A program made the position numbers and the translations under genes. Shown here piece after piece: positions 1-64,000 of a stretch of 64,000 nt of DNA. Under the pieces are notes generated by a model. It did no database searches and was not told the origin of the DNA. It saw nothing but the letters and a program-made list of their open reading frames with translations. Origin of the DNA: Flaccisagitta enflata (lineage: Eukaryota); the NCBI GenBank assembly GCA_965153355.1, contig OZ231126.1, positions 27,900,001 to 27,964,000 of the forward strand, given 5' to 3'. Position 1 is the first letter of the stretch; every line of letters begins with the position of its first letter.

Positions 1-2273
1 TTTTTTCAAAAAAAATTTTGGATCGAATTAGTTAAAGATGTCTCATGTAGGGTAGCAAGGGGTGGGAGGGGCCCCCCGGTGGGGGGGTGAGACCACCCCT
101 CGCCCCACCCCTCCCACCCCTCGGTTGAAATTGACCACCCCTTGGTTTACCCCTCCCACCCCTCGGTTTACCCCTCGGTCCACCCCTTGGTCCTCCCCAC
201 CCCACCCCCCACCCCACCCTTCACCCCACCCCTCGGTTTTTTTTATACTTCAAAAATTTGATAAAATTGCTAGTTTGCAAAAAATACAAAAATCTCATTT
301 ACATATTGCAGTATCAATACCTTTAAGTTCCGGGGATTTCATAATTCAAAAAACCAAAAAGGGTGGTGGTGGGGGAGGGTGGTGATTCAAACTGAAATTG
401 TTTATAAAATACACGACTATTATTTAAGCTAAAATGAAAACGTCTACCCCTCGGTCTACCCCTCGGTCAACCTCCGGGTCTACCACTGGGTCTACCCCTC
501 GGTTCTTTTATATACTTCAAAAATTTGATAAAATTGCTAGTTTACAAAAAGTACAAAAATCTCATTTACATATTGCAGTTTCAATACCTTTAAGTTCAAG
601 GAATTTCATAATTCAAAAAACCAAAAAGGGTGGTGGTGGTGGAGGGAGGTGGTTCAAACTGAAAATACACAGCTATCATTTAATTTACAGCCTAGATAAA
701 AGAAACATTTTGCAGATATATATATAGACAATTTTCCCATAGCAAGTAAAATATTTCATTCGTGGTAAAACAAAACCTTTTACCTTAAGCAAGTTAAAAT
801 GTGCCTAACCCCAACACAACCCCTCACCCTAACACAACCCTTAACCCTAAACTCAACTTTACCCCTAGCCCTAAACCTAACACAACCCTTAACCCTAAAC
901 CTAATACAACCCTTAACCCTAAACTCAACATTACCTCTAACCCTAAACCCAATACTACCTTTAACCCTAAACTCAACATTACCCCTAACCCTAAACCTAA
1001 CACAACCTTTAACCCAACTTAACCAACCTTAACCCTAAACCTCAACAGCAACCTTAACCTAAACCCAACACTACCTGTAACCTTAAACTCAACACTACCC
1101 CTAACCCAAAACCAAACACAACCCCTAACCCTTAACTTATGTTTAGTCCTTAATGTTAAACCTTATTAAGACTAACTTGAAACAGACCCTAACCCTTTCC
1201 CACAAAGGCACTTCATTTATGCAGGTTATTGATACAGGTTATTTATGCAGGGTTATGATTTCAAATTAAAGGTTAAGGTTGTGTTTTTTTAGTTAAGGTT
1301 AGGGCTGGACATAAATGTTAAGGTTAAGGTTAGGGGTTGTGTTGGGTTTAAGGTTAGGGGTTGTATTAGGTTTAGGGTTAGGGGTTGTGTTAGGTTTAGT
1401 GTTTTTTTAATTAGGAATAGCGCTGGATATAAATGTTAAGGTTAAGGTTAGGGACTGTGTTGGGTTTAGGGTTAGGGATTGTGTTGGGTTTAGGGTTAGG
1501 GGTTGTATTGGGTTTAGGGTTAGAGGTTGTGTTGGGTATAGTGTTTTTTTCAAATAAGGTTAGAGCTGGATATAAATGTTAAAGTTAAGGTGAGGGGTTG
1601 TGTTGGGTTTAGGGTTAGGGGTTGTATTGGGTTTAGGGTTAGGGGTTGAGTTGGGTTTAGAGTAAGGGGTTGTGTTGGGTTTAGGGCTAAGGGTTGTGTT
1701 AGATTTAGGGTTAGGGGTTGTGTTAGGTTTAAGGTTAAGAGCTTTATCAAGTTAGAAGCTCATTACCCCTCACTACCCCTCGAACCACCCCTCACCCCAC
1801 CCCTCGCCTTACCCCAAACCCCACCCCTCGCCCCACCCCTCACCCCACCCCTCGCCCCACCCCTCACCCCACCCCTCGCCCCACACCCCTCGCTTTACCC
1901 CTCCCACCCCTCGCTACCCCTACATAATTTCAAACCACCCTTCACTTTTTGACCACCCCTAGCTACTCCTCACTACCCCTCACTTCCCCTCATGAGACAT
2001 CTATAACTAATTTTAGCCAAAATTTTTTCCAAAAAAAAATTTTTTTTTTTGAATTTTTTTTTTTTTTTGAAATTGTTTTTTTTTGAAATTGTTATTTTTG
2101 ACATTTTTGTTTTGAAAAAAAATTTTTTTTGAATTTTTTTTTTTTTGAATTTTTTTTTTTTTGAATTTTTTTTTTTCTTTTTTTTTGTAGTGTATCTTCT
2201 CGAGTCGCATTTACGCGACGAGAAAGCTTCAAAAATTAGTCTCCAGTCGGGGACTGTAATTTTGAAGCTTTTT
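1..2273 (+). mobile_element. 3' part of a Helentron-associated (HINE/DINE-1-like) non-autonomous element with internal direct and inverted repeats
   Basis: The 3' end 2190-2273 (GTCGCATTTACGCGAC hairpin; AAAGCTTCAAAAATTA..GTCGGGGACT..TAATTTTGAAGCTTT) matches 54926-54995. GTCGGGGACT is complementary to the 5' subTIR AGTCCCCGAC at 53275. Positions 1-60 are inverted to ~1975-2035, and ~230-400 is directly repeated at ~495-665. Confidence 0.55.
800..1740. repeat. Inverted pair of ~24-bp telomere-like minisatellite arrays
   Basis: AACCCTAAACCYAACACAACCCCT-type units at ~800-1135 face their complement (GGGTTAGGGGTTGTGTTGGGTTTA) at ~1270-1740. Confidence 0.8.
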
Positions 2274-2529
2274 TCTTTCCTCTATTGAGGTCAACTCTCT
2301 TTGCTAAAGTTGTTTTCGCCCGACTACCTCTTAAGTCCCCATCAAGGCAACTTTTTTCACTGTTTTAAAACTTTCCCGTGAGGTTAATCCCTTTATGCTT
2401 CTCTTTTTGCCCATCAGGCTATCACCATGATGGCTGATGTTCTGCCGTACAATATCTCCAGTGCTTAACTCACATATCGCCCGTATCCCGTTATTACCGA
2501 TTACACGACCATTTTCTTTTTTGTCTCAG

Positions 2530-5500
2530 TCGCTTCTGCATTTCCGGAGCCGGCGCCGAAAACTCCCGAGTCTCCTCCGCCGTCTGTTCCTTCTCCTCTT
2601 CCTTCTCTACCGCGTCTCGACGCTCATCAACCGCTCGTCCACGCGGGCAAAGGCAGACCAAGGCCCGTCAAGAATCGAAGAGTCACCAAAGCCGTCTTGC
2701 AGCAAAACGACGAAGACGAAGGTAAGGACGCGTGCGCGCGACTCTTTAGGTCGATGTCCATCTGACGGAGGTTTTGCTGGCCCGTCTGCGACCACTGCTC
2801 CCTCCCACTTGCTAACGACTGCCGATGTCATGTATTCTTTAAGTACAGCCGGCTTTACCGAAGACGTAAAAGAGGTCCTCCGTCAGCTGTTTGGTTGTTG
2901 ATATTCGCAACTAACTCAAATCTATATTCCCTTGGCCTTCTGCCTTCTGCTCGGTTTTCTGAAGATAATTGTTAGTCTTTTTGATAATGAATATGAACAT
3001 CTATTTGAAATTCGTTGCATGAACAGACGTTGGGCAAAAGGACGTGGAGAACTTCTACAGTGGTCGCCCTCCTCCTCCGCCCCAAGAGGAGCCCTCAAAT
3101 CAAATGAATGGCAGTCAAGGTAGGCAAGAAGACCGCGCATCTCTAGTTGTTGCTGTTGGGTGCTTGTTTTTTTCTCCCCCGCCCCCTGACTCCCCGACCC
3201 GCGGTTTCCCCTCCTTGAGCCGCAAACATTGAACCTCTCCTCTGAAACTGAATAAGACCTTTGTGTGGATTTTCACCTTTTTCTCCCCCGAACTTTGTTT
3301 TCCTCTTTTCCTTCGGTGGTGGTTAACTCGTTAACAGAAATAGAGGGTAAACTTGCCAAAAGTGCACCCCTCTTGCCGGCAAAGAACAAGGCAAAGGAAC
3401 TGGGTAAAAATTGCACCGCTCGCCTTGCCTCTGCTCTTACCTATACCTGTCTGACACTGTCCAAATATCCGTTCTCATGTACTATTTCCCTACTTTTCGT
3501 TAGTCACTTAAGTAGACCATCTCTATAATTTCCATTTTAGTTTGTACTTCCTAGCTCCTACCGTAGTCTGTTGAATACCATGTATACAAATTACAATATA
3601 ATGTAAGATGTAAAGGTAATTGATATTCCGTTGCATAGGTTGGCATAGTGGCTCTCATAACCTGAATTTGATCGCGATGTGATAATTTCCACATGTTTCT
3701 TAAAACGTGATTTTCGTTTTTCCCCCTTTGTGGTAGATTCGAGTACGGAACAATTAGTGCAATCTACCGAGTCTCTCTCCTCCGATGATTCCAAGTAAGT
3801 AAGATTCTAAATAAATACGGCTGGATGGTTGATTTCTCACTGACTAACTTGAAGTAGTGTACGAGCCAAGTATTTAGACGGGTTAACTAGACATACACCT
3901 TAAGCTAATAAATTGGTGCATGATTGTCGGTTGTTATTGTACACAAAAATGATTTTCGTTTTCGTTTTATTTTCTTTTTGCGCAGACACAGTCGAAAGTA
4001 TGTACTCTTGAGTCTTGTGAGGCATTTTGCACATTGTCAATTTGTCGTGATTTTAACTGTTTATGTCGCATGTTTGATCTGCCCACTGGGTTAACTCACT
4101 GTGCAGATAATAAGATGAATAAATTGTATAGTATGTACTATTTTGTAAAATCATCATTGTCCTGTTTGATTACTAGGTAGATATAGAGGGACAATGATAA
4201 AACAGCATTTCAATACAATTTGAAAGCACAGCTGAGCCCCAGAAATGATTCTCACAGAACGTGACGTTTTGTTGTCCCTAATTGTACTGTACAATTATTT
4301 GTACATTTCTCCGTCGATATTTTGACTGTGAACGTGTCATGTACAATAACCTTTGACGACTTGCTTGCCTAGACGATTTGTAATCATTTCCTGTATTGTT
4401 CGTGTAGATCGAGATCGAGACTACTCAGACACATATTTCAGTATGTAAATGTTAATACTTTTACAGTGGATGTGCTCATGTCGGAAGGGATATGCCTAGG
4501 ATGAAGTATTTGTTCGAAACTCTGGCAATCTTGCGCAATTTACATTGATAATCTTCTGTTCTTATTGGGAATTCAGCGGTGACAGCACTGTTCTTCATCG
4601 TATTTTCACAAGGCCTTTCGTTTCCGTCTGAAGCACATACATCCACATTGCCAAATTGAGCATGATAAAATCGCTTTCTATTCCTAAGATAAATGAGTCA
4701 TTGGAGTAAAGTATTTTTAAGCTTTGGTGTCCTCTCATTTGATGTAGTAAACAGAAACAACCCATTCTGTTTATTGATATTGAATTTCTGTTCTCGCATT
4801 TTACCATATTTTCGGGTCGGGTGACGATGTATCCTCGATGTTTGGTCGGTTTATTGATTGATCAGTTTGTTGATTAATCGGTTGGTTGATTGATCTGTAA
4901 GTTGATCATTTGGTTGATCAAATAAGTTGGCTGATCAATCAGTTGATCAATCAATCAATTGGTCAATCAATCAGTTGGTCAATCAATCAATTGGTCAATC
5001 AATAGGTCAATCAATCAATTGGTCAATCAATCAATTGGTCGATCAATCAATTGGTCGATCAATCAATTGGTCGATCAATCAATTGGTCGATCAATCAATT
5101 GGTCGATCAATCAATTGGTCGATCAATCAATTGGTCGATCAATCAATTGGTCGATCAATCAATTGGTCGATCAATCAATTGGTCGATCAATCAATTGGTC
5201 GATCAATCAATTGGTCGATCAATCAATTGGTCGATCAATTAATTGGTCGATCAATCAATTGGTCGATCAATCAATTGGTCGATCAATTACAGACTGACTG
5301 ATTCAAAAGGAAATTCGAGGACGCAACAAGATTTGAGTTTCGTTCAACCAGCGTGGATATCTCGGTTCGTTGACTGGCCTCTTTCTTTCTAATATGGGTC
5401 CATTTCAGGGATTGATCTCCCAACTTATTCGACTTTGTTTCAAAACGTTATCTTTTTTCTCTCCCTTTCTTCTCTCGCGAATCCTTTGCCAAACCTCGAA

Positions 5501-8500
5501 GAAAGGGCCGAAGTTGGTGGCCTTTCAAATCCAAGGAGAAAGACAAGAAGAGAGATTCTTTGCCCGAAGCTCGGAGCGACGACGAACTTAGTTGGCAAAA
5601 CGGTCCCGCGTCGGCTTCGTCTGTCAGACCCGCTGCCAGCGCCAATCCCACCACCATCGCTCCCGTTGCCGCCGCCTCTGCCGCTACAACATCGCCCGCC
5701 GTGGCCCCGACGGTCGCCCCGGCAACGAGAAAACCCATGATTCCACCCGCGCCACCTACTTTACCGCCCCCAGGTTGGTGATAATGGTTGGGGGGACCTG
5801 TTTGGGTCTGTACATATATTGGTGTATAGTGGTAACAGGGTGTGCAAAATTATCCGCACTCAGCAGTTATCTTTTTTTGAAACCCTGTAGAAAAAATAAT
5901 TTTTGAAAGCATAACGGGTAGATATGAAAAAGTATCCTTCTTAACATTCAAAAGCAAAATTCGCAAAGTGTAAAAAGTCAGAAATTAAACTGTTTAGGTA
6001 TATTTAACTCAAATAGAACACTCCTGTAAAAAGTTCATTGAAAAAAAACCAACTAAAATTCTGTTGTTAGTTTTTCTTGCCCTTTAGGCCTGATTTATTT
6101 GCTTTTTTGACCTCCACTGATGTTGATTTAACTTATCTCCCTCAGCATAAAGTGTGTCAAGTTAGGAAAATCATTATGGAGTAGTTACAAATACCAGAAT
6201 CTATGATTTTGTCATCTATTTTGCTTATGAAATAAAATCCTGTCAAAATCAAAATCTCTGCTCCCAATCATTTAACTCCCTTAGTGACAAGGGATTTAGA
6301 AAAAACCTAAAATCAATTTTGGCTTCTAGTATGACTAGCTGGGGTACTCTGGCTCAAATTTCATATTGCTGGGTCACTTCTAAGTATGGTTTTCTTTCAA
6401 TGGCGCAAGTGCGGATAATTTTGCACACCCTGTTATTACTGCCTTATACGTTTTTTTCTCCGGAGTGAAAACATGGAATGATATATTTGGTTGTTCGCAT
6501 GCGAACATTTGTCCCAAATATTTCATTTTGTGTTGCTATAAGATTATCCTTTGTCTTCACATTTCTCGTAATGTAGATGACGACGACGACGAGGAAGATG
6601 ATCATCCTCGTCGTCCAGTAACGAAGGTTGCTATGCCCGTCGGCCTTCCTGGGGGTTTCCTGGCCGAGATGAAGGGAAGAAAAGGCTTCCAGAGGTAATA
6701 AAAACATCGGAAATTCCTAATGTTCATTGTCTAGGTTGTCCGTTGTCATGTCATCCATTTGAATCAATGATTCGGGTTCTTAAAGGACGAGACCTGTGCA
6801 GTTTCCAACTTGAAGTCACCCACGTCATCTTTTTCATTTCGCTTTCGCTTTCGCGCAGTCGGATAGCCGATGAGTCGTCGACGAAGGGGACATCGAATGG
6901 AGATTCTTCGCAGCACGAAGCCCCTAAGCCCGCTTTTGGCCCTGGCATGCTCAAACCCACACCCGGTTAGTCAGGGTTAAAAAAAAGTTCAAACAAGTGA
7001 GACGGGGTCTCAATATCGTTGCGGCCGGATGGGCAGGGGTACATAACCCTCATTCTTACCCCGTGCTTACTCACACTCAAAAATTACCGGAAATGCGCGT
7101 TTTCTCTTGTTCTACGTCTTCCCAGGTGGATTTTCGATCTCGGTCGAATATCCACCTGGGAAGAAAGACTACGGGTAGGAAATAAATTATCTAACTTTTC
7201 GACTCGATCATCATGGACCTACGGACAAATAAATGGACAGACAAACAGATGGACTTATTAACGGACCAACGGACGGACAAAGCCTATCATAGAGTTGCGT
7301 GTCCGCAACTGAAAGTTTACAAAAATGTCTGTCTCCTACGCGGCTTATAGGTGTCTGCCAATTGAGGTGGGTCACGCTGTATATTCTTCAAGCTTAATCC
7401 GTATCTTGCGTCTAGTCGTCAACTTTCTTTGAGCCGATTGATCAGTCAACGGACAAGACACAATAGGTATACATATCATACCGTTGGTTTTGATCCAACA
7501 TGCTGATAGCGAACAAAATATTGTATGCAACAACCAGTGGTTTAAATAACATTCGGCTTTAATGTTACAAAATTGTAGCATAATAGCCGGCTGTAATTCT
7601 AACTACCCGTTGTTGAATACAACATTTTGTTTGTTATAGCCGGCTGTAACTTGAGCAACTGATTGTCGCATATAATATTTTGTTTTTAAGCAGTATGTTG
7701 GATTGAAGCCAGTGGTATGATATATATATACCTATAGTGTTTTGTCCACTGACTGTGATATCAACAACGCTTCTTATTAGGCGGTCGAACTTCCAAGCTT
7801 CCTGTTGATTCAACGGCCGAGGAAAAGGACGCTGCCAAACCTTTTGGCCCCAAAATGCTCAAACCCACTGCCCCTAAACCTAGTAAGTGATGAAGATTAA
7901 CTGTCGTTCTGATTTTCCTCTCCTTCCCTTTAGCGTATACTTTATAAGAATGAAATCACTACGAGCCCACCGTAGCGGGATCTCTTTTACTGTTTATTTC
8001 CAAAAAAACTGATGCTATCCTTGAATAGGCCAGCGATAACTGGCCCGTTCATATCCCATCCCACGTGTAGATATTTCATGATCAAAAACTCAGGTACTGT
8101 CGGAAGAAGATGTTACATCATCATTCTTGTGTCCCACGGATTTTCTTTTGCACCTAAAAAGAGTAGTAGTTTCTTTTCCATGGTGAATAGATGCTTTTTC
8201 ATATGGTTCTTAGAAGAATGTTTTACAAAAAAAAAAATCGAGATTTCTAACGGAATGATTGACACTAATAGACAGACGAACCGATGTAAAAATCATTGGA
8301 ATGAGAGAAAAGAAAGGCAGGGCGGTGATAGAGATGTGGTGAAACAGACATCGACTCCTTTGCATGACAAAAGTGCACTGTTAGAAAATATTGATTGACA
8401 TTACCGGAGCAAAATGAGTATTCCTTCTATCTCTCCCTCATTGCTAGATCTGAAATTTTAAAATTCCTCCTGTCCTAATCAAACACATGCCTTGCTCTTC

Positions 8501-11500
8501 CCGCCTTTTAAAAATCATTGTGATGTAATGAAATAAACGATCGTCTTGGTTCATAGTTGTCACCCCCTCGTCTGAGAAGATGCCCCCCTGATCAAGGCTG
8601 TGATTAAGAGTGTTACCAAATCATGATTTTTATCGGAGCCAGATGATTGAATTAAAGCTGATCCTGAGCTCATATTTGTTGCAGACTTACGCATGCTATC
8701 ACGTGATTTGAGCGGACGATGATTTGTTGACGTGTTCATGGTGTGATTTGAAAACCCTGTTTTGACAGGGGATGAAACGCGATAAGGCAATCACAAATCT
8801 GGTTTGACGTTTAAAAGTAGCTTGCACGCGACTTTACGACCCATTCGACCCATTCCACGGTCGGTCCGTTACAAAACTTGGGAAAAATGGCCCCTTCCCA
8901 GTGCCCACCCATTTGAGGTCATTAGGTTTTCCCTGTGTGTCGATTGATGGGTTAACTCGGCTGAATATGGTTGAGTGCTTGACGCTTGACGGTTACTTGG
9001 TCATGGTCTCATAGACGCATTATTATCAACTAACTTAGGTTTTGAGAAACAAAGGTGGAAAAAAGGTGTATTTCGCAGCTGTGCTTGACTGAACGGCTAA
9101 TCACCCATATTCTTTGTTGTCGCTACTTTACCTCATTTCCAAATAAATCCTATTTTTCAGCTGCGCCTACCTTTGAAACGAATGACAATTTTTCTGCCAT
9201 CAACATCGCTCCTACCATTGGATCTGCCACAACGTCCGACTTAGGACCGAAAGGTAAGATTAGCAAACCAATGGTCGTGACCGGGAGGTAGGGGGATCCA
9301 GGGAGGAAAGTGGAATATTTTCAAATGGTCGGAGATTACACGTGGACGCAAAATAGAAAGTGATGAGGCCCCATAAGTTTTAGCACCCCCCCTACAGCTA
9401 ACATGGTTAAATGAATTTTCTTTTTGAAGGTTGTTTTGGGCGATTCAGAGGAATAGAAATGGCGTTGTCAGAGGGATTATTGAGATTGTATCTAGAACCA
9501 TGGAAATTTTCACTTATTACTCCATTTTGTTACTTTTTGTCCTCGACGATCAGTTTACGTCGAGGACTATAACATTTTGGATGCTTCACATAGCAAAAGT
9601 AGTTTATTTTTTCTCGCCCTCCTTACCTAATGTGGAGTGGCCAATTTTAGGACCCTTACCATTTTTCTTTCATCAAAAATCATTCATCTTCCGTTTTTTA
9701 GAAAATTGTTTTTGAGGGCCTAATTTGCATAATGCAGTGGGATGAAATAATATGCTGATATTGTTTGAATTAGCTTTTACAAATTTCTTTTTTTTAAAGA
9801 ATTACAATTCTGCCTTTTCATATGCTTTTTCATACCTTATGTTCTAAGATTTTAGTTTATTTTTACAAGCATCATGATTTTCTAAAACAAATAATTGTCG
9901 TTTTTGTAACAAAACTACACAGGATTTTGCTGAATTCAGGGAAATCTGTGGAAACTTTAAGGCCAAAACAAAAACGGAAGATGAAGGAATTTAGAAAAAA
10001 GGAAAATGGTCATCTTCATGATTTTTGCATCTCCACATTACCTAAGTAGGGTGAAGGGATACTCCCAACTTTTGCTATGCGAAGCACGCATAACATATAA
10101 CGTATAACGTATAACATATAACATAGCCTTTATCGTGTAGTGGGTCGTTCGTCTGTGTTAACCCTTAAAAACTTGAGAACCACAACTCAGATGTTGATGA
10201 AACTTGGTCAGTGTCATTTTTAGGGCATTACTAACCTGTGTACCAACTTTCAACAACATTCATAAATATTTAATACCCTTTGCCTAATATTTTTGTAGTA
10301 ATATTAATTGTTGGACTTGTGCAATTTACATAGGGGAAGGGTAGCTTAGATTCACCAATGTTGTTCAAATTTGTTGTGAAGGTTTATTGCATCAATTAAA
10401 GCTCCCCTGCAAGATTTCAGATAATTCTGAGTATTGGTTTAGAACATATAAGGGTATTTTGCTAGTAATATTAATTCCTAGACTTGTGCAATTTACATAG
10501 GGGAATGGTAGTAAAGGTTCACCAATGTTGTTCAAACTTGTTGTGAAGGTTCATTGCATCAATTAAAGCTCCCCTGCAAGATTTCAGTAAATTCTGAGTA
10601 TTGGTTAAGAAAATATAAGGGTATTTATGATGTATCTAGTAACATTATTTTTTAGATTTGAGAATTTTTTTTTCGAAAACATTTTTCAAAAACATTTTTT
10701 TTTTTAAATATTTATTTTTTTTTGAAATTATTTTTTTTCTTTGAGTAGCCGGGTCAGACTGAGTAGCCGGATCAGACTGAGTAGCCGGGTCAGACTGAGT
10801 CGCCGGATCAGACTGAGTAGCCGGGTCAGACTGAGTAGCCGGGTCAGACTGGGTAGCCGGGTCGGACACCAAATAGACTACAGTCGAGGACTGTTGTTTT
10901 TAAGCTTTTTTAGATTGTTTGTTTTCAGAGTTTAAGTGATAAATTTCAGGGTTCCATTTACAATCTCAAAAATCGCTCTGATGACGCCATTTGTATTCCC
11001 CTTAGTTGTTCAAGATGACTTTTAATATGAAATTTCAATCAGCAAATATGGTTGTAGGGGGGGTTTGATTGTTATGAATCCTTCTCAGGTGGTTGTCCGA
11101 TGGCGGGTGCGCGTCCCGTTCTTCCCCTGAAACCGAGTAAACCATTGAAACCTGCGACGGCGCCCAAGCCGGCCTCTAAGCCGCAATTTCCATCACCCAC
11201 AAACTTCAATCCTCCACATCTTTCCAAATCCCAATTTCCGTCTCCCACTTCCCCTTCCTCTGCACTTAACTGCGCTTCCTCTGCACTTAACTGCGCCGCC
11301 GCGCAAAATGATTCCGCACCCGTCTTTCCTATCAAGAGACCAGGTAACTAATGTATTTTCTAGTTTTTATTCACACTGCACTGTCATCATCAATCACTCA
11401 AAAAACCGTGCTGTCTGTGTATTGTATTGACCGAATTTGAAATTTTTTGGATTTTCAAGCATCCGGTCACGTGCAATCCAAACAAATATTTTTTGTTGGG

Positions 11501-14500
11501 GCTATTGATTTTAGTCACATCTTAAACACCACGTGGTCAACGAAATCGATGATGAATTTAGTTATCAATAACTTTTCCTCTATTTTCAGTGTCCTCTCCT
11601 TCGCCTCCTCGTCCCTTGCCACGAGCTTCTCTGGCCACCATTTCAGGAGGTCAAACATCCCCAGTCTCCCCTCCTCCTCCGATCCCCTCTCATCATTCCT
11701 TGTCGCAGCAGCAACAGCAACATCCGCTCAACGCCATCGCCGAGTCGTCTTCATTAACTCCTGTCCCTCACCTCGGAATATCCTCGATCGACGATCGTCG
11801 GCACGCCTTCATTTCTCATGCTTACTCCGCTGATCATACCAACAGTCACAACAACATCAACAATGGAAATCTCGACGTTTCCGAGGCGGAGTTTCCACCT
11901 TCTCTGCCGCTTACCCCGCGAATAGCCGGTAGACAAAAGGGCAACTACCCTCCTTCGAAGAGTAGTGATCAGGGCGCCACTCCTGGTTTTGACGTTTCGT
12001 CGAAAAACAATAACCATTTGGGTAGAATGGAACGAAAACAAAAGACTGCCGCAAAAAACGAATCTTCAGACTCGCTGGATTCTCTCGATTCTGGCGTCGT
12101 GATATCAGAACTTTCGTCGAAACCCTGCGAGTCTTCTTTGACTTCATCGTCGTCGTCTTCCACTCATCTTAGTCCTAGTCATCATCAACATCATCATCGT
12201 CCGTCTTTAGGTCATCAGGATCGCGTAGACAGTGAAGAGGCGTCGTCGTCATCTTTGTCTCCTCAAGATGACGCTTTTGGTCCCGAAACATCCTCCGCTG
12301 ATCGATCATCAGGTCAGACAATGGGGGAATGTGGTGAGGAGGGGGAGAATAGGGTTACAGATGAGGGCTGTATGGTTATGGTAGTTTTAATCATGGCAGG
12401 AGACAAGATCAAGTCACGTGCGACAGGGTAAAAGGTTTTGAGGCCGTTCGTAGTATTTTAAAGAAAAAGATTTTAACAAAAGCGTCATTGACAGATCCAC
12501 CAACTGGCACAGTATCCTGAAACGTCAATCCCAGTTACTGTAAACTGATTAGGGCAGAGTGGTGTAAAATAATGGGTCACCTGGGGTAGTAGTGTTTTAT
12601 ATTCATGAAATATAAAAACGATGCGGGCACAGATTGCCAGGATAAAAATATTGGAGCAAAAGTAGGAGATCACCCACTATTTTTTGAAGAATCTGTTGGC
12701 AATTTGGATAATTGAGGTCTAGTGTGTCTAGTTTTGGATTGAAAAAGAAATTTTGCTGATACTTGTACTAGGGCTCAATAGAGTGGGTGACCCATATTAT
12801 CCCAGGTGACCCGTTTTACCCACCACCCCCTATACATATGATTGATGAATAGATTTGCGAAAAAAACTTGTTTTGATTGTTGGATCAGGCGCGATAACGA
12901 AACCATCTAGTCTTTCCATTCGAATTCCTTCGTCCGGTGACGCGACTTCGGCTGCCTCTCCGAAGATGGCGTCTTCTGTCGAATCCACTTCCGGTCTATC
13001 ACCTTCCCCTGCCAGCTCCGTCGACAAAGATAGGACTACGCCAGGTTGTTATGGTTGATGGTAGTTACTTTTCGTTTGAGAGATATGTACACGAGATGCT
13101 CGTTAATTGCGTATACGCGTAGCGACTCGGTTAATTTCGTCGTCGACTTTTCTGACATAGTGCGAAATGTCTGAACTTTTATTTGTTGAAGGAACGCCCT
13201 GAGAATTTGTCTTAAATTGTTTACCTAGCATCTTTTTTATTATTTTTGTGTTTAGCGAAAACTTTTGTGTCCATAAATGCTAAGTTGTTTTCTAAACACA
13301 GCTCGCAATGATTTTTATTAGTACGTCCAATCTTTAAAGCCGCATCATCAACGTTTTTTATCTTCGGTGTGGAGTTATCACATGTTATTAAAAACTTTGC
13401 CTAAAGTAACTCTTCATGAGGAAGTTATTACATCTCGCTTCGTTACGCTCTTGCTTCCTTCGATTGACAGACTCGATAGGGAGTGGATTTGCGTCACCGC
13501 GGGATGGAAGCAGAGAACGATTGTTCGCACCGCATGACACCGACGAACACCGGGTAATACAACTTTTTCAAGAACCGTCAGACAGTTGTTGGCTAATGAC
13601 GATGAATGCCATCATAGTTTTGAGCATTCTCTCTGTCAAAACAGTCAGAAGTACAGTCTAAATATAGCCACTGTAAAGCCCAACGCTAATACCTATTCTA
13701 TTGTTGCGCGCCTGTTGGGTTTTTGAGCGATGCTCTCTCTATCGAATAGTGTACATTGTAGTAGTAGACTAGCACTTGGTAGTTTGAATGAGTTGGGGAC
13801 ATTCCAAGTAAGAAGGGCGGAAACGTTCTAAGACATCGCACCTAGTATCCTAGATCATGAGCAAATCTTCCTGCTAGTGTTGGTTCCTTTTATTTCATTG
13901 ACTTTGGCATTAATCCAAGTCCGATAATGTTATTGACTCTAGGAGGGAGAGGGATACACGGGGTTTCCTGGATAATTCCATCAAAAAATGTTAGCTAGCT
14001 AGAGGGAGGGTAGGCCATATGACAGCATGATGCGGAATCTGACATTGCCCGATGATTGCGCCAAATGTGTGGGCACATGGCCTCTCCATACATTGTAAGT
14101 GAAGCTGAACGTAATTCAATAAACAACCGGACATGATTCCTCTGGACACAACAACAACAACAACAACAACTCTAGGATGAAATGCCAGCGTGTCGCTATG
14201 CGGAAAATGCGATTTTCCCTATGAATGGAATATGTTTATCAATCGGCTTTCTGTCAGAACCCTCTCCCTCTCTCATGTCAAATGAACGTGACTAGGCTTT
14301 TATGGCGTTTGCTGATTGTGTTCTCTCTTCCTATCTTTGTTTTGCCCTTTCAAATAATGCTAATGCAAGGTTGTCAGTCTTGTGTGGTTGTCAGTCTGTG
14401 TGGTTGTCAGTCTGTGTGGTTGTCAGTCTGTGTGGCTGTCATTCGGTGTGGCTGTCATTCGGTGTGGCTGTCATTCGGTGTGTTTGTCTGTCTGTTTAAC

Positions 14501-14559
14501 CGCCTGTGTTTGTCTGTTTGTGATTGTGACTACACTTGTTTGTGACTTTATCCCTACTA

Positions 14560-14656
<97 letters not shown>

Positions 14657-17352
14657 GGGTAAGACTCTTTTGCTCTAGCATAATCTCTTGGAAATCGATT
14701 GCAACTTCTCCTTCCTCGTTCAAGAGACGCTTCTGTGGCAGTGACTGAGGAATTTAAGGCCATTCATTTTTTTCTCCTTCCCCTTCCTTCCTCCCCCCTC
14801 TAGATTCCTTATGTCCAACGTTTCATGTATCTTTTTTTCCTCCTACCAATTTGCAACTATTCAGATTAAGTCGGTGGGCCTGTCACGTTGTGATGAGGGT
14901 CAAGTTATTCAATGCATGCACGCGACTCATTACATTCAGCTACTCATAACTACCCCTGCCCATGATTGAGATTTGTTCGCTTACTTTCACTCGCTATAAA
15001 TCCAAATAGAAATATTTCATTATTAATCAAACGCAATACATGTATTCATTTTACATTGTCCGTCTGTCTGATCTGTCTCTCTCTCTCAATTTGTCTCCTT
15101 CAATTTGTCTCCCGCAATTTTTCTGTTCTCTAATTTGCCCGTCTCTCAATCTGTCTGTCCCTCAATCTGTCTCTCAATCTGTCTCTCAATCTGTCTCTCA
15201 ATCTGTCTGTCAATCTGTCTCTCTCAACCTGTCTGTCTCTCAACCTGTCTGTCTCTCAACCTGTCTGTCTCTCAACCTGTCTGTCTCTCAACCTGTCTGT
15301 CTCTCAACCTGCCTGTCTCTCAACCTGCCTGTCTCTCAACCTGCCTGTCTCTCAACCTGCCTGTCTCTCAACCTGCCTGTCTCTCAACCTGCCTGTCTCT
15401 CAATCTGCCTGTCTCTCAATCTGCCTGTCTCTCAATCTGCCTGTCTCTCAATCTGCCTGTCTCTCAATCTGCCTGTCTCTCAATCTGCCTGTCTCTCAAT
15501 CTGCCTGTCTCTCAATCTGCCTGTCTCTCAATCTGCCTGTCTCTCAATCTGCCTGTCTCTCAATCTGCCTGTCTCTCCATCTGCCTGTCTCTCAATCTGC
15601 CTGTCTCTCAATCTGCCTGTCTCTCAATCTGCCTGTCTCTCAATCTGCCTGTCTCTCAATCTGCCTGTCTCTCAATCTGCCTGTCTCTCAATCTGCCTGT
15701 CTCTCATCTGCCTGTCTCTCAATCTGCCTGTCTCTCAATCTGCCTGTCTCTCAATCTGCCTGTTCTCAATCTGCCTGTCTCTCAATCTGCCTGTCTCTCA
15801 ATCTGCCCGTCTTCACTGTCTGTCTCTCAATCTGCCTGTCTCTCAATCTGCCTGTCTCTCAATCTGCCTGTCTCTCAATCTGCCTGTCTCTCAATCTGCC
15901 TGTCTCTCAATCTGCCTGTCTCTCAATCTGCCTGTCTCTCAATCTGCCTGTCTCTCATCTGCCTGTCTCTCAATCTGCCTGTCTCTCAACCTGCCTGTCT
16001 CTCAATCTGCTCTGTCTCTCAATCTGCCTGTCTCAATCTGCCTGTCTCTCAATCTCTGTCTCTCAATCTGCCTGTCTCTCAATCCGCTGTCTCTCAATCT
16101 GCTCTGCTCTCAATCTGCCTGTCTCTCAATCTGCCTGTCTCTCAATCTGCCTGTCTCTCAATCTGCCTGTCTCTCAATCTGCCTGTCTCTCAATCTGCCT
16201 GTCTCTCAATCTGCCTGTCTCTCATCTGCCTGTCTCTCAATCTGCCTGTCTCTCAATCTGCCTGTCTCTCAATCTGCCTGTCTCTCAATCTGCCTGTCTC
16301 TCAATCTGCCTGTCTCTCAATCTGCCTGTCTCTCAATCTGCCTGTCTCTCAATCTGCCTGTCTCTCAATCTGCCTGTCTCTCAATCTGCCTGTCTCTCAA
16401 TCTGCCTGTCTCTCAATCTGCCTGTCTCTCAATCTGCCTGTCTCTCAATCTGCGTGGCTCTCAATCTGCCTGTTCCTCATCTGCCTGTCTCTCAATCTGC
16501 CTGTCTCTCATCTGCCTGTCTCTCAATCTGCCTGTCTCTCAATCTGCCTGTCTCTCAATCTGCCTGTCTCTCAATCTGCCTGTCTCTCAATCTGCTGTTC
16601 TCAATCTGCTGTCTCTCAATCTGCCTGTCTCTCAATCTGCCTGTCTCTCACCCGCTCGTCTCTCAATCTGCCTGTCTCTCAATCTGCCTGTCTCTCAATC
16701 TGCCTGTCTCTCAATCTGCCTGTCTCTCAATCTGCCTGTCTCTCAATCTGCCTGTCTCTCAATCTGCCTGTCTCTCAATCTGCCTGTCTCTCAATCTGCC
16801 TGTCTCTCAATCTGCCTGTCTCTCAATCTGCCTGTCTCTCAATCTGCCTGTCTCTCAATCTGCCTGTCTCTCAATCTGCCTGTCTCTCAATCTGCCTGTC
16901 TCTCAATCTGCCTGTCTCTCAATCTGCCTGTCTCTCAATCTGCCTGTCTCTCAATCTGCCTGTCTCTCAATCTGCCTGTCTCTCAATCTGCCTGTCTCTC
17001 AATCTGCCTGTCTCTCAATCTGCCTGTCTCTCAATCTGCCTGTCTCTCAATCTACCTGTCTCTCAATCTACCTGTCTCTCAATCTACCTGTCTCTCAATC
17101 TACCTGTCTCTCAATCTACCTGTCTCTCAATCTACCTGTCTCTCAATCTACCTGTCTCTCTCTGCCCCTCAGGATGCTCCGGCAAGTCCTCGTCGACTGC
17201 ACCCTGGATCTAGTCATCGTCGTCGACCGGCCATCAAACGTCAAGGATCTTCCGCTTCTGGAGGTAGTTGGGGTGGGGCGACGGCCGACACCGCAGGTTA
17301 CGCCGGAAGCGCCAATGCTAACAACGACGAAGAGGACGAGGTCTATTTATGA
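2530..17352 (+). CDS. CARMIL: CARMIL/LRRC16-family capping protein regulator, 3' part (14 coding exons; 5' PH/LRR exons lie upstream of the window)
   Basis: Phase-consistent GT-AG exons: 2530-2721, 3027-3119, 3338-3403, 3737-3794, 5502-5773, 6577-6694, 6859-6965, 7781-7882, 9161-9253, 11089-11343, 11590-12312, 12889-13044, 13471-13553, 17173-17352 (TGA); about 830 aa. The motifs occur in CARMIL order: CPI-like LPRLDAHQPLVHAGKGRPRPVKNRR, CSI-like DEDVGQKDVENFY, basic/aromatic membrane-binding KKGRSWWPFKSKEK, GGFLAEMKGRK (cf. vertebrate CARMIL LLAEMKAK), a Pro/Ser-rich tail and the C-terminus EEDEVYL*. Individual exon choices are manual predictions. Confidence 0.8.
4930..5290. repeat. 16-bp minisatellite (AATCAATTGGTCGATC)n
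   Basis: About 22 tandem units in a CARMIL intron. Confidence 0.95.
5835..6433. mobile_element. Tc1/mariner-like MITE
   Basis: TIRs ACAGGGTGTGCAAAATTATCCGCACT / AGTGCGGATAATTTTGCACACCCTGT, flanked by TA on both sides. Confidence 0.85.
9538..10908 (+). mobile_element. HINE/Helentron-like non-autonomous element with ~168-bp internal tandem repeats
   Basis: 5' hairpin GTCCTCGACG..CGTCGAGGAC and 3' subTIR GTCGAGGACT near 10883; inserted in T runs; repeat units start at ~10312 and ~10480; 18-bp repeat at 10743-10862; homologous to 53273-54995. Confidence 0.7.
9581..10087. mobile_element. MITE with TGCTTCRCATAGCAAAAGT TIRs
   Basis: TIRs at both ends; an inverted second copy lies at 28910-29710. 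Confidence 0.8.
12550..12832. mobile_element. Small degenerate TIR MITE (TA-flanked)
   Basis: TAGGGCAGAGTGGTGTAAAATAATGGGTCACCTGGG versus CCCAGGTGACCCGTTTTACCCACCACCCCCTA. Confidence 0.55.
14369..14482. repeat. 16-bp minisatellite (TTGTCAGTCTGTGTGG)n
   Basis: About 7 units in two sequence variants. Confidence 0.85.
14563..14652. repeat. (CT)n microsatellite
   Basis: Direct reading. Further (CT)/(GA) runs at ~21428-21485, 21863-21947, 28262-28337, 29903-29966 and 61570-61773; (CA)n at ~22420-22548 and 54596-54679. Confidence 0.95.
15140..17162. repeat. ~2-kb 16-bp minisatellite (TCTCTCAATCTGCCTG)n
   Basis: About 125 units with variant blocks (AACC/TCTG at the 5' end, CTACCTG at the 3' end). 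It ends at the acceptor of the last CARMIL exon. Confidence 0.97.
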
Positions 17353-19090
17353 GCCGTATTAAGGTTAATGGAATTAGAAGTTCGGATTATATTAAATCAG
17401 CACTCCAGATTTTCTACGCCCCACTACGCTCCTTCTCCCCCTCATTCCTCAATGTTTCTTCTTCCCCCCCCCCCTTCTCTTCTTCCCCTCTTTTCTATTT
17501 CCCCTCTATCTTGTTTTTTCATCTTCCTATTTTCCCTTTCGTAATTCGCCTTCTGCCGTGGCTCTCTGGTCTCTGCAATCTCCATTTTCCCTTTAATTCT
17601 TAATCGCTTCTTTTTTATCGATTTGATACACGATAAAGAATCCAAAAAAGGCTAAAATGTGTGGGGATACAAGAAAGTAGTTGGACTTCAAGTAATAAGT
17701 CAATTAATGAGTCGTCGCAGAACTATTTGTGTTTTACCCGGTTCTGTTGTCTCGCAAGATCCAATCCCAATCAATGAGTCATTCAAAGGTGATTGTCGCT
17801 TTTATAGTTCTAGTTGTTGAATTAGGAATGGAGCCTTTACATAAATTATGATAGTGGAATTTCAAAATCAATTGCCAATGTGTTAATGGTTCTAAAATAA
17901 AAATCGCTTTTTTTCGAGAAAAAAAATCTTAGCGAATATTTCAAGAGCTAGTTGGATTAATTCGAAATTTAGTTGCTGAAGTTCACTATGCGTTGTAGGA
18001 CAAAAGATGAACGCCATTGAACAACACATAGCCAGTTAACTCATGAATCATCAAATTGTTGTTTGAACAAGGGCCTGATACACAACTACCCGAGTCGCGT
18101 GTGGATGGACAGGGGCAGTCATGAAATACTCTTCACTAAGTATATGGGCAGTTGTGCAAAAAACGCCGATCAACGCTGAAAAAAAAGTGTAAATGACCGA
18201 CAGCTAGACCAAGGGCATTAATGCGAAAGCCGCTCGTAAACAACGAAAAAGCAGTGTGACTGATGGACGGACCGACAGATTAACAGACATGTCGGGTTGT
18301 TGAGTCGCGCGCACGCATTTAAATTTCATTAACAATCTCGCGTGGTAAGGATTCCATGCAACGCTTACAATTAAAGGATTGTGTCCGACTGCCCTGCTGG
18401 GAGTAACAGGGTCTTGAAATGTGCAAAACGCGTGATCTAATTTCATCCACCTGTCACAAGACCAATTAAAGGGTGGGGAATGAGCTTAGTCTGTCAGGAA
18501 TTTTTCTCTGGTCAATATTTGGGACGCTACCGCTGCATATCTCAAGTCAGAAGGCTATATGAGGTCAAAATACCAAAATGAGAAAATTGAAAATCTGATG
18601 GCAGGTTCAGATTCCTTGCAAAAAAAAACTGACTATGCCAACATGTGGCGTTATCTGACAGATACTTCATTTGATTAATATAAAAGACTAACAAGTAACA
18701 ACAGTGACAAAAACGAAGAAAATGACGACAACAAGGACAACGGCAAAGGCGACAACAGCGACAAAGGCAATGATGGTGATGATGTCGAAGATCGCGATGA
18801 TGGCGATGATGGCGACAATGGCGATGATGGCGACGATGGCGACGAAAGCGACAATGGCGACCATGGCGACCATGTCGATGATGGCGATGACGGCGGCAAT
18901 GGCGATGGCGATGAAATCATCATCGCCATCATCACCATCATTGTCATCATCGCCATCATCGCCATTATCGCCATCATCACCATCATCGCCGTCATTGCCA
19001 TCATCGCCGTCATCGCTATCATCGTCAGCGTCATTGTCATCATCGCCGTCGTCGCCATCATCGCCATCATTGCCATCATCGCCACCATCG

Positions 19091-19674
19091 CACTGTGCTC
19101 TGAAAACATATCATAGCAGGACAAAAATATAAGCCCGCATAAATAGATGATTATTTTGGTCAAAAAGTATGCGTTGATATGTTGACATTGTATGTATATA
19201 AGGTTTTGCCCGCTTCCCGAATCATTTAATAGTCCCTTTCAGCTATTGAAGTCAGATGGTAGCATAAAAATGACCGCAAAATTTTCCTATTTTTTCAAAA
19301 ACAGAATTTTCAAAAATGCAGTTTTTTTTAGATGCCTCTTCTTGTACATGCAGCAGCGCCACCAAATTTTTAACATATCATATTCAGGCTATCTTTTACC
19401 TTATTCATAAATATCAAATACATCTGTGAAGTTTAAGAGGCACTTTTGATACTTTTTATGATAGGATGTTGACACAAGTTAAGAAAATCAAAAATGAGTA
19501 AAATGGCGAATTTCAACATCAAAAAAGTGGTATTGAATGGGTCGGGAAGCGGATAAAACCATATATATTCTTCATCAGTATGACAAACTACACCAGTTTC
19601 ACATATTAGTATCAGCCAAAAGTGAGTGCGTAATTTTTTTTTGTCCCAAGGTGATGTGCTCTCAGAGCATAGTG
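19091..19674. mobile_element. Transib/RAG-like non-autonomous element with RSS-like TIRs
   Basis: 5-bp TSD CATCG (19086-19090 / 19675-19679). Ends are CACTGTG-23nt-ACAAAAATA and (reverse complement) CACTATG-23nt-ACAAAAAAA. Confidence 0.85.
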
Positions 19675-19836
19675 CATCGCCACCATCACCACCATCAGCC
19701 ACCTCCAGCCAAAATCGTCCTCATCGCCTCCATCGCCACCATCGTCTCCAACTGCCACTGTTGTAAACATTTTTGTCAACATATTGTCTCAATCATTTTC
19801 ACCACCTCCATTGTTGTAATTAATACGCATTATGAT

Positions 19837-21426
19837 TAGAGGTCGACCGAAGGTAGGTAAACCGAAGCCGAACCGAAGCCGAAGTTGACAGTGACTAACT
19901 GACCGAAACCGAAACCGAAGTTTACCGAAGTCAGAAACCGAAGTTATTATTTTTTAGTTTTACGTAACGCTACCTCGCTTTATCTGTCAATTGGTCCGCA
20001 TTTTTCTTGGGTAGCGTTTTTTAAGCATTTTAAGTTCACTGCTCCAACTTAAATGCTACAGTACCTTTCCCCATCATTGCCCTTGCCTATCTGTAAGTGA
20101 TTAGAGTACCACTTTGTGTATCCGGCTTTTTAGTCATTTTGGTCATTTTTGGTCATTTTCGGTCATTTCGGTCATTTCAGACATTATGGTCATTTTTGGT
20201 CATTTTTGGTCATTTTTGGTCATTTTTGGTCATTTTTGATCATTTTGGTTATTTTTGGTCATTTTTGGTCATTTTTGGTCATTTTTGGTCATTTTGGTCA
20301 CTTTGCATTTTAGCATTGTCTTTAGGTGTTGGCTAGTTTAAATCGGCTGGGTTAAATTGGCTGGTTTAAGTCTGCTGGGGTAAGTCTGCTGGTTTAAATT
20401 CACTGGTTTAAATTGGCTGGTTTAAGTCAGCTGGTTTTAGTCTGCTGGTTTGAGTCGGCTGGTTTAAGTCTGCTGGTTTAAGTCTGCTGGTTTAAGTCTG
20501 TCTGTTTGCTGGCTGGTTCAAGCTCTGCTGGTTCAAGCTCGCTGGGTTTGAGTCTGCTGGTTTAAGTCTGCTGGTTTAGTCTGCTGGGTTAAGCTCCGCT
20601 TTTAAGTCTGCTGGTTTAAGTCTGCTGGCTTGTCCGCTGGTTTCCTGCTGGGTTTAAGTCTGCTGGTTGAAGTCTGCTGGGTTTAGGCTGCTAGTTTTAG
20701 GTCTGCTGGTTTAGGTCTGCTGGTTTAAGTCTGCTGGTTTAAGTCTGCTGGTTTAAGTCTGCTGGTTTTAAGTCTGCTGGTTTAAGTCTGCTGGTTTAAG
20801 TCTGGTTTAAGTCTGGTTTAAGTCTTGTTTAAGTCTGCTATAAGTCTGGTTTAAGTCTGGTATAAGTCTGGTTTGAGTGTGGTTTGAGTCTGGTTTTAGT
20901 CTGGTTTAAGGCTGGTTTGAGTCTGGCTTGAGTCTGGTTTACGTCTGGTTTAAGTCTGGTTAAAGTCTGGTTTAAGTCTGGTTTAGGTCTGGTTTAGGTC
21001 TGGTTTATGTCTGGTTTATGTCTGATTTAGGTCTGGTTTAGGTCTGGTTTAGGTCTGGTTTATGTTCTGGTTTTGGTCTGGTTTAATTCTGGTTTGAGTC
21101 TGGTTTGAGTCTGGTTTGAGTCTGGTTTGAGTCTGGTTTGGGTCTGGTTTAAGTCTGATTCTCGATAAAAAGATATAATTAGGAGTCAGGCCAGTTCAGT
21201 TATTTTTAGTCGCGGACACGCGACTCTAGATCTTGCCGTGTCGGTCGGTCGGTCGGTCGGTCGGTCGGTAACATAACGTAACATTTCTGTTTTCCGCTCC
21301 TGCCCACCTGTCCGCGACTGGATTGCCGTGTATCCGGCCTTGTTGTCCTGCACGCGACTTATAGGTGTTGGCCTTGTTTTGATTATATTGAATAAAAAAT
21401 GTTAAAAAAATATTTTCTTTTATGCA

Positions 21427-21487
<61 letters not shown>

Positions 21488-21860
21488 AAAAAGACATGGA
21501 AAAAAAAGAAAAAAAAACAAAAAGAATTTCATAAAAATAGGTATAGATTTTAATTATCAGAAGATAAAACTCATAAAAAAAATACTATATTATTTTCTTT
21601 ACGTTAATAGGTTAAGTTAAAGAAACAAAAATCAAATTCTATACAAAATCTATTTGTTAACCTTTTTTCAATTGTAACAGGAGATATAATGAAATATTTT
21701 TCACTAACATTAATTTTTGAAAAAATTTTAATATATATTTCTTAATTTCAAATCAGGCATAGGATTTTTTCTTATAATTTTTCTTATGTAATTATTTATA
21801 CTTGTACCTGTGTTTATGATATTTTTTCTTATTGTTTTTTTTGTGCATATATGTCTCTTT

Positions 21861-21930
<70 letters not shown>

Positions 21931-22453
21931 ACTCTCTCACTCTCTCTTGCATAATTGAAGTATTTTTCTTTTAAAAGAACAAGGCCAACACCTATAAGTC
22001 GCGTGTGAGACATAAATAACTTAAGATGACTTTTATTGACTCAAGATGACTTAAAATGACTCAAGACCACTTTAAATGACTTAAAAAGACCTAAAATGAT
22101 AGAAAAGACTACTTTTACCTATTTGACTTAAGTGACTCAAAATAACTTAGAATAACTTAGAGTGACTTAGAATGACTTAGAATGACTTAGAATGACTAAA
22201 AATGACCTAAAATGTCTTGGAATGACTAGAAATAACTTAAAGTATAACAAAAAAGTAAAGTGTGACAGACAGACGGACCGACGGACAGACAGACCGACAG
22301 ACGGACAGACCAACAAAGTGGGTTGTAGAGTTGTGTGCACGCGACTGAAAATAAGGGCAGTGTCCTGACCCGAAGGTCGAAGCCGAAGTTAACCTTCAGA
22401 CGATCCCTAAACATGCGCGCACACACACACATACACACACACACACATGCGTG

Positions 22454-22540
<87 letters not shown>

Positions 22541-22896
22541 ACACACACAGGGACAGACGGCACGGACAGCCTGAGATCAACAAACAACACCAAGGAATTT
22601 TTTTTTTAAAGAAGAATTGATTTACACCAACATTGTCAAGGATTTAGTTGCAAGCGAAGCATCAAGTCTCGATCGCGATCGGCGATCTTTCCTTCTTTTG
22701 ATAAGGAAAGGGGGGATTGATCTCATTTGTAAAGGAAGCATGAGCATGAAAAGTAAACAAAACATCAAACTTCGGTTTATTGACCTACTGAATTCGGTGA
22801 CCTACTGATAACTGACGACTCCGGATTCAGTGACGGAGCTGGGAGAGTGATCCGTTCAGTAAAAACAGTTCGAACCGGAGGTTCGGTCGGTCTGTA
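19837..22896. mobile_element. hAT-like non-autonomous element bloated by satellites and HINE-like inserts
   Basis: 8-bp TSD ATTATGAT (19829-19836 / 22897-22904); imperfect TIRs TAGAGGTCGACCGAA / TTCGGTCGGTCTGTA; subterminal AACCGAAG repeats. Confidence 0.8.
20130..21160. repeat. Adjacent minisatellites: (GGTCATTTTT)n, (GGTTTAAGTCTGCT)n and (GGTTTAAGTCT)n
   Basis: 10-bp units at 20130-20300, 14-bp units at 20340-20800 and 11-bp units at 20800-21160. Confidence 0.9.
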
Positions 22897-22979
22897 ATTA
22901 TGATCATTATCATGGTTAACCTGAGAAGATTCTTTTCTCATATGAACAAAAACATTTTGATTACAAAGATTCAGACAGC

Positions 22980-23190
22980 GGAGGACTCTCAGACTACTCT
23001 CAGACTACTCTCAGACTACTCTCAGAATTCTCTCAGACTTCTCTCAGACTTCTCTCAGATTACTCTCAGACCACTCTGACTACTCTCAGACTACTCTCAG
23101 ACTACTCTGAGATTACTCTGAGATTACTCTCAGATTACTAACAGATTACTCTCAGATTACTAACAGATTACACGCAAAACCCCTCAGACT
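22980..23190. repeat. 11-bp minisatellite (CAGACTACTCT)n
   Basis: Direct reading. Confidence 0.85.
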
Positions 23191-26100
23191 ACACCACAGG
23201 TTGGCCATGATTCAAAAAAAAATTTAAAAAAAAAATGTCTTTTTTTGACATTCCAACTAAAATCTGGTCTAATCTGATATCAAAGGTCATATTTGGGTCA
23301 AATTTGCTCTTTCCTCTAAAATTCGGTTTATTTCAACGTTGAAGATGATTTTGACTATGTTGCAGATGGAATATCAAAAAAAGGAAGACACTTTCTTTTA
23401 GCAGTTTTTTACAAGGATTCTGAATATGCATTTCCCATGTTGAAATTTTGACCTCATATGGCATTTTGACCTGAGATATGCAGCGGTAGCGTCCCAGATA
23501 TTGACCAGAGAAAATTTTTGACGGACTGATCTCATTCCCCACCCTTTGGGCAAGGGGGAAAAACTAACCTGATTTGACCTTTTTCTTCCATTTGGCGATG
23601 TAAACAATCCTCATTTTGTCGTAGGCCCATTCCTTCTCGTACCGTGATCGGTCACACCACGACGCCAAACTTTACCTAATATCTATCACTTCCCTCCGAT
23701 GTAACAAGCTAACTGATGTTTGGCATATCTGTGACCGAATTTGCAATACATCACTGACTAGCTAGCTGATTGCAAATGTAGATTGAATATCTACAAACTA
23801 AAGCTTGGCTCGACTCAAATAAGACAAAGGAAAACTATCAGATTGGCTTTATGCAAATAAGGATTATGTTATCCATTTCCTAGCATCGATATCCTTCTAG
23901 CATTAAACCAAACTGAAAACAATCCTTATCAACTCGTGTACTAAAACATAATTGAAATACAAATGAAAAGCAAGAATTTTCATGCGCCAGGTCTTCTGAA
24001 GTAACATGAGGATGATCTCTCATCTTAAAACGATCTAAAACGATGTAAAACCAGGTAAAGCCTGAAAAATAAACATTTAAGGTAGTGATCCAGTGAAGAA
24101 GTGGAGAGAGAGCAGGGCAGTGGCCCCAAAGGGTAGATGTCCTGTAAAATACAAGGGGGAATTTCCAGACGTCCTGAGGGGGCATATTTCGGGCCTTAGA
24201 TGACTGAGTAAGGCGACTGAGAGCATATTTGAAGGTTGGAGGGCAGAATTAGGGCTTGGAGAGCAGATTTGAGGTTTGGAGGGCAAATTTGAGCCACGGA
24301 GGGCTGATTTGATGCTCGGAGGTCCGGAGAGCTGATTTGAGGTCTGGAGATCAGATTTGAGGAAGTGGGGGGGGGGGCTGATTTAAAGCCTGGAGGACTG
24401 ATTTGAGGCCTGGAGGACTGATTTGAGGCCTGGAGGGCTAGGAGGGCAAACTTGAGGCCTTGATGGCCAACCGGGGGGGGGGGACAAAAGGATGGACAGA
24501 TGGACGTCCGGAAATTCCCCCTTGTGTTCTACAGGACATCGGCCCTTTGGAGCTTGGATCTGTGCCTTGGGGCTTGGATTTTGGCCTAAAGTCGGGATAT
24601 GGGTTGTAAATGTTTATATTGTTCAGGGTTGTATCCGTGTTTATGCGACACCCAGGGCACACTGACTACGGACCTGTCTCTTGAGGGATCCAGACTTGTA
24701 GTGTCTTGACTAATTGTGCACTGTCCAACTGTGTAGACAGCGTCTCCGTGCGTGTACCCGTCGCGGTGTGGTAGAATGACTAACTCGCTTGCACAAGCAG
24801 CCAGCTCTACATCTGTCTCTTGAAAGGGTTTCTTACTAATTGACTTCTTAGCTTGAAGAGATGGGAGAAAGGATAACTGGATAATCTTGACGTCGATGTT
24901 TGATTATTTTGTACGGCATAAAGTGCAACAACTGTGGTGTGATAGACGATGAAAATCATCGTATCACTTTTCGTACAAAATATCGAAGAATCAATCTTTG
25001 TGATTCACCAGTCAAGTTCGACTTTCGTTGTATTTATTCACAAAACCAAGAATCTATTGATAGAGCTATTGATGTGGTTGGTAATTTATGGAATCTAATG
25101 AATGGAAGAAATGAAATGCGCTTGGAATGAGTAGTAATGGGACAGGTAGTTTGTAGTTCTTGTCTTTGTGCGGTTACTTATGTAGCATGTACAATTATGT
25201 GATCATAATTAGACATATCGAATCGAATATCAGCAATTCACTACCAACAGACTGATTGACGATTACCATCACACCTATTTATCACAAATGAGGTAATAAA
25301 ACATCAAGCAAAGTATTGCGAAATGTGTAAGCAATCAAATTGTAATCTATCTACTATCTAGGCGGAAAAAATCTTTCGACCTGTAACAGAAATGTATTCA
25401 TTGATGTATGAATGAAAACAAATCAGTTACAAATCCAACAATAATTAGTGGGAGCTCCCTTTGACTGAATCAGGGCCGCCCTTGGTTGGGGAAGCGATTT
25501 GTAGAGCTTCTTGAGGTACTCTGGAGTGAAGGCCTTCTGGATCTTTCTCGCGATTTAGTTTTATCTCTTCTTTTGCTACATTTAGACTTTTAGCTTCCAC
25601 AAGACTCATCAAATCATAGAAAATTCGGTGACATAAATGAAACCCTTCGAATTTGCAAGCAGGCAACGCAAACCGCATCTGTCTAGCTCAACGCGTTGAG
25701 AAGTAATGAAAAAAGAGTAAAAGTGAGACCATCAGAAGATTGAGCTAAAATGGCAAAAGCGAAATTTCAATCAAAGTTTTAAAACTTTTGAACGGAAAAA
25801 GCTAGAGATGCTGTTTGCGTCACTCATGCAAATTTGAAGGGCTTCAATTAACTCACCGATTTTTTGATGATTGGTTGATCCTAACCAATTACCAAAACGG
25901 AAAATGTGTAAGTAACCATCCCATCCTTCAAGTAGTAAAATAGCTAAGAGTATTCTTTTTTATAAAACTACAAATGACGTCATAAGCTAATAAGCTTTAA
26001 ATGTACGGAAATCATCATGTAGAAGCTACTGATAGACTACAAAAGATCCATCACTTAAATACGTAAATAGCTATGGACAAGCTTGCCTGGACAGTTCGAA

Positions 26101-28259
26101 ACGGGACTGCTATATGAACTTTAGACTATACATCCATGTGATACTACAGATCTTGGAAATATGGATGCGTAAATTGGACTACTACAGGGTGTTAACTGTC
26201 AGCAACTTTTGACTGATTTGACCAAGCTTGCCTGCAAGAACGCCAGTGCAGTTAGGCTGCTTGTAATTGAGGGAATTTTTGCTAAGATTACCAGAATGAG
26301 TGAGAAAAAAAAGAAGTGAGGGGCCTTGACAGAGAAGAGATTTCCCAGTTTTACGACCTTTTTCCTCTCGGCGATAGCCGCATTATTGGTGAACCCGAAT
26401 AACTTGATTCTATTTCTAAGAGCCATTTTCATTTTATGTCATAGCATTATTTAACCAGTCAGTAATACCTGTTGCCCTGCTTTGCATGATTGTGAATTTG
26501 AGTGAGGGAAGCAAGGCAGTGCAGTGGCCCTGAAGAGGAGGAAGTCCTGTAGAATACAGTGGACTTATGTCCATTTGTCCGTTCACCCATTCATCAGTGA
26601 TTTGATGCCTGGGCTGGGAGAGCAGATTTGAAGCCCGAGAGGGTTTATTAAAGGCCCTGTGTTCTACAGGACTTTGTCCCATTCGGGGCCGCTGCCCAAC
26701 AGACACTTGCTGCTTAGAAGCAATATCGCAGGTCCGCATCTAGAATTAATCGTGGTTAAATTTGGTGTTCTCGGTTCGATCTCCCATGATTGGCGAGCAC
26801 TTTAATCAGCCATAGGCAAACTAGGGTCCCTTTATAGACTTAATGGAGAAAAATGTTGAAGCTCCTGCCGCAGCAGCAGCATCGTTAGTGCTTTGAGTCC
26901 CAGGGAGCGCGTAGTGACGCTGCGTCGCAGCGAACTCTGGGCGCGTCCTCGCGCTGCTGCTTTTCTGTTTTCGTCAAGACTTGAGAGATCTATTTTTCCT
27001 ATTTGTGCTCTGAACAACCTAACTCAAGCGCGAATGGACGAAGGAATTTCACAACAATGTGACTGCAGTTTTCTTTTTTAGATGCGTCATCGCATTTCTA
27101 TATGAGGGTCTGTCCGTCCGTCGGTAGTTATGTCCGTTACGCTTGTTCTCAAATCGCACAGATAACGCGTAGAGTTGCCCGGATGGGCTCTTTTTTTTTC
27201 TATTGCATTCCAAATCTGGGAATGCTGGCACTTGCATTCGACCGCGTGCGACTGGTGCAACAGGCTGCCCTTACAAAAGCTCACGCGCATTTTGTTTTTC
27301 TCAACTAGCATCCAGTTTTCGTCCTCCTCATTTTGGTGATTGTTAAAGAATTCTTAAGACGAAGTTCTAACAAAACAAACCTCGATTTTTGGGCAGCGGC
27401 TCCAAAGGGGTCGATGACCTATGCTTTCACGTATGTGGGGAATTTTCTTCTCCTGCTTCTTCTTTGAAACACCCCCGCACTTCCGGGCTCATATCTCAGC
27501 CTCCAGGCCCATACCCAGTCTCCAGGCCCAAATCCCAGTCGTGAGGCTAAAATCCCATTTCCAAGGCTCAAAGCTCCAAGTCTCTCAAGGGATTTGGGCC
27601 TCAAGACTGGGAGTAGGAGAAAATTCCCCAAATGTGTGAAAGGCTGAAAGCATAGGTCATTGACCCCTTTGGAACCGCTGCCCTGCTCCCTCCCTCAAAC
27701 TCGATTACAACTTATTTAAGCAGGGCACGGGTACCGCTGACCATCTAACGCTTTTGCGACTATGCAATGATTTAGCTGTTCAGCATGTCTTAAGTCTTTG
27801 GCATAAATAGCGACAATTCCTGGCAACAAGTGACGCGGGGTCACAATATCGTTGCGGACGGGTGGTCAGGGGCATCCAACCCCCATCCACACCCCAACCC
27901 ACCCCCAACACTCAAACATACACAAAAAGTATCGAAAACGCTCGTTTTCCCACTTTTCAACTTGATCACGATGACGGACCGACGGACCAACGGACGGACG
28001 GACGGGCAAAGCCTCTTATAGGGTTGCGTGTCCGCAACTAAAAATAGCATCAATGCGTCATCTCCATGATTATTTAATAGACTTACCGACGGATAGACCA
28101 ATGGACGGACAGAGGAAAAAGATCATCAACAAACTGGGGCGCTTTGAACAAGTCTGGATCGACGGCCACCATAGTCGCGAATGGGTGAGCAAAAGCGGAA
28201 ACCCCAAAAAGATTTTTCTGACGGACCGACCAACCGACTGACCAAAAAGTGGCTTATAT

Positions 28260-28340
<81 letters not shown>

Positions 28341-28909
28341 TCGGTCTAGAGAAGTTATATGATTAATGGAAGTTGAATGGCATTTAGGAATGCTGATTTT
28401 GTCCTAAGAAGTGAAATTATGATGACGTGATTATTTGAAGTATTGAAGTAAAATGGTAAATTTGAGGTGAAATTGACGCGGTTCAATTGTAGGTTAAAGT
28501 GTCTATGTTCAATGGGATTTTTGTGAGCTTGAGTGGAAAGTGGCGGGATTCAATACACAAGTCTAAGTGATTGACTAAAATGACAAACAAAATTGGTGGG
28601 GTTCAATGTCAGGAGTGGTGGATTTCAACGTCATGTTAGGGATGGAGTTCAAGGTCAAGTTAGTCTTGGGATGCTAGGGTGAAGAGTTGGTGATTTTCGA
28701 TGGCGATCGGAAGTATTGGATAAAATGGCAATTTGATGTAGTGGGAATCGATAGCAAGGTGGAGTGATGGGATTTGATAATTAGCGCAATTGAGGGGATT
28801 TTATGGCAAGTGAAAGGGGGGGGGGGTATCAGTGGCAAGGTTGAGCGTTAGGGTTGGATAACAGGTGATGGGGTTCGATGGCAAGTGAAAGTGGAGGGGT
28901 ATCAGTTGG

Positions 28910-29710
28910 GTGCTTCACATGGCAAAAGTTGGGAGTATCCCTTCACCCTACTTAGGTAATGTGGAGGAGCAAAAATCATGAAGATGACCATTTTCCTTTT
29001 TTCAAAATTCCTTCGTCTTCCGTTTTTAGATGCGTCCTCGCATCTCTAAAAGAGGGTTTGTCCGTCCGTCGGTCCGTCCGTCCGTCCGTCGGTCCGTCCG
29101 TTGGTCCGTTACGCCTGTGCAAAAAACGCGGTTTTCGGCCGTTTTTGGCTACGGCGAGATCCTACACTGAATCTACTGCGAGACAAACATTATTTGAGAG
29201 CCTCCATTACTACTCTTGTCGTTCCATCTGTCTGTTTGTCCATCTGTCAATCCATATGTGTTACATGACCAATATACGCAGAGACACAGTCTGGACGCAT
29301 CGTTGCCAGTTCGGGCTTGTTGTTTTAGCCTTAATGTTTCCACTGATTTCCCAGAATTCAGCAAAATCCTGTATAGTTTTGTTACAAAAAGGACAATTAT
29401 TTGTTTTAAAAAATCATGATATATGTAAAAATAAACTAAAATATCAGAACATAAGTTATGAAAGAGCAAATGAAAAGGCAGAATTGCAATTCTATGAAGA
29501 GTAGAAAATTATGAAAGCTGATTCAAACTATGTCAGCATATTGTTTTATCCCACTGCATTATGCAAATTAGGTCCTCAAAAGCAATTTTCTAAAAAACCG
29601 AAGATGAACGATTTTTGATAAAACAAAAATGGTAAGAGTCCTAAAATTGGTCACTCCACATTAGGTAAAGAGGGCAAAAAGAAATAACCAACTTTTGCTA
29701 TGCGAAGCAC
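28910..29710. mobile_element. MITE (inverted copy of 9581-10087) with a nested short HINE-like repeat at ~29024-29322
   Basis: TIRs GTGCTTCACATGGCAAAAGT / ACTTTTGCTATGCGAAGCAC; the internal sequence is the reverse complement of 9590-10080. Confidence 0.8.
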
Positions 29711-29901
29711 GCAAGGGTATCAGTGGCAAGACGTGATGTTGCCGTTCAAAGGCCAAAGATTTTAATAGGAGTCAATGCAAAGTTTCATTGTTGGCTGTTG
29801 GGGACTAATGGCAAGTTCAATTGGTAGGTTTTGATGAGAAGTAGAAGCGAGTGGCGTGGTGCCTTACCAAGTGGGGTGTTAGGGCGAGCGGAAGTGGTGG
29901 A

Positions 29902-29969
<68 letters not shown>

Positions 29970-31204
29970 TCGTGGATCGGATGGCAAAGGGATAACAAAT
30001 CATAAAAAGAAAATGAGAAGGCTTGTTCACTGCTCAATCCCCCGGGAAGGAGCTTTCGGGATCTTTTCCTCATTCTCAATTGTCTCACTGGAATTTTGTA
30101 TGAGGGGGAAAAGATTGTCAGAACGTGACTGCTGAAAGCAAACTCTTGTTTATTCTGTCAGTACGTGCTTATGGGTGTTGGAAAGCGTCTTGTTGAGTGG
30201 AGGAAAAAATGGGAAACCAATCGGCCTTGACCATCGGAACATGAGAGCAAGAGAGAGCGTTGGGTCATGACCCGCATTAGCAACTTGGTTGACACGCTGT
30301 GACGTGGGGATTTGTTTACTGGGCAGTGGGTTGGAATCGGGGTAAAAAAACTCTTGACATCTCTTCACCAGCGAGTTCCTACCACTGTGTGATGATGATT
30401 ACGCATATGGCGCTCTCTAAAAGATGCTCTCTCGATCTTTCGGTTGGTTCATACATTTGTAACTTGCTTGCTCAAAACTTGCTCAAATCGATGCTTGCAA
30501 GGCCGGATTCACGACTACCCAAGTCGCATGCGGGTGGGCAAGATCAGTGATAAAAAAGAAAACTCAGTATTTGGGCTGGGGCAGTAATGCGAAAACCAGC
30601 CGTTAGTCGAAAACACAGTGTTGGCAATGGCTGGAACAACAGACCGATAAACCGACAGACCTCGCGTGTACGCGACTGAAAACCTGATGACTTAGTTATC
30701 GTTTCACATCTAAGACAAGTATTCTTGTCATGTTTTGATTGGCGATGAATTCAGTAAGACTAATGATCGACTCTTTCTTATCGTCGTTTCTTTCTCCCTC
30801 AAAGATATTCGGTCTGGAATGTGAAGATCTGACTATGTAAGCCGATTAAAAAAAGGAAGAAATCGACGCTCTTTTTTTTAAGTCGCATGCTACGCGACTC
30901 TACACCCCGCTTTGTGTGTCCGTCCGTCCATCCGTCTGTCTATCACATATTACTTTTTCGGCGCTAGTGTTTTTGGCCTTGATGCTGCTGCTCAAATGTT
31001 CCACTGAAATCAGTTTATGACCCCTGCCCACCCGCACGCGACTCGGGTAGCCGTGCATCCGGCCTTGTTCAATGTACAACCTCGTTGAATCAAAGTTCTC
31101 GTTATCTGGTAGACTTTCTCTATTTTAAAATCGGCATTCATGTAGAAAAAATAACATCACTAATTGGCTTCATCGTATAGGCAATATTGGAATGGAAACT
31201 CGGT

Positions 31205-34200
31205 CTAATATCCTTTTCCATTAAGGAATCTCTTGAACATTTCCAGCGCTTCGACGGGTTTGTCGGTGGGAACCATGTGACCCGCTCCTTTGACAGTCAT
31301 AAAGGAAATGCCCTCGAAATCCTTCACAAATCCAGCAATTTGCTTTTGGTTCTTTTCATCCTGTAAAGCAAAGGGTGAAAAAAACCCCTCTAAACAGTGA
31401 AAATATAACGGTAAGAAAAATCTTGGAGGAAAGAAAAGAAATACAAGAGCAAAAAGGAAACTAGGCCAACACCTTAGTCGCGTGCGGTTGTTTAGACCAT
31501 AAGACCAAAAGACTAAAAGACAAAATGTAAATTGTCTTGAAATAACTTAAAATAACTTAAAATGACTTAAAATGATGTAAAATGACGAAAAAAAGGTAAG
31601 TGTGATGGATGGACCAACCGACGAACCGACCGACAGACCAGGTCATAGAGTCGCGTGCACGCGACTAAAAAAGAAACAAGGCCGGATACACGGGCCAAGA
31701 CGGTGCGCAGGGCGTCATTAATTCTTAGACCTATCCGTAGCTCTATCAGACCTATCCGTAGCTCTATCAGACCTACCTGACCTATCACCAGCTCTATCAG
31801 ACCTATCCCTAGCTCTATCAGACCTATCCTGAGCTCTATCAGACCTATACCTAGCTCTATCAGACCTATCCCTAGCTCTATCAGACCTATCCCTAGCTCT
31901 ATCAGACCTATCCCTAGATCTATCGGACCTAGCCATAGTCCTATTAGACATATCCAACCTATCACCAGCTCTATCAGACCTATCCCCAGCTCTATCAGAC
32001 CTAACCGTAGCTGGTTACTTTAGTGGATGAAATGACGAGTATCATCAATGATGAGCGAAATGAGCTTTCGATTGATCTCAAACATTTTTAGCGATTTTTC
32101 ATTTGAGCGTGACCGACAGATGGACGGACAGAGCCTCTTATAGAGGTGCTATGGCGCATTGAAAAATCATCATATCTTATTTCTGAATCATTTCCAGTGA
32201 TTTCTGCTTCTTTTAGAGATTTTCAACTTGAGCGTTACCGACCGACCGACCGACCGACCGACCGACCAACAGACAGAGCTAGTTATAGAGGTGATACGGC
32301 GCACCTAGAAACGAGAAAAATCTGAATGACCGTTGAAAATTCGCGATTTTACGAAAAATACTCCTATTATCGCTACTTACCAAGACTAGCCAAGCTCGCT
32401 TGTTGCTCTTGAGAGGCGCGTTTAATCCGTCTACGAACCACTGATCGCCCAAGAAATTGCATGCCAAATCCAAATCGCCGTTGTACACCAAAATTCTGAT
32501 CTTTCTTGCCATAAGATTTTTGTAAACATTGGCCATATCCGTATATTGACGGTGATAATGAGCGAAGATATAGTTATTGCAAAAGTCCCATTTCTTCACT
32601 TGCGGCGCAACATGCAAGGCTGAAAGCAATAGGCGATGAACATATTACTCGTCTAAAGAGGAATTGGCTTATTGGCCGCTGGGGAAATTGGAAGGGGCTT
32701 TTAGTCACGTGTCAATGGGTAGGTCCGACCATCCCAAAATTTTGGATGAGAAATCCTTAGAAATGTTTTTTTATGGTCACTCGGCCCGTTCAGTCTCAGT
32801 ACAGCCCCCCACCCCCACCACATTTCTGCCCCATCCCACCTCTCAAGTGACCACTTGTTGGTTCGGTTGTTCATTCATTTTCCAAGCGATGCTAAAAGAG
32901 GGTGTGTCCGAAGATGAGTAAGTAGGTAGGTCTGTCCCTTTCGCGAAATTATGGATGGCGGCCACAATACTAGTCAATACTACCCCTACCCGCTTGTATT
33001 TTTGCCTCTGGCCACCTGCAAGCGACTAATTAGTTGTCTATTATCCGTCTTGTTTTTTTGCAGGGGTGTATATTCTTGAGTCGCTTTTGATTTTTTTCCC
33101 CCCCCTGCCTTTGATTTTCTTCCCCACGACGCGTCGCGTCGCGTTTTTATATCCATGTTTTTCTTTCCCATATAGCAATAAAACTATGTAGTTAAGGCTT
33201 AAATAGTGTTAAATTGTGTTTTACTAATTGAGTTTTATGATTTGGTACTGTAAAAAGTTATATTTTCCCCAAATTTCCTTTTTTTCTCTTTTTTCCCCCT
33301 TTAATTTCCTTCCCCATCTCCAGACCCTTTGATTTTCCCCCCCCCACCGGGGGGGGGGAAAACTCAAGAATATACAGGCCTGTTTTTTTGTTTGTTTTTT
33401 TTTTGGGGGGGGGGGTCGAAATGGGTTACGAATTATTCAATATCGCATTGGTCCGGACATACCTGCTCTCACTTCAGGAGAGTTAAGATATTTGAGCAGG
33501 TCTGAGCCATCCGTGCATGGTGGGTCGGTGTTTTCTTCATCAGAGAATGGGGATACGCTGAAATTACCACGTTCTAGGCGAATGGCAGGATTGTCAACGA
33601 AGAGTGAAGTATGCTGAAGGTTAGAGACAGGGCCTGTGCCTGTGGGTGGACAATAAAAACTGAGTAAAGACTTTACTTTTGGTAATACTTTAACCTTACT
33701 TTTGGTTTACATTACTTAAAGATGATATTTTATCACTACAACACATATTTAAAATAATAGACCCAAAAAAGTACGATTATCTTGCTCAAAAGTATATCGA
33801 CAAGATACAATACAGATCGAATTTTGATCAATTAATGCATTTAAGTTTTGTAAAATGCGACTTCTCCTTTGAGTGACCTTCCTTGGCATCAACTATAGCT
33901 TTCATTGCGCCTTGGTTTGCCTTTGTAAAGCAGATGAAGTTAAGATGGCGTGGTGTTTTCCCACATCTGGAGAGCGATTTTCAGCCTGGCCTTCGATGTG
34001 GCGCTTTCTTAATTCTGCAGCTTCTTAATTTGAATTCACGTCAATTCAATCAGTTAGTGGCCCGGACTGATTCCAGGCCAACCTGGAAACAACTTGACGC
34101 CATGGTGAATGTGTCGCTGTCACGGCGTGGTGCGCAAGAGAATCACTCTCCCTCAACTGGTGTCTTTCAAAAATGCAGTTTTTCCGCTATTCTCTACTTG

Positions 34201-37200
34201 AAGTAGTAACTTTGTTTTGCTTGTCATTTCTTGACGACTACACTTAGAGCCATGTGGTTTGCGCCATTCGATTGGAAATTTGATGAACTTTCCAAACGTC
34301 CCCAATTTTCCTTTGTTTACATAACTTTTTCGGTAGTCATGTCCCATAATGCTTGTCGATTTACATATTAGCAAGATAGTATATTTTAACTATATGGGAG
34401 AAAAATTTGATTTTTCAACTGCGCGGGAAAGAACAGGGGGGGAATCAATCGAAGGTTATGGAACTACTACACAAATAAAATCTTCCCACCTCAAAACAAG
34501 CATCAAGTTTAAAAATGTGCCTCTCCTTAACTGACAATGATACTGACCGTAGAGCGGTCTCATATTAAAAACTTTAAGTAACTCTTTCAAATGGGACCAA
34601 TCTGGTTGTTATAACTTCGTTGGTTAGGAGCAGCACTCTTCCAAAGTTGATGGTAGTTTTCAGATGGGAAGATTTTTAGTCGCGTGCACGCGACTCGACA
34701 ACCCGCTTTGTCCCTCGGTTGGTTGGTTGGTCACGTTTCATTTTTATGATCTTTTTTTTTTTACCTCACTGCTCCTGCCCAAATGGTCTAGTGACTTCAA
34801 ATATGGCCCCTGCCCACCCGCACGCGACTTCGGTAGCCGTGTATCCGGTCTTGCTTTATGTTAAGACTGTCCGGAAGTAGTGGAAGTTAGTCTTCGACTT
34901 TTTGACATATTCGAGAAAAACATAGTTTTCATTTTCTTATGCGAAAATCTAGAAACTCATTCGGTTGATTGGGGTCTCCAATGAAATTGATAGGGTAGGG
35001 GTAGGTGTGACACTCTTCACATTCCCCACCATATCCAGGTCAAGAAGCGCTCGATCGGATGCATTCGACTCCGTGGATCCCGAAGAGGAGGAGAGGCTCT
35101 CTCGCTGTCGATGATTCCAAGATGGCGTCTGCTCGACTGCAGAGTGGAGGAAATCGAGGAAAAGGAGAGAGATCTTCGATCGACGGAGGAAGTGGAGGAA
35201 CGCGCGCGCGCGCCGAAAGCGCTGACTTCCGGTTGAGGATTGATGGACTGTATCTCCTCAACCGCTTAGAGGAGAATAGACTTCGACCCCTCTAACGAAT
35301 TCCCACGACGCGACGGTTTCATTGAATTTTGTTCCATTGCTGCCAAATAATTTCAAATCTCGTGATGCTTTGATTAAATTTGTTATTTATTCCTAGGTTA
35401 AGTAAAAGTAGCTTCCCTGACTCTCTTACTGACATTCGACTTCACAATCTCAGTTAAAGACTCGATTTTGATGCTTTTTCCCCGACTTCCCTGCCCTGCG
35501 CCTAGATTGGAAACCGTTCGACAACATCCGTGTAAGTCCTTGACCTTTTACCTTTTTGGCGCGTTTACAGAAGTATCCTTCATTGATGTACAGAGTTTGT
35601 CCTAACCTTTTTCTTTCTCTCTGTCCATCAGGATTCCACGAATAGACTGATTTCGCGGACAACTTGACTGCTCATCTCAACAATTCGTTCTAAGCGGGTG
35701 TACGTTCCAAATCATTAGCGCAGCTACGCAGTGGAGTCAGTTCTCGCGATTACGCATCAGGAGCTTGATAAGAAATCAAGACGTTAAACGCTCTCAATTC
35801 GTGGAATCAAAAACCATCAACGATCCACGCAACGTCAACGATGTCGACCGCCAACAACAACGCCAACACCGACGCGACGTCAATGCCGCCACCTTCGCTG
35901 CCCAATCAACGCAGGAAGGCTTTCTGACCAACCGACTGCGTGTCCGTCGTTTCCGACTCGTCCGTCTATGCGGGCGCAATGGACCCCGTAGCCACGACGC
36001 TTCGCGGATTACGAAAGGCTCTACGCAACACGCGCAACGCCTACATGTCGTCGTTGAAAACCGCCGATACCCTTAACGATGACGATATTTTGGACTTTTA
36101 CCAAGATATGGACTGCCTTCGAAAGGAAGTGTGGTTAGCGGCGTGGCGATTGATCAATACGACGAAGACTTACGCACACGCAGAATCGACGAACAACCCC
36201 GACAAAGCGGCGTCATTGTTGTCGACAGCCGAAAGCTCATTGACGGAGGTACGGAAACTGTGGGACGCGTCATGCTTCCACGACAAAAACACTTTTGCGT
36301 CGCATCTGTTCCTGCCGACCTACCACGACATCCACGACGAGTCACCAGAGACTGGAACAAAACGCGCTCTCGAGATGACGATGGGGTCGTCGACGATTTC
36401 GTCCAATCTTTCACGACGACGCAAATCAACGCCGAACGTGACCGGCGACATGAAGACGCGGAGAGGACGACTTGCCCGTCGGCACGGAAGCAGCGAATCT
36501 CAATGCAGCGGAGCAACGTCACAACGCGCCGCCCCACACGCCAGGCGCGTTAGAAGACGCCGAAGAGATACGCATAAACTTTGAACCTCCAACACCGGTG
36601 ACGCCGGCAAAATCACGTTTTTTGTCGGCCAGAGACGATGAAGACGACGACACCAGCGACGCAATGGAAACGTCATGGCCGGACGCTGACGCCAACCTCC
36701 CTCCAGGCGCCGTCGGCGGCGCCCCTCCCACACAAGACCTTCTCAACATGTTACAACAGTCGATTGCCGACGGTGACAGAGTCGCTCAAGGCGACGCGAT
36801 GGTGCAAGTCGTCGGACGTCTCGTCGACGACGTTAACCAAGTTCGACGCTCGGTGGCGAGAGAAGCACGCGCGAACACGAGATTCCGTCTCAGCTCGCGC
36901 TCTGTATCTCAACAACGGGAAGAGAACGCCCGGCAGATGACGGCAAACATCGCATTAAACGCAGCCGTTAATGCCCGAACAGATGCGGTCACGGCCGGAA
37001 TCGACGAGAGGAAAAGAAGGGAGGAGGAGGAGAGGAGGAAGAAGGAGAAGGAGGAGGAGGAAAGACAACGCATCCACGCTGAAGAAGTGAGAAGGAAGGC
37101 AGAGGAGACAAGAAAGGGGCAAGAGGAGAAAAGGAGGATAAACTTGAAGAACAAGATGGCACTGGAGAAAAGAGAGAAAGAGGAGAAAGAAGAAAAGAAA

Positions 37201-40200
37201 AGGAAAGAAGCGGAAAGGAAAGCAGAGGAGGAGAGAAGGAAGGCGGTGGCTAAGAGAGACGCGGAAGAAAGGAAGAAGATGGAGGAGAAGAAAAGACGCG
37301 AAGAAAGGAAAAAGGAGGAAGAGAAGAAAAGGAAAGAAGAGGAGGAGAGGAAGAAGAGAGAAGCGCAAAAGAAAAGTCAGCAAAGACAACTGCCATCCAA
37401 GACGCCGCCCTCAACCGCACGTGAACATCCTCTCCACGAGCAATTGCGCACGAGACAAGATGCAGCGGAGCAAGAAAAGAACGCGATGGATCACGCGGAC
37501 GCAATGGCAAGAGTCCAACAACTGATCAGCGATCTCAACCTGGAGGACAGCGTCGTTTTGCAGACACGTGTTCAGCCGCGCAAATCGACGCCGCCATCAC
37601 CAAGCTCACCCGTCATCGTCCACCAAATCGCGGGTGATCTTCCAGCTCCGCAAGCATCCCGCAACACACGCGGAAGTCAACGCCCTCTGGTCGACGACGT
37701 CTTCGACGACGAAGGGTTCGAACGCGTCGACAGACGGAAGTCGAGAAAGACGCCGCCCCCAACGCCGTCGCCTCCTAGATATCAAAGACGTCAAACCGGA
37801 AGTGACTCCGCGCGAAACGGCCTCGCGCATTCGCAATCCTTCGCCGAGAGGATGAACGCGGTGTCCTTCATCGATAACCCGATTGCCTACGACGCCCGCG
37901 TCAGAGCGAAGGACGTGGGATTGAGGGAGATGCGCGCAGCACGCCCAAGAGAAGCGTATGGATACCTCGAGCCAATCGACTATATCATCGCCAAATCCAA
38001 GTTTGAAAATGCCGCCTCTAACATCGAGCTAGACGAAATTGATAAAGTGACTGAATTGGCCAACGTCTTCGCGAATCCAGCGAAGGAAATTATCGACGGT
38101 CAACAACTCATCATCAAGGCGCACAATATGCGCCGCGTCTACAGCACCTTGTGGAAACGCCTGGACGAAATGTTCAACACGAGCGTCAATCCGTTCCAAT
38201 CGGCCGTCGATAGCATCTGCAGGAAAAGAAAGGTCCCAGAAAACGACATGAAAGCCCATCAAGCGTTGATTGGCACGTTGTACAAACTGGAAAGCGTCGC
38301 AGAACTGCTGAATGCAACTGGGGAGTGTGATCGTGACGTCCACATCCGCCGCATCATCAACGCGTAGGTGCCACATATCTCGACTGACTATTGGAAAGCA
38401 AGCGCTCGTGAACAAGCTCGCCACGGCACGGCTTACGGCTTCCAAGAACTCATCGAGGAGGTGAAGCATTGGGTATCGTTCAACAACCTCAAAGAACCGA
38501 CACGCATGGCGCCGAAACCGACAAAGGTTGCAGCGACGGCAGTCGGTCCGGCGACCTTCAAGGAACAGCTCAACTCACCGCCGAAGCAACAACCCAATGA
38601 CATCTGCAACATTTGTGGAGGTCGCCACCACTCCCATTCGTGTCATGTTTCGGAAGCCATCCCATCAGCAGAGGATCGTGTGAAGAAGTTGGCGGAGAAA
38701 CGTCTATGCTTTCATTGTTTCTGCCCAAACCATTCAGCGCGTGACTGCAAAGACAAGCCGACGTGTTCATCCTGTAATAAGAGACACGCAACTCTGCTGC
38801 ATGATCGCCAATTCAAGCTGAGAGGAAATGGGGAAGGAATCACGTTTAAGACGCCAAATCCCGCCGCATTAGCCGCAGCCGCCGCCGCCTCCAAAACCGT
38901 TCCTCCAGCGCCCCCAAGCAGCTCGTCGACGGACGACTCTGCATCTGATGAAGGAAGAGTGATGGAGGCGTGACTCGCTGCTACCTCCGCGATGAGGACG
39001 GTAGTTGCGGAGGATGATGTCACGCGACCGATTGTCCCCGTAAAGATCACCAACGCGTCGACGGGCCGTTCCACCATAGTGTTGGGGATGATTGACAGCG
39101 GTGCGGATCGTGACGTTTTATCGCTTCAAATCGTTAAAAAATTAGACTTACCAACCGAAAAGATGCTGATGCGCGTGCATACGGTCAATTGTGAAGTGGT
39201 GGAGGAGAAAGTCTTAGCGTCCTTTATCCTTTCATCGATTGATGAGGAATACAATGTCCACATCAGTAACGCATTAACGGGAGAATTATTGACGGGTGAA
39301 GCGGATATTGCTCCATGCCAACGCGACTTCACAAATCAATCTCATCTTCGCAACGTTCCATTTCCAAAAGTAAATGGTCCTGTCCAATTGATCATCGGCG
39401 CCGCCCATTACGACGCGACGATGCCTGTGGAGGCAAGAAGAGGTCCATTGGGATCTTTGACAGCCTTCAGATGCGGTTTTGGATGGACTGTAGCAGGAAA
39501 GAGTGGACGAAAATCTGATGATACCGCTGTCATTAACGCAATCCATGTGGATAACGTCGCATTGAGCAAATCTCTCGACCGCATGTTCTACCATGACTTC
39601 GCCATTGTATCGGAGGAAGAAATGGGCCAGTCTGAAGAGAATCGTCGCGCTGTAAAACGGGTGATGGAGACGATATACTTCGACGAGAATCTCCAGAAAT
39701 ATGTCGTGGGGCTTCCATGGCTGTATGAGAAAGAGAAAATCGTCGAAATTATCAAGTCTGTAAATGCACGTGCGATGACGATCAAAAGGACAAAAAGCCT
39801 CCGATATAAACTCTCAAACGACCATGACCTCTGCAATCGCGTCTTCAAAGAAATGGACAAATTTGTAGCCACGGGCGTGGCGATAGAGATTGATCCGAAG
39901 AACGACGATGCAACCATCTCATCGCCACGCTGGTATTTACCCATCCATGTGGTGGAGGAAAGGAATAAAACGCGGATTTGTCACGATGGACGCGCGGAGA
40001 CTGGCGGCATTTGCCTCAATGAGCTACTGATTGGAGGCCCTAATATCATGAACGTGTTGACTGAAGTTCTTATGAAATTTCGCCTTCATAAAATCGGTCT
40101 TATGACCGATATTAAGGCGTTTTTTCATAATGTCCGCGTCTATCCTGAGGACGCGGACACGTTCAGATATATGTGGTTCACTGACAAAAGCATGAGAGAA

Positions 40201-43200
40201 GCAGTCGTGATGCTCTTCTTGGCGCACATCTTTGGATCAGTCTCATCAAGTCTCGTCACCAGCTATGTTTTACGCCATCATGCAGAAAAGGTCAAACCAG
40301 ACTTCCCAGAAAATGTCTACGAAATGTTGAGACATGCCTTCTACGTTGATGACGGCTCTGGTGGTGCGGATTCAGTTGACGAGGCACTGCAGTTGAAGCA
40401 AGATCTCATCGCCGCCATGAAGAGCGGCGGATTTACTTTAACCAAGTGGAAGTCGAACGCGGTGGAAGTGATGGACGAGGATCCGAATGTCGCGGTCGAC
40501 TTGAGCGCCAAACTCGAGGAGCCAACGAAGGTCTTGGGGGTCCAATGGTTGCCGTCGACGGACTGCTTCATCTTCAGATGCGATCCAGAAGCGTGTAAGA
40601 GGGTGGCAACAACTCCTCGCGAATTGGTCTCCATGCAAGCCGACAACTATGATCCACTAGGATTCACAGCGCCCCGCGCCCTTGAAGGGAGAAGGTGTCT
40701 CCAGTTGACGAGAGCTTCCGAGAAAGGATGGGATTCGACGATGGAGGAGGCGTTGATCAAACGCTTCGCCAAATGGTATTCTGCGACTCCATTGCTGATC
40801 CAAATTGAAATTCCGCGCCATATCGAGTGGGGCATCGTTAAGGCCATTCGACGAGAAGTTCACATCTTCTGCGACGCCGCCATCCCTGGATTTGGAGTAG
40901 TGGGCTATTGGTTGGTGGAAGACGAGGATGGAACAATCCGCGTTACCATCTTGTGCGCCAAGGCCCACGTCGTCCCTCTTGATGCGTCAAAAGCGTCGCA
41001 CCACAATTCGGTGCCGAGGTTAGAAATGACAGCGGCAGAGAAAGCGGTGAAACTCAAACTTTTCATCAAGAGAACCATTCCAAAGGTGACCGAGGATATG
41101 GTGACGTTCTGGTCAGATTCAGAGGCTGTGCTGAAGATGATTTTTGACCATAAGTCTAAACGCCCGAGCTTCTTTGCAAACCGACTTTCAAAAATCCACA
41201 GCGGCTCAAGTGATTCTCAATGGAGATGGGTTGACACGGACAACAACCCCGCGGACTATTGTTCGCGGGGTATTGACGCCGGCGACAAGGACAAATGGGA
41301 CATTTTCCATTTTGGTCCAAAGTTTCTCTACCTCCCCAAATCTGAGTGGCCGACAATGAATATTGCGACGGCGCCGGAGGCATCAATCAACGCCGTCGCG
41401 ACAGGAGCGGTGGAAGAAGAGGAGGGGGAAAAGGAAAAGGAAATGTTCGCCTATGCAGTGGCTGCCCGTTGCCAGGAATGGGTGGCAAAATTGCGTTTGA
41501 TCGCCGTGATTGTGAAGTGTGCGCAGCGATGGAGACAGAAGGTGAAGGCAAAGACTAGAGCAGCGGCGACGACGCTGCAAAATCCCTACTCTGTATCTAT
41601 GGCTGAATTGTACGACGCACAACGCCGCTTGATCAACGCAATCCAGTTCAAACATTTCCACGGAGAGATAACTAAGTTGAAGGCGGTGGGAAAAACGACG
41701 CCGCTGATCAACGACGCCGGCGCCAAAGTTATCTGCAAGACTCTACGCCATCACAATCCGGTTGTCGACGATAAAGGGACGATGCGTGTCGGAAGCAGAC
41801 TTGTAAACGCGGACATTGGCCATGATGAGAAATACCCGATGATTCTCCCTTCGAAGGATCCGAACGTCGCCTCTCTGATTCGCCACGTCCACCATCAGGA
41901 TCTCCACGCGGGCCCAAAACACGTCTTATGCCAACTGCGACGCTTCGTGTGGATTCTTCGAGGTCTCCAAGCAGTGAAGACAGTTATCCACCATTGCGTC
42001 ACGTGCCAAAGGAACTTCAAAGATCCTATGAAGCAGCAAATGGCGCCTCTTCCTTAACGACGGCTCATTCCAACAGCGCCCTTCGAGGAGGTGGGACTTG
42101 ACTGTATGGGTCACTTCCTGGTGAAACTGAACGGCAGGGCGGATCATAAAGTCTGGGCAGTGGTATTTACCTGCATGGTTTCGAGGGCGGTGCATGTGGA
42201 GGTGTTGTTTAAAATGGACACAGAGGCAATGATCAACGCCATCATTCGATTCGCGGCGAGACGACAAACGGTGCGTCGATTCATCTCCGACTGTGGCACC
42301 AACCTGGTTGGAGCAAATCGCGTCATGAAGGAGGAGATGCAGTCGTGGAACGCGTCGTCGACGGTGGCTCTTCAGCAGCATGGACTCCAATGGGACTTCA
42401 TTCCTCCTGGGACTCCCCATTACGGCGGCGTATGGGAAAGGGTCGTATCCCTTTTCAAAAAACATTTGGCATCCATTACTTCCGGTCACGTGCTCCATTA
42501 CGATGTCTTCCAAACGGCAGTGATCGAGGTGGAAGGAATTCTCAACCGCCGACCTCTCACGCCTTTGAGCGACGACCCTAGCGATACATCGGCGCTGAGG
42601 CCGGTGAACATCTTGCATCCGTCTACGTTCTCACACTCGTCGGCAGCTATTCTCCCTCCAGAGACCGGAAACGACGCCGTGGGAACGAGATGCCGATGGA
42701 GAAACGCACAGGCCCGTGTCGACGCCTTCTGGAAGGTATGGCGCGCCGAATACCTTCAGTTGCTGCACGCAAGGAGCAAATGGACAAAATCGGAAGTTAA
42801 CATCAAAAAAGATGCATTGGTCATCATCGTTGACGAGACGCTTCATCGGCATCAGTGGTCTTTGGGACGCGTCGTCGAAGTGGAAGGATCTGGTGATCAT
42901 GTCCGGAAAGCACAGATCCTACGCCCCGACGGCAAGATCGTCCTCAAGGATCGGTCGAAGATTGTCCGATTGGAGCTGGATTCAGATTAAAAACGGATAA
43001 GTGTGAAGAGAGAGAGAGAAAGTAGACCAGAGAGAAGCATAAGTGTTTCTATTTGTAAAGACTACACATGGAAATGAGGGTTTCTTTCTCTCATGAATTT
43101 TTGGTCTTGTTTACTTTTTCTCAGTCGGTCTGTCTGATATGTTTTTGTGTGTGATTACGGGAGAGAGAGAGGTACATGGTGCCCCCAGTCAGTTGAGAAT

Positions 43201-46200
43201 GTCCGCATGATTGACTGACAATCTAAATTTTGCCATGCCATTTCAATCTCGTATTGACCATATAGAGGCATTCGTTCGTTCATTTTCTTTTCTGTTTTAT
43301 CCATATCGTTGACTGTTGAGTGTGGAGGTCATTTGAGGCGCTGATCGAAGAGTTTTATTTCTTTATTTGCGTATACCATTTAACCTTCCTTCGATGTCAA
43401 TGAATATGTCTTCCCTTTTCCGTTTGATTACACCTCGAAATCTGAATTTTCTCCAAAAACAGGCGTTTACACTATCTTACGCTAAAAGCTTCCCCTTGTC
43501 GGTATCGTCGCATAACTGTTGCAGTAAAGATCCATCGTGTCGCAGCAGAACAACCAAGGCACGCCAGACGAGATCCGCGACGCGAGGAGGCAGCGAATGG
43601 CGCTTGCCCAGGACGAGTTGGTGAGAAATCATGAGGAGGAGACGAGGAGGATGGAGGAGGAACGGGCGAGGGTGGAAGAGGAGAAGAGGAAAGTGGAGGA
43701 AGAGAAGAACGACCCGGAGAAGAAGAGGAGGAGGCAGGAGCAGGAGTCCAGGGCAGCGTCCCTCAGAGAACAACGTCGGCTTCGCGGGTTGCAACAGTCT
43801 GCTGTTGGAGGAGCTGATGACGTCATCGACGGGGTCAGCCATCTCTTCAACAGCTCGTCTTCCGGTGCGTGGACCGTTACGGACCCTATTCCTGCTTGGG
43901 CCCTCAACGCGTTCGATGCCAACACCTTCGCCGACAAGCGCGCCGCCAGTGAAGCGCGTCGTCAAGCCGACGATGCGCTCCGGGCGGAAAGAAAGGCGAG
44001 AAGAAATCAAGCTGCCAACGAAAGCTTCGATACGGCAGTTTCGGGAGTGGAAGCCTCATGGGGGATTCGACGTCGGAGTCAACCACGGACGCCCCCCCGC
44101 CGCCACGTGGAGCAGAAGGAGTAGAGCGACAAGATTTAAATGACCCTAACAACTTGGACTTTGACGATGACGACGACGACGACGATGACGATGACAATTA
44201 CGAAACTCAGGATGACAGTGAGGATGATGACATGGATACTCACGAACATGACGGAAGGGGAGAGGGACTTCCTCCCGGGGAGGTTGCTCAACCCGCCCTT
44301 ACAGGCCCCCAAGGGGTATTGACTGCTCCTCCTCTTGCTCCCCCAATTCTGCCGCCGCCGCCGCAGACGTCGCAGGCGGTCGTGGAGTCGTCGACGTTAC
44401 AAGTAACGCCGGCCGCAGACTCGACCGTACCGGCGCCGTTTCAAGCATCACCTGACGCGACGCTGGTGATCCCGCCGCACATCAGTGACCTGTCCTCCAT
44501 CTCGCAGGAACAAGGAGTCGAATTGGTGAAGATCTACAACGCCCAAGTCGACGCCCTCATCGAACGGAAGCACACTGCGATGTACCACGACAAGCAGCGT
44601 AGCTTACGTGCGGAGAGAGATGCCCTTCATCCACAAGCCGAGCGAAGGGCATATGTTCCTACGCAAATCATCAGAGACGAATTAGTCGAAGAGGACGGAG
44701 AGATTGCGACGGTTGAAACTCGCGAGACGCTTCAATTGTGTAAAATCATCAACATCAGATCAATTGGAGCAACGGCGGACATGGGAAATGGGACTTTGAG
44801 AGACATTTCCCGTGGAAAAGCCTCAAATCAGAGAAAAAGACGACGTGAAGGAGCCGCTCGTCGGATCGCGGAGGCTACGCGTTCGACCGGAAGTGGCAGC
44901 GATCAGCGTCAGACGCCCGTGACGCAGGATCCTCCACAACATCATCCGAGAGACGATCGACGAGCCAAAGCTGGCGGCAACAATCTACAAATCGAAGTGA
45001 GTGAGAAGAGACGTCGGGTGAGCAGGGGTGGACCGCCGGATGCATCCGCATCGTTGTCATCGACGGTGATGGATGGTCCTGCGAGATTACCACATGGTCC
45101 TGCTCCCCAGCCTCCTCCTCCTCAACGCCAGCGGTCACGTGACATTTCACCAATCCGTGTCCCAACTCAAACGACGACGACAACGAATAACCAAGGGGGT
45201 GCGCTCGCAGGGGCAGCCGCAAATCTGCCCCCACCTCCTCCTCCTCCCGTCAACGACGACCAACAGCGACGAGAGGAGCAAAACGCCAACAAAAAGAAGA
45301 GAAATCGTCGTCCAAAAAGGAAGTCTGGGGATGCGTCGATGTCCAACAGGTCGTCAACGTCGACTGCATCCGCTTCTTCTCCTTCACATCGCCCTCCCCA
45401 ATCGCCGGAAGACCTTCTGACCGAGAAGATGTTGGCCATCGCCATCAAGCTGCCAAATCATCCTCGGCCAAAGGACATTCAAAAAGTTGTAGACATTCTT
45501 CCGGCGGCATTCTATCCCAACTCATCTCCGATGGATCGCGCGATCCACGCTGCCGATCACGCCGCGGATAGAGCCAGATTGGCGAGGAAGCTTATCGAAC
45601 AGTACAATTTTAGGATGAAAGTTGTCGGTGAGCATGACGCAAAGGTTGCTCAGATGGCCCACGTCCACGCTGAGTTCTCTCAGCCCGACGGACAGATGCC
45701 TTCGACTTCCGGCACTCAACGCCACTCCGCGTCGTCGAGCAACCACGCGCCACCTTCCGGCAGAAACCCCCCTCCACGCCACAGTAGGAAAGACGACGCG
45801 CCATCCTATCGTGGAGGCAAGGGCGGCAGGGGTAAAGGCCGGAAGTAGAGGGTCTCGTCGCCATGATCCCGGCCATCATCTTCCCACTTCAATCGCGCGT
45901 ATCATACCGACGTTTCACGTCGTCGCGGAAGACTAGCGGTTGATCATCCAATGGCGACTCGAGATGCTTCCGGTGACGGACAGGCCGGCCGTCCTCGCTT
46001 CTCTAGAGGGCGGTCGGGGGAGGGGGTCCCACCGGGGACCCCCCTGCGACCCTCCCGCGTAAGTGTCGAGGGGTAGGGGGGGTCTTGAATTGCTCATGAA
46101 TCAATTGTACCAAATTAGAATATTAAGCGTATGATTTGAGGAATGAGAATCAGTTGTAACTCTCCAAATCCGTTTCTCCATGCCCATCCCGGGTGTGGGG

Positions 46201-49200
46201 GAATCCCCCCTCCCACTTACCTTTCAGAGACGCACGTGCTGGAGTGATGGACAATCCTAACGGGGCGTTGGTACGTAGAATAGTATAGTGTATACATTAG
46301 TATAGACCACTTAGCATATAGTCTAATTATTTATTTCAGTCCATCATTCCCGTGGATCTAGTTTCGTTTAATTTCCTTTTTTTTAGCATGAAGACTGGAT
46401 GCAGAATGGAGCAAGAGGAGCAATTCATAACCAGACCGTAGCGATAGCCCGGACGATCGACGGTGGTAGGTGTCTCTTCTCCTAGAACCCATTTTCTGAA
46501 TCGTCTTATCCGCGCGAGATCCACATTATTTATAATAGTGTCTTTGTAATTTTAAATTTTGTTTTGAGATGAGCCCCGGATGTTGTCATAGCTTGTATAA
46601 TTTTAAATGAATGGTATTCCCTGACAAGAAACTAGTTAGATACGAGATTTGAAATTTTTTTGGCAAATATTTCAAATGGGGGGACTGTGACATTCTTCAC
46701 ATTCCCCACCATATCCAGGTCAAGAAGCGCTCGATCGGATGCATTCGACTCCGCGGATCCCGAAGAGGAGGAGAGGCTCTCTCGCCGTCGATGATTCCAA
46801 GATGGCGTCTGCTCGACTGCAGAGTGGAGGAAATCGAGGAAAAGGAGAGAGATCTTCGATCGACAGAGGAAGTGGAGGAACGCGCGCGCGCGCCGAAAGC
46901 GCTGACTTCCGGTTGAGGATTGATGGACTGTATCTCCTCAATCGCTTAGAGGAGAATAGACTTCGACCCCTCTAACGAATTCCCACGACGCGACGGTTTC
47001 ATTGAATTTTGTTCCATTGCTGCCAAATAATTTCAAATCTTGTGATGCTTTGATTAAATTTGTTATTTATTCCTAGGTTAAGTAAAAGTAGCTTCCCTGA
47101 CTCTCTTACTGACATTCGACTTCACAATCTCAGTTAAAGACTCGATTTTGATGCTTTTTCCCCCGACTTCCCTGCCCTGCGCCTAGATTGGAAACCGTTC
47201 GACAACATCCGTGTAAGTCCTTGACCTTTTACCTTTTTGGCGCGTTTACTGAAGTATCCTTCATTGATGTACAGAGTTTGTCCTAACCTTTTTCTTTCTC
47301 TCTGTCCATCAGGATTCCACGAATAGACTGATTTCGCGGACAACTTGACCGCTCATCTCAACAATTCGTTCTAAGCGGGTGTACGTTCCAAATCATTAGC
47401 GCAGCTACGCAGTGGAGTCAGTTCTCGCGATTACGCATCAGGAGCTTGATAAGAAATCAGACGTTAAACGCTCTCAGTAGGGTATTTGATTATCCTCTTT
47501 CATTTGGCGCCAAGCAAAATGCTCTACGACAAATATTTTTTGCGCTATGATTTTTTAAAAATTTGTTTATAAAAAATTCAAATTGAATTTTCGATTCATT
47601 TTGATTTTAAATAGGATCAATAAAGGAGTGTATTTACGTTAGTTTGAGCATGCAAATATAAGAAAACATGTTTTTGGGCATAGCTGCTCATCTCTGAGGT
47701 TGTTTTTGAGCAGTCTAGCTCATTTAGCTCAGTTTTTTTTTATTTCAAATGCGATAAATGAATGAATATTTTGAAACATTTTTAAGCAAGCAGATACAAA
47801 AAAGTATATCAGTGAGCTTAGGTGCTCGCCTGCGAGGGTGTTTTTAAGAATTCTATCTCTCTTAGCTCATTTAGCTCAGTCTTTTTTTTCTTCTAATTTT
47901 TAATGAAATAAATGAAAAAATATTTTGATGTGAGCATGCAAAAGCATGTCAGTGAGCATAGCTGGTTATCTGATTTAGTGATTTTAAGCATTTTAGCTCA
48001 TCTAGCTCATTTGGCTCAGTCCTATTTTTCTCTGATTTTCAGTTCAATCAATATATACAATTGCTCTTGATTTGATCTAACAAATATAAAAATTTGCAGT
48101 GACTGAAAACAGAAGCTTGGTGAAAAGTGACCAATGCTTACTACTTTTTTCCTTACGGCGACAGCCGCTATTACTGGTATGTACACCCCTGCTGTTTTGT
48201 ACGCACCGCTGTAGGCGTTGATTTTTACTCCACCCGCGCAAGATGCCATAACGTTGTATGGGTTGATGCCGGACATCCACACCTTGTATTGAGCCTTCTC
48301 CAGCACTTTTCTGCGCCAAAAATAAGAAATGCGAGAGGAGTTGAAATTCACATTATGGAATTCGGCCATCTAACCTGCTAGTGGTCGGACAGGAACCCCT
48401 AAAGGCAAAGGCGGAACCAAAAACAAGTCCTCGTCATACCCGCATGCTTTTGATGTGGCGACGCCCTTCTTGAAATCGCATCTATATCTATTCCCCGAGT
48501 TTGCGGGACAGCAATTGTCCTTGAGACTCTTCCACATGTCCCCACCCAAAAAGCCGTGATAATACATGAAGTAAAGGGCAGAATTGTCGTTGATGTCGTA
48601 ACTGGAGATGCCATTTCCCACGGCGATACCCTTCAGATTAATGGCGGGATCTTGCGCTGCTCTTTCAGCCAAAGTTGGGACGTAGACGCCGGCATAACTT
48701 TCCCCTTGGTTTTGATAAAAGGAAGGCTCAACTGTTATTTCAGCAAAAAAAGGTCCATCTATTTCTGTATTATGTCTATCACTCTCCCTACCTGTGATGT
48801 AAAAATCGTTCTTCTTGAACTCAGGATACTGGTTGAAAAAGTCCGTGAGAGCTGCGTGATTGGCATGAGCAACCTGTACGTCGCCGGTTTCGTATTTGCC
48901 ATCGTCAGAATAGGAATATCCGACGCCTTAATAAGAATGAAGATTCATTAGTGTCTGCCATGGGTTAAACGGCGGATATATTTACGTGATACAGCTTAAG
49001 TGCTGCTCTATCCGTCAGTGCAATAATACAGTGACTTGATCTATGATTTTTTTTCATTCTGCTGCATTCACCTGCAGGGGCTTCAATGTACAGAACGTTG
49101 GCAAGTTTGTTCCATGAATAAGGGTTCAACTTGATTGTCTTGCCATCAGGCTGTGATGGGATTGGGAATATAGTTTAAAAGTGGAGCAAAGGTCTTTTAA

Positions 49201-51413
49201 CTTGGAATAAAACCCTCATTAAGTTCTTTTGAATTGAGCCTTTTCTTCACCTGGATTTGGTATGGGCCGTGTTCGTGAAGCATTCCCTCCATGGAGGAGC
49301 ACCCGGGACCTCCATTGAACCAGAGAACCAATGGGTCGTTGACGGGGTCATTCTGCGACTCAACCAGCCAGTAAAACAAATGGCGTGACCCGGTTGACTT
49401 CAGATATCCCGAGTACGACCTGTTTTTTTTTTTTCGGACAGAAAACGCGTTCTTTGTCTTTCATGACTCCTCTCCCCAATTTGCGCGTGGGTAGTTGGCA
49501 GACTGCTTTTGGGGTGTGTCGGTTAAGAAAGATTCTCTCTAGGGTGCGGGATGAAAACTGCTCAATATTGGGTCTTTTCCTAACAGGAGTACGACCAAGT
49601 AAAGTGGTTGCGTTTTGGCCGTGTGGGTAACCGCGTATGTCGGTCAGTCAATCACGCTCCGCTTTAATATGGGGTGTTTCAAATCAAAGCTACAGTACTG
49701 TGCACAGTACAGTAGCACAGTACTGTAGTACAGTAGGTTTGCCTCTACTCCTACCGCCAACTGCACTGACGTTTGTGAGAGCTCTTGCTTTTTCTATTCC
49801 GTCTCATTCACGTCGCTCAACTTCCTATCTGGCTGTCGTCAGCTTTTGTTGTTCCTTTTTATATGCGTCCGTCAGGAACGCATCTCTGTAAGAGGGTCTG
49901 TCCGTTGGTCCGTCCATCCGTCTGTTACGCTTGTGTGCATTTCTTGGCTGTTTTGGCCTCGGAGATCCTAAATATATGTTGAATCTAATGAAAGACAAAC
50001 ATGATATGAGGGCCTTTTTTTCAGTTTTGCCACTCTGTCTTTTCATCTGTCTGCTCATCCATCCGTCACATATTTAGCGCCAAATTTAATACACGCGAAA
50101 ACTCAGTCCGGACGCATCGTTCCTCGGTTGGGTTTGTCTCCTTATTGCCTATTTCAGAAGGCTACACACGCGTGACTGAGGGCCTCGGTGAGGCGGCCGC
50201 TTATCTGGTTGTCTTTTCTCTTCGCTTTCTCGTCACGCTCTGAAAAAGGTAACGTTCTGACGCATTGTTTAGAGGTTTCTGGGGCAGTAAACAAGTCAAC
50301 AAAGCCAGGACAAGCTCATGAATTACGTGCTCTCCACACTATCAGCTCTGACCAAACTGTACTAAATCTAGTCGGAAATTTCTGGTCTGAAGACAAACAG
50401 AAAAGTGGAATGTTGTATTTCAATAACAAGCCAGAGGAGCGCGACACATGCCTCCCGTGGGCAGTCTGGCATGTGTGTAACTCATAGACATGAAACTTAT
50501 GTTCATTTATATGACATAGACGTGCTTTTGAGCACCAAACAGGTCGCCCAAGGGCAATATGTGGTCAGCGATACCCGTTGCCCTGCTTTGAGTGATTGTG
50601 AATTGGAGTGAGGGGAAGAAGGGGACAAAGTCCTGTAGAACACAGGGGGACTTTCGTTCGTCCTGCCTGAAGAAGTAGATGAGATGCTTTAGAGGGCTGA
50701 CTGAAGGCCTTCAAGAGCCTAAACTGAGGTCTAAGAAGGCTGATATAAGGCCTGAGAATGCCAATTGGAAGCTTGAGAGGGCTGACTTAAGGCTTAAGAG
50801 AGCTGGATTAAGGCTTGAAAGGTCAAAGGATTGAGAGCAATAAATTGAGGCTTAGATAGCTGATTTGAAGCCTGAGAGGCCTAATTTGAGGCCTGAGAGG
50901 TCAGGTTTGAGGCCTGAGAGGTCAGGTTTGAGGCCTGAGAGGCTAGGTTTGAGGCCTGAGAATTTGTATTTGCGGCCTAAGAAGCTTGATTTGAGGCCTG
51001 AGAGGTTAGATATGAAACCTGAGAGGCCAGATACGAGTCCTGTGAGGCTGGATTTGAAGCCTGAGAGGCAGAATTTGAGGCCTGAGAGGCCAGATTTGAG
51101 GTCTTAAGAAGCCAGATTTGAGGCCTGAAGGGCCTGAAGAGGGGACGGGGGGGGGGGGATGGACGGATGGACAAACCAACAGAATAACGAAATTCCCCCT
51201 GTTTTACAGGACTTCGTCCTCTTTGGGGCCGCTGCCCAAAAACCGCGCTTTAACGATTGGAAGAAGTCTTTTTTTTTTCTTTCGATTGATGACTTACTTG
51301 AAAGGAGCCTTTTCAGCCAATCCCGGGAGATTGGTAATAAGGCTTTTGAAAGGCGCTCCCAGAGTGGAGGCGACCAAGTGGAGGAAAAGCAAAGCGCAAA
51401 CAACCTTTCCCAT
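31205..51413 (-). CDS. CTSA: Cathepsin A / lysosomal protective protein (serine carboxypeptidase, peptidase S10), complete 9-exon CDS, 479 aa
   Basis: Exons on the minus strand: 51413-51298, 49419-49251, 49150-49072, 48926-48792, 48704-48440, 48310-48207, 33639-33463, 32619-32381, 31360-31205 (TAG). All junctions are GT-AG and phase-consistent, total 1440 nt. Signal peptide [53 protein letters not shown]; catalytic Ser in [27 protein letters not shown]; catalytic Asp in YNGDLDLAC; catalytic His in KGAGHMVP. Confidence 0.95.
31722..32010. repeat. 21-bp minisatellite (AGCTCTATCAGACCTATCCCT)n
   Basis: About 13 units in the last CTSA intron. Confidence 0.9.
33061..33382. mobile_element. hAT-like MITE
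   Basis: TIRs CAGGGGTGTATATTCTTGAGT / ACTCAAGAATATACAGGCCTG; 8-bp TSD TTTTTTTG on both sides. Confidence 0.85.
34674..34855 (+). mobile_element. Short HINE/DINE-1-like dispersed repeat (representative copy)
   Basis: TTTTTAGTCGCGTGCACGCGACT palindrome, a GTCY/GTTG microsatellite, CACGCGACT subTIR and a GCCGTGTATCCGGY hairpin ending in CTTG. Related copies at ~6993-7312, 18067-18320, 21205-21345, 22260-22350, 27073-27260, 27825-28043, 30877-31069, 31600-31715, 49856-50137, 52038-52269, 52398-52630 and 58549-58685. Confidence 0.7.
35006..35796 (+). repeat. 5' LTR (791 bp)
   Basis: TGTGACAC...CGCTCTCA. It differs from the 3' LTR by 8 substitutions and two 1-nt indels by manual comparison. Confidence 0.97.
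35797..35808 (+). promoter_or_regulatory. Primer-binding-site position, complementary to an LTR-internal 12-mer (candidate self-priming PBS)
   Basis: ATTCGTGGAATC directly abuts the 5' LTR end and is the exact reverse complement of GATTCCACGAAT at 35632-35643 (and 47313-47324). No standard TGG-initiated tRNA PBS is recognisable. Confidence 0.75.
35841..38973 (+). pseudogene. gag: Bel/Pao gag region, disrupted
   Basis: ATG at 35841 (MSTANNNAN...), in-frame TGA at 35925, a frameshift near 36370-36470, in-frame TAG at 38365 and TGA at 38971. It contains an E/K/R-rich helix and the Bel/Pao triple zinc knuckle [13 protein letters not shown] / [14 protein letters not shown] / [13 protein letters not shown]. 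Confidence 0.88.
38974..42990 (+). pseudogene. pol: Bel/Pao pol: aspartic protease, reverse transcriptase, RNase H, integrase (one internal TAA)
   Basis: Same frame as the gag 3' half. Protease [27 protein letters not shown]; RNase [25 protein letters not shown]; integrase [27 protein letters not shown]-terminal [10 protein letters not shown]. In-frame TAA at 42055-42057 (MAPLP*RRL). Confidence 0.93.
43537..45848 (+). CDS. Additional retrotransposon ORF of unknown function in the env position (43537-44124 plus 44058-45848, probably one frameshifted ~770-aa ORF)
   Basis: Two long overlapping GC-rich ORFs between integrase and the PPT. They encode a charged coiled coil, an acidic tract, Pro/Gln/Arg-rich disorder, basic [11 protein letters not shown] and C-terminal [12 protein letters not shown]. 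There is no signal peptide, transmembrane segment or Cys-rich ectodomain. Confidence 0.7.
46675..46685 (+). promoter_or_regulatory. Polypurine tract (plus-strand primer)
   Basis: AAATGGGGGGAC immediately 5' of the TG start of the 3' LTR. Confidence 0.75.
46686..47476 (+). repeat. 3' LTR (791 bp)
   Basis: TGTGACAT...CGCTCTCA, preceded by a G-rich PPT and followed by the TSD GTAGG. Confidence 0.97.
50560..51243 (-). mobile_element. Dispersed repeat with internal 21-bp tandem units (second HINE-like family)
   Basis: GTCCTGTAGAACACAGGGGGA..CCCCCTGTTTTACAGGAC inverted pair and (TTTGAGGCCTGAGAGG...) units. Related copies at ~24085-24550, 26455-26700, 27388-27750 and 62202-62600. Confidence 0.65.
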
Positions 51414-51520
51414 TTTTGTGGTTGTGGAAGTCCTGAAGATTAAAAAAAGGTCACGGGACCTAAGTCGAGTGCTATGCTTTGGCGGTTTTGAACGACGAAA
51501 CGGACAAAAAAACTTATATA

Positions 51521-51931
51521 CACATGGACGCAAACTAGAACGTGATGAGGCGCCCAAAGCAAAAGAAATTTAGCACCCCCCCTACAGCCACATAGGCTGA
51601 CTGAAATTTTTCATTGAAAATCATTTTGAGTAATTTGGGGGAATAAAATTGCGTTATTAGAGTGATTTTTGAGATTGTAACTAAAACTTTGAAATTTATT
51701 AGTTTTACTCATAAAATATATATTATTAAAAAAAAAATAAAAAAAATAGAGTAACAAGTGATAAATTTTAAGGGTCTAAGTACAATCTCAAATTTCTCTC
51801 TGATGACGCCATTTATATTCCCCTTAGTCACTCAAAACAACTTTTAAACAGAATTTTCATTTAGCCAAGTTGGTTGTAGGGGGGATGCTAAAACTTTTGG
51901 CGCCTCATCACACTGTATTTTGCCTCCATAT
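51521..51931. mobile_element. TIR MITE immediately upstream of the CTSA start codon
   Basis: Long imperfect TIRs CACATGGACGCAAAC..GTGATGAGGCGCC..CACCCCCCCTACA / TGTAGGGGGGATGCT..GGCGCCTCATCAC..TTGCCTCCAT. Confidence 0.75.
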
Positions 51932-53272
51932 TTAGACATTGGGGTGTTAAAAATTTTGCGGTCTGTAAGCGCGTGCGCCGTGCGGTTGAACAGGGACAGT
52001 GATTCACTTGCCATTGTGGTTATCGGGGAAAAAGCAGAAACAAGTGACGCGGGGTCACAATATCGTTGTGGATGGGTGGGCAGGGGCAGCCAACTCCCAT
52101 CTACACTCAACGCCCCTCCCAACATCCTTCCAACACAGATATAAACACAAAGCTTCTGAAACGCTCGTTTTCTTACTTGACGACTCATGCTTACGGACCA
52201 GCGGACGGAACGACGGACCAATGGACAGACGGACAAAGCCTCTTATAGAGTTGCGTGTCCGCAACTAAACACTGCTTGAGAACCAAAATAATTCTGTTGG
52301 ACGGATAGATGCACGAACAAACAGTTCATCAACCATCAAAGCCTGCCAGAGCGACATGCCAGCAAAGAGTACCAATCCTCGTGATGTTTAGCATGCTAAC
52401 AAGTGACGCAGGGTCACAATATCGTTGCGGTCGGGTGGGCAGGGGCACCCAATCCCCAATCCCACCCCTAACCACTCCTGCCACGCACTCACATGCCCAC
52501 ACACACACATAAAAACAAATGCAGTATCATACATGCGCGTTTTTCGCGTTTTCAACTCGAGCGTGACGGACCGACCAACGGACGGACGGACAGACAAAGC
52601 CTCTTATAGTGTTGCGTGTCCAAAACTGAAGAGTGTGAAAGAATAACGGAACGAAGACAGTGTGACTTAAAACGCTCGCTCAACACTTATATGGGCTTTC
52701 GGCGTCAGCCCTTCTTTGGTCGATTTGTTGCATTTGCAGAGGAGTTGCAAGGTCATCTGATCGGGGAAAAAATCGAAGTTAGTCTTCGATTTTTTGACAT
52801 ATTTGAGAAAAATATGGTTTTTGTTTTCTTATGTGAAAATTGAGAATCTCAACCGAGCGATTGAGGCTTCCAATGAAATTTATAGGGTAAGTAAATTTGA
52901 TAATTCTCTTTCATTTGGCGCCAAGCAGAATGTTCTACGACCAATATTTTTTGCGTTATGATTTTTTAAATATTTATTTACAAAAAAATTTAAATAGAAT
53001 TTTTTTCGATTTATCATAATTTTAAGGAGAATCAATAAAGGAGTGTATTCATGTTTGTTTGAGCATGCAAATACAAGAAAACATGTCTATGAGCATAGCT
53101 ACTTATCTGTGAGGGTGTTTTTGAGCATTCTGGCTCATTTTGCTCAATCTTTTTTTCTGATTTCAAATGCGATAAATGAATGTTAAAGCAAGCAGATACA
53201 AAAAAACATATCAGTAAGCATAACTGCTCTTCTGTGAGGGTGTTTTTGAATATACTAGTTCATTTAGCTCAC

Positions 53273-54995
<1,723 letters not shown>

Positions 54996-55108
54996 TTTTA
55001 TAGGATAAATAGATAAACATTTGATGTGAGCATGCAAATATAAGAAAGCATGTCAATGAGCATAACTGATTGTCTGGTTGAGTGATTTTAAGCATTTTAG
55101 CTCATCTA

Positions 55109-56490
55109 CAGGCCTGAATTTAGCAATTTTGTTGAGCGTGCACACCGGGCACGCTCCTCACAGTTTAAGCGTGCCCGACAGAGAATGAGCGTGCCCGGTT
55201 TTTGACCTTATCTTTACATTTACTTTAGATTCAGTCATATAAACAATACATTACTATAGTGATCCCCCAGCATTTGTGTCCACATTAAGCAAAGAATAAA
55301 CAAAAAAGGGAAGAAAAATGATGCTAGTTTATTTGTGTTCTTTCTTTTTGTTACAATATCAAACAACTAAAGTCCTTAAAACCTATTATGACTGAATAAC
55401 ATTTCTGTTAATTCAGAATTACCCTTGATGAATAAAAGACAAAACAAATGAACAAACAAATAGACAAATGAATGAATAAATGTTGAAATGAGAGTTAACT
55501 CAATTGAGTTTTCCTTTGATAGATGGTTTCAGAGATGCATCTTCATTTTAATACCATACGACATGGTTTTTTTTAATATGAGATTTTCACTGCCACAGCT
55601 GATTTTTCACTCCCAAGATAAATTGATCAGACACTTTCAATGAGCCACCTAGAAGTTGTGGATGTGTATTTTTGTTGAGAATTTTCATGGATATCTCATA
55701 AGGATGACTTATTTAGTGTAAAAAGTAATAATATGTGGGTAAAAATGCAACTTTTTATAAAGAAAATTATCTTTTATCACCAGACAAGCCCCACGAAAAA
55801 TTCTTAATTTGCATTGAAAATGACTAAATCAAAAAACTAAAAACATGGCCCTTGTCTAAAGACGTATAAGAAGGGAGCCATGTTCTCGGAAATGCAAAAA
55901 AATTCAACCGGAAGCAGATTAAGAATTTTTCGCAAAACCTCATCACAATTTTTATCACTCAATTTTCAGTAAATCGTTTTCCTATTCCCTATCTTTTTCT
56001 CAGTATGTTGATTATAAAACGTATCCCCGCTACGAATCTGGGTTGGAAGAGCGCAGTGATGTGATTACCACTCAGAATCAGCAGAGAGAAGCAATAGTGT
56101 GAAGGGAAATCCATGAATTAGCGCTAAAATATAGCTGACAAAATTATCGCGCGATTGCGCCGAGCGTGTCATACACCCTGTAAAATAAGGAAAAGAGGAA
56201 TAAATGAATGAATGAATAAATGGATGAATGAATGAATGAATGAATGTATAAATTGATAACTGGCAAGATGAATGAATAATTGAGATGATAATTTAACAAA
56301 TCTAAAACCTGTTTCAAACAAATAAATGATTGATCTCCACACAAAGAAAAAAAAATTGTAACCTTTTAAAAATTTTGATAGTCCTATGTGAGAGGAGAGT
56401 GCCAGCCGGGCACGCCATCAGCAAAACCAGCGTGCCAGACAGCAAAACAGAGTGCATCGGGCACGCGGGCACGCTCTAAATTCAGGCCTG
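55109..56490. mobile_element. hAT-type non-autonomous DNA transposon, copy 1 (1382 bp)
   Basis: 15-bp TIR CAGGCCTGAATTTAG / CTAAATTCAGGCCTG; 8-bp TSD CTCATCTA; subterminal GCGTGCCCG/GGGCACGC motifs. Confidence 0.93.
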
Positions 56491-56522
56491 CTCATCTAGC
56501 TCAATTGGCTCAGTCCTATCTT

Positions 56523-57904
56523 CAGGCCTGAATTTAGCAATTTTGTTGAGCGTGCACACCGGGCACGCTCCTCACAGTTTAAGCGTGCCCGACAGAGAAT
56601 GAGCGTGCCCGGTTTTTGACCTTATCTTTACATTTACTTTAGATTCAGTCATATAAACAATACATTACTATAGTGATCCCCCAGCATTTGTGTCCACATT
56701 AAGCAAAGAATAAACAAAAAAGGGAAGAAAAATGATGCTAGTTTATTTGTGTTCTTTCTTTTTGTTACAATATCAAACAACTAAAGTCCTTAAAACCTAT
56801 TATGACTGAATAACATTTCTGTTAATTCAGAATTACCCTTGATGAATAAAAGACAAAACAAATGAACAAACAAATAGACAAATGAATGAATAAATGTTGA
56901 AATGAGAGTTAACTCAATTGAGTTTTCCTTTGATAGATGGTTTCAGAGATGCATCTTCATTTTAATACCATACGACATGGTTTTTTTTAATATGAGATTT
57001 TCACTGCCACAGCTGATTTTTCATTCCCAAGATAAATTGATCAGACACTTTCAATGAGCCACCTAGAAGTTGTGGATGTGTATTTTTGTTGAGAATTTGC
57101 ATGGATATCTCATAAGGTTGACTTATTTAGTGTAAAAAGTAGTAATATGTGGGTGAAAATGCAACTTTTTATAAAGAAAATTATCTTTTATCACCAGACA
57201 AGCCCCACGAAAAATTCTTAATTTGCATTGAAAATGACTAAATCAAAAAACTAAAAACATGGCCCTTGTCTAAAGACGTATAAGAAGGGAGCCATGTTCT
57301 CGGAAATGCAAAAAAGTTCAACCGGAAGCAGATTAAGAATTTTTCGCAAAACCTCATCACAATTTTTATCACTCAATTTTCAGTAAATCGTTTTCCTATT
57401 CCCTATCTTTTTCTCAGTATGTTGATTATAAAACGTATCCCCGCTACGAATCTGGGTTGGAAGAGCGCAGTGATGTGATTACCACTCAGAATCAGCAGAG
57501 AGAAGCAATAGTGTGAAGGGAAATCCATGAATTAGCGCTAAAATATAGCTGACAAAATTATCGCGCGATTGCGCCGAGCGTGTCATACACCCTGTAAAAT
57601 AAGGAAAAGAGGAATAAATGGATGAATGAATAAATGGATGAATGAATGAATGAATGAATGTATAAATTGATAACTGGCAAGATGAATGAATAATTGAGAT
57701 GATAATTTAACAAATCTAAAACCTGTTTCAAACAAATAAATGATTGATCTCCACACAAAGAAAAAAAAATTGTAACCTTTTAAAAATTTTGATAGTCCTA
57801 TGTGAGAGGAGAGTGCCAGCCGGGCACGCCATCAGCAAAACCAGCGTGCCAGACAGCAAAACAGAGTGCATCGGGCACGCGGGCACGCTCTAAATTCAGG
57901 CCTG
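56523..57904. mobile_element. hAT-type non-autonomous DNA transposon, copy 2 (1382 bp)
   Basis: Same TIRs; its own 8-bp TSD CCTATCTT; about 7 substitutions versus copy 1. Confidence 0.93.
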
Positions 57905-59945
57905 CCTATCTTTCTCTGACTTTCAATGCAATCAATACATGCAATTACTCTTGATTTGATTTAACAAATATAAAAATTTACATAAACTGGTAATAAAAGT
58001 TTGGTGAAAAATGACCAATGCTTACGACTTTTTTCCTCACGGCGACAGCCGCCATTCCTGGTAGTAGATTCACCCGTTGTTTGTTTCTGTTTTTGGGGTT
58101 TTTTTTTTGACAATCGATTTGCCCAAGTCTGTGAGTTGGTATGAGTGTCTTGTCGGTCTGTCTCCGTCGTATTCTGGTTTTAACGTCAACTCTAAGCATC
58201 AATCAATGTGTCAGTCCTGGGATCAATTTCGTTCTTCGCATAGCTTCCCCTGCCCCTCTCTACGTGACTAGCATCCGTGCATCCGGCCTCCCCTCGGTGT
58301 TGAGGTATGGCACAGTTGATCTGAGATGGGTTTAAAAAAATACTTAAAAGGAAAAGAATTACTTCCACCTTAAAAGTAGCGTCAACTTCGGTAGAAAGCT
58401 AAATAATTGCACAACCAGGCTGGTCTCTTATCAAACAATTATCTCAACACTTTCACATGCAAAAGAATCTGCATTTGGGGTCTGTGGCTTAATTCAGAAG
58501 GCAGCAACTCTCCCTTGATCGCTGCATTTTCCCAGGCGGTAGATTTGAAAACAAGGCCGGATACACGGCCAATACCAGTCGCGGACGGGTGGGCAGGGGC
58601 GGAAATGCGTACTTTTCGACTCGAGCGTGACGGACCGACCAACCAACCGACGGACGGACGGACAAAGCCTCTTATAGAGTCGCTAGTCCGCCCTAAGCTG
58701 CAAATTGTATGGAGACTTATATTTAGTTTATTCACATGTGATGAAACATGTAGCACTATGTAGAAAAAAGAAAAATGGATAAAATGGACACGAGCAATAG
58801 AAAAATGTAAAGTATGCATCTTCATGATCTTCAGATCAGAGACAAAAAGATCACTTATGGAGACTGGAGAGTCGCTCTTTTATAAACCGGTGAGGCGGAC
58901 TGATACAGCCTTATATAGTCCACGACTAGAAAAGAAAAAGCTCACACTCGGCACTCGAGCGTGATCATTATCGGCGGTCGGCATGGGAAAACACCGGCTT
59001 AATCAAGTCGGTTTGAGAGCCGGCGTTGCAGTGATTGAACGGAAGGCGGTCGCGCGTGATTTATATTCATTAGTTTCTTGTTTTCCTTCACAACAAAGGC
59101 TGTAACCTTGTGATTACAACACAAGTGTCATTTCTCTATCATCGTTGGGTTCCACGCTCTTGAATTCTTCAGTATTCCAGTGATAAATATGTGCAACATT
59201 TTATTCCCAAAGCGGATCTACGGTCTATTGTTTTTCATTATCGTCAAGAGAGATTAATTGGATTCTTTTTGATTTTTTTCCTTCCCGAGTGATTGAAAAT
59301 GTGACATGCCGCCAGATGGTGGTTTCCAACTCACAAAGCCGCCGTCTGTCCAATGTCCATCATTTTTTCCGTCTCTTGACATTTAACTACGATTGCGCAG
59401 CTCTTGAATTTAGCACACCGTCGGTCGGTCGGTCGGTTTGTCGGTTCTTTGGACGCTCTGTGAAAATGGTCTGTCCCCGCCAAACGTATACCATTGACCA
59501 AATTGTATATCACTTCAATATCACCCAGGGTTTTAGGGAGCGTCTGCTCATGAATAATTAACACTGCCACACGTTGGACCATGCTCTGTTACATTTCAGG
59601 CTGCATCGATCACGTGCAAATGGAGTGATGAATGGACGCTCGAACGGGCAGTGACCTTCTGACAAACAAGGTCGCGCGTAAGCAAAAGTAATGGATTCAC
59701 GGGTTTTTAAACTTTTCATATGATCTCATTTGTTTCAAAATTATTATTATGGCAACAATAACAATGGTGAGAACAGCGCAGTCAAACTATTACAAAGTAT
59801 AGCATCATGGGAGAACCTGCCTTTTTTCGGATTCGAACACTTCAACCCTTGTTTCCCACCTTTTATGGTGTCGCCGTCACAAGCGGCTATTGCCCCTCGC
59901 ATTGACGCGACGCCATGAAGGGGTCGTATCTACGTCATCATCGCC

Positions 59946-60038
59946 ATGTTGATCAAGGAATACAGAATTCCGCTCCCCCTCTCCGTGGAAGAATACCGAA
60001 TAGCTCAACTTTACATGATTCAAAAGAAAAGTCGACAG
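59946..60038 (+). CDS. rdgB: First coding exon of a membrane-associated phosphatidylinositol transfer protein (rdgB/PITPNM/Nir-like); the gene continues beyond the window
   Basis: cgccATG followed by MLIKEYRIPLPLSVEEYRIAQLYMIQKKSRQ and a GT donor at 60039. This matches the conserved class II PITP (rdgB/PITPNM) N-terminus. It is not in the ORF track because it is short. Confidence 0.88.
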
Positions 60039-60211
60039 GTAAATCGAGGATGAAGCCCATGCGCGCGCTGCATACTGTTGCATGCATGGCGAAATGTTTT
60101 GACGTGTAGCGATTGATTAAGCCAATAAGCTATGCGGACCGTTGGACTGCAGCAATGGTCGATGCCGCATATTCTTGCCGTTTGAATCTAACTCTTTAGA
60201 TGCAGTTCTCA

Positions 60212-61211
60212 CACCGTGGGCCTTAATTGGATACGAGTTTAAAAAAATCCCCGAAGGTAGTGACTTACATAAGTAGGTATACAATAGATTGGTATTGACT
60301 GGAAAAAAAATTCCTTTGAAACTTACATCAGTCACTAGGGATTTGATATTTTGTTATAATGTATAGACCCTAAGGATTGACGATGGTATGACATTCTACT
60401 TGTTAGAATTTTCAAAATATCACACTTATATTTTTATGATAAAACAACAATCACTTTTTCTGAGCACCTTATCAAAATCAACTTTAATTGGAAAACCTGG
60501 AATTGAATCTTGAACTTTTAAAAAAAAATGTCAAGAGATTTAAGTCAAGTGAGTTAACCACTAGACCAATTCTTAAGATTTTCAAGGGAAATTTTTTTAG
60601 TATATTCAAAAGAATTTTCTATCCACAGAGCTGCCATACCTCATCGTCAACCCTATAGGACATAAGCATTATACAGACACAGTTTCATTTCATTGGCGCA
60701 AATGGTAGTTAGGATATGAGGGCCCCCGTATTTCCAAGTCTAGACGACATCTACTGTATAAGGGAGAGAATTGATACCGATTGTTAAAAAAAATTCCTTT
60801 GAAATTTTTTACAAAAATCACTAAAACATTTAAAATTTTTTTAATGTTTCATATAAATCTTTAGGATTTATATGTTTTGGAATTCTATTCTTGTTAGAAT
60901 TTTCAATCATTTGATAGGTCACACTGTATATTTTTATGATAAAACAACATTTTCTTTTTCTGAGCTTCCGTTATAACAAAAACAACTTATCAAATGGTTG
61001 GAAATTTTGCCAGGAATATGAATCTTGAATCGGAATTTCCAAAACTATAAATGTTAAAGATTTATATTCAATATTCAAAAAATTTTAGTGATTTTCAAGG
61101 GAAATTTTTTTCTTGAGTGAACATCAATTCTCTATTTCAAAATATCCCTAATAATACAAATTATTACTATCGGGGATTTTTTTGAACTCGTATCCAATTA
61201 AGCCCACTGTG
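60212..61211. mobile_element. Transib-like MITE in the first rdgB/PITPNM intron
   Basis: About 50-bp TIRs CACCGTGGGCCTTAATTGGATACGAGTT..ATCCCCGA / (reverse complement) CACAGTGGGCTTAATTGGATACGAGTT..ATCCCCGA; the TSD is not cleanly preserved. Confidence 0.65.
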
Positions 61212-61421
61212 TTCACGGCAAGAATATGTGGCACTTGATTGTCATGGTAATAAAACGACATTCTTCCACAGCCCACACTAACCATGTCTCTATTCACTCT
61301 TGAACCATTGAAGGAATCTCCGGGACTTCTGTGTCTCTTTCTTTCCTTCCGTTCTCCCTTTCAATTTTCTTTGTTCCTCACTCTTTCCATCTTTTTCTCA
61401 CTCTTTTCTTCTTTCTGTTTT

Positions 61422-61460
<39 letters not shown>

Positions 61461-61578
61461 CTTTCTATTTTTCATTTATCTCTCTCTGTCTCTATCTTTC
61501 TCTTTCCATTTTTCATTTATCTCTCTCTCTCTCTATCTTTCTCTCTCTTCCACTTGTCTGTCTGTCCCTGTCTCTCTC

Positions 61579-61776
<198 letters not shown>

Positions 61777-62874
61777 GTCCTCTCTTCCTCCCCCTCCTCT
61801 CGCGCCCAACGGAAGTCGTCGTTCCTTTTCTTCCATTTTTCTCCCACTTTTTTTTCCTTCCTTTTCCTCCTACAATTCATTTTACCTCCCAATTTCCTCC
61901 ATCCAATTTGTTCTCAGTTTTTCAATTTCATGAAGATCGTTTTTTCTCTCCTGTTGGAAATCGTTCACTAATTACTTCCGCCTCATTCAGCCTTTTTTGA
62001 CAACCTTTTCCTCCTGAGAATATACTGTCTTTTTGCCCCCATTTGACAGTCATCGTACTGTGATTCTCGTCGTGTTCTCTTCAAATAACGGTGATTGAAC
62101 TTGTTTTTAGTTGCGTACACGTCCGTCGTCCGTCGGTCTGTCCGTCGGCCCATTGGTCCGTCAGCACGAGTCAAAAGTGGGAAAACGATCATTTTAAAAG
62201 CTTTTTGGGCAGCGGTCCCGAATGGGACAAAGTCCTGTAGAACACAGGGGGAATCTGTCCGTCCGTCCGTCTTTCCGTACGTCCGTTCCCCCCCCCTGCC
62301 CCATCCTCAGGGCTTTCTCCTTTGGGGCCCAAATCCAAACTGCATGGCCCAAATCCAAGCAAAATAGCCTAAATCCAAGCAAAATGGTCCAAGTCTGGCT
62401 AGAAAACCTGAATTATGGTCCAAGTTATATCATTTGGCCCCTTTAACCTATTTCTGGCTTCTGATACCTAGATTCCGGCTTCTAAAACCCACATCCTAGC
62501 CTTAGAGACCCAGACCTTGACCTCTGGGACTCTGATTCTGGCCTCATAGACCCAAATCCTGGCCTCAGAGACTTAAATCCCTGCTCCCAGACCAAGAAGA
62601 GAACCAGTAAGAGAAAGAGATACGATAAATTTGCAATGTGTGTGTAGTGAATACCTTTCCATGGGCAGGTACATCTGTCTGTTTGTCGGTAAAACGATTT
62701 CTTTGGTGAATCGATATTGGACAAAAAAAAAAAAAAGATTGCTTGGCACTGTTTTACCTTGCCTTGTTTTTGTTGTCACTTGTCTCTGTGTAGCAAACTG
62801 TCTTCTATTAGACCACTGTCCTCCATTAGCCTGTCCCTTTCTATCCGATTGTCTGTCTGCCTATCATACTTTTC

Positions 62875-64000
62875 AGTCTATCTATCAAACTGTCTATCAA
62901 GGTGTCTGTCTATCAAAGTGTCTGTCTATCAAAGTTTCTGTCTATTAAAGTGTCTGTCTATCAAAGTGTCTGTCTATCAAAGTGTCTGTCTATCAAAGTG
63001 TCTGTCTACCAAAGTGTCTGTCTACCAAAGTGTCTGTCTATCAAAGTGTCTGTCTATCAAAGTGTCTGTCTATCAAAGTGTCTGTCTATCAAAGTGTATG
63101 TCTATCAAAGTGTCTGTCTATCAAAGTGTCTGTCTATCAAAGTGTCTGTCTATCAAAGTGTCTGTCTATCAAAGTGTCTGTCTATCAAAGTGTCTGTCTA
63201 TCAAAGTGTCTGTCTATCAAAGTGTCTGTCTATCAAAGTGTCTGTCTATCAAAGTGTCTGTCTATCAAAGTGTCTGTCTATCAAAGTGTCTGTCTATCAA
63301 AGTGTCTGTCTATCAAAGGGTCTGTCTTTCAAAGTGTCTGTCTTTCAAAGTGTCTGTCTATTAAACTGTCTGTCTATCACACTGTCTGTCTATCAAACTG
63401 TCTGTCTATCAAACTGTCTGTCTATCAAACTGTCTGTCTATCAAACTGTCTGTCTATTAAACTGTCTGTCTATCCAACTGTCTGTCTATCCAACTGTCTG
63501 TCTATCCAACTGTCTGTCTATCCAACTGTCTGTTTATCCAACTGTCTGTCTACCCAACTGTCTGTCTACCCAACTGTCTGTCTACCCAACTGTCTGTCTA
63601 CCCAACTGTCTGTCTACCCAACTGTCTGTCTACCCAACTGTCTGTCTACCCAACTGTCTGTCTACCCAACTGTCTGTCTACCCAACTGTCTGTCTACCCA
63701 ACTGTCTGTCTACCCAACTGTCTGTCTACCCAACTGTCTGTCTACCCAACTGTCTGTCTACCCAACTGTCTGTCTACCCAACTGTCTGTCTACCCAACTG
63801 TCTGTCTACCCAACTGTCTGTCTACCCAACTGTCTGTCTATTAAACTGTCTGTCTATTAAACTGTCTGTCTATCAAACTGTCTGTCTATCAAACTGTCTG
63901 TCTATCAAACTGTCTGTCTATCAAACTGTCTGTCTATCAAACTGTCTGTCTATCAAACTGTCTGTCTATCAAACTGTCTGTCTATCAAACTGTCTGTCTA
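62875..64000. repeat. 16-bp minisatellite (TGTCTGTCTATCAAAG/C)n running off the window end
   Basis: About 70 units in variant blocks (ATCAAAG, ATCAAAC, ATCCAAC, ACCCAAC). Confidence 0.97.

Follow-up and report, generated by a model that had tools for sequence, protein, structure and literature searches.

In the LTR retrotransposon Tf1, reverse transcription is primed by the 11-nt 5' end of the transcript, which is freed by the RNase H of the reverse transcriptase, while a second stem, U5-IR, forms in the loop between the primer and the primer-binding site (PBS). Self-priming is known for the Tf1/Sushi lineage of Ty3/Gypsy, and it has been predicted from sequence for the Tcn1 chromoviruses and for the TAR/Houba/Osr-1 elements of Ty1/copia, in plants and fungi (PMC6317226, as far as its accessible text goes). 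For Bel/Pao elements, the accessible part of the ICTV profile names a host tRNA as primer (tRNA-Arg or tRNA-Gly, the PBS being 18 nt long), and the main text of a Bel/Pao survey (PMC3118150), whose supplementary files may hold PBS tables, makes no mention of PBS, primer, tRNA, intron or splicing. Our literature searches found no report of self-priming in Bel/Pao, nor any of a splice-junction-derived primer that ties replication to the host spliceosome.

The window analysed here (the whole stretch of 64,000 nt) contains a full-length, coding-defective copy of a Bel/Pao LTR retrotransposon, which compares with the described systems as follows: (i) As in Tf1 and Tf2 of Schizosaccharomyces pombe, and in the Tf1/Sushi lineage, no tRNA-type PBS is evident, and the bases that follow the LTR are complementary to about 11–13 nt of the leader of the element itself (12 nt exactly in the window), the paired segment and the PBS closing a stem-loop over the putative U5. 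However, the Pol domains of the window element are of the Bel/Pao type, which places it outside the Tf1/Sushi lineage of Ty3/Gypsy, and its putative primer adjoins or spans the junction of an intron-like segment internal to the LTR. (ii) As in the described Belpaoviridae (Semotivirus), we find the described domain set and order, LTRs with TG..CA ends, a short (5-bp) target duplication, a polypurine tract (PPT) ahead of the 3' LTR, and two ORFs, one for gag and one for pol. In contrast to the Belpaoviridae of the ICTV profile, for which its accessible part gives 4.2–10 kb and a tRNA PBS, the element measures 12.5 kb and has no evident PBS for tRNA-Arg or tRNA-Gly. (iii) As with Tcn1 and TAR/Houba/Osr-1, self-priming is predicted by sequence alone and the relatives use tRNAs; those elements, however, belong to other superfamilies and hosts, and the accessible text of PMC6317226 mentions no intron or splice-junction link for them. 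On balance, we consider it probable from the complementarities set out below that this Bel/Pao lineage has given up the tRNA primer in favour of an RNA of its own, the primer probably being a spliced leader RNA.

The element and its coding state

The two LTRs of the element agree at 782 of 792 aligned positions (Table 1), and the repeat that flanks it has an uninterrupted paralogous copy at about 52850–52935. The first-pass annotation had assigned the element to Bel/Pao, and the Pfam matches of Pol bear this out: Peptidase_A17 (2.7e-28), DUF5641 (4e-20), Integrase_H2C2 (9.2e-07), RVT_1 (3.8e-05; 23.9 bits, under the curated cut-off of 29.6 bits) and rve (2e-06; 28.4 bits, under the curated cut-off of 32.6 bits) were all matched, and a tree of Pol places the window element amid Bel/Pao relatives.

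ORF1, which encodes 1049 aa in an intact relative, is broken in the window copy by in-frame stops at 35925–35927 and 38365–38367 and by a frameshift between 36449 and 36460. It has no Pfam match, and gag is too poorly conserved to serve as a search probe, having recovered 3 proteins only. ORF2 carries a single in-frame stop (42055–42057), and the protein P0001 (1332 aa, 98% identical) aligns over its whole stretch. For ORF3 we found no Pfam family, no likeness to the ORF3 of one related family (L001) and no usable Atlas match. Searches for tRNA genes found none in the 64-kb window and none in the 38 loci scanned. Of 24 sequencing runs listed for the window, 20 contain part of it; 6 are recorded as RNA, and one is a raw-read RNA run with the same organism code.

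Table 1. Features of the Bel/Pao element, in positions of the window
Feature	Position	Strand	Basis
Target-site duplication GTAGG, 5 bp	35001-35005 (left); 47477-47481 (right)	+	direct reading
5' LTR, 791 nt, TG...CA	35006-35796	+	direct repeat of 46686-47476
Intron-like segment in the 5' LTR, 100 nt	35532-35631	+	splice-site-like signals by sequence
Putative self-primer segment GATTCCACGAAT	35632-35643	+	first 12 nt past the acceptor; complement of the post-LTR bases
Putative primer-binding site ATTCGTGGAATC(A)	35797-35809	+	zero gap to the LTR; closes the leader minimum-energy fold
ORF1, gag-like	35841-38973	+	tblastn of P0049 (about 90-91% identity); ORF lists
ORF2, pol (RT, Peptidase_A17 region, integrase, DUF5641)	38992-42990	+	Pfam; P0001 alignment
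ORF3, 596 aa, low-complexity	44058-45848	+	open reading frame; no Pfam family
Polypurine tract AAATGGGGGGAC	46674-46685	+	direct reading; adjoins the 3' LTR
3' LTR, 791 nt; same intron-like segment, with the 12-mer at 47313-47324	46686-47476	+	repeat comparison; direct reading

Complementarity between the post-LTR bases and the leader

Direct reading reproduces the 12-nt match from which this analysis started: ATTCGTGGAATC (35797–35808) is the perfect reverse complement of GATTCCACGAAT (35632–35643), and it adjoins the terminal CA of the LTR (35795–35796) with zero gap. A repeat search recovers the same inverted pair as 15 nt at 93% when 3 LTR-terminal bases are added. The chance of such a match, originally put at about 5e-5, came to 4.6e-5 (780/4^12) when we recomputed it for the 12 bases abutting the LTR, and the observed match was reached in 0 of 2000 dinucleotide shuffles and in 0 of 1000 shuffles of a second test. 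A look-alike match at 27525/27589 of the window proved to be an inverted repeat of the hairpin type and not an LTR. The first-pass annotation had also proposed a second helix that closes the loop (35648–35654 with 35772–35778). This helix is present in the sequence, but it stands at chance level, about 0.8 such 7-mer helices being expected per 165-nt span by our arithmetic, and it is absent from the minimum-energy fold, which has a local hairpin at that site instead; the folds of the relatives have no recognisable common helix within the primer-PBS loop.

The paired leader segment begins at the first base past the intron-like segment, whose signals comprise a donor GTAAGT (35532–35537), a CTAAC branch-like motif (35602–35606), a pyrimidine tract and an acceptor CAG (35629–35631). 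Of the candidate introns sharing this acceptor, the one with donor GTAAGT has the top donor score (4/4), and the segment is kept in both LTRs. With splicing at 35531^35632, T35531 would join the pairing and bring it to 13 nt, with a duplex energy of -19.7 kcal/mol spliced and -18.7 kcal/mol unspliced. Since splicing adds just 1 nt here (13 vs 12), the window copy is no test of the splicing part of the model.

The same layout, a small intron-like segment in the LTR with a post-LTR complement, occurs in 5 related families (L001, L003, L009, L010 and L014), which are metagenome contigs whose LTR ends were inferred from the PPT plus TG start and from the TGT..ACA ends, and not from LTR pairs. In all 5, the sequence that follows the inferred LTR end (..ACA) is complementary to the exon1|exon2 junction of a GT..AG segment within the LTR: over 11 nt in L001 (vs 8 nt unspliced), over 10 nt in both L009 and L010, over 9 nt plus a bulge in L014, and over 10 nt in L003, where the complement begins 2 nt past the ACA. 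When the window copy is counted, the complement begins at the first post-LTR base in 5/6 elements, and in all 6 its gap sits at the GT..AG boundaries, with a pyrimidine tract. The upstream exon supplies 1–7 nt of the pairing, and the paired segment lies 65–165 nt from the PBS. Because the complement spans the exon1|exon2 junction in the relatives, the primer would probably derive from a spliced leader RNA; the pairing of upstream-exon bases also argues against a 5'-terminal primer, so that, unlike in Tf1, the transcript probably does not supply the primer from its 5' end.

No BLAST alignment was obtained between the LTR DNAs of different families, and each family's LTR was therefore read separately. 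The post-LTR bases vary among families, tracking the junction of each. When L009 and L010 are aligned, two shared blocks stand out most clearly, one comprising the exon1 end plus donor and the other the LTR end plus PBS, and one reciprocal (compensatory) change between these two blocks keeps the pairing. In addition, the missing exon1 end of L003 was derived blind from its PBS, and L008, which represents the same family (99.7% identical), has the predicted CGTTAAG followed by a GT donor, a motif that turns up in 13/20000 shuffles. The L009/L010 change and the prediction from L003 to L008 thus supply the co-variation between the post-LTR bases and the LTR-internal segment that the first-pass annotation had proposed to look for.

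In 6/6 elements the duplex has the lower energy when spliced (-13.9 to -19.7 kcal/mol vs -3.2 to -18.7 kcal/mol unspliced), and in 5/5 the spliced leader has a minimum-energy fold that is closed by the junction-PBS stem. Fisher combination over the relatives only (L001, L009, L014 and L003/L008) gave p = 1.8e-4, the shuffle tests of L001 (90/1000) and L014 (226/1000) being weak when taken alone. As a control set we used the 8 tRNA-type loci that have candidate introns, in which the top junction matches measured 4–8 nt, vs 9–13 nt in the 5 junction-type elements (exact Mann-Whitney p = 7.8e-4; 4.8e-3 at one element per family). Scans for GT..AG junction complements that were run without restriction were not retained as evidence, the control strand being equally rich (3 vs 4, 23 vs 32 and 188 vs 148); since this background is high on both strands, the pattern is meaningful only where the intron is independently defined.

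The Pol tree unites all junction-type elements in one clade (99*), with the 9 placed tRNA-type loci as its sister clade (support 83). These 9 belong to a set of 12 loci with a TGG-type PBS, situated 1–5 nt from the LTR end or just ahead of gag; we take the PBSs of the sister clade to be iMet-like and His-like. The comparison with relatives that had been suggested for the self-priming claim therefore came out in its favour, with junction co-variation among the related families and ordinary TGG-type PBSs in these 12 loci. L032, from the same clade as the junction-type elements, has no match beyond 7 nt; the PBS typing leaves out L004, L008 (5' side), L023, L032 and L055. In the 3' fragments of closer relatives (14 loci), a recognisable PPT with LTR start was absent, save for one doubtful site in L029. 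Two scans of viral contigs found no relatives, and the genome contigs gave one distant relative locus, L081. An oyster protein (P0042 of Ostrea edulis) is the sister of L014, and the proteins P0002–P0017 represent families at 40–56% identity.

Proposed mechanism and competing explanations

Splicing of the LTR intron, priming by the duplex, the cut site and the action in cis or in trans are steps that we infer from this pattern. The bases abutting the 5' LTR (35797–35808/9) would act as the PBS and would pair with that part of the element's leader (35632–35643) that starts at the 3' splice site of the LTR intron, the primer helix being complete only in leader RNA freed of this intron. Cleavage where the paired segment ends on its 3' side (in the window, after 35643), which by analogy with Tf1 may be the work of the element's RNase H, would yield the 3'-OH for minus-strand DNA, and since plus-strand synthesis would copy the primer, PBS and junction would stay matched. 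Two versions can be envisaged: in cis, the strong-stop DNA would measure 153 nt and the intron of the 3' LTR would have to remain unspliced; in trans, spliced RNA would prime unspliced genomic RNA.

Self-priming might also proceed without splicing. The PBS would then pair with the unspliced leader, in one stretch in the window and in two parts in the relatives, where the intron-like segment would form a loop, and the splice-like signals would serve, for example, a subgenomic RNA. The window copy agrees with this, having 12 of its 13 paired bases in one piece and a duplex of -18.7 kcal/mol vs -19.7 when spliced, as do the unspliced minimum-energy folds of L009, L010 and L014, in which the exon1 end is still paired with the PBS, and the presence of the intron in both LTRs. 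However, L009, L010, L014 and L003 would without splicing have only 3 nt paired next to the priming end, their unspliced duplexes being weak (-3.2 to -6.0 kcal/mol on the 3' splice-site side). It likewise speaks against this explanation that in every one of the 6 elements the complement is interrupted at GT..AG boundaries, accompanied by a pyrimidine tract. We regard priming by the unspliced leader as unlikely.

It also seems improbable to us that a host RNA (an unusual tRNA, a tRNA fragment or another small RNA) primes at or near 35797–35815, with the leader-PBS pairing serving packaging, dimerisation or the control of splicing or translation. Such a primer would accord with the description of Bel/Pao as tRNA-primed in the accessible part of the ICTV profile. 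The first 25 post-LTR nt contain a single TGG (35802–35804), 5 nt past the LTR, which is the offset of the TGG-type PBS of L081. However, no tRNA-type PBS is evident, as had been noted at the outset, and none of the TGG type abuts the LTR; the bases after the TGG of the window are unlike those of the TGG-type PBSs in the sister clade. The tRNA 3' end that this TGG implies would be A/U-rich and would lack the conserved T-arm C61, which we take to be atypical of a tRNA. Also against a host primer, the complement starts in 5/6 elements at the first post-LTR base, the position that defines a PBS, and the differences in the post-LTR bases from family to family, each matching its own junction, are unexpected if a host primer were shared.

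Finally, a chance match, or a functionless by-product of local rearrangement, is very improbable: although the match was picked after the fact out of the whole window, 8-nt inverted matches are common within the LTR and loose scans have a high background, the explanation has to contend with the figure of 4.6e-5 for the window, with 0/3000 shuffles in total, with the recurrence of the pattern in the unalignable LTRs of 5 other families, including one compensatory change and one confirmed prediction, and with the p of 1.8e-4 from the relatives alone.

Implications for LTR-element replication

Minus-strand priming is a defining step in the replication of LTR elements. If elements of this kind do prime from their own spliced leader, self-priming would here be gated by splicing, and it would be reported for the first time from the third LTR-retrotransposon superfamily. 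A self-primed Bel/Pao clade would mean that the tRNA primer was lost in all three superfamilies; self-priming is known or predicted, according to the accessible text of PMC6317226, only in some Ty3/Gypsy and Ty1/copia lineages. Annotation pipelines that seek tRNA PBSs alone will overlook or misjudge such elements.

Should the primer be made from a splice junction, replication would depend on the splicing machinery of the host, and the elements would evade the control of PBSs by tRNA fragments, which is described, in the accessible part of the source, for mammalian endogenous retroviruses. More tentatively, and as a possibility that we would not yet call probable, a large clade of marine-invertebrate Bel/Pao elements, the oyster protein included, may start reverse transcription from its own spliced leader: the PBS would be the complement of the exon-exon junction, splicing would pick the primer RNA, and the PBS would be rewritten in each cycle.

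The element and the complement past its 5' LTR

The element is full-length. Its two LTRs agree at 782 of 792 aligned positions, and the DNA flanking the element on both sides is a repeat, a second copy of which (~52850-52935) is uninterrupted and thus supports the element's ends. Its long frame matches the Pfam families Peptidase_A17, RVT_1, Integrase_H2C2, rve and DUF5641, which assigns it to Bel/Pao. Public data hold an intact, near-identical pol (protein P0001, 1332 aa, 98% identity) and a likewise intact, near-identical ORF1 product (protein P0049, 1049 aa, about 90-91% identity). Compared with these, the window copy has its reading frames broken by three in-frame stops (35925-35927, 38365-38367, 42055-42057) and shifted once, between 36449 and 36460; it is therefore, on its sequence, a dead member of a many-membered family. 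The third ORF matches no family and is unlike the third ORF of L001, a related metagenome locus, and therefore may not be an env gene.

Features of the element and of its LTR intron-like segment (window positions)
Feature	Position	Strand	Remarks
5' LTR	35006-35796	+	791 nt, TG start, CA end
Donor GTAAGT	starts 35532		
CTAAC motif			in LTR, 26 nt upstream of acceptor
3' splice site-like acceptor CAG	35629-35631		after pyrimidine tract; textbook form; 12-mer starts at next base
ORF1 start	35841		44 nt past LTR
Third ORF	44058-45848		596 aa; acidic, proline- and serine-rich, low complexity
Polypurine tract	46674-46685		5' of 3' LTR
3' LTR	46686-47476	+	791 nt, TG start, CA end
Target duplication GTAGG	35001-35005 and 47477-47481		5 bp, flanks element

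The first-pass annotation had reported a 12-nt complement between the LTR and the bases that follow it, and this complement is real: the bases abutting the 5' LTR (35797-35808) match the reverse complement of the putative self-primer segment, 35632-35643, without a mismatch. The chance of such a match for LTR-abutting bases is 4.6e-5, and no shuffle reached it (0/2000 and, in a separate run, 0/1000). The second helix proposed with it (35648-35654 with 35772-35778) is present in the sequence, but chance alone would supply such a 7-mer, and in the minimum-energy fold this region is paired otherwise. Excision of 35532-35631 by the predicted splicing would join T35531 to the 12-mer, extending the complement to 13 nt.

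Elsewhere in the window, two arrays of a 24-nt unit with telomere-like TTAGGG/CCCTAA lie in opposite orientation (826-1137 and 1324-1737), long 16-nt satellites occupy 15127-17160 and 62890-64000 (128 and 69 copies), and a 1414-nt unit is tandemly duplicated at 55104-57911 (99.3% identical). The long ORFs at 15127-17160 are artefacts, the satellite being open in all three forward frames, and 27505-27612, LTR-like in the scan, is a hairpin-type inverted repeat (CCCAGTCTCCAGGCCCAAATCCC ... GGGATTTGGGCCTCAAGACTGGG) and not an LTR. A serine carboxypeptidase (Peptidase_S10) exon at 48370-48927 (-) is the sole host-gene signal found near the element.

Primer-binding sites among related elements

An alignment of 27 Pol relatives, run against metagenome contigs, returned 94 relatives, from which 80 loci were kept, and one more locus came from genome_contigs. 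The type of primer-binding site (PBS) was inspected in 22 loci, all with sequence upstream of gag. Twelve have an ordinary tRNA-type (TGG-type) PBS, located 1-5 nt beyond the LTR or else immediately upstream of gag, and they fall into two groups: L011, L012, L016 and L026, whose site we take to be initiator-Met-like, and L018, L019, L020, L022, L024, L025, L043 and L081, whose site is presumably His-like. Five loci were left untyped (L004, L008 on its 5' side, L023, L032 and L055); L032, from the same clade as the junction-type elements, gave no match >7 nt and was counted as a miss. The genome_contigs locus, L081, holds a complete Bel/Pao element (7666-13860; 206-nt LTRs, PBS 5 nt past the LTR) on a contig that bears the label of a Candidatus Poribacteria MAG; animal host DNA binned with a bacterium is more likely here than a bacterial gene.

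Five families without a TGG-type site share the layout of the window's element, with a small GT..AG segment containing a pyrimidine tract. The complement of their exon1/exon2 junction lies 65-152 nt downstream of this segment, behind an ..ACA consistent with where the LTR is inferred to end.

Leader junctions and post-LTR bases in the junction-type families (slash, exon1/exon2 junction)
Locus	Exon1 end/exon2 start	Post-LTR bases	Match
L001 (43% Pol identity)	ACG/GATTAAAT	ATTTAATCCGT	11 nt (8 unspliced)
L009	TATCGAG/TAC	GTACTCGATA	10 nt
L010	TAACGAG/TAC	GTACTCGTTA	10 nt
L014	TCGTTG/TTT	(GT)AAACAACGA	9 nt + bulge + 2 further pairs
L003	CGTTAAG/TAC (exon1 end from L008)	GTACTTAACG	10 nt, begins 2 nt past ACA

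Co-variation with the LTR-internal 12-mer was a check that the first-pass annotation had put forward, and in related families the post-LTR bases do follow the junction, two results carrying the most weight: (i) L009 and L010 are alignable, their clearest common blocks being the exon1 end with the donor and the LTR end with the PBS, and in these blocks the two loci are set apart by a single reciprocal change, with the pairing preserved. (ii) The L003 contig begins inside the intron, and its missing exon1 end was predicted from its PBS; in the 3' LTR of L008, another member of this family (99.7% identical), CGTTAAG is found with a GT donor right behind it, as predicted, a motif that arises in only 13/20000 shuffles of that part of the LTR.

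Loose scans for GT..AG junction complements have a high background, with about as many hits on the control strand (3 vs 4, 23 vs 32, 188 vs 148). Only with an independently defined intron does the pattern carry weight. When every candidate intron of each leader was tested against shuffled downstream sequence (n=1000 each), the observed match was reached 0 times for the window, 90 for L001, 19 for L009, 23 for L010 and 226 for L014. Fisher combination over the relatives only (L001, L009, L014 and the L003/L008 motif, L010 being excluded as kin of L009) gave 1.8e-4. By the same procedure, the top matches were 9-13 nt in five junction-type elements and 4-8 nt in eight of nine tRNA-type control loci, L043 having no candidate intron (exact Mann-Whitney, 7.8e-4; one element per family, 4.8e-3). 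The spliced duplex was stronger than the unspliced one in 6/6 elements, the gain in the window being just 1 kcal/mol, and the junction-PBS stem closed the minimum-energy fold in 5/5 spliced leaders folded.

A FastTree phylogeny was built from 37 Pol rows, made up of P0001, 18 ORFs of the loci and 18 proteins from databases; loci whose Pol is fragmentary, among them L026, L043 and L081, were excluded. The tRNA-type loci group together in a clade of 10 rows (support 83), one of them the untyped L023, and the junction-type elements all lie in its sister clade (26 rows, 99*), where an Ostrea edulis protein is sister of L014.

Other traits of these LTRs were observed. The intron-like segments of L009 and L010 measure just 33 and 37 nt, suggesting that the introns of their hosts are very short. 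The motif GACTACG[CT]GTAACT, lying past the intron and short of the LTR end, is common to L003 (~85-100), L010 (~305-320) and L009 (~7268-7285), whose LTRs are otherwise unalignable. L001 has a perfect 16-nt inverted repeat (1149-1164 and 1636-1651, arms 471 nt apart), its second arm stopping exactly at the LTR intron donor, with a nested perfect 12-nt pair (1231-1242 and 1537-1548); a long-range exon 1 stem and an inserted inverted-repeat element are two possible readings.

A candidate self-priming mechanism

The first post-LTR base is the PBS-defining position, and a sequence there that follows each family's own leader and no shared host RNA is best read as pointing to self-priming, a reading supported by the co-variation. 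Since the match spans the splice junction, the primer would most simply be a piece of spliced leader RNA; splicing, cut, transcript ends and primer are alike what we infer from sequence. If the primer is copied when the plus strand is made, this would explain how the PBS keeps tracking the junction. In a cis variant, cleavage behind 35643 would yield a 153-nt strong-stop DNA, and the 3' LTR intron would have to be kept unspliced in the copied RNA; acting in trans, spliced RNA would prime unspliced genomic RNA.

The ICTV profile of Belpaoviridae gives priming by tRNA. According to PMC6317226, self-priming is described in Tf1/Sushi, with Tcn1 and TAR/Houba/Osr-1 as further, predicted cases. A search confined to the main text of articles found neither self-priming in Bel/Pao nor a splice-junction primer, and the main text of a Bel/Pao survey (PMC3118150) mentions neither PBS nor tRNA. 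The finding is best filed under a mechanism of known type, here in a superfamily for which it has not been described, with a possible splicing-dependent twist that would be new.
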